From Pseudomonadota bacterium (GTDB lineage Bacteria; Pseudomonadota; Alphaproteobacteria; UBA828; JAPUJA01): DNA of 26,282 nucleotides. The position numbers were made by a program, and so were the translations under genes. The stretch spans positions 1 to 26,282 of the forward strand of contig JAPUJA010000272.1 of NCBI GenBank assembly GCA_027296525.1, given 5' to 3'. Every line of letters begins with the position of its first letter. The first letter of the stretch is position 1. Of this stretch, positions 1 through 26,282 are shown in pieces. The notes beneath the pieces were generated by a model. The model was not told where the DNA came from and did not search any database. It worked only from the letters and a program-made list of their open reading frames with translations.

Positions 1-81
1 GTCGAGCCCGAAGACCGCCAGCGCGGCAAGAAGACGGGGTCCCGCCTCTCGGTGGTGACGGGCGGGAAAAGCGACCGGTAG
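1..81 (+). CDS. 3' end of an upstream gene (partial, ...VEPEDRQRGKKTGSRLSVVTGGKSDR*), product not identifiable
   Basis: Frame 1 is open from base 1 to TAG at 79-81, with GC-rich codon usage and a charged C-terminal tail; same orientation as the amidase 50 nt downstream. Confidence 0.5.
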   Translation, partial: VEPEDRQRGKKTGSRLSVVTGGKSDR

Positions 82-131
82 CGAGAACCGGGCCGGGCCG
101 CGTGGGGCTCGAGCAAGCGGGGGAGAGCGCG

Positions 132-1532
132 ATGACGGACGACGTTGCCCGGCAAACGGCGATTGAACTCCTCGGGCACTACCGGCGCAAATCGCTATCG
201 CCCGTCGACGCCGCAAAGGCCGTCATCGATCGCATCCGCACGAAGGACGGCGCGCTGAACGCGTTCTGTCTGGTCGACGAAGAGGCGGCGCTCGCGGCCG
301 CTCGGCAGTCCGAGGCGCGTTGGGCCGAAGGAGAACCCCGAGGACGGCTGGACGGCGTGCCCGTCTTGATAAAGGACCTCGTTCTCACCAAGGGCTGGCC
401 GACACGACGCGGCTCGAAGACGGTCGATCCGGACCAGCCCTGGGACACCGATGCGCCAAGCGTTGCCCGGCTGCGCGAACAGGGCGCGGTGCTGATCGGC
501 AAGACCACGACGCCCGAGTTCGGCTGGAAGGGCGTGACCGACAGCCCGCTCACCGGCGTCAGCCGAAATCCCTGGGACACCGCGCTCACCCCTGGCGGCA
601 GCAGCGGTGGAAGCGCGGCCGCGGTGATCGCCGGCATGGCCCCCTTGAGCATCGGAACCGACGGCGGCGGGTCGATCCGCATCCCCGCCGCGTTCTGCGG
701 CGCCGTCGGCATGAAGGCGAGTTTCGGTCGGGTGCCCGCCTATCCGCCGAGCCCGTTCGGCACACTCGCCCATGTCGGTCCGATCGCGCGCACGGTGCCC
801 GATGCCGCCCTCATGTTGAGCGTGATCGCCGGGTCCGACGCCCGCGATTGGCACGCGCTGCCCAGTGACGGCCGGGATTACGGTGACGGGCTGAACGATG
901 GCGTGAAGGGTCTGCGCGTCGCCTTCAGCAAGGACCTGGGATATGCCAAGGTCGAGGGCGAGGTGGCCGGTGCCGTTTCACGGGCCGCGCACGCCTTCGA
1001 GGACTTGGGCGCGATTGTCGAGGAGGTCCACCCGGGATTTGAAAACCCTCACGATAGCTTCCTTGTCCCCTGGTTTGTCGGGGCCGCGCGCGCGATCGGC
1101 GCATTGACGCCGGCTCAACGCAGGCTCGTCGATCCCGGGCTTCTCGAGATCGCGGAGAAGGGCGCAGGCTACAGCCTGGACGACTATCTGGATGCCGGGC
1201 ACTACCGCACGGCGATCGGCACCAAGATGCGGCTCTTCCACGAGCGTTACGATCTGCTTCTCACGCCGACCATGCCGCTCGTCGCCTTCGCCGCGGGGCA
1301 GAACTTCCCCACGATCGGTGACAATCAACGCTGGCTCGACTGGAGCCCGTTTACCTATCCCTTCAATTTCACGGGCCAGCCCGCGATCTCCGTGCCATGC
1401 GGCTTCACCGATTCCGGGCTGCCTGTGGGCCTGCAGATCATCGCGACGAATTACGCCGACGCCCTCGTCCTGCGCGCCGCCCAGGCCTATCAAGGCGGCC
1501 ACCCCGAAACCGTTCGGCAACCTGCAATTTGA
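132..1532 (+). CDS. Amidase signature family enzyme (substrate unknown)
   Basis: GGSSGGSAAAV and GTDGGGSIRIPA amidase-signature motifs, catalytic Lys region VLIKD, C-terminal GLPVGLQI. ATG at 132 follows GGAGAG (122-127), preferred to the GTG at 102. Confidence 0.92.
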   Translation: MTDDVARQTAIELLGHYRRKSLSPVDAAKAVIDRIRTKDGALNAFCLVDEEAALAAARQSEARWAEGEPRGRLDGVPVLIKDLVLTKGWPTRRGSKTVDPDQPWDTDAPSVARLREQGAVLIGKTTTPEFGWKGVTDSPLTGVSRNPWDTALTPGGSSGGSAAAVIAGMAPLSIGTDGGGSIRIPAAFCGAVGMKASFGRVPAYPPSPFGTLAHVGPIARTVPDAALMLSVIAGSDARDWHALPSDGRDYGDGLNDGVKGLRVAFSKDLGYAKVEGEVAGAVSRAAHAFEDLGAIVEEVHPGFENPHDSFLVPWFVGAARAIGALTPAQRRLVDPGLLEIAEKGAGYSLDDYLDAGHYRTAIGTKMRLFHERYDLLLTPTMPLVAFAAGQNFPTIGDNQRWLDWSPFTYPFNFTGQPAISVPCGFTDSGLPVGLQIIATNYADALVLRAAQAYQGGHPETVRQPAI

Positions 1533-1583
1533 AATCGAAGGCCTGCAATTTGAAATCGAAGGCCTGCAATTTGAAATCGAAGG
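1521..1583. repeat. Three perfect tandem copies of the 21-bp unit CCTGCAATTTGAAATCGAAGG
   Basis: Read directly: copies at 1521-1541, 1542-1562 and 1563-1583. The first contains the amidase TGA (1530-1532); the last supplies GAAGG(A) just before ATG 1585. Confidence 0.97.
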
Positions 1584-1584
1584 A

Positions 1585-1824
1585 ATGACTCGTCTGCGTA
1601 TCGGCGAAGAGGTCACTTTGGCCGAACTTCCGTCCTGGGTCGAGGATCTGCCGGCCGAGTCGCGAGCCGTTTTCCAGTTTTGTCTGGGCCGGACGTATCC
1701 CGTGAGCGGCATAACCGACGACGGACTCGTGATTCTCGACGTCAGCGCCGACGTCGATAGGCGTTTCGGCGGATACGCCAACGACCTTCGCGTCGAGCCG
1801 GTCTATCTGCGACGGGAGCCCTGA
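1585..1824 (+). CDS. Small hypothetical protein (79 aa, MTRLRIGEEVTLAELP...), possibly SH3/KOW-like beta fold
   Basis: ATG at 1585 after GAAGGA, stop TGA 1822-1824, plausible codon usage and globular-looking composition. The fold guess rests only on the RIGEEVTL-type start and alternating beta-strand pattern. Confidence 0.65.
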   Translation: MTRLRIGEEVTLAELPSWVEDLPAESRAVFQFCLGRTYPVSGITDDGLVILDVSADVDRRFGGYANDLRVEPVYLRREP

Positions 1825-1826
1825 AA

Positions 1827-1846
1827 CCAGGCCTTCGCCAGCCTGG
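1827..1846 (+). terminator. GC hairpin immediately after the small ORF (possible terminator or RNA stability element)
   Basis: CCAGGC-cttcgcca-GCCTGG, a 6-bp stem with 8-nt loop; no adjacent U-tract, so not a classic intrinsic terminator. Confidence 0.3.
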
Positions 1847-1855
1847 CCGCCGCAC

Positions 1856-1874
1856 TTTAGACTTCATTAACCAT
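1856..1874 (+). promoter_or_regulatory. Putative CtrA binding site
   Basis: TTTA-gacttca-TTAACCAT matches TTAA-N7-TTAAC with one mismatch and includes the TTAACCAT half-site; lies in an AT-rich patch about 310 nt upstream of a cell-wall carboxypeptidase gene. Confidence 0.5.
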
Positions 1875-2182
1875 TTTTTCAGCTATTCCCTCTAACAGAC
1901 TAGATAGGCTAAGTTTTCGCCAATCGTTCCGCCCGAAACCCGGCTCCGGGAAGGGCGCGTCGAGTCGGTGGATACGCGCCTGGACGACGCCTCGGGAGAT
2001 GCCGGTCCGGTTTGGCGCAAGAACGCTGCGGCGTCCGCTCGGTCGAGCGAGATCCGTGACGGGGGCCGGACAAATCTTGAGGCGATGGATGGACAAAGCT
2101 CTGGCGCGACGGTAGTTATCTGATCGGGGCGCATGAGAGGGTGTGGAAGCGCCGCTTCGAAAGGGTGGGGAAACATACACAA

Positions 2183-3370
2183 ATGCTCCTGAATTTTTTT
2201 AAACGGGTTCCGCGAACACTGGTGATTGCGGGCGTTGCGCTCGCTTTCTCGATGACGTTCGTCCATGGGGCGGCGGCGAAATACGCATCGATCGTGATCG
2301 AAGAGAGCACCGGCGAGGTCTTGTATTCGCGTAACGCGGATACCAAGAATTATCCGGCCTCACTCACGAAGTTGATGACTCTCTATCTGCTCTTCGAAAC
2401 CCTCGATGCCCACATCCTCTACTTCGATGATGTCTTGACGGCCTCGACGCGCGCGGCCGGACAGCCGCCATCGAAGCTGGGCCTTCGCAAGGGCAACAAG
2501 ATTTCCGTGCACGACGCGATACTCGCGCTCGTGGTCAAATCGGCCAACGATGTCGCCACCGTCGTCGCCGAGGAGCTCGGTGGAACGGAAGTCGAGTTTG
2601 CGAAGATGATGACCGCGAAGGCCCGGTCTCTCGGCATGTCGAACACGACGTTTCGGAACGCCTCGGGCCTTCCGAACAAGCGCCAATTGAGCAGCGCGCG
2701 CGACATAGCGACGCTCGCCTTTGCGATGCGGCGGGACTTTCCGCATTACTATCATTATTTTTCGATGCCTGAGTTCGACTTCGGCACGAAGAAGATTCGG
2801 ACTCACAATCGCATGTTGGCCAACTACCCGGGTACGGATGGCCTGAAGACCGGGTATACCCATGCGTCGGGGTTCAACATCGTTATTTCCGTCGAGCGTA
2901 ATGGCGATCGCTTGATCGGCGTGGTCTTTGGCGGCAACACGGCGGCCTCGCGGGACCGCCACATGGAGAAGCTGCTCGATCAGTCCTTCGCCGTCCTCGA
3001 CGAACGGCGCGAGGAGCAAGCGCGTGTCAGGGAGGCGATCATCGAGAGCGCACCGCCGCTCAGGCTTGTGGGCGAGACCTCCCGTTTCGATGGATCGTGG
3101 GGGATTCAGATCGGCGCCTACCAGTCGATCGACGCGGCGACCCGCGCGCTTCAGTTCGCGAACCATAAGATTCCCGATCTGCTCGCTCCGGCCGGTCCGG
3201 CTCTCGTTCCGATCGAGCATAACGGGCACACGCTCTACCGTGCCCGTTACCTTGGCCTCGACCCCGATCAGGCCAAAGGGGCCTGCCGGCATCTCGCGGG
3301 TTCCGCGATTCCCTGTTTCGTCGTGCGCCAGAGCGAAGAGGATAAGACGCTCGCGCTCACCTCCTCCTAG
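2183..3370 (+). CDS. D-alanyl-D-alanine carboxypeptidase (peptidase S11, class C PBP) with C-terminal SPOR domain
   Basis: SxxK (ASLTK), SxN (KSAND) and KTG (LKTGY) motifs; N-terminal signal-like segment; C-terminal WGIQIGAY...LYRARY...AC SPOR pattern. ATG 2183 chosen; GTG 2141 is an alternative. Confidence 0.92.
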   Translation: MLLNFFKRVPRTLVIAGVALAFSMTFVHGAAAKYASIVIEESTGEVLYSRNADTKNYPASLTKLMTLYLLFETLDAHILYFDDVLTASTRAAGQPPSKLGLRKGNKISVHDAILALVVKSANDVATVVAEELGGTEVEFAKMMTAKARSLGMSNTTFRNASGLPNKRQLSSARDIATLAFAMRRDFPHYYHYFSMPEFDFGTKKIRTHNRMLANYPGTDGLKTGYTHASGFNIVISVERNGDRLIGVVFGGNTAASRDRHMEKLLDQSFAVLDERREEQARVREAIIESAPPLRLVGETSRFDGSWGIQIGAYQSIDAATRALQFANHKIPDLLAPAGPALVPIEHNGHTLYRARYLGLDPDQAKGACRHLAGSAIPCFVVRQSEEDKTLALTSS

Positions 3371-3627
3371 CCCCGGACGCCTGCCGCGTTGGCGCGTGCG
3401 TCGATTGCCGGCCCCCTCGAATTGGAAGAATAGGGGCAGCCTGGGGAAGAGGACGAGCGTTCCATCGGATAGCAGGCGTCACGCGGGGACAGGCGACGGC
3501 GAAGGCGGCGTCTTGACGGTCGCCAATTTGCCGCGATGGGGGGATAATCCCATCGTCGAGGCGCCCGAGAAGCGGTTGCCGGGAGGCGCCAAGACCGAGC
3601 CAGCAAGACGCGCCGACAACATCGCTA

Positions 3628-5751
3628 ATGACTGAGTTCTTTCAACCCGTTCTCGACACGATCGCCCAATATCCCGAGTGGGCCGGCCTGATCATCTTCC
3701 TCATGGCCGCGATCGAAACCATCGTCGGGATCGGCTATCTCATCCCCGGCACCTGGCTCATGCTGAGCTTTGGTCTTCTGGTCGGTACGGGCGGAATTCG
3801 TTTCGACATCGCCGTGATCGCGCTCGCCTCAGGCGGCATCGTCGGCGATGCCGCCGGCTACTGGATCGGCAAGCATTACGGCCGCCGGCTGTTCGGGACC
3901 CGCTTTTTCCGGAAGCATCAGGCCCTCGTCACCAGGTCGGAAAGATTCTTCGCCCGGCATGGCGGCAAGGCCGTGTTCCTCGCGCGCATGCTCGGGCCGG
4001 TGCGACCCCTCGTGCCGTTCTTCGCTGGGATGGCGCGGATGAACATCGTGAAGTTCACGATTTGCAACATTACTTCCGCGATCGTCGCCGCTGTCGCTCA
4101 CCTTGTGCCCGGCATGGCCGTGGGTCTCGGCTTGCAGTTCACCGGGGCAATGACGTGGCGGCTCGTCGTGCTGATCGTCCTCGTTACCTTGCTCGCCTGG
4201 CTCTTCTACGAAGTCGCGCGTCGGGGCATGCGGTTCGCCAATACGACCGGGCCGCGCCTTGCCGAACGTCTGACCGCATGGGGGCACGCGCCTGAACGCC
4301 GCGCGAGCGGCCTCGGGTCCTTTGCCGCAGCCGCGATCCTTCCCTTCGTCGATCCACGCCACCGCGCCGCCGTCGCGATGGCCTTTCTCGGCATCGTGGC
4401 GCTCTCCTGCTTCATCGGCGTGACGCTTCTGCTCCGCGAGGTCATCGACGGCAATCCCATCAATCACGCCAACCGCGCCGTACTCGAATTCCTGAACGGC
4501 TTGCACACCCCGTGGGCCGATCGGGTGATGAGCATTTTCCTCGGGCTGGGAAGCGCCTCGGTGCTCGTGCCGCTCGTCGCCGCCGTTCTGGTCATCCTCG
4601 CGGCGCGCCGGGATTGGATGATCGGAGGTTACTGGACGCTCACCGCCCTGTTCGCCTACGCGACCGCCACCGTGCTCGAGATGGTGGTTCCGGCGGGGGC
4701 ATCCGGTGCGGCCGGATATGATGCCTTCCCGAGCAGCCATGCGGCCATCTGGGTGGTCTTGTTGGGCTATCTCGCGATTCTCTGTCTGCCCGTCGTGAGG
4801 GGCCGCCGCTGGCAGCTCACGATTCTTTTCGCGGCGTCGGCGCTCGTGGCCGTGATCAGTTTTTCGCAACTCTATTTCGGTGTCCTGGTGATCTCGAGCC
4901 TTGCCGGGGGTCTCTTGCTGGGTCTCGGTTGGCTCGCCGTTCTGACGGTCGTCACCCGGCGCCGGATACCCACTCCTCTTCCGCCCTGGGGGCGTACCCT
5001 GGGCCTGACCTCCTTCGCCGTGCTGATCGTGGCCGGCAGCCTGAGCTTTGCCACGAACGGAGACGAGCCACTGATCAGCCGGGCGCGCTCCGAGACGCAC
5101 CAATTGGTCACGCTCGACGCCTGGCAACGCCATGCCTGGCGCGAGCTTCCCGCCTACCGGAGCGATTTCGTCGGCGCACTCGAGGAGCCCCTCAACGTCC
5201 AGCTCTCAGGCGATCCGGCGTTTTTCCGCGCCGCGATGGCGATGGCCGGATGGCGCGACGCGCCGGTCTGGGACACCATCCAGACCGTGATCTTTCTGAC
5301 CGGCGCGGGCGGGGACGGCCCCGACGGAGGTCCGGTTCTTCCCCGATTTTGGGACGGCCAGCGCGAAACCTTGGTGCTCGTCAAGCCCGATGCGCGGGGG
5401 CGGCTCGTCCTGCGCCTGTGGGACAATGGACAGCGGATGGTCCCGAGCGGCGAATTCCTTCTGATCGGGACGGTCGAGCGCGAGCTGGAGCGCCGTCCGT
5501 TGGTTTTCGGCACGATTCGCCTGCCGCCGCGCGCCGGTTCCTTCTCGGAAGCCGCACGTCTTCTCGCCGTCGATGCAGGCGACGCCGAGCTTCTCAAGCG
5601 GGTGGAGACGGAGCTTCCCGATGGCGCGAAAGCCGGTCTCGCATCCTGGGACGGAACGACCGCCATCATCCGCTTGGAACCCGGCTGGAAAGAAATTCGC
5701 GCGCCCGAGCCGTTCCATTTACGCTGGACGGCATTTGCGCCCCATGGCTAA
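3628..5751 (+). CDS. DedA / PAP2-like / LssY C-terminal multidomain membrane protein
   Basis: N-terminal DedA motifs (IETIVGIGYLIPG; FFARHGGKAVFLARMLGPVRPLVPFFAGMARM), central membrane segment with FPSSH (PAP2 C2-like), soluble C-terminal domain starting EEPLNVQLSG (LssY_C-like). Confidence 0.85.
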   Translation: MTEFFQPVLDTIAQYPEWAGLIIFLMAAIETIVGIGYLIPGTWLMLSFGLLVGTGGIRFDIAVIALASGGIVGDAAGYWIGKHYGRRLFGTRFFRKHQALVTRSERFFARHGGKAVFLARMLGPVRPLVPFFAGMARMNIVKFTICNITSAIVAAVAHLVPGMAVGLGLQFTGAMTWRLVVLIVLVTLLAWLFYEVARRGMRFANTTGPRLAERLTAWGHAPERRASGLGSFAAAAILPFVDPRHRAAVAMAFLGIVALSCFIGVTLLLREVIDGNPINHANRAVLEFLNGLHTPWADRVMSIFLGLGSASVLVPLVAAVLVILAARRDWMIGGYWTLTALFAYATATVLEMVVPAGASGAAGYDAFPSSHAAIWVVLLGYLAILCLPVVRGRRWQLTILFAASALVAVISFSQLYFGVLVISSLAGGLLLGLGWLAVLTVVTRRRIPTPLPPWGRTLGLTSFAVLIVAGSLSFATNGDEPLISRARSETHQLVTLDAWQRHAWRELPAYRSDFVGALEEPLNVQLSGDPAFFRAAMAMAGWRDAPVWDTIQTVIFLTGAGGDGPDGGPVLPRFWDGQRETLVLVKPDARGRLVLRLWDNGQRMVPSGEFLLIGTVERELERRPLVFGTIRLPPRAGSFSEAARLLAVDAGDAELLKRVETELPDGAKAGLASWDGTTAIIRLEPGWKEIRAPEPFHLRWTAFAPHG

Positions 5752-5797
5752 ATGAATCCCCACTTTTCAGGGCGCACGCGTTGCTTCAACGGAAGCG

Positions 5798-6589
5798 ATG
5801 TCCGATAAATCAGACCCACCGAGCGATAAGAAGCCCGAAGGTCAGTGGCCGCGCGGGCCACTGATTCAACCGGCCAAGAAAACCCTGTTGCGGCGGCTGC
5901 GCAACTATCTGGTGACGGGGATCATCGTCACCGCGCCCATCGGCATCACTCTCTGGCTAATCTGGGCCTTCGTCAGCTTCGTCGACCAAAAGATCCTGCC
6001 GCTTCTTCCCGAGAAGTACCGTCCCGAAGAGATTCTGCAGTTCAGCGTCCCGGGCATCGGGGTCCTGATCGTTCTGGTCTTCTTGATCCTCGCCGGGATG
6101 TTCACGAGTGGCTTCGTGGGGCGCTTCTACCTGCGCATCGGCGAGCGGCTGCTCGATCGCATGCCGGTCGTGCGCCACGTCTATGGCGCCCTCAAACAGG
6201 TCTTCGAAGCCGTGCTTTCCCAGAAGGAGCGCGCCTTTCGGGAGGTCGTGCTGGTGGAATACCCGCGCCGCGGCATTTGGGTGCTGGGCTTCGTGACGAG
6301 CACGAGCAAAGGCGAGATTCAGAACCGGTTCGACGAAACTGTCGCCAATGTCTTCGTTCCCACGACCCCCAACCCGACCTCGGGCTTTCTGCTCTTCGTG
6401 CCACGCGGCGATCTGATCCATCTGGATCTGACGATCGAGGAGGGGGCCAAGCTCGTCATCTCCGGCGGCATCGTCACGCCGCCGGATCGGCGCTCGAGCG
6501 AGCGCCAGACGGCTGAGAGCGTGACGGCCTATGGCGGCGACCCGGCGGGCCGGAGCGAGGAAGAGGAGCCGAAGCTTCCCGCCGGCTAG
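5798..6589 (+). CDS. DUF502 family membrane protein
   Basis: LRNYLVTGIIVTAPIGIT start, EYPRRGIWVLGFVT and VFVPTTPNPTSGFL motifs; usual neighbour of recG in alphaproteobacteria. Confidence 0.9.
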   Translation: MSDKSDPPSDKKPEGQWPRGPLIQPAKKTLLRRLRNYLVTGIIVTAPIGITLWLIWAFVSFVDQKILPLLPEKYRPEEILQFSVPGIGVLIVLVFLILAGMFTSGFVGRFYLRIGERLLDRMPVVRHVYGALKQVFEAVLSQKERAFREVVLVEYPRRGIWVLGFVTSTSKGEIQNRFDETVANVFVPTTPNPTSGFLLFVPRGDLIHLDLTIEEGAKLVISGGIVTPPDRRSSERQTAESVTAYGGDPAGRSEEEEPKLPAG

Positions 6590-8667
6590 CCGGAGCGCAG
6601 CAGCTTGACCGCGCTGTTTCGCTCGAACAGGTAGAGCAGCACGCGCAAGGCTTCGCCGCGCGCCGTCTCCAAGGCCTGATCCCGTTCCATCACGAGCCGG
6701 GTATCATCGCGCGCCGCGCCCAAGAGCGCGTCATGGGCGGCGAGATCGGCGAGGCGGAAAGACGCCATGCCGCTTTGACGGGTGCCGAGAAGCTCCCCGG
6801 CGCCGCGCAATCGGAGATCTTCTTCGGCGATGCGAAAACCGTTATTGGTCCGGCGCATGATCCGAAGCCTCTTCTTCGCCGTCTCGCTCAAGGGTGAGGC
6901 GTAGAGAAGCAGACAGGTCCCCCCCCGCTCGCCGCGCCCGACTCGGCCGCGCAGCTGGTGGAGCTGGGCGAGGCCGAAGCGCTCGGCGTGCTCGATGACC
7001 ATGACCGTCGCCTCGGGCACATCGACACCGACCTCGATGACGGTCGTCGCCACGAGAATATCGATTTCACCGGCCGTGAAGCTTGCCATCGTCCGGTCCT
7101 TCTCAGAGCCCGTCATCCGGCCGTGGATCAAGCCCACCCGGTCGCCGAAATCCGGCCGGAGCCCGGCGTGACGTTCGGTCGCGGCCGCAAGGTCGAGGGC
7201 CTCGGACTCCTCCACCAAAGGACAGACCCAATAGACCCGCGCGCCGTCGGCAATCGCGCGTTTGAGCGCCGCCGTCACGTCGACCATGCGCTCGAGGGCG
7301 ATCAGGCGCGTGTCGACCGGCTGCCGCCCAGGCGGCTTTTCGGTCAGGCGCGAGACGTCCATGTCGCCGTAAACCGTCATCAGGAGCGTGCGGGGAATCG
7401 GCGTCGCCGTCATGACAAGAACATCGACGCCTCGCCCCTTGGCCAGCAGGCTCATGCGCTGATGAACACCGAAGCGATGTTGCTCGTCGATGATCGCGAG
7501 TGCGAGATCCTTGAAATCGACGCCTTGCTGGAAGAGCGCGTGGGTGCCGATGATGAGATCGAGCTCACCACGCGCCAGACGTCCGAGCACCTCCTCGCGC
7601 GCCTTGCCCTTGTCGCGGCCGGTGAGCAGGGCGACGTCGAGCCCGCCCTGGCGCGCGATGGGCTCGATGGTGGCCATATGCTGACGGGCGAGAATCTCGG
7701 TGGGCGCCATCAAGGCCGCCTGTCCGCCGGCCTCGACGGCGATCAACGTGGCGAACAGGGCGACCACGGTCTTGCCGCTTCCGACATCGCCTTGGAGCAG
7801 ACGGACCATGCGCGTGGCCGTCCCCATGTTGGCCTCGATCTCCGCGATCACTTTCTCCTGGGTGCCGGTCAAGCGAAACGGCAGATGCTCGAGCACCTTC
7901 CCGCGCAGGCGGCCATCGCCCGCGATCGAACGGCCGGGGCGGTGCCGCTGATGCGCTCGGGTGAGCGCCAAGGCGAGCTGATTGGCGAGCAGCTCGTCAT
8001 AGGCGAGGCGCTCGCGCGCCGGCGCGGTCGGTTCGAGCTCGGCCTCGCCTTGGGGCCCGTGCACGGTGATGACCGCCGCCCGCCCGGCGGGCCACGCCTT
8101 GCGCCGCCGGAATTCGGGATCGAGCCATTCCGGTAACTCAGGCGCGCGCTCGAGCGCTCCCCTGATGGCGCGCGCCAACGGCTTCAAGGTGAGGCCGGCG
8201 GTCAGGGGGTAGACCGGTTCGACCGACGGGAGAGCGTCGATCTCCTCGAGGGGAGCGATATGATCCGGATGGGTCATCTGGATCTCGTTGCCGTAATGCT
8301 CGACGCGCCCGCTGACGACGCGTGTCTCGCCGATCGGCAGGACCCGGCGCAGATAATCCTCGCGCGGGTGGAAGAAGACGAGATAGATCGAACCGGTTTC
8401 GTCGGAGCCGTGGACCTTGTAGGGCCGGCGCGAGCCGTGCGCTGGAAGATGCCCTTCGATATGCAAGGTGAGGGTCGCGATCCGCCCGGCCGGCGCTTGG
8501 GCGACCTTGGGCGCGAAACGGCGATCGATCAGCCCCGTCGGCAGATGCCAAAGCAGGTCCACGACATGCGGTCCCGCGAGATCCTCGATCAATCGGCCGA
8601 TTCGAGGCCCCACCCCGGACAGGCTGGTCGCCGGCGCAAACAGAGGAAACAGGATTTCAGGACGCAT
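6586..8667 (-). CDS. recG: ATP-dependent DNA helicase RecG
   Basis: MRPEILFPLFAP start (ATG 8667), QGDVGSGKT Walker A, DEQHRFG, MTATPIPRT, QLHQLRGRVGRG, EEDLRLRGAGELLG. Confidence 0.97.
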   Translation of the reverse strand: MRPEILFPLFAPATSLSGVGPRIGRLIEDLAGPHVVDLLWHLPTGLIDRRFAPKVAQAPAGRIATLTLHIEGHLPAHGSRRPYKVHGSDETGSIYLVFFHPREDYLRRVLPIGETRVVSGRVEHYGNEIQMTHPDHIAPLEEIDALPSVEPVYPLTAGLTLKPLARAIRGALERAPELPEWLDPEFRRRKAWPAGRAAVITVHGPQGEAELEPTAPARERLAYDELLANQLALALTRAHQRHRPGRSIAGDGRLRGKVLEHLPFRLTGTQEKVIAEIEANMGTATRMVRLLQGDVGSGKTVVALFATLIAVEAGGQAALMAPTEILARQHMATIEPIARQGGLDVALLTGRDKGKAREEVLGRLARGELDLIIGTHALFQQGVDFKDLALAIIDEQHRFGVHQRMSLLAKGRGVDVLVMTATPIPRTLLMTVYGDMDVSRLTEKPPGRQPVDTRLIALERMVDVTAALKRAIADGARVYWVCPLVEESEALDLAAATERHAGLRPDFGDRVGLIHGRMTGSEKDRTMASFTAGEIDILVATTVIEVGVDVPEATVMVIEHAERFGLAQLHQLRGRVGRGERGGTCLLLYASPLSETAKKRLRIMRRTNNGFRIAEEDLRLRGAGELLGTRQSGMASFRLADLAAHDALLGAARDDTRLVMERDQALETARGEALRVLLYLFERNSAVKLLRSG

Positions 8668-8834
8668 AAGCGGGCTCACCCGTGAGGGAGGGGAAGACCT
8701 TATCCGAGGACCCATACCCTGCCAACATTCCGGGGCATCTGGCTAAGCCATGAGGACGCTCGAGGCCCCCCTGGTGCCTTGTCCGAGCGTCCTATAATGT
8801 GGCGCGGGCCGTTGGAACCCCGGACCATTGCGAC

Positions 8835-9107
8835 ATGCGCAACGACGACACGATTCGACGCAAACGTATCTTGTTCCGGTGCCGCCATCGCGGCTCGAAG
8901 GAGTCTGACCTGCTCCTCGGCCGCTTCGCCGAGAGTCATATCCCGGATTTCGACGCGGCGCAGCTTGGCCGGCTCGAGAGCCTTATCGAGAACGACGACC
9001 CCAGCCTCTACGCCTGGATAACCGGTCGCCGGCCGGTGCCCCCGCGCTACGACAGCGACGTCATGGCGCTCCTGAAGGATTTTTCGAAGACAAACGTCGG
9101 GTCGTGA
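8835..9107 (+). CDS. sdhE: Succinate dehydrogenase assembly factor (SdhE/Sdh5, FAD assembly)
   Basis: RRKRILFRCRHRGSKESDLLLGRFA contains the RGxxE motif; NDDPSLYAWITG; sits between recG and mfd. ATG 8835; a TATAAT at 8793-8798 may be its -10. Confidence 0.92.
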   Translation: MRNDDTIRRKRILFRCRHRGSKESDLLLGRFAESHIPDFDAAQLGRLESLIENDDPSLYAWITGRRPVPPRYDSDVMALLKDFSKTNVGS

Positions 9108-12100
9108 TCTCGCTCGAGGATCTCTTTGGTGAACCGGGGACGCGCCTGATATCGAGCGCGCCGACGGGTTGCGACGCGTTCATCATCGGCCGCATCTCCC
9201 GGGCGCTGGCCCCCGTTACCGTCCTTCATGTTGCGCGAGACGATGTCCGGCTCGCACGCATGGCCGACGCGCTCCAATTCTTCGCGCCCGAGGCAGGCCG
9301 GCTCACCTTTCCCGCATGGGACTGCCAGCCCTACGATCGCATCTCGCCCCGTGCCGACATCGCGAGCCGCCGCCTGGAGACTCTGGCCCGCCTGGCCCAG
9401 CCCGAGGCCAACGGCGACGGGTCGAGCCGCGTCGTGCTTACGACCATCAACGCGCTCCTGCAGCGCGTGCCGCCGCGTGAGCTCATCGCCGGCAAGCTCT
9501 TGACCGTTTCGCCCGGGAGCACGTTCTCCCGCGAGCGGCTGATCGATTACCTCTTGAGCAACGGCTACAGCTCGGCGGGGACCGTCGTCGAGGCCGGCGA
9601 GTACGCCGTGCGGGGCGGTCTCATCGATCTTTTCCCTCCGGGGGCGAGCGACCCCATCCGACTCGATTTCTTCGGCGAGACCATCGAGTCGATGCGCCGT
9701 TTCGATGCCGCGACCCAGCGCAGCAAGGAATCGGTCGATGAGCTTCGGCTGTTTCCGGTCAGCGAGCTGTTCACCGATCCCGAAACACGCGCCCGTTTCA
9801 AGACCGGGTATCACGAGCTCTTCGGAGCCGTCATGGGCGACGATCCGCTCTACGAGTCGATCTCCGCCGGTCGGAAGTATCCCGGCATGGAGCACTGGTT
9901 GCCGCTCTTCCACGAACGCCTGGAGACGCTCTTCGATTACCTGCCCGATGCGCTCATCACCCTCGACCATCTGGTCGAAGATTCTCGGGATGCGCGTATC
10001 GCGACGATCGTGGATCACTATGAGGCCCGCCTTGAGGCGCCGGAGGCGGCCGTCGGCGGGACGGTTCCGGCCTATAACCCGGTTCCGCCCGAGCGACTCT
10101 ACCTGACAGCCAGGGAATGGGATGAACGGATGGCCGCGCGTGCGGTCGCGCAATTTTTTCCGTTCGCGCGTCCACCGGTCGAAGGCGAGCGCATCTTCGA
10201 CGCCGGGGGCAAGCAAGCCGGCGATTTTTCCGCCGAGCGCGCGGAGGCCGGCGGCGTCCTGTTCGATGCCGTGGCCCGTGCGATCGAGAACCACCGGCGG
10301 CAGGGAAAACACGTGGTCATCGCCGCCCACAGCGCCGGCACCCTCGACCGGCTGCGCAAGCTGTTGAGCGGCCACGGGCTGCCCGATCCGCCCCAGGTGG
10401 AGACCTGGGCCGAGGTCGCGGCGATGGCGGAACCATCCCTGGCGCTCGCGCTGCTTCCCCTCGAACACGGTTTCGAGACCGCCGAGTTCATCGTCATCGG
10501 CGAGCAGGACATCCTCGGCGATCGCCTGATCCGCCGTCCCACCCGAAAGCGGCGCTCGGAAGACTTCCTGGCGAGCGCCTCGGAGATCTCAAAGGGCGAT
10601 CTGGTTGTGCATATGGAGCATGGCATTGGGCGTTTCGACGGCTTGGCGATCCTCGAGGTGGCCGGCGCGCGACACGACTGCTTGCGCCTGCTTTATGACG
10701 GCGGCGATCGGCTTTTTCTCCCGGCCGAAAATATCGAGGTCCTGTCGCGCTACGGATCAGAGGATCAACCCGTGGTGCTCGACAAGCTGGGAGGAGCCTC
10801 CTGGCAGGCGCGGACATCGCGTCTGAAGCGGCGGATCCGCGATATGGCGGACGAGCTCGTCCGCATCGCGGCCGAGCGTACCTTGAAGCCAGCACCCCGC
10901 TTGGCGCCGCAGGACGGTCTCTACGAGGAGTTCTGCGCGCGTTTCCCGCACACCGAGACCGAAGATCAGGCACAGGCGATCGACGAGACGCTCAGCGATT
11001 TGGCGTCGGGTCGGCCGATGGACCGCTTGATTTGCGGCGACGTCGGTTTCGGCAAAACCGAAGTGGCCTTGCGCGCGGCATTTGTCACCGCAATGGCGGG
11101 AAAGCAAATCGCCGTCGTCGTGCCGACGACGCTGCTCTGCCGGCAACATTTTGAGACCTTCCGCGCGCGCTTCACAGGCCTCCCGGTGAACATCGCTCCG
11201 CTCTCGCGGCTGGTCCCGGCGAAGCGAACGGCTGAGGTGAAGGCGGGGCTCGCCACAGGCGAAATCGATATCGTAATCGGCACGCACGCGCTCTTGAGCA
11301 AGCAAATGAGCTTTCACGATCTCGGCCTTCTCGTGATCGATGAAGAGCAGCATTTCGGCGTCACCCACAAGGAACGTCTGAAACAGCTCAAGAGCAATGT
11401 CCATGTGCTGGCCATGACGGCCACCCCGATACCTCGAACGTTGCAACTCGCGCTGAGCGGCGTGCGTGAAATGAGCGTGATCGCGACCCCGCCGGTCGAT
11501 CGCCTGGCCGTGCGTACCTATATCCTCCCATTCGATGCCGTGGCGATCCGCGACGCCCTGCTGCGCGAACATTATCGAAGCGGCCAGTCGTTCTATGTCT
11601 GCCCGCGGATCTCCGATATCGAACGGGTCGCTCAACGGGTGCGCCGGCTCGTGCCGGAAGTGAAGGTCGCAACCGCCCATGGCCGCATGCCCGCGCGCGC
11701 CCTCGAGGACGTGATGACCGCCTACTATGACGGTGCCTATGACGTGCTCGTGGTGACGGCGATCATCGAGTCAGGCCTCGATATCCCGGCGGCAAACACG
11801 ATGATCATTCACCGCGCCGACATGTTCGGTCTCGCGCAGCTTTACCAGCTGCGCGGACGGATCGGCCGTGCCAAGGTGCGCGCCTACGCTTACCTGACGC
11901 TCGAACCCGAGCGCTCGATCACGGCGGCGGCGGAGAAACGTCTCGGCGTCCTGCACAAGCTCGACAGCCTGGGCGCGGGCTTCAACCTGGCGAGCTACGA
12001 TCTCGATATTCGCGGCGCCGGAAACCTGCTGGGCGCCGAGCAATCGGGGCACATCCGCGAGGTCGGTATCGAGCTCTATCAGCATCTCATCGAGCAGGCC

Positions 12101-12631
12101 GTCGCCGAGGCACGGCAAGAAGCCGGCGTCGCGACCCACGTGCCCCGTGTGGCGTGGACGCCCCAGATCAATATCGGCGCCTCGGTCCTGATCCCGGAGG
12201 ACTACGTCTCCGATCTCGGCATCCGCCTTGGGCTCTATCGGCGCATCGCCCAGCTCGAAGCGCGCGACGAGATCGACGCCTTCGCCGCCGAGCTCGCGGA
12301 TCGCTTCGGTCCGGTGCCCGACGAGGTCAATCATCTGCTCGAGATCGTGGCGATCAAGCATCTCTGCCGTGAGGCCGGGGTCGAAAAGATCGAGGCCGGG
12401 CCCAAGGGCGCCTCACTCACCTTCCGCGACAAGGTGTTTGCCGCACCCGAACGGCTCGTCGGCTTCATCGCCGATCCCGTCAATCGGATGAATCTGCGCC
12501 CGGACTCGACTCTCGTGGCGCGCCGGACCTGGGGCAGCGCAGCCGAACGGCTCGAAGGCGCGAGCAACCTGCTGGGCGAGCTCGTCGCGCTCGCGCGTTC
12601 CGACGAGGCCCAGGACGTCGGGGTGGCCTAG
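9104..12631 (+). CDS. mfd: Transcription-repair coupling factor Mfd
   Basis: UvrB-like N-terminus (FPAWDCQPYDRISP), RID (DLVVHMEHGIGRF), GDVGFGKT, DEEQHFG, QLYQLRGRIGR, DLDIRGAGNLLG; GTG start overlaps sdhE TGA (GTGA). Confidence 0.97.
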   Translation: MISLEDLFGEPGTRLISSAPTGCDAFIIGRISRALAPVTVLHVARDDVRLARMADALQFFAPEAGRLTFPAWDCQPYDRISPRADIASRRLETLARLAQPEANGDGSSRVVLTTINALLQRVPPRELIAGKLLTVSPGSTFSRERLIDYLLSNGYSSAGTVVEAGEYAVRGGLIDLFPPGASDPIRLDFFGETIESMRRFDAATQRSKESVDELRLFPVSELFTDPETRARFKTGYHELFGAVMGDDPLYESISAGRKYPGMEHWLPLFHERLETLFDYLPDALITLDHLVEDSRDARIATIVDHYEARLEAPEAAVGGTVPAYNPVPPERLYLTAREWDERMAARAVAQFFPFARPPVEGERIFDAGGKQAGDFSAERAEAGGVLFDAVARAIENHRRQGKHVVIAAHSAGTLDRLRKLLSGHGLPDPPQVETWAEVAAMAEPSLALALLPLEHGFETAEFIVIGEQDILGDRLIRRPTRKRRSEDFLASASEISKGDLVVHMEHGIGRFDGLAILEVAGARHDCLRLLYDGGDRLFLPAENIEVLSRYGSEDQPVVLDKLGGASWQARTSRLKRRIRDMADELVRIAAERTLKPAPRLAPQDGLYEEFCARFPHTETEDQAQAIDETLSDLASGRPMDRLICGDVGFGKTEVALRAAFVTAMAGKQIAVVVPTTLLCRQHFETFRARFTGLPVNIAPLSRLVPAKRTAEVKAGLATGEIDIVIGTHALLSKQMSFHDLGLLVIDEEQHFGVTHKERLKQLKSNVHVLAMTATPIPRTLQLALSGVREMSVIATPPVDRLAVRTYILPFDAVAIRDALLREHYRSGQSFYVCPRISDIERVAQRVRRLVPEVKVATAHGRMPARALEDVMTAYYDGAYDVLVVTAIIESGLDIPAANTMIIHRADMFGLAQLYQLRGRIGRAKVRAYAYLTLEPERSITAAAEKRLGVLHKLDSLGAGFNLASYDLDIRGAGNLLGAEQSGHIREVGIELYQHLIEQAVAEARQEAGVATHVPRVAWTPQINIGASVLIPEDYVSDLGIRLGLYRRIAQLEARDEIDAFAAELADRFGPVPDEVNHLLEIVAIKHLCREAGVEKIEAGPKGASLTFRDKVFAAPERLVGFIADPVNRMNLRPDSTLVARRTWGSAAERLEGASNLLGELVALARSDEAQDVGVA

Positions 12632-14346
12632 GAGCAACCTCGGCCGAGATGCGCGTAGGCCGGCAGGGTGGTCAGGCGATCGTCCTCGAGCGCGCCTCCG
12701 ACGGTGAAGTGGTACAGGCTCTGCCACTCCTCCGACCCGAGGCCGAGGAGACGATGGACGAGATCGTCGAAATAGCAGCCGATGCCGGTCGCGCGGACAC
12801 CCGCCGCCTCGGCCTGAAGATAGAGAGCCTGGCCGATCAAGCCGCACTCCCAGAACAGGCGACGGTAGGCCCAGGAACCCTCCTCTTCGAGAGTGCGGGC
12901 AAAATCGGCCACCATCGCCAGGCTGAAGGCGCCGTCGGCGGCGATCTCCTGGAGGCAACTTGCTTGGGCCGCCGCCGGGCGGAAATCGCCGAGCGCGAGC
13001 GCGTAGAGCGGCAGGGACGCGAGCTCCACATCGAGCCAGGCGAACTTCCGATGGCAGGCGGCGCGCAGCGCCGAGCGCCGATCCCCATCGCGCATCAGCA
13101 TGTAGAGGCCCGCGGGCAGATCCTCGACCCGGTGGACGAACAGGGCGAGCTGCACCCGGGCCGGGAAGCCGACGCTTTGCCAGGGCGGCCTCGCGGGGTC
13201 GGGCAGGGCGGCCGCCATCATGGCGACGAAATTCGAGCGCGCCAGGCCGGTTTGCCCATCCAGGGCGACGGCGCTCCGGCGTCGGCGGATGAGCCGCGCC
13301 GCGCTTAGGCCGTCCGATCGGGCGGGGGTGGGCGCGGCGGCCAACGGGGGCGCAGCCGTGAGCGGCGTCGAGTCGCCGGTCCGGGGTTTGGTCGCGGCGC
13401 GGGCGACGACCGGGATCTCCGACCAGTCGACGTGGCTCTGGCTCAGCCGGTTGGCCTGCCCGCGCCACGCGCCCTGGCGCACGACGCCGTCGAGCGGCAA
13501 CGGAACGCTTTCGCTGCCTGTGGGATTCGTGAGGACAGCCGCCAGCAGCTCGGGCGCTTCCGGCTCGGCCTGGGCGAAATCGCCCTGCCGTTCGAGGCCG
13601 AGCAGGCCTGAAATGTCGGCGTCCGAAACATGCGAAAGCAACCACACCCGCCAGCCGAGGGCCGCCGCCGCGAAACTCAACGCGCCCAGGGCATGGCCCA
13701 CATCGTGCTGGCAGTAGCGATAGGCCCGCTGGCCGTATTTCCAGGCCTCCCGCCAATGGACCGAGCTGAGGCCCGCGAGGAAGGCCAGCGCCGGAGGATC
13801 GCCTGAGAGCGCGCTCCAGGCATCGGCGCCGAGCCGCGCGCGCTCCTCGAGGGCGTGCTCGCGGGGCGCGTAGTGGTAGACGCCGGGCCGATCGGAGATG
13901 CCGGGCAAAGCCGGAATGAGCAGATAGCCTTCGGTCGGATGGAGGTTGCCGCTCGAGGGATTGCCGCGCAGAGCCCATTTCGTGCCCTGAAAGCTCTTCC
14001 ATGCCGTGATCCCGAGGCTGAGCTCGAGAAATAGCCCGAGCGTCTGGCGCGTCAGGGGGCGCGGGCGGATGGCGCCGGGTCTGACGAGGGCGTCGAAGAG
14101 CGGCGTGTCGTCATCCGCGGCCAGGGGAAGCGGCACCTCGTGCGCGCCGGCGAATCGGCGAAACGGCTCCGGCTGATTCGCCCAGTCGAGATAACCGGGG
14201 CCTTCCGCATAATGACCGAGGGCATGCTTGCTGAGCCGGTGATAACGCCACACCGCCGCAAGGGGCGCCGATCGCCCGGGGCGTCGCTCGCTGGCCTTCG
14301 AGGCCGTGCTCAAGGACTCGCTCGCCGCCGGTATCCGGTCTTGCAA
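12628..14346 (-). CDS. SagB/ThcOx-type nitroreductase-superfamily flavoprotein with two nitroreductase domains
   Basis: YHRLSKH...YLDWANQPEPFRRF, LRGNPSSGNLHPTEGY, WKYGQRAYRYCQHDVGH, second domain LIRRRRSA...YRRLFWECGLIGQALYLQAEAAGVRATGIGCYFDD. Start (TTG 14346) uncertain, no clear SD. Confidence 0.85.
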   Translation of the reverse strand: MQDRIPAASESLSTASKASERRPGRSAPLAAVWRYHRLSKHALGHYAEGPGYLDWANQPEPFRRFAGAHEVPLPLAADDDTPLFDALVRPGAIRPRPLTRQTLGLFLELSLGITAWKSFQGTKWALRGNPSSGNLHPTEGYLLIPALPGISDRPGVYHYAPREHALEERARLGADAWSALSGDPPALAFLAGLSSVHWREAWKYGQRAYRYCQHDVGHALGALSFAAAALGWRVWLLSHVSDADISGLLGLERQGDFAQAEPEAPELLAAVLTNPTGSESVPLPLDGVVRQGAWRGQANRLSQSHVDWSEIPVVARAATKPRTGDSTPLTAAPPLAAAPTPARSDGLSAARLIRRRRSAVALDGQTGLARSNFVAMMAAALPDPARPPWQSVGFPARVQLALFVHRVEDLPAGLYMLMRDGDRRSALRAACHRKFAWLDVELASLPLYALALGDFRPAAAQASCLQEIAADGAFSLAMVADFARTLEEEGSWAYRRLFWECGLIGQALYLQAEAAGVRATGIGCYFDDLVHRLLGLGSEEWQSLYHFTVGGALEDDRLTTLPAYAHLGRGCS

Positions 14347-14412
14347 ACGCTGGCGCTTGGCGCGAATCCGGGCATGGGCACAACGCTCGGTCGTCGAAAA
14401 CCGGCGAAAGGC

Positions 14413-14739
14413 TCAGGCGAGTTCGTTGACCTTGGCCGCCATGATGAAGTCGTTTTCGTGTAAGCCTTTGATTTTGTGTGTGTAAAAGAGCACCTCGCAA
14501 TAACCCCATCCGACCCGCAGGTCGGGATGGTGGCCTTCGGCCTCCGCGAGCTCGGCCACTTTCTGGGCGAATTCCATGGCCTGGGCAAAATCGGCGAAGT
14601 CGAACTTGCGCTCGATTTTGGCTGCGCCGTCAAGCAGTTGCCAGCCCGGTGTTTGCGTCAAGAGTGCCTCGGCCTCGGCGGGCTTGAGGGGTGGAACCCC
14701 TCCCCGGCAGGGAACGCAGGTCTTCGCCGTCAGGCCCAT
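14413..14739 (-). CDS. phhB: Pterin-4a-carbinolamine dehydratase (PCD/PhhB family)
   Basis: KTCVPCRGG N-terminal CxPC motif, AEAEGHHPD catalytic His pair, YTHKIKGLHENDFIMAAK C-terminus; AGGGGG SD upstream of ATG 14739. Confidence 0.92.
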   Translation of the reverse strand: MGLTAKTCVPCRGGVPPLKPAEAEALLTQTPGWQLLDGAAKIERKFDFADFAQAMEFAQKVAELAEAEGHHPDLRVGWGYCEVLFYTHKIKGLHENDFIMAAKVNELA

Positions 14740-14749
14740 GGGTCATCCC

Positions 14750-14845
14750 CCCTAAAAAAGTTTCTAGTAATAGCGAGTTTTAAGATGTTATGGCTATGAG
14801 CTCTCAGCTAGGTTTAATTTTACGCCTTTTTGTCTATTTAGTGCG
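14750..14845. promoter_or_regulatory. AT-rich divergent control region between phhB and dxr
   Basis: About 95 nt of markedly low GC (ctaaaaaagtttctagtaatag...tttttgtctattta) within a 275-nt gap between divergently oriented genes. Confidence 0.55.
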
Positions 14846-15014
14846 CCTCCCCAACAACGGCGACCCGCCGGTTCGAAGATTGTGAGTTGCGTGACTTAAC
14901 GCATGCTGGAAATATACTCTCAAGGGGCCGGCGTTCCACCGGGGGGCGATCATTGACGATACCGAGAGGGATGGCGCGCGCGAGGAGGCAGGTCCGCTCG
15001 AGCGCTTTCAGCGC

Positions 15015-16181
15015 ATGGAACCGAGAAGCATAACTATCCTGGGTTCGACGGGATCGGTCGGCTGTAACACGATCGATCTGATCGAACGTAATCCGGCGGC
15101 TTATCGGATCGAAGCCCTGACGGCCAATCAAAACGTCGAGGTTCTCGCCAAGCAGGCGAGGCGTCTTAAGCCGCGCTTGGCGGTGATCACCGAGGAATCG
15201 AAATACGAAGCGCTCAAGGACGCTCTTTGGGGAACCAACATCGCCGTGGCCTCGGGGCGTGCCGCGTTGCGCGAGGCGGCCGAGATGCCCGCCGATTGGG
15301 TCATGGCGGCGATCGTCGGCGCCGCCGGGCTCGAACCCACACTCGCCGCGATATCTCGGGGCGTAATCGTCGCTCTGGCCAACAAGGAATGCCTTGCCTG
15401 CGCCGGCGAGCTCGTGATGCAGGAAGTACGCGCGAACGGCACCACCCTGCTGCCCGTGGATTCCGAGCACAATGCGATTTTTCAGGTGTTCGAGTTCGAG
15501 CGCCACGAATCGGTGGAGCGGCTGATCCTGACCGCTTCGGGTGGACCTTTCCGCTCGATGGACCGGGATCAGATGGCGTCGGTCACGGCCGAACAGGCGG
15601 TCGCCCATCCGAACTGGGATATGGGCGCGAAGATCTCCGTCGATTCGGCCACGATGATGAACAAGGGCCTCGAAATGATCGAGGCCTATCATTTGTTCCC
15701 GGTCGACGCCGAGCAGATCGAGGTGGTGATCCACCCGCAATCGGTGGTTCACAGCCTGGTCGCTTATATCGACGGATCGGTCCTCGCACAGCTCGGTTCG
15801 CCGGACATGCGCACCCCCATCGCCTACACCCTCGGATGGCCCAAGCGCATCCCCGCGCCGGCGCCCAAGCTCGATCTGGCGGCGCTTGGAAGCCTGACCT
15901 TCGAGCGGCCCGATGCCGAGCGTTTTCCGGCCCTCAGGCTCGCGCACGCCGCCCTCGAAACGGGCGGTGGGGCGCCGACCATACTCAACGCCGCCAACGA
16001 GATCGCCGTGCATGGCTTTCTGAAGGGCGAGATCGGCTTTCTCCAGATCACCGAGGTCGTCGAACACACTCTCGGCAAGCTGAACAACGGGAGCTTGGCA
16101 TCATTGGACGACGTGATCGCGTTGGACCAGGACGCCCGCGCGAAGGCGCAGGCCTATATGGCCAACGGAATGTCGCGATAG
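15015..16181 (+). CDS. dxr: 1-deoxy-D-xylulose 5-phosphate reductoisomerase
   Basis: ILGSTGSVG, ALANKE, PVDSEHNAI, LTASGGPFR, HPNWDMGAKISVDSATMMNKGLE, LNAANEIAV. Confidence 0.97.
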   Translation: MEPRSITILGSTGSVGCNTIDLIERNPAAYRIEALTANQNVEVLAKQARRLKPRLAVITEESKYEALKDALWGTNIAVASGRAALREAAEMPADWVMAAIVGAAGLEPTLAAISRGVIVALANKECLACAGELVMQEVRANGTTLLPVDSEHNAIFQVFEFERHESVERLILTASGGPFRSMDRDQMASVTAEQAVAHPNWDMGAKISVDSATMMNKGLEMIEAYHLFPVDAEQIEVVIHPQSVVHSLVAYIDGSVLAQLGSPDMRTPIAYTLGWPKRIPAPAPKLDLAALGSLTFERPDAERFPALRLAHAALETGGGAPTILNAANEIAVHGFLKGEIGFLQITEVVEHTLGKLNNGSLASLDDVIALDQDARAKAQAYMANGMSR

Positions 16182-16221
16182 GCCGCTCGGCTCTTCACGA
16201 CATCCACGTTCATCCCATGCA

Positions 16222-17148
16222 ATGACAACCACCGAGCAAAACGAAGCCCTGAGGGCGGGGGAACCGCTTGCGGGGGTCGTGCGCGGGGGCGAATCGTCGG
16301 GCGCCGGCGGACGCGCGCAGCTCGATTCCGACGCCGTCCGGCGTCTCATCGTCGAGAACACCGAGAACTTTCCGGTCGGCTCCTTTCTCATTCCGCCCGA
16401 TTGTCGGCCCCATGTCTACGCCTTCTACCAATATGCGCGGAACGCCGACGATATTGCTGATTCGGCGACACTTTCTGTGGAGGAGAAGCTTCGCCGCCTG
16501 AACCCGGCCCACGACGCGCTGGGGGTCGATGAAGGGGCGCTTCCCGATTGGGCGGTGTCCTACCACCGCAGCCTGATCGAAACCGGCAACACGCCTCGGC
16601 ACGGGCGCGACCTCCTCTCCGCCTTCATCCAGGACGTCACCAAGCTCCGTTACCGCGATTGGGACGACCTGGTGGACTATTGCATGCGTTCGGCCGCATC
16701 CGTCGGGCGCGTGATGATGGACATCCACGGCGAAACCGATGCCGATTTCGAGGGCTCGGACGCGCTTTGCAACGCGCTCCAGGTGCTCAATCACCTGCAG
16801 GACTGCAAGAAGGATTATCTCAACCTGGATCGCGTCTATCTGCCGGAACCCTGGCTCCAGGAAGAAGGCGGCTCGGTGGAGGATCTCGCCTTGCCTTCGG
16901 CGACGCCCGCGGTGCGCCGGGTGATCGAGCGTTGTCTGGACGGGACCGACGATTTGCTCGCCCGCGCCCAGACCATGCCGCCGTCCGTCCGCCGCCGGGG
17001 GCTTCGTCTCGAGAGCGCGCTCATCCTCGCGCTGGCCAAGAAATTATCTGGGCGCCTGCGCCGTGAGGACCCGCTGGCCCGGCGCGTCAAGGTGTCGAAG
17101 GCCGGTTGGATTCTGTGCGGCGTGAAGGGCGCGCTCACCTCATGGTAG
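16222..17148 (+). CDS. hpnC: Squalene synthase subunit HpnC (hydroxysqualene synthase)
   Basis: ENFPVGSFL N-terminal signature, YARNADDIAD, LLSAFIQDVTKLRYRDWDDLVDYCMRSAASVGR, LQVLNHLQD...DRVYLP. Confidence 0.9.
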   Translation: MTTTEQNEALRAGEPLAGVVRGGESSGAGGRAQLDSDAVRRLIVENTENFPVGSFLIPPDCRPHVYAFYQYARNADDIADSATLSVEEKLRRLNPAHDALGVDEGALPDWAVSYHRSLIETGNTPRHGRDLLSAFIQDVTKLRYRDWDDLVDYCMRSAASVGRVMMDIHGETDADFEGSDALCNALQVLNHLQDCKKDYLNLDRVYLPEPWLQEEGGSVEDLALPSATPAVRRVIERCLDGTDDLLARAQTMPPSVRRRGLRLESALILALAKKLSGRLRREDPLARRVKVSKAGWILCGVKGALTSW

Positions 17149-18011
17149 CGGCGCTCGAACCGCGCACAGACGACGATCCCAAGCGCTATGTCGCCAAGGT
17201 CGTACGGGCCTCAGGCAGTTCCTTCGCCAGGCCGATGCTGGTGCTGCCGCGAGCCAAACGCGAGTCGATGCTCGCGCTCTATGCCTTTTGCCGCGAGACG
17301 GACGACGTCGTCGACGAAATCGAAGATCCCGAGGAGGCCTTACGCCAACTCGACGCTTGGCGTGCGGAGCTCGATGCCCTTTATCGCGGGGTGCCGAGCC
17401 ATCCGGTGACCCGCGCTCTGGCCGGACCGGTCGCCGCCCTGGATCTCCCGAAACGCTACTTTACCGAGATTCTCAATGGCTTCGACATGGATCGGTCCGG
17501 CGCCATGTGTCGCCCGGACATGGAGACTCTCGAGCGCTACTGTTTTTGCGTGGCGGGCTGCGTGGGTCTCATCTCGGTCGAGATTTTTGGCTACCAGGAT
17601 CGGCGCATCCCTGAATTCGCGGAGCAGCTGGGCCACGCCTTTCAGCTCACCAACATCCTGCGCGATATCGAGGAGGACGCCCGGCGCGGCCGGATCTATC
17701 TGCCGATCGAGCTTCTGCAACGCCACGGGCTGGCGGAGCTTCCGCCCGAGGAGCTGTTGGCGGCCGCGGCTTTGCCAGAGGTGTGCGCCGAGCTCGGCGC
17801 GCTTGCGCGTCGGCGCTTCGCCGCGGCGGCCACGGCGCTCGCGCCTTCCGAAATCCGTTCGATGCGCCCGGCCCTCCTGATGCGGGCGATCTACGAAACC
17901 TACCTCGATCGCATGGAGGCAAGCGGCTGGCGCCTGAGCGGCGACGAGGTTCGCCTGGGCCGGGCGAGCAAGCTCTGGCTGCTGCTGCGCGCCTTCATCA
18001 CCACCATCTGA
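17142..18011 (+). CDS. hpnD: Presqualene diphosphate synthase HpnD
   Basis: SGSSF...LYAFCRETDDVVD, YCFCVAGCVG, LGHAFQLTNILRDIEEDARRGRIYLP; ATG 17142 overlaps the hpnC end (TAG 17146-17148). Confidence 0.9.
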   Translation: MVAALEPRTDDDPKRYVAKVVRASGSSFARPMLVLPRAKRESMLALYAFCRETDDVVDEIEDPEEALRQLDAWRAELDALYRGVPSHPVTRALAGPVAALDLPKRYFTEILNGFDMDRSGAMCRPDMETLERYCFCVAGCVGLISVEIFGYQDRRIPEFAEQLGHAFQLTNILRDIEEDARRGRIYLPIELLQRHGLAELPPEELLAAAALPEVCAELGALARRRFAAAATALAPSEIRSMRPALLMRAIYETYLDRMEASGWRLSGDEVRLGRASKLWLLLRAFITTI

Positions 18012-18105
18012 AGGCGCCACGGACGGCGACCCCCGCGCCAGCCGGACGCACCCGATTCGCCTGTTCGAATGATGTTGGCCCGGCGCGGTCGCGCGGATCG
18101 CCGAT

Positions 18106-18870
18106 TCAGACCTTATATTCGTAACGCTCGCCCGGCGCGCGCTCGCAATCGGGCGGGTAACTCCTTCGCTTCGCGGCGAAATATCCGACCCGGTGATCGC
18201 CTTCGGACAAGCGATTGTAGCTCGCGTAGATCGCCCGCCTCGCCCATCGACTCCGATTCGGGGCCGAACGGTGGGGAACAAACGAATCGAAGAACACGAC
18301 ATCGCCCGGCTCCATCGGACAGGGAACGAACGTTATATCCTTGATTTCCTCGTCCCCGAGGGGGTGCCACATCTTGCCGATGAGGCCCCGGTCATGGCAG
18401 CCGGGGGCGATTTCGAGACAGCCGTTCGCCTCTATCGAGAGGTCGACGGCGATGGCCGCGGTGATGAAAAGGCTCCCGTAATCCTCCCAGCCGGCTTGCA
18501 TGTCCTGGTGCGGCTCGAACCCCCGGCTCTGCGGCAGCTTGAAATTGATCTTCTCCTTGAACAGGACCGCCTGCTCGCCGAAGAGCTCGGAAACAGACCC
18601 CAAGAGACGATCTCCACTCAACAGGGAGTCGAACTCCCGATGGTAAGGAACGAAGTTCTCGATGCGATCAAGCACCCGCTTGTTCGGGTCATCCACCGAC
18701 GCCTCGCGGTAGACCATGTGCCTGTTCGGAACTTCGGGGAGATGTTCGAGCTCATCGACCCAGAGACGGATTTCCTCCGCTTCGTCCGCATCGAACACGC
18801 CGGTCATGACCAAGTAGCCGTCACGCCGGAAAGCCATCAACTCTTCTTCGGTCAGGATGGTTCGCCGCAT
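18106..18870 (-). CDS. PhyH-family Fe(II)/2-oxoglutarate dioxygenase, PhnY (2-aminoethylphosphonate dioxygenase)-like
   Basis: HxD (EPHQD) and distal His (FVPHRS) triad; GEQAVLFKEKINFK and YNRLSEG...YF..KR..YPPDCER segments resemble the PhnY subfamily as I recall it. ATG 18870 follows GGAGGG; ATG 18897 is an alternative. Confidence 0.85.
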   Translation of the reverse strand: MRRTILTEEELMAFRRDGYLVMTGVFDADEAEEIRLWVDELEHLPEVPNRHMVYREASVDDPNKRVLDRIENFVPYHREFDSLLSGDRLLGSVSELFGEQAVLFKEKINFKLPQSRGFEPHQDMQAGWEDYGSLFITAAIAVDLSIEANGCLEIAPGCHDRGLIGKMWHPLGDEEIKDITFVPCPMEPGDVVFFDSFVPHRSAPNRSRWARRAIYASYNRLSEGDHRVGYFAAKRRSYPPDCERAPGERYEYKV

Positions 18871-18919
18871 CTGGTCCCTCCGCAGATTCCAGATCATGAG
18901 ACACCGCCGCTGGCAGAAC

Positions 18920-18947
18920 CTTTAACAGAAACCCGATCTCTTTAACA
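18920..18947. repeat. 8-bp direct repeat CTTTAACA x2 at 20-bp period upstream of the dioxygenase
   Basis: Copies at 18920-18927 and 18940-18947 in the 175-nt gap between the cytidylyltransferase stop and the dioxygenase start. Confidence 0.6.
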
Positions 18948-19045
18948 CCGGCAAAAGCCGGATGCCTCGCCTAGAGGGCTCTCGAAATGGCCTGGATGCG
19001 AGCGAAGGTGAGCCGTCAGAGGGCAAGTCATGCATTCACAACCCG

Positions 19046-19795
19046 TTACCCGCCCTCGCCGATCAGGCGCGGGAGTATTTCTTCGCGGGCGCGGACGACG
19101 TCCTCGGGAAAGTCTATCTCCGTCCAAGGGAGGTCCGTTATGTCTTCGAAACCGAATGTCCCGGCCGGCGAGTGAAGCAGCAACCGGCGCAAGGCTTCTT
19201 CGTAGCCCTCGTCGCGCTGTCCCGCCTCGATGAGCGCCGCGTTGGCCGTCGAGAGCGCTACCGCCATGGGCGGGGCCAACCGGAAGAACCCCACCGATTC
19301 GCCCACGAAATCGAAGGGCGCCTCCACGCGCCGGCTGAATTCCACCAGTTGTCCGCCTCGAACGGCGAGCTTCATGGGCTCGTCTCCGGCTTCGAAACTC
19401 CGGTCGAGCAGGAAGCAATTGCGATGGCGCGTCCGTTTCAGGGATTCGAGCATGCGCCGGTCGTACAAAACGTCCGCGTCCATCAGGAGAATGTCGTCGC
19501 CGCATGTCAGCGCTTGAGCCGCCGCCTGAAGGGTGACGACGCTGCCCGCCTGGTAATCGGGATTGTGCGCGAGGATGACACGGGCGCCGGCGTCGAGACG
19601 CTCAAGCTCTGCGGCGATGAGATCCGCCTTGTAACCGACGGCGACAACGACATCGTGAACGGCGATTCGCCGCAACTCCGTCAGGTGACGCTCGAGCAGC
19701 GTGCGCCCGCCGAAAGAGAGGAGCGCCTTCGGCATGCCGCCGAATTCTCCCGAGAGCCGGTTTCCCACCCCGGCGGCCATGATAAGAGCCATCAT
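19046..19795 (-). CDS. Phosphocholine/phosphonate cytidylyltransferase-like NTP transferase (LicC/PntC/IPCT type)
   Basis: ALIMAAGVGNRL...PKALL nucleotidyltransferase motif, MDADVLY DxD-type motif, GESVGFF, C-terminal PWTEIDFPED; single domain without sugar-phosphate transferase hexapeptide repeats. Confidence 0.88.
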   Translation of the reverse strand: MMALIMAAGVGNRLSGEFGGMPKALLSFGGRTLLERHLTELRRIAVHDVVVAVGYKADLIAAELERLDAGARVILAHNPDYQAGSVVTLQAAAQALTCGDDILLMDADVLYDRRMLESLKRTRHRNCFLLDRSFEAGDEPMKLAVRGGQLVEFSRRVEAPFDFVGESVGFFRLAPPMAVALSTANAALIEAGQRDEGYEEALRRLLLHSPAGTFGFEDITDLPWTEIDFPEDVVRAREEILPRLIGEGG

Positions 19796-19901
19796 CGAAG
19801 CGTGTTATTCCTCCGCCCCAGGTCCTGACGGGCAAGGCCTTCTTTCACTTTGTCGAGCTAATCGCTAACATAACCGCCAAAAAGATCGTAAGGGCGAATC
19901 T

Positions 19902-20570
19902 GTGACGAACGAAGGGAAAAGCGGCGCGTCCGACCCTCCCGCAGAGCCGAATGGTGCCATTCTTTGGGATCAGCGGCTCGCGCGCCTGATGGTGCGCCCG
20001 CTCATCGACAGCTCGGTGACACCGAATCAGATCACGACCGTGCGCCTTCTGACGGGTCTCGCGGCATGCGCGCTCATCGCCTGGGGCGGCGATCGAAGCT
20101 GGCTCAACTGGGGAGCGGCCCTCTTCATCTTCTCGAACCTGCTCGATCACGCCGACGGCGAGCTCGCGCGCCTCACCGGAAAATCGAGCCCGTTCGGACA
20201 TTACTTCGATCTCGCCAGTGACGCTCTCATTCACGCGCTGTTCTTCAGCGCCCTGGGGTTCGCGGTCGCCGGCGGCCGGATCGGCGATTGGGCCATCGTC
20301 TTGGGAACAGTGGCGACCTGCGGCATCGGCACGCTCTTCTGGGTCTTTTCTCACCGAATGAAACTCTATGGCAAAGCCGAGCTCCAGCCGCGCTGGGCGG
20401 GTTTCGAGCTCGAGGACATCATGTATCTGCTGGCGCCGGTCGTTTGGCTCGGCTGGGAACTTCCGCTCTTGGTGATCGCCGGGGTGATGTCGCCGATCGC
20501 CGCGCTCGCTCTGTTGTGGCTGCATCGCCGGACGCTGTTCTCGGCCTCGCGCCGGGAGGGGCTATCGTGA
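19902..20570 (+). CDS. CDP-alcohol phosphotransferase family membrane protein
   Basis: VTPNQITT plus an intact DxxDGxxAR...GxxxDxxxD motif (LDHADGELARLTGKSSPFGHYFDLASD); several hydrophobic segments; GTG start. Confidence 0.92.
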   Translation: MTNEGKSGASDPPAEPNGAILWDQRLARLMVRPLIDSSVTPNQITTVRLLTGLAACALIAWGGDRSWLNWGAALFIFSNLLDHADGELARLTGKSSPFGHYFDLASDALIHALFFSALGFAVAGGRIGDWAIVLGTVATCGIGTLFWVFSHRMKLYGKAELQPRWAGFELEDIMYLLAPVVWLGWELPLLVIAGVMSPIAALALLWLHRRTLFSASRREGLS

Positions 20571-21553
20571 CGACCCTGGTGACCGGGGCCTCGGGCTTCG
20601 TTGGATCGGCGGTCGCCCGCCGAGTGCTTGCCGCCGGCCACCGGGTGCGTGTTCTCCTTCGCCCCGAGAGCGACCGGCGCAATCTCGAGGGCCTCGAGGT
20701 CGAAGTCGTGCACGGCGACCTGCTGGACCCGGATTCGCTCAAGCGGGCGGTAAAGGGGTGCGAGACGGTGTTTCACGTCGCCGCCGACTACCGTCTCTGG
20801 GTGCCGAAGCCCGAGAAGATGTACGCCGCAAACGTGCAGGGCAGCGTCGATCTTGCTCGCGCCGCAGCTGACGCGGGGGTCACGCGGATCGTCTATACGA
20901 GCAGCGTGGCGACGCTCGGACTCTCGCGCAACGGCACACCGTCCGACGAAGAGACACCATCGTGCCTCGAGGACATGATCGGCCATTACAAGCGCTCCAA
21001 ATTTCTCGCCGAGGCGGAGATGCGTCGTCTCGTGCGGAAGGAGGGGCTGCCGATCGTCATCGTCAACCCGTCGACGCCCGTAGGTCCGCGCGACGTGAAA
21101 CCGACGCCGACGGGCCGTCTCGTCCTCGAGGCCGCGGCCGGACGCATGCCGGCCTATGTCGATACCGGGCTCAACCTGGTCCATGTGGACGACGTGGCGG
21201 AGGGCCACCTGCTCGCGCTCGAACGCGGTCGAGTGGGCGAACGCTACGTGCTCGGCGGGACCAACATGAGCTTGCGTGAAATCCTTGCGGAAATTGCGGA
21301 TATCGCCGGCATCACGCCGCCCAAAATCCGTCTCTCGACCGGCGTCGTGCTTCCTATCGCCTACATTGCCGAAGGGATCGCGCGCCTCTCGGGACGCGAA
21401 CCGCGAGTCACGGTGGACGGCGTGCGCATGGCACGCAAGAAGATGTACTACTCCGCCGGCAAGGCGGCCCGCGAATTGGGTTTGACGGCGCGGCCCGTGC
21501 GCGAAGCCCTGGCGGACGCGGTCGCCTGGTTTCGCGACTCCGGCTATTGCTAA
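20567..21553 (+). CDS. hpnA: Hopanoid-associated NAD(P)-dependent epimerase/dehydratase HpnA (extended SDR)
   Basis: VTGASGFVG, VFHVAADYRLWVP, YKRSK (YxxxK), VNPSTPVGPRDVKPTPTG, MPAYVDTGLNLVHVDDVAEGH; GTG 20567 after GGGAGGGG, overlapping the upstream TGA. Confidence 0.9.
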   Translation: MTTLVTGASGFVGSAVARRVLAAGHRVRVLLRPESDRRNLEGLEVEVVHGDLLDPDSLKRAVKGCETVFHVAADYRLWVPKPEKMYAANVQGSVDLARAAADAGVTRIVYTSSVATLGLSRNGTPSDEETPSCLEDMIGHYKRSKFLAEAEMRRLVRKEGLPIVIVNPSTPVGPRDVKPTPTGRLVLEAAAGRMPAYVDTGLNLVHVDDVAEGHLLALERGRVGERYVLGGTNMSLREILAEIADIAGITPPKIRLSTGVVLPIAYIAEGIARLSGREPRVTVDGVRMARKKMYYSAGKAARELGLTARPVREALADAVAWFRDSGYC

Positions 21554-21725
21554 AGAACGTCCGGCCAGGTCCGCGACGACCGGCGTTCCCGCCGCCCTTC
21601 CGGTTGCATTTTTATCCCGAACCCCCAACACTGCGGCTTCGCTGGCGGTGCACGGCCCTTCGAAGGCGATAGGCGCCGGTTGGAATGCCTGGATATCATC
21701 CCAAAGGGGCCCGAGCCGGGATCCG

Positions 21726-22655
21726 ATGCGTTACATTTCGATCCTCGCCGTGGTTTTGTCGATCTGCCTCGGCCCGATGAGTGGGGGGCTTCGGGCGGGG
21801 ACGGCTTTGCCCGCGCCCGTTGCCGAACAGCTGCAGGCGGCCGCCGCGCGGGCCAGCCGGATGAGCCACGAAACGGCCTTCGGAGAGGCGGGGATTCGCC
21901 GCGCCCGGGCGGAAATGAGCACCGTCGTGATCAGCGCCATCGCGGTTCATCCCGAAGCGACCTACGCCATCGTCCACGAAGCGGTACGCTTGACACCCTC
22001 CTTGGCGCCGGCGGTCGTCGAGTCGGCGAGTGTCGCCTATCCGGGATACGCCGCACAGATTCACGGCGCGGCCGAGGGTGTTCCATCCTCGTTTTTTGCC
22101 CAGGCGACGACCTTGGAACCGGACCACGCCGCCGCGAGCTCGCGGGAGAGCGCGCCGTTCGAGCGGCCGGGCTTCTTCGGCATCAGCGAACTCTATGTTG
22201 GGGCACTGACCCATGACACCGGCGTGTTCGGCCGTTCGGAGGAAGACAGCGGTCCGGACATTGATCTTGGCGTCCGCTTCGCGGCGCTTCGCGGCGAGTT
22301 CTGGGATCTGATCGCCGCGCCGCGTCCCCATCTCGGCCTGCATGTGAACACGCAAGGAGACACCAGTCAGCTGTTTACCGGACTGACCTGGACCTTCGAG
22401 CTCGGTTACGGCGTCTTCGTCGGGGCCGATTTCGGCCTCGCCGTGCATGACGGCGAGCTCAGAACGAGCGACGACTCGACGAAGGAGCTGGGCCTCAGGG
22501 TCTTGTTCCGCGAGGCCGCCGAGATCGGCTTTCGCATCACGGACCGGAACTCCGTCTCGGTCGTCCTCGACCATATTTCCAACGGGGGGCTCGCCGATGA
22601 GAACGAGGGCCTTGATAATTTTGGCCTGCGTTACAGCTACATCTTCGGTGGCTGA
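21726..22655 (+). CDS. PagL-like lipid A deacylase / acyloxyacyl hydrolase beta-barrel with N-terminal helical repeat extension
   Basis: Signal peptide MRYISILAVVLSICLG..., PRPHLG...NTQGDTSQ...GLTW, LGLRVLFRE, DHISNGGLADENEGLD (His, Ser+2, acidic residue +14 as in the PagL triad), aromatic last strand LRYSYIF. Confidence 0.8.
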   Translation: MRYISILAVVLSICLGPMSGGLRAGTALPAPVAEQLQAAAARASRMSHETAFGEAGIRRARAEMSTVVISAIAVHPEATYAIVHEAVRLTPSLAPAVVESASVAYPGYAAQIHGAAEGVPSSFFAQATTLEPDHAAASSRESAPFERPGFFGISELYVGALTHDTGVFGRSEEDSGPDIDLGVRFAALRGEFWDLIAAPRPHLGLHVNTQGDTSQLFTGLTWTFELGYGVFVGADFGLAVHDGELRTSDDSTKELGLRVLFREAAEIGFRITDRNSVSVVLDHISNGGLADENEGLDNFGLRYSYIFGG

Positions 22656-22718
22656 TGGTGGTTTTCACCACTTCGGGCATCGCCTTGCGCCGCTCTCCGC
22701 CCTTGATTCCCGTAGAAA

Positions 22719-22746
22719 TTGAAGGTTTTGTCGTTTCTGTCATAAT
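22719..22746 (+). promoter_or_regulatory. Putative sigma70 promoter for dxs-shc
   Basis: TTGAAG (22719-22724), 16-nt spacer, CATAAT (22741-22746), about 75 nt upstream of the dxs start. Confidence 0.5.
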
Positions 22747-22754
22747 TTGGTAAT
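22737..22754 (+). promoter_or_regulatory. Possible PHO box (PhoB site)
   Basis: CTGTCAT-AATT-TGGTAAT: perfect first half, 11-bp period, second half two mismatches from CTGTAAT. Confidence 0.35.
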
Positions 22755-22819
22755 GTCTGCGAATCTCGAACGGACCCACCGTTTCGTCGAAGGCGTATCC
22801 TACGCAAAGAGGGGGGAAC

Positions 22820-24739
22820 TTGCCTGAGACGCCATTACTGGATCGCGTAAAGCTCCCGTTGGACATGCGCGATATGACGCTCAACGAGCTGAAACAGCTC
22901 GCGGGCGAACTCCGGGAGGAGACGGTCGACGCCGTGTCCAACACCGGGGGACATCTCGGTGCCGGGCTGGGCGTCGTCGAGCTCACGGTCGCGTTGCACC
23001 ACGTCTTCAACACGCCCGAGGACCGCCTCATTTGGGACGTCGGCCACCAGGCCTATCCCCACAAGATCCTGACGGGCCGGCGCGACCGAATCCGGACCGT
23101 CCGCCAGCCCGGAGGTCTCTACGGCTTTACGAAGCGCTCGGAGAGCGAATATGACCCCTTCGGCGCGGCGCATTCCTCGACCTCGATCTCGGCGGGTCTC
23201 GGCATGGCGGTGGCCCGCGATCTTTCCGGCGGCAAGTGCCATGTCATCGCGGTCATCGGTGACGGCGCGATGTCGGCGGGCATGGCGTACGAGGCGATGA
23301 ACAACGCCGGATCGATGGACACCCGACTCATCGTCGTCCTCAATGACAACAAGATGTCCATCGCGCCCTCACTCGGCGCGTTGAACGCCTATCTGTCCCG
23401 CCTGTTGTCGTCGCATTCGTTCCGTTCCTTCCGGGACAAGGCGCGGGAAGTCGCCAGCAAGCTTCCACGCGCACTCGAAACGGCGGCCAAGCGCGCCGAG
23501 GAGTATGCGCGCGGCATGGCCGTGGGCGGTACGCTGTTCGAGGAACTCGGATTCTTTTATATCGGTCCGATCGATGGCCACAATTTGGACCATCTCTTGC
23601 CCATCCTGAAGAACGTCCGCGATGACGAAACCACGCCGGGCCCGGTGTTGATCCACGTGGTCACCCAGAAGGGGCACGGCTATCCGCCCGCCGAGAAGGC
23701 GGCGGACAAATTTCACGGCGTCAGCAAGTTTGACGTGGTCACGGGCGAACAAGCGAAGAAGAAAGGCAAGGCGCCGTCATACACCTCCGTCTTTGCGAAG
23801 AGTCTGATTGCCGAAGCCGAGAAGGACGAGAAGATCGTCGCCCTGACCGCCGCGATGCCGGATGGCACGGGTATCGACAAGTTCATCGAGCGTTTTCCCG
23901 ATCGCGGGTTCGACGTCGGGATCGCGGAGCAGCACGGCGTGACCTTCGCCGCCGGTCTTGCGGCCCAGGGATTTAAGCCGTTTGCCACGATCTACTCGAC
24001 CTTCTTGCAACGCGCCTACGATCAAGTCGTGCATGACGTCGCGATCCAGCGCCTTCCCGTCCGCTTCGCGATCGACCGGGCCGGCTTGGTGGGAGCCGAC
24101 GGGCCGACACATGCCGGCTCTTACGACATCACTTATTTGTCGACATTGCCCGGCTTCGTCGTGATGGCTGCGGCGGATGAAGGCGAACTCGTGCACATGA
24201 TCAGAACGGCGGTTGCGATCGACGATCGCCCTTCGGCTTTTCGTTATCCGCGCGGTGAAGGGATCGGCGTCCCGCTGCCGGAGGAACCCAAAGCCTTGGA
24301 GATCGGTAAGGGGCGCATCCTGCGCGAAGGCACGGCGCTCGCGATTCTCTCCTTCGGGGCACGTCTGCATGAGTGTTTCAAGGCGGCGGACGAGCTCGCG
24401 GCGCGGGGCTTCTCGGCGAGCGTCGCGGATGCACGCTTCGCCAAACCTCTGGACGAAGACCTCATTCGCCGGCTCGTTCGTGAACATGAGGTCCTGATTA
24501 CGATCGAAGAGGGCGCGATCGGAGGCTTCAGCGCCCATGTGTTGCACTTCCTGGCAAACGCCGGATTGCTGGATCAGGGCCTTAAGTTTCGCCCGATGAT
24601 CCTGCCCGACCGCTTCATCGTGCACGGCACGCCGGCCGGGATGTACGAGGATGCCGGTCTGACCGCCTCCGATATCGTCAGCACAGCCCTTTCCGCCCTC
24701 GGGGTCGAAGGCAAAGCCGAACTGGCCCGCGGGGCCTGA
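22820..24739 (+). CDS. dxs: 1-deoxy-D-xylulose-5-phosphate synthase
   Basis: [47 protein letters not shown]...NDN (TPP motif), [33 protein letters not shown]; TTG start after GAGGGGGG. Confidence 0.97.
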
Positions 24740-24750
24740 CCCGTTTCCCA

Positions 24751-26282
24751 ATGCTAGAGAAGACGAGCGAGGCCACGATCGTGCCTACGGCGGGGGCCAC
24801 GAACGAGATTGACGACGCGACGTTGGCCCAGGTCATCGACGAGGCGCGCGAATCCTATCGCGCCGAGCAGCGCCCCGGCGGATATTGGCTCTATGAGCTC
24901 GAGGCGGATGTCACGATCTCCGCGGAATACATCATGCTTCTCCACTACCTGGACGAGCGAGACCCGCCGCTTGAAGAGAAGATCGCGAAATACATCCGCA
25001 CGATCCAGCATGACGACGGGGGCTGGCCGCTCTTCTGGAGCGGCCCTGCGGACATCAGCGCGACCGTAAAGGGCTATTTCGCGCTCAAGCTTGCGGGCGA
25101 CGATCCCAACGCGCCCCATATGAAGCGGGCGCGCGATTTGGTTCTCGCCATGGGCGGCGCGGCCAAGAGCAACGTCTTCACCCGCACCACCCTTGCTCTC
25201 TTCGGTCAGGTGCCATGGCGTGCCGTGCCGACCATGCCGGTCGAGATCATGCTCTTGCCCAAATGGTTCCCGTTTCATCTCGACAAGGTGTCCTATTGGT
25301 CGCGCACCGTCATCGTGCCTCTTCTCATCATGATGGCCAAACGCCAACCGGCCAGGAATCCGACCAACGCCGGCATACGCGAGCTTTTCGTCACACCGCC
25401 TGAAGCGGAGCGCGCCTATTTTCGCGACGCGAACGGCGTTCTCGGCCACCTCTTCCGCGGCGTCGATAAGGTCCTGAAAACCACCGAGCCTATCTTTCCC
25501 AGGAAACTGCGCGAGAAATCGATAAGGCGCGGGCTCGAATGGATTCTCCTGCGCCTCAACGGCGAAGACGGCCTCGGAGGAATCTTCCCCGCCATGGCGA
25601 ACAGCCTGATGGCCCTCGACGCCCTGGGATATCCGCGGGAGGATCCGACACGCCAGACGATCAAGCGCTCGATCGACCTCTTGCTGAGCGATGAAAAGGA
25701 AGGGGGGCTGCGTTACTGTCAACCCTGCCTCTCCCCGATCTGGGATACCTGCCTCGGCGGCCTCGCCATGCTCGAGGCGGGCGAGCCGGGGGATAGCGCC
25801 ACCATGGAGAAGGCCTCCGGCTGGCTGCTCGAACGCGAGATCCTCGACGTCGTCGGCGACTGGGCGTCGCGGCGACCCGAAATCAAGCCGGGCGGTTGGG
25901 CCTTCCAGTTCCGTAACGATTACTATCCGGACGTCGACGACACGGCGGTGATCGGCATGCTCTTGCATCGGGCCGATCCGGAACGCTACGGCGAAGCGAT
26001 CAAGCGCACGGCCCGCTGGATCGAAGGAATGCAGTGCAAGAGCGGCGGTTGGGGCGCGTTCGATGCGGACAACGAACATTATTATCTCAATTACATCCCA
26101 TTCGCCGATCACGGTGCATTGCTCGACCCGCCGGAGATCGACGTCACCGGTCGCTGTGTCAGCTTCCTGTCACAAATAGGCTATTCGCGCGATCATCCGG
26201 CGATCCGAAAAGGCATCGAATTCATCAAACGCGACCAGGAGCCCGACGGTTCGTGGTACGGCCGCTGGGGCACGAACTACAT
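24751..26282 (+). CDS. shc: Squalene-hopene cyclase (5' part; runs off the window end)
   Basis: Translated by hand from ATG 24751 with no stop to the end: ELEADVTISAEY, QHDDGGW, QPCLSPIWDT, GGWAFQFRNDYYPDVDDTAV (DxDD at 25930-25941), MQCKSGGWGAFD, QEPDGSWYGRWGTNY. Absent from the ORF track; GTG 24781 is an alternative start. Confidence 0.96.
   Translation, partial: MLEKTSEATIVPTAGATNEIDDATLAQVIDEARESYRAEQRPGGYWLYELEADVTISAEYIMLLHYLDERDPPLEEKIAKYIRTIQHDDGGWPLFWSGPADISATVKGYFALKLAGDDPNAPHMKRARDLVLAMGGAAKSNVFTRTTLALFGQVPWRAVPTMPVEIMLLPKWFPFHLDKVSYWSRTVIVPLLIMMAKRQPARNPTNAGIRELFVTPPEAERAYFRDANGVLGHLFRGVDKVLKTTEPIFPRKLREKSIRRGLEWILLRLNGEDGLGGIFPAMANSLMALDALGYPREDPTRQTIKRSIDLLLSDEKEGGLRYCQPCLSPIWDTCLGGLAMLEAGEPGDSATMEKASGWLLEREILDVVGDWASRRPEIKPGGWAFQFRNDYYPDVDDTAVIGMLLHRADPERYGEAIKRTARWIEGMQCKSGGWGAFDADNEHYYLNYIPFADHGALLDPPEIDVTGRCVSFLSQIGYSRDHPAIRKGIEFIKRDQEPDGSWYGRWGTNY

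Follow-up and report, generated by a model that had tools for sequence, protein, structure and literature searches.

A cytidylyltransferase and CDP-alcohol phosphotransferase pair in an alphaproteobacterial hopanoid locus as a candidate phosphonate head-group module

What might predicted phosphonate head-group enzymes be doing in the middle of a gene cluster for hopanoids, the sterol-like lipids of bacteria? The question is raised by a 26,282-nt stretch of DNA (the window) from an uncultured marine-sediment alphaproteobacterium, in which such genes are embedded among the canonical hopanoid cluster genes hpnC, hpnD, hpnA, shc and dxs (Table 1). The module is bordered upstream by hpnC-hpnD and downstream by dxs-shc, with hpnH directly past shc in relatives, and hpnA, flanked on both sides in this way, has the hopanoid-cluster location that defines HpnA. 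A sequence-only reading had proposed a new system of four genes between hpnD and dxs-shc, in which a small phosphate or phosphonate is CMP-activated, possibly hydroxylated, and transferred to a hopanoid polyol or a companion lipid. All four genes (PhyH, NTPt, CDPOH and hpnA) are intact and lie where it placed them, at 18106-21553; NTPt and CDPOH do diverge across exactly 106 nt, and the catalytic motifs are all present. The interval holds five genes rather than four, however, as a PagL-like gene follows hpnA.

Table 1. Features of the hopanoid locus and the embedded head-group module, in window coordinates.
Feature	Position	Strand	Remarks
dxr	15015..16181	+	Three DXP reductoisomerase Pfam domains; MEP pathway gene heading the hopanoid locus
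hpnC	16222-17148	+	Squalene synthesis; TIGR03464 249.4 bits, marginal against cut-off 250.45
hpnD	17106-18011	+	Squalene synthesis; TIGR03465 309 bits, cut-off 278.6
PhyH-family Fe(II)/2-oxoglutarate dioxygenase, PhnY/PhnY*-like	18106..18897	-	Pfam PhyH 89.5 bits
NTPt, LicC/PntC-like cytidylyltransferase	19046..19795	-	Pfam NTP_transf_3 55.8 bits
Divergent intergenic region NTPt/CDPOH	19796..19901	.	106 nt
CDPOH, small polytopic CDP-alcohol phosphotransferase	19902..20570	+	CDP-OH_P_transf (PF01066) 56.4 bits, gathering cut-off 22
hpnA, hopanoid-associated SDR 'sugar epimerase'	20567..21553	+	GTG start; TIGR03466 512.3 bits, cut-off 367.65
PagL-like outer-membrane protein	21648..22655	+	Pfam PagL 59.7 bits over C-terminal 80 residues; start perhaps later
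dxs	22820-24739	+	Part of downstream border
shc	24751..26282	+	Downstream border; truncated by window end

The gene arrangement is not a product of chance, since every sampled genome of the order retains the unit formed by NTPt and the divergent CDPOH-hpnA genes. The NTPt-CDPOH pair is present in 41/41 of these genomes and stands beside hpnA in 19/19 loci. The divergent orientation is likewise conserved through the order, and the intervening gap is presumed to be a bidirectional promoter region; no convincing sigma-70 match was found wholly inside it. Judging from the GTGA overlap between the CDPOH stop codon (TGA, 20568-20570) and the hpnA start codon (GTG, 20567-20569), CDPOH and hpnA are translationally coupled. 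The same adjacency is found in Salinisphaera, Chromatiales, another gammaproteobacterial MAG, another alphaproteobacterium and Nitrospira. The PagL-like gene is a conserved neighbour and a possible member of the system: it follows hpnA in most loci of the order, and a PagL gene also abuts CDPOH in a metagenomic operon (L124).

The cytidylyltransferase retains the G-rich loop AAGVGNRL (residues 7-14) and K23. Its best solved relative, matched over the full length, is PntC of Treponema denticola (Tde1415, PDB 6PD1/6PD2; PMC6697681), which shares its LicC-like fold family; the E-value against 6PD1 is 2.5e-13 with a single sequence and 2e-24 with a profile. In the profile search the margin of PntC over LicC (9e-12) and IPCT (3e-10) is some 12 to 14 orders of magnitude, so that the placement among these three, called for by the sequence-only reading, falls nearest to PntC. 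NTPt is only about 25-30% identical to Tde-PntC, stands alone without fusion to a transaminase, and has no adjacent ppm. Proximity to ppm is the working definition of a pntC gene (PMC6697681); ppm is absent from the window, while NTPt orthologues in other phyla do lie near it. Nostocales HT-58-2 and a gammaproteobacterial MAG each have an NTPt gene immediately upstream of the ppm fusion gene, and the window protein shares 52% identity with these counterparts. The substrate pocket is mixed, with Asp106, as in LicC, at the position of Tde-PntC Glu104, and E199 as the retained equivalent of Glu196; with Asp106 in place, specificity for 2-aminoethylphosphonate (AEP) is not assured (PMC6697681). 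On this kinship, NTPt is the predicted maker of a CMP-phosphonate donor.

Where would the phosphonate come from? It had been noted that the window holds no PEP mutase and that the donor was therefore unknown; the first part stands, but the donor can now be narrowed. Contig C268 of the source genome opens with the final 37 residues of a ppm fusion, followed by a full ppd at 71% identity; beyond this 3'-end remnant, neither ppm nor the AEP transaminase gene (AEPT) was recovered from this genome, which is 79% complete. Among the 41 genomes of the order, PEP mutase scores over the curated cut-off in 38 and AEPT is present in 38, with a bona fide AEP transaminase in relatives. PEP mutase was also found in 10/10 other CDPOH carriers tested, namely those without one already in the locus. 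Orthologous NTPt-CDPOH pairs have ppmNT-ppd-AEPT as their immediate neighbours in Nostoc, Nevskia, Cupriavidus, Gemmatimonadota and Salinisphaera. Taken together, the relationship to PntC, the distribution of PEP mutase and the ppm remnant with ppd point to an AEP-type phosphonate, the only one of the donors originally suggested that fits; the presence of choline-kinase-family genes and of inositol-phosphate synthase does not follow that of the pair. In the source's family, the ppm-ppd locus lies among glycan genes (rmlA/B and a Wzy-type ligase), and glycans may therefore be an additional, or the actual, destination of the phosphonate.

The oxygenase is less firmly tied to the module. Its Fe(II)/2-oxoglutarate facial triad is present (H130-x-D132...H209), its likelier start is the ATG at 18870, and its gene follows NTPt on the same strand after a gap of 148 nt. 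The best NCBIfam match is methylphosphonate hydroxylase PhnY*, over the whole length, at 160.9 bits, which fails the equivalog cut-off of 500. The PhyH fold and HxD...H triad are common to this protein, PhnY* and the 2-AEP dioxygenase PhnY, and some of its homologues carry the JGI label 2-aminoethylphosphonate dioxygenase, whereas others, at 55-57% identity, occur in an unrelated ADH-PhyH-MR_MLE context. Next to CDPOH/NTPt or hpnN, Nostocales HT-58-2 and a gammaproteobacterial MAG carry homologues of about 56% identity. A PhnZ or TmpB HD-domain oxygenase partner was found neither in the hpnD-NTPt interval nor in the rest of the window, and the role of the enzyme is therefore read as biosynthetic, not catabolic; it is probably a hydroxylase of the phosphonate head group. 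Its place as a core part of the proposed system did not hold. Close homologues occur in three of the five whole-searched genomes of the source's family, but within the module only in the window and in G002, and most genomes of the order have the module without it. The PhyH gene is a sporadic accessory, outside the module core.

In the transferase, the motif D82xxD85G86xxA89R90-x8-G99xxxD103xxxD107 is intact, with each motif residue invariant across 10 orthologues, and at least four segments of 19 residues have a mean hydropathy of at least 1.45, as befits a polytopic membrane protein. CDPOH is accordingly annotated as a predicted head-group transferase. The ppm clusters of Burkholderiaceae, Nevskia and Nostoc contain a transferase of this same family; copies coupled to hpnA and copies coupled to ppm are interleaved in the CDPOH tree, with at least five changes, which indicates a single family. 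To our knowledge, the sequence of a CDP-alcohol phosphotransferase does not reveal its acceptor, and this counts against assigning a hopanoid acceptor on the protein alone.

The case for such an acceptor comes from gene linkage, the recurrence of which the sequence-only reading had set as its test. The linkage recurs across phyla. Orthologues lie among shc, hpnN, hpnA, hpnL and hpnH in Gammaproteobacteria, Cyanobacteria, Gemmatimonadota and Nitrospira; Salinisphaera aquimarina has, on one strand, shc-hpnG-hpnN-CDPOH-hpnA-...-NTPt-ppmNT-ppd-AEPT-hpnH. Operon L124 reads ppmNT-ppd-HpnN-HpnL-NTPt-CDPOH, with 4-nt overlaps at 4/5 gene junctions; its HpnN scores 874 bits against a cut-off of 752 and its HpnL 309 against 196. 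Outside the order, shc is present in 15/15 carrier genomes tested, as compared with 49/400 (about 12%) in a sample of Pseudomonadota, and hpnH is present in 9/10 carrier genomes. Predicted fusions join CDPOH to HpnN (in one short contig), to HpnL (in two cases above the family cut-off, with four additional LPG_synthase_TM fusions) and to NTP_transf_3 (a single predicted protein, P0254). The last of these, together with the adjacency of the two genes in every lineage, bears out the earlier suggestion that the enzymes work as an activation and transfer pair. The source genome itself encodes an HpnL homologue on contig C162, 46% identical to a bona fide HpnL. Across phyla, the NTPt-CDPOH pair is tied to both phosphonate synthesis and hopanoid genes.

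We propose, with a probability of about 0.5, that NTPt and CDPOH form the head-group part of a pathway for an AEP-type phosphonate lipid, activating and then transferring the phosphonate, and that this part is built into the hopanoid locus, with an extended hopanoid as the likeliest acceptor. The Ppm-nucleotidyltransferase fusion would convert PEP to phosphonopyruvate, Ppd, encoded with the ppm-fusion remnant on another contig of the genome, would decarboxylate this to phosphonoacetaldehyde, and AEP transaminase would yield 2-aminoethylphosphonate. In the source organism, the PhyH enzyme would probably hydroxylate the phosphonate at C1 as an optional tailoring step, placed here, by our reading, before activation. 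NTPt and CTP would then give CMP-phosphonate, from which membrane-bound CDPOH would move the phosphonyl group onto a lipid hydroxyl, releasing CMP. Gene identities, motifs, conservation, co-occurrence and fusions are what the sequences show; we infer the substrate of NTPt, the point at which hydroxylation occurs and, above all, the acceptor, which is most plausibly a side-chain hydroxyl of bacteriohopanepolyol, the resulting phosphono-hopanoid then being handled by HpnL-like and HpnN-like proteins. The earlier suggestion of a head group on a hopanoid polyol or companion lipid gains from the recurrent linkage.

The best-surviving alternative, which we consider less likely, keeps the phosphonate donor and replaces the acceptor with diacylglycerol or another acyl lipid; an ordinary phosphonolipid would be co-regulated and co-exported with hopanoids, since both condition the outer membrane, but not covalently joined to them. 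The literature predicts just such a product from this gene set (PMC5987646 Fig. 7; Group 1 'phosphonolipids', PMC8942020). CDP-alcohol phosphotransferases with soluble CDP or CMP donors and diacylglycerol acceptors are well established, and the matches of CDPOH include CHPT1/CEPT1. Furthermore, among cyanobacterial loci only 4/39 have hopanoid genes no more than 10 kb from CDPOH, and among Burkholderiales loci only 1/13, so most Nostoc and Burkholderiales loci lack them at this distance, which counts against a hopanoid acceptor. However, a diacylglycerol acceptor needs no shc, yet shc accompanies the pair throughout the order and in every outside carrier tested; nor would it account for CDPOH lying between hpnN and hpnA, being translationally coupled to hpnA, and forming predicted fusion proteins with HpnN or HpnL. 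In Burkholderia carriers, no diacylglycerol-AEP lipid has been reported despite ppm expression (PMC8942020).

It is much less probable that the acceptor is some other component of the envelope, for instance part of lipid A/LPS or a polyprenol-linked glycan, with hopanoid proximity reflecting a shared outer-membrane programme. The PagL-like neighbour and the glycan setting of ppm-ppd in the source's family agree with this, and glycans are the targets of most characterised PntC pathways (PMC6697681); glycan phosphonylation is, however, thought to be performed by LicD-type transferases and not by CDP-alcohol phosphotransferases (PMC6697681), and the strict co-occurrence with shc and hpnH and the HpnN/HpnL fusions would be left unexplained. 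Least probable of all is a phosphate ester (phosphocholine, phosphoethanolamine or inositol phosphate) handled by LicC/Kennedy-like or IPCT/DIPPS-like chemistry: homologues are labelled 'phosphocholine cytidylyltransferase family' by NCBI, both proteins weakly match the bifunctional IPCT/DIPPS model, the LicC-like Asp106 would suit it, and the source genome has choline-kinase-family genes and inositol-1-phosphate synthase, but PntC far outranks LicC and IPCT in the profile search, ppm tracks the pair in every tested lineage, and the pair is kept in the complete genome G009, where a choline-kinase-family gene was not found, and in G001, G002 and G004, where inositol-phosphate synthase was not found.

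If the phosphono-hopanoid reading is followed to its end, and we give this even odds, the product of the most abundant bacterial phosphonate cluster family would be a bacteriohopanepolyol with 2-aminoethylphosphonate on its side chain, 1-hydroxylated in the source organism, made by CDPOH and handled by HpnL and HpnN. We found no phosphorus-containing hopanoid in the searchable literature. Such a lipid would be a new, never-observed class, and would provide first functions for HpnL-type, and perhaps HpnA-type, 'hopanoid-associated' proteins.

We know of no characterised hpn function, in the Zymomonas, Rhodopseudomonas or Burkholderia clusters, that involves either type of enzyme, cytidylyltransferase or CDP-alcohol transferase. 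The logic of a cytidylyltransferase followed by a CDP-alcohol phosphotransferase is that of IPCT/DIPPS (archaeal and Thermotoga di-myo-inositol phosphate synthesis) and LicC/Kennedy CDP-choline formation, and the two-domain fusion of the former has a predicted parallel in P0254. The sequence matches are weak, however, and the inositol-phosphate and choline donor pathways do not co-occur with the pair, for which the predicted donor is a CMP-phosphonate. Hopanoid and phosphonate genes physically linked in this way have been remarked on before, as an shc-ppm 'terpene-phosphonate' hybrid cluster in Roseomonas, in a paper that gives neither pathway nor product (PMC8776678). The gene set itself is also catalogued, so the claim of a new system must be given up: 'Group 1 phosphonolipid' clusters (Yu et al. 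2013) are the 'Burkholderiales_CDP-OH' gene-cluster families (Li & Horsman 2022, PMC8942020), also described in lichen Nostoc (PMC5987646). For phosphonate synthesis these have a Ppm-nucleotidyltransferase fusion, Ppd and AEPT; the rest of the set is a 2-oxoglutarate oxygenase, a PntC-like cytidylyltransferase that is the second of its kind and stands alone, a small CDP-alcohol phosphotransferase and an HpnL-like membrane protein. The product of Group 1 clusters has never been characterised, and the match names a type of gene set, not a function. Membership of Group 1 calls for a single contiguous cluster, whereas the set in the source's order is split over at least three loci, with ppm-ppd at a glycan-type locus on another contig, AEPT elsewhere, and NTPt and CDPOH inside the hopanoid cluster; CDPOH is here coupled to hpnA, and the oxygenase occurs in only a few genomes of the order. 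Nevertheless, the second PntC, the CDP-OH transferase and the HpnL-like protein are of matching families, and the window CDPOH falls in one tree with the Paraburkholderia, Cupriavidus and Nostoc copies. The window module is the head-group half of this catalogued cluster type.

The window comes from an order of uncultured Alphaproteobacteria, in a metagenome-assembled genome (MAG) that is 79% complete, and near-identical DNA to this stretch occurs in marine-sediment metagenomes. Across the order, orthologues of the small CDP-alcohol phosphotransferase (CDPOH) are present in all 41 sampled genomes, at 43-59% identity, and in each of the 19 order loci from the collection scan CDPOH is divergent from the NTP_transf_3 cytidylyltransferase (NTPt) and has hpnA directly 3' of it. 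Most loci of the order flank this three-gene unit with hpnD and with PagL-like-dxs-shc-hpnH, the PagL-like gene lying 3' of hpnA; in one genus the three genes stay together and the remaining hopanoid genes are found at other sites.

The sequence-only reading had singled out four intact genes between hpnD and dxs. These genes are indeed present, and its observation holds because the catalytic signatures of all the module enzymes are intact, as seen in the motifs of CDPOH, NTPt and the dioxygenase and in the HpnA score (see table); the count of four does not, since the PagL-like gene makes a fifth. The G+C content of the window is about 65%. The CDPOH motif residues are invariant across ten orthologues, and the CDPOH stop codon overlaps the GTG start of hpnA in the sequence GTGA. 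A promoter and terminator scan of the module region gave no match above shuffled expectation, and complex prediction for CDPOH with HpnA gave no signal (score 0.00), which speaks neither for nor against an interaction. A search for RNA data yielded no clear RNA run for the region; one run labelled 'metatranscriptomic' contains a few short contigs over NTPt, CDPOH and hpnA, which DNA carry-over could explain.

Coordinates and signatures of features in the window and at related loci
Feature	Location	Strand	Remarks
SagB-type (nitroreductase family) dehydrogenase	window 12628-14346	minus	572 aa; between mfd and dxr
dxr	window 15015-16181		first gene of the hopanoid locus
hpnC	window 16222-17148		249.4 bits, just below the equivalog cut-off of 250.45; overlaps hpnD by 43 nt
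hpnD	window 17106-18011		follows hpnC in the hopanoid locus
PhyH-family dioxygenase	window 18106-18897	minus	H130-x-D132...H209 present
NTPt (NTP_transf_3 cytidylyltransferase)	window 19046-19795	minus	G-rich loop and lysine present
NTPt/CDPOH divergent gap			106 nt
CDPOH	window 19902-20570	plus	complete DxxDGxxAR-x8-G-xxxD-xxxD motif
hpnA	window 20567-21553	plus	512 bits, cut-off 368
PagL-like gene	window 21648-22655	plus	outer-membrane protein
dxs	window 22820-24739	plus
shc	window from 24751	plus	truncated
ppm remnant/ppd/methyltransferase region	C268 (L120) 1-1273 and 1334-1699; L033 12851-13762
PagL gene, metagenomic operon	L124 11363-11968	minus	abuts CDPOH
B12-binding radical-SAM protein, Nostoc	L036 6738-8369; many in L054-L111		directly upstream of CDPOH
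Rieske oxygenase, Nostocales	L036 14775-15755	minus	adjoins AEP transaminase gene
CDPOH paralogues	L011 12343-12789; L049 9772-10377 and 12687-13235; L122/L123 (genome G314)		in or near cluster

The PagL-like gene may itself be a member of the system, which would point towards the outer membrane or lipid A. In an unrelated metagenomic operon, ppm-hpnN-hpnL-NTPt-CDPOH (locus L124), CDPOH likewise adjoins a PagL gene, and the two PagL proteins share 30% identity over about 106 residues.

In the pathway we propose, phosphoenolpyruvate (PEP) would be converted to 2-aminoethylphosphonate (AEP) by a PEP mutase-nucleotidyltransferase fusion (gene ppmNT), phosphonopyruvate decarboxylase (ppd) and an AEP transaminase (AEPT), all encoded at other loci. 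The PhyH enzyme would probably hydroxylate AEP at C1 in the window organism, NTPt would form the CMP-phosphonate, and CDPOH would transfer the phosphonyl group to a lipid hydroxyl. Across the order the architecture is split, NTPt and CDPOH being the sole pathway members that remain among the hopanoid genes.

Linkage of this pair to hopanoid genes, as seen in the window, recurs well beyond the order, in nested clusters, an operon, co-occurrence with shc and gene fusions. In Nostocales HT-58-2, genes for a B12 radical-SAM protein, CDPOH, PhyH, NTPt, ppmNT, ppd, AEPT and a Rieske oxygenase lie between true hpnJ and hpnI on one side and hpnH and hpnA on the other. Salinisphaera aquimarina KCTC 52640 carries shc-hpnG-hpnN-CDPOH-hpnA-HpnL-like-NTPt-ppmNT-ppd-AEPT-hpnH on one strand, and a gammaproteobacterial MAG has SQS-shc-hpnG-PhyH-hpnN-hpnA-hpnL-like-NTPt-ppmNT-ppd. 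The order hpnN-CDPOH-hpnA is found in four lineages, hpnN-CDPOH in Gemmatimonadota and CDPOH-hpnA in Nitrospira; a hopanoid gene is near CDPOH in four of 39 cyanobacterial loci. The L124 operon reads ppmNT-ppd-HpnN-HpnL-NTPt-CDPOH, with four of its five gene junctions overlapping by 4 nt and with both HpnN (874 bits versus 752) and HpnL (309 versus 196) above the curated cut-offs.

Squalene-hopene cyclase is present in all 15 tested CDPOH carrier genomes outside the order (three Burkholderiaceae-type, two Cupriavidus, Robbsia, two Nevskia, one other proteobacterial family, Chromatiales and the gammaproteobacterial MAG, together with Gemmatimonadota, Nitrospira, Caldora and Chlorogloeopsis), against a background of 49 of 400 sampled Pseudomonadota genomes, or 28 of 212 genera; the carriers amount to roughly ten independent lineages, relatives among them not being independent samples. 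PEP mutase was found in 10/10 carriers and hpnH in 9/10. CDPOH is also predicted to be fused to bona fide HpnN (806 bits versus 752) and, in both domain orders, to bona fide HpnL (334 and 260 bits versus 196); there are four further predicted fusions with LPG_synthase_TM and one with NTP_transf_3. Both the HpnN fusion and the single HpnL fusion that was inspected are uninterrupted ORFs, each on a single short contig, and we regard these HpnN and HpnL fusions as supportive, not conclusive.

An extended hopanoid is the acceptor that we favour, with a probability of about one half, on the grounds of strict co-occurrence with shc and hpnH, a position between hpnN and hpnA, translational coupling and the fusions. 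The earlier interpretation is partly borne out and narrowed to a phosphonate donor; on comparative genomics, the hopanoid acceptor is the favoured reading at that strength. Its main rival, which we consider a good deal less probable, is that the acceptor is diacylglycerol and that a phosphonolipid merely travels with hopanoids. This is the default reading in the literature, and in most loci of Nostoc and Burkholderiales no hopanoid gene lies within 10 kb. That the phosphonate is destined for a glycan or LPS seems improbable; what suggests it is the PagL-like neighbour and, in the family of the window organism, the glycan gene context of ppm-ppd.

On four counts the donor, which the sequence-only reading had left unnamed among several CMP-activated candidates, looks to be an AEP-type phosphonate. 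Among solved structures, NTPt is closest to the AEP cytidylyltransferase domain of Treponema denticola Tde1415 (PntC, 6PD1) (PMC6697681), with which it aligns end to end, at E-values of 2.5e-13 (single sequence) and 2e-24 (ten-sequence profile), compared with 9e-12 for LicC and 3e-10 for inositol-phosphate cytidylyltransferase. NTPt is not a recent paralogue of the Ppm-fused nucleotidyltransferase domain, to which it is only 26% identical over 95 residues. PEP mutase scores above its curated cut-off in 38 of the 41 order genomes versus one of 14 control genomes; in the order the enzyme carries a fused nucleotidyltransferase domain at its C-terminus, and the phosphonopyruvate decarboxylase gene follows. 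No whole ppm gene was found in the window genome at its present completeness, nor were AEPT, hpnH and hpnN recovered there. However, another contig, C268, opens with the final 37 residues of the ppm fusion protein; next, with an ATGA overlap, comes a Ppd sharing 71% identity with that of relatives. The contig end has cut ppm, which is not absent. An AEP transaminase homologue is present in 38 of the 41 order genomes, and in relatives the enzyme is bona fide (PRK13479, 492 bits versus a cut-off of 296), with no obvious phosphonatase gene adjoining it.

The phosphocholine and polyol-phosphate options are disfavoured, and a phosphate-ester donor is improbable: the complete genome G009 has no choline-kinase-family gene, inositol-1-phosphate synthase was not found in three near-complete genomes with the pair, and both routes were rejected for want of co-occurrence with it.

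The head group may be modified before transfer. C1 hydroxylation in the window organism is probable, as the best family match of the PhyH enzyme is PhnY*, it has no PhnZ partner and its gene is downstream of NTPt. As a core component, PhyH was rejected: it is sporadic, since among the five genomes of the family searched whole a close homologue was found only in the window, one sister genus and a third genome, which has its copy at a different locus; close homologues also occur in unrelated contexts. Two homologues at 55-56% identity (P0157 and P0182, at loci L037 and L039), one of them from Methylomirabilota, share a conserved ADH_zinc-PhyH-MR_MLE context with no phosphonate gene near; because of these, the window-type subfamily is not confined to phosphonate pathways. 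In the sister genus, a second CDPOH paralogue follows the PhyH gene. Two or three CDPOH paralogues lie within or close to the cluster of several carriers, and P0243 is a predicted tandem double CDPOH of 407 aa; such multiplicity suggests several acceptor positions or several donors.

NTPt has Asp106 at the position of Glu104 in the T. denticola PntC, a smaller residue, as in LicC. Together with the methyltransferases near ppm, this makes a bulkier head group, hydroxylated or N-methylated AEP, possible. Within the family of the window organism, ppm-ppd has a conserved SAM methyltransferase neighbour, which in sister genera is convergent with ppd and to which C268 has only a partial match; a different methyltransferase lies upstream of ppm in L124. 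On C268, a Wzy-type O-antigen ligase gene comes after ppd. The neighbours on C268 and in the sister genera suggest that the phosphonates are N- or O-methylated and have a glycan as second destination. The B12-binding radical-SAM protein found upstream of CDPOH in most Nostoc clusters contains DUF4070; NCBIfam rules it out as hpnJ, its best match being a weak one to the PhpK P-methyltransferase family, and it could methylate the phosphonate or the hopanoid. The Nostocales Rieske oxygenase has weak similarity to the sterol 4-beta-methyl oxidase SdmA, and the second-best NCBIfam match of HpnA is SdmB, the sterol demethylase partner, making an SdmA/SdmB-like hopanoid-modifying pair conceivable.

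To our knowledge, no function has been assigned to HpnA or HpnL since they were named, and a zwitterionic phosphonate conjugate would readily escape the methods by which bacteriohopanepolyols are analysed. In the literature we found no described compound joining a hopanoid with phosphonate, phosphonolipid, aminoethylphosphonate, CDP-alcohol or cytidylyltransferase chemistry. The hopanoid connection is undeveloped in the phosphonate literature, the only remark found being on an shc-ppm linkage in some Roseomonas, 'suggesting an undiscovered terpene-phosphonate' (PMC8776678). With a hopanoid as the acceptor, the product would be a new class of membrane lipid and a geochemical biomarker precursor, a sizeable share of biological C-P bond synthesis would be tied to hopanoid membranes, and the question would be directly testable in culturable carriers such as S. 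aquimarina KCTC 52640, Nevskia soli DSM 19509, Chlorogloeopsis fritschii PCC 6912, Nostoc, Cupriavidus and Paraburkholderia. For such a product, the calculated [M+H]+ would be 654.4857 for bacteriohopanetetrol-AEP (C37H68NO6P) and 670.4806 for its 1-hydroxy-AEP form. Should diacylglycerol be the acceptor, the data would show a tightly co-inherited phosphonolipid-hopanoid membrane programme.

The claim that the module is a new system was not upheld, as its enzyme set is of a catalogued type, the 'Group 1 phosphonolipid' type (Yu et al. 2013), which corresponds to 'Burkholderiales_CDP-OH' of Li and Horsman (PMC8942020) and has also been drawn for a lichen Nostoc (PMC5987646). This set comprises a Ppm-nucleotidyltransferase fusion, Ppd, AEPT, a 2-oxoglutarate oxygenase, a second PntC, a CDP-alcohol phosphatidyltransferase and an hpnL-annotated membrane protein. 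An alignment scan with one genome per species found CDPOH orthologues in Paraburkholderia, Cupriavidus, Robbsia, Nevskia, Salinisphaera, Chromatiales, Nostoc, Scytonema, Chlorogloeopsis, Gemmatimonadota and Nitrospira. In the maximum-likelihood tree the window CDPOH falls within the family of ppm-cluster copies, and hpnA-coupled and ppm-cluster copies interleave, requiring at least five changes, which places the window module within the catalogued type. The family is small and discrete, with 174 representative clusters at E<=1e-30 among 1.84 billion representatives; its carriers make up four of 400 sampled Pseudomonadota genomes, too few for a statistical profile by themselves, and further carriers were reached through loci. 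Burkholderiales_CDP-OH accounts for 36%, about one third, of RefSeq ppm neighbourhoods, with a 1-hydroxy-AEP lipid as its predicted product (PMC8942020), uncharacterised since 2013. To this picture the window adds the order-wide split architecture, the ppm remnant on a second contig, the co-occurrence counts for shc, hpnH and ppm, and the predicted fusions of CDPOH with HpnN, HpnL and NTPt. The window module thus belongs to the Group 1 type, from which it differs in being embedded among hopanoid genes and split over loci.

Follow-up and report, generated by a model that had tools for sequence, protein, structure and literature searches.

The dioxygenase gene analysed here belongs to a distinct clade of PhnY*-type proteins which, judged by sequence comparison, are on balance probably biosynthetic alpha-hydroxylases that would tailor a head group of the 2-aminoethylphosphonate (AEP) type and would not take part in C-P cleavage. 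What is known of phosphonate alpha-hydroxylases concerns mainly the reaction that opens oxidative C-P cleavage. The present clade appears to build a head group with this type of hydroxylation and is almost confined to producers of hopanoids, the sterol-like lipids of bacteria.

The locus

The window, by which we mean the whole stretch of 26,282 nucleotides that was analysed, is the entire contig C193 of an assembly that comprises 2.34 Mb in 368 contigs and is 79% complete. The genes for the dioxygenase, a nucleotidyltransferase, and a CDP-alcohol transferase are flanked by hpnCD on one side and by hpnA-dxs-shc on the other, in the following order:

15015-16181, plus strand: dxr, with three DXP reductoisomerase Pfam domains
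16222-17148, plus strand: hpnC-like squalene synthase (Pfam SQS_PSY, 1e-51; TIGR03464, 249.4 bits against a cut-off of 250.45)
17106-18011, plus strand: hpnD, presqualene diphosphate synthase (TIGR03465, 309 bits against a cut-off of 278.6)
18106-18870, minus strand: PhyH-fold Fe(II)/2OG dioxygenase of 254 residues, from a separate clade related to PhnY* with the signature HQDxQAGW
19046-19795, minus strand: stand-alone nucleotidyltransferase of the MobA/LicC type, PntC-like (Pfam NTP_transf_3, 8.1e-15)
19902-20570, plus strand: CDP-alcohol phosphotransferase (Pfam CDP-OH_P_transf, 5.9e-15)
20567-21553, plus strand: HpnA, hopanoid-associated SDR "sugar epimerase" (TIGR03466, 513 bits against a cut-off of 367.65)
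21648-22655, plus strand: PagL-like outer-membrane protein (Pfam PagL, 4.3e-16)
22820-24739, plus strand: dxs (Pfam DXP_synthase_N, 3e-117)
24751-26280, plus strand: squalene-hopene cyclase (SHC; SQHop_cyclase_N and _C; TIGR01507, 601.6 bits, above the cut-off)

The dioxygenase gene is convergent with hpnD, and the nucleotidyltransferase gene lies about 175 nt upstream of it on the same strand. The CDP-alcohol transferase gene is divergent from the nucleotidyltransferase gene and encodes the full catalytic motif D(x)2DG(x)2AR(x)8G(x)3D(x)3D at residue 82. Its stop codon overlaps the GTG start of hpnA (GTGA), and by this overlap the two genes are, as read from the DNA, translationally coupled. 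The squalene-hopene cyclase reading frame is cut by the contig end. The remaining reading frames of the window encode an amidase, a D-Ala-D-Ala carboxypeptidase, a DedA/PAP2/LssY fusion, a DUF502 protein, RecG, an SdhE-like protein, Mfd, a SagB-like dehydrogenase, and a pterin-4a-carbinolamine dehydratase.

The dioxygenase

On the minus strand the reading frame is open, without stops, from 18106 to 18897. The ATG at 18870 is the start favoured by the gene callers and by 30 aligned homologues, and a GGAGG lies 6 nt upstream of it; the gene is therefore taken as 18106-18870. Rfam, promoter, and terminator scans of the region gave nothing informative. The protein matches the PhyH domain (PF05721; E 4.9e-25, 89.5 bits against a cut-off of 22, residues 23-222 of the long form), and its AlphaFold2 model has a mean pLDDT of 95.2. 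Alignment with solved PhyH-fold hydroxylases identifies H121-Q-D123 and H200 as the iron triad and R211 as the 2OG-binding arginine (numbering of the 254-residue protein). In the 30 homologues H121, H200, and R211 are invariant and D123 is nearly so, which bears out the intact HxD...H triad noted in the preliminary description of this DNA. The gene encodes a genuine Fe(II)/2OG oxygenase related to the phosphonate hydroxylases.

The closest structural neighbours of the model found with Foldseek are proline hydroxylase H11, GriE, and EctD, with TM-scores of 0.72-0.75 at 21-26% identity. These enzymes hydroxylate free small zwitterions (proline, leucine, and ectoine, respectively) and not lipids. 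Human phytanoyl-CoA hydroxylase, a PhyH protein that does act on a lipid, ranks only fiftieth. By sequence, the similarity to solved structures reaches E-values of 1e-9 at best. The alignment of the 30 homologues also contains many invariant arginine and lysine residues. TmpA, which had been proposed as a comparator together with PhnY, did not serve as one: no TmpA chain appeared among the PDB sequence matches of the dioxygenase. TmpA has a TauD/BBOX-type fold, unlike the PhyH fold, and is therefore a poor standard for this protein.

Placement in the PhnY*-type family

The best NCBIfam model for the dioxygenase is that of the PhnY* methylphosphonate hydroxylases (NF052437), which matches over almost the full length with 160.9 bits (E 3.8e-47), while the next family, EctD, scores 36.8 bits. 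The earlier label "PhnY-like" thus holds at the level of the wider family. However, 160.9 bits are well below the equivalog cut-off of 500 bits, and the protein is therefore not a member of PhnY* proper.

An exhaustive search of 1.84 billion cluster representatives revealed relatives of the dioxygenase, at 39-45% identity, that are joined to phosphonate enzymes. Three of them (P0139, P0165, and P0256) carry a PhnZ-type HD domain, and that of P0139 shares 42% identity with a PhnZ-family protein (TIGR03276). In a further one, P0248, the fusion partner is a phosphonopyruvate decarboxylase with 37% identity to the Ppd of the source genome. Both kinds of fusion link the wider family to phosphonate chemistry, in the catabolic as well as in the biosynthetic direction.

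In a FastTree tree of the domain (196 rows, midpoint root, moderate support) the window protein falls into a clade of its own, together with all of the 82 close relatives that were taken from genomes (93 rows, support 88). A clade of 43 rows that contains all three HD fusions stands apart from it, and so does the clade of the Ppd fusion. The tree places the dioxygenase outside the clade of the PhnZ-fused dioxygenases. The three clades also differ in the segment after the HxD motif, which reads HQDxQAGW in the window clade, HQDAPAF in the HD-fused clade, and HRDGRFWW in the Ppd-fused clade. The loop after HQD (MQAGWEDY in the window protein) had been suggested to mark a different substrate class. 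The clade-specific loops lend this some support, but the loop is not peculiar to the gene: QAGW is invariant across the window clade in the alignment of the 30 homologues, and HQDxQAGW is therefore a signature of the clade. Given the score far under the PhnY* cut-off and the separate clade, the specificity of PhnY* cannot be transferred to the window protein. A distant PhyH relative (L100/L101, 144 bits) was considered as a PhnY candidate and dropped because no PhnZ is found nearby; it was kept only as an outgroup, with a very long branch.

Within the clade tree, the window gene pairs with the gene of locus L010 (SH-aLRT 94), and genes from hopanoid contexts and genes from PepM contexts are interleaved, so that one shared function is likely.

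Gene context in related genomes

One genome per species was scanned, which yielded 538 relatives of the dioxygenase; the best 80 loci were searched with seeds for neighbouring genes. Cultured carriers, such as Skermanella aerolata KACC 11604 and Elongatibacter sediminis, are among the relatives. Hopanoid genes were found (HpnD in 26 loci, HpnC in 22, SHC in 19), together with those for the CDP-alcohol transferase (24) and the NTP transferase (22) and those for the PepM-nucleotidyltransferase fusion (PepM-Ntf; 19), Ppd (16), and AEP aminotransferase (AEPT; 15). De novo clustering of the neighbours with Pfam adds HpnG, HpnH, HpnE, HpnN, an HpnL-like LPG_synthase_TM protein, GT2, and IspH. Hopanoid synthesis, which accompanies the clade more strongly than anything else, had gone unmentioned in the preliminary description.

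Three arrangements recur. In the alphaproteobacterial one, hpnCD-PhyH-GT2-hpnCD-hpnE-shc-hpnG are accompanied on the other strand by hpnH, ispH, the CDP-alcohol transferase gene, and hpnA/NTP transferase. The gammaproteobacterial one reads hpnCD-shc-hpnG-PhyH-hpnN, and in three loci (L026, L037, and L040) the co-directional array extends into hpnA, (the CDP-alcohol transferase), the NTP transferase, PepM-Ntf, Ppd, and AEPT. The third consists of pure PepM clusters, and relatives of HpnA (50-70% identity) also occur in PepM clusters without hpnC, hpnD, or shc. In the Nostocales HT-58-2 locus the order is CDP-alcohol transferase, PhyH, NTP transferase, PepM-Ntf, Ppd, and aminotransferase, with hpnI/J/H-like genes around them; the window proteins are 44% (CDP-alcohol transferase), 56% (dioxygenase), and 52% (NTP transferase) identical to their Nostocales counterparts. 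In Rokubacteria the dioxygenase gene has unrelated neighbours.

The constant unit of hydroxylase, cytidylyltransferase, and CDP-alcohol transferase fits a scheme in which a head group is activated and then transferred. The family relationship together with the frequent adjacency to PepM, Ppd, and AEPT points to C1-hydroxylated 2-aminoethylphosphonate as the head group.

Phosphonate biosynthesis genes of the source genome

The search for pepM that had been recommended gave no match to the NCBIfam PepM model in the assembly. However, a remnant is present at the start of a second contig, C268 (3.5 kb): the 37 C-terminal residues of a protein that matches residues 518-546 of the Nostocales PepM-nucleotidyltransferase fusion are encoded there, and the stop codon of this tail overlaps the start of a Ppd gene (ATGA). 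The Ppd gene, likewise sought on that recommendation, was found here:

C268, 155-1240: Ppd (TIGR03297, 411.6 bits against a cut-off of 312.5; 48% identical to the Nostocales Ppd)

Positions 5-1330 of C268 are collinear, at about 72% amino acid identity, with the end of a 594-residue PepM-Ntf reading frame and the adjoining Ppd gene in G004. Locus L010 comes from G004, a MAG listed as uncultured Hyphomicrobiales, and the hopanoid locus there shows synteny with the window (identities: HpnC 79%, Dxs 81%, SHC 72%, NTP transferase 61%, CDP-alcohol transferase 55%, PagL-like protein 51%). The tail at the very edge of C268 and its collinearity with G004 suggest that the mutase part was lost at the contig edge. 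An AEP aminotransferase was not found in the 79% complete assembly; G004 carries a fragment of one (354 bits) at a contig end. These C-P biosynthesis genes on C268 had escaped the preliminary description.

On C268 the Ppd gene adjoins a Wzy_C gene, and in G004 the PepM-Ntf and Ppd genes adjoin sugar-nucleotide enzymes. With glycan genes beside the pair, PepM-Ntf and Ppd of the source lineage may also, or instead, serve a phosphonoglycan.

Search for a C-P-cleaving partner

A PhnZ-type partner was looked for in the window, in the assembly, and in the related loci. In agreement with the preliminary description, Pfam and NCBIfam scans of the main reading frames revealed no HD-domain protein, phosphonate transporter, or phn regulator in the window. 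The genome search for phnZ that it had proposed also found none: neither the TIGR03276 model nor six PhnZ-type seeds matched anywhere in the assembly, and the seeds had no match within 10 kb of the dioxygenase gene in any of the 80 relatives. Because the assembly is only 79% complete, the absence of PhnZ from the organism itself is not proven. PhnZ seeds were taken from 12 TIGR03276 loci retrieved from 400 genomes of the phylum. None of these 12 loci has a PhyH-type gene beside PhnZ (FAD oxidoreductases, aldehyde dehydrogenases, and others are found there), and they were therefore rejected as a source of reference PhnY sequences and used for PhnZ seeds only.

Since the gene product shares its wider family with PhnY* and the assembly is incomplete, it could be argued that it is a PhnY* of catabolism and that the fifth of the genome missing from the assembly holds its PhnZ partner. 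We consider this highly improbable because no PhnZ-type gene was found in the assembly or within 10 kb in any of the 80 relatives, the gene falls outside the PhnZ-fused clade, and its own neighbours are biosynthetic lipid genes without a transporter or a Pho-type regulator. The idea that the hydroxylation is biosynthetic tailoring and not catabolism, already put forward in the preliminary description, is supported by the comparison of gene contexts: in other genomes the trio of dioxygenase, cytidylyltransferase, and CDP-alcohol transferase lies beside PepM-Ntf, Ppd, and AEPT, and no PhnZ was found near the clade.

Co-occurrence across genomes

The clade is rare, with members in two of 400 other genomes of the phylum sample. 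A contingency test in this sample failed with only two positives, and a base rate from 200 genomes was used instead. The following numbers refer to 50 genomes that carry the dioxygenase; since related carriers are not independent, they are descriptive counts and not tests. An SHC above the cut-off is present in 49 of the 50 carriers, compared to 17 of 200 genomes in the phylum sample. The sole carrier without SHC, G014, has a dioxygenase gene almost identical to a Rokubacteria gene, and the contig is probably mis-binned in G014. The NTP-transferase subfamily is present in 47 carriers and the CDP-alcohol transferase subfamily in 44. PepM and Ppd are each found above their cut-offs in 34 carriers, and one or the other in 39.

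The near-universal SHC suggests another explanation, that the dioxygenase hydroxylates the hopanoid itself and adds, for example, the extra C-31/C-30 hydroxyls of bacteriohopanepentol or -hexol. In 39 of 82 loci the gene is embedded in hpn operons, genomes that lack both PepM and Ppd still have it, and according to a survey from 2025 the genes for bacteriohopanepentol and -hexol are unknown (PMC12583986). If this were true, the long-sought bacteriohopanepentol/-hexol hydroxylase would have been identified. However, it is hard to see why sister clades of a hopanoid hydroxylase should be fused to PhnZ and Ppd, or why its genes should interleave in the tree whether they come from hpn operons or from pure PepM clusters. 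The closest solved folds act on small zwitterions, and the many invariant arginines and lysines suggest an anionic small substrate. In addition, the most constant partners are the nucleotidyltransferase and the CDP-alcohol transferase, for which a side-chain hydroxylase would have no need. We therefore regard a hopanoid-hydroxylating enzyme as improbable.

The carriers without phosphonate genes bear on a different alternative. PepM and Ppd are both absent from eleven of the 50, among them at least one finished chromosome (G040), and these genomes mostly keep the dioxygenase together with the NTP transferase and the CDP-alcohol transferase. Thus, a phosphonate made by the cell itself is not a necessary assumption for the head group. 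The dioxygenase could even act on another small head-group precursor, such as an amino alcohol, an amino acid, or a cyclitol phosphate, with the phosphonate link being mere co-residence. This would agree with the clade loop, which differs from that of the PhnZ-linked clade, and with the two transferases, neither of which matches an NCBIfam equivalog and which show a weak likeness to inositol-phosphate cytidylyltransferase/DIPP and PIP synthases. On the other hand, PepM or Ppd in 39 of 50 carriers compares with PepM in about 5% of bacterial genomes (PMC8942020), and the operon-like adjacency to PepM-Ntf, Ppd, and AEPT is found in several classes. Furthermore, the complete, PepM-less genomes G033 and G040 encode an AEP transaminase of the PhnW/AepZ type above the cut-off, and G033 also has Ppd, so that AEP is still in play there. 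A precursor unrelated to phosphonates therefore seems rather unlikely to us.

A proposed hydroxylated phosphonate head group

The explanation that we prefer remains the biosynthetic hydroxylation of an AEP-type head group. The PntC-like cytidylyltransferase, the CDP-alcohol transferase, and the hydroxylase would together build a small polar head group, for which C1-hydroxylated 2-aminoethylphosphonate is the most likely candidate. The hydroxylase might act on the free acid, on the CMP conjugate, or on the lipid-bound form of AEP, and the head group would be transferred to the alcohol of a membrane lipid, either diacylglycerol or a hopanoid polyol. The parts of this explanation that we infer are the identity of the substrate, the site of hydroxylation, and the lipid that accepts the head group.

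A more specific version, which we put forward only tentatively, is that the trio, HpnA, the HpnL-like protein, and HpnN make and export a hopanoid that carries (1-hydroxy-)2-aminoethylphosphonate on its side-chain polyol. To our knowledge, a phosphonate-capped bacteriohopanepolyol has never been reported as a lipid class. If it exists, the "Group 1 phosphonolipid" clusters discussed below would be hopanoid-decorating clusters. Either a phosphonate-decorated hopanoid or a hydroxy-AEP lipid would provide the first chemistry for the most abundant predicted family of phosphonolipid clusters, give roles to orphan "hopanoid-associated" genes such as those of HpnA and the HpnL-like protein, and constitute a new class of hopanoid biomarkers and a new sink for reduced phosphorus.

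Comparison with known systems

The hopanoid tie of Group 1-type clusters is barely touched in the literature. Our search for a link between hopanoids and phosphonates (or phytanoyl-CoA dioxygenases) found nothing beyond a single sentence on a "possible phosphonoterpene" of Nitrosococcus (PMC8942020), which is based on the antiSMASH label "phosphonate-terpene" (PMC7285500). Two recent hopanoid surveys (one of them PMC12583986) mention neither phosphonates nor such an oxygenase.

PhnY* has been described as a 2-AEP hydroxylase from marine metagenomes and as a methylphosphonate hydroxylase from Gimesia maris, in both cases in the oxidative PhnY*/PhnZ pathway (PMC6581173, PMC8316502). The window protein shares with it the PhyH fold, the HxD...H triad, and the 2OG arginine, and no curated family scores better. 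It differs in its score (161 versus 500 bits), its separate clade, and its loop after the HxD motif, and the window clade differs in having biosynthetic lipid genes as neighbours and no PhnZ found nearby. The likeness to proline hydroxylase H11, GriE, and EctD is limited to the fold and the metal/2OG site.

A biosynthetic role within the family has a precedent in FzmG from fosfazinomycin biosynthesis, a PhnY* homologue that hydroxylates the alpha-carbon of a phosphonate (PMC8942020). The comparison is drawn from its description, and FzmG belongs to a natural-product pathway of Streptomyces without a lipid or hopanoid context. Head groups of 1-hydroxy-AEP are known from the sphingophosphonolipid of Bacteriovorax stolpii (as cited in PMC8942020).

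The closest known counterpart is the seven-gene core of the "Group 1 phosphonolipid" or "Burkholderiales_CDP-OH" clusters (Yu et al. 2013, as cited in Li & Horsman 2022, PMC8942020). It includes a Ppm-PntC fusion, Ppd, AEPT, an alpha-KG/Fe(II) oxygenase, a second PntC, and a CDP-alcohol transferase, and a 1-hydroxy-AEP phosphonolipid has been predicted as its product, which was never isolated or characterised (PMC8942020). The Nostocales locus, whose oxygenase is the one with 56% identity to that of the window, matches this core gene for gene, and the likeness of the window to the core is drawn through this locus and through the description of the core, not through a Burkholderia sequence. Whereas the core is a single cluster, the source genome has the trio on C193 within the hpn locus and the PepM-Ntf tail and Ppd on C268. 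Like the Group 1 core, however, the window has the oxygenase, a stand-alone PntC, and the CDP-alcohol transferase together, at 18106-20570.

Proposed head-group genes of the window

The stop of the CDP-alcohol transferase gene and the GTG start of hpnA share the sequence GTGA (20567-20570 of the window), and GGGAGGGG is found immediately 5' of this overlap.

19902-20570, CDP-alcohol transferase
20567-21553, hpnA

Relatives of HpnA with 50-70% identity are also present in PepM clusters that do not contain hpnC, hpnD, or shc, and therefore HpnA may be a component of the head-group module and not of hopanoid core synthesis. The window contains a single CDP-alcohol transferase, whereas many of the genomes carrying dioxygenase relatives have two paralogues of the window subfamily, which are located side by side or less than 3 kb apart (G028, G043, G041, G035, G033, G016, and G004).

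Three further genes were annotated in the window.

3628-5751, 707-aa protein that joins DedA/VTT and LssY_C domains and also matches PAP2 weakly
12628-14346, minus strand, 572-aa protein, two stretches of SagB-type dehydrogenase with the nitroreductase fold (TIGR03605, 109 bits)
21648-22655, PagL-like outer-membrane protein, between hpnA and dxs

The PagL-like protein shares 51% identity with its counterpart in the syntenic locus L010, and in another locus, L071, a PagL-like gene adjoins the dioxygenase gene. Obvious peptide-maturation partner genes were not seen near the SagB-type gene.

Distribution of PepM and Ppd

The Ppd gene of the same assembly, and the tail of a PepM-Ntf gene, are located on another contig.

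C268 (L006), 1-3478, PepM-Ntf tail and Ppd, then two ORFs, then a convergent Wzy_C gene

The two ORFs downstream of Ppd have no Pfam match, and the Wzy_C gene is O-antigen ligase-like. In G004, the genome of L010, the genes flanking the PepM-Ntf/Ppd pair (L099) encode a GDP-mannose-dehydratase-like protein and a GFO/hexapeptide-transferase. A phosphonoglycan context is thus possible for the pair in both genomes. Five genomes, G033 (the genome of L039), G018, G026, G027, and G037, encode Ppd above the curated cut-off but no PepM above its own, so that the decarboxylase is present without the mutase that forms its substrate. The G033 genome is nearly complete, and in its sister genome G016 PepM directly adjoins Ppd.

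The only carrier without SHC is G014, which is labelled Actinomycetota. Its dioxygenase gene (L020) is nearly identical to that of a Rokubacteria locus (L028), with branch lengths of 0.009 and 0.019, and the L020 contig has probably been mis-binned.

PhnZ-type genes and their neighbours

In the PhnZ-linked sister clade of the dioxygenase, P0230 (696 aa) combines a DUF5690 domain (E 7e-141) with a PhyH domain; DUF5690 is possibly a membrane protein with a link to phosphonates. Around the TIGR03276 'PhnZ' family genes of Pseudomonadota (L087-L098) no 2OG dioxygenase was found within 1.5 kb. Their context differs from that of the classic PhnY*/PhnZ pair, as the flanking genes encode FAD-dependent oxidoreductases (DAO) and aldehyde dehydrogenases.
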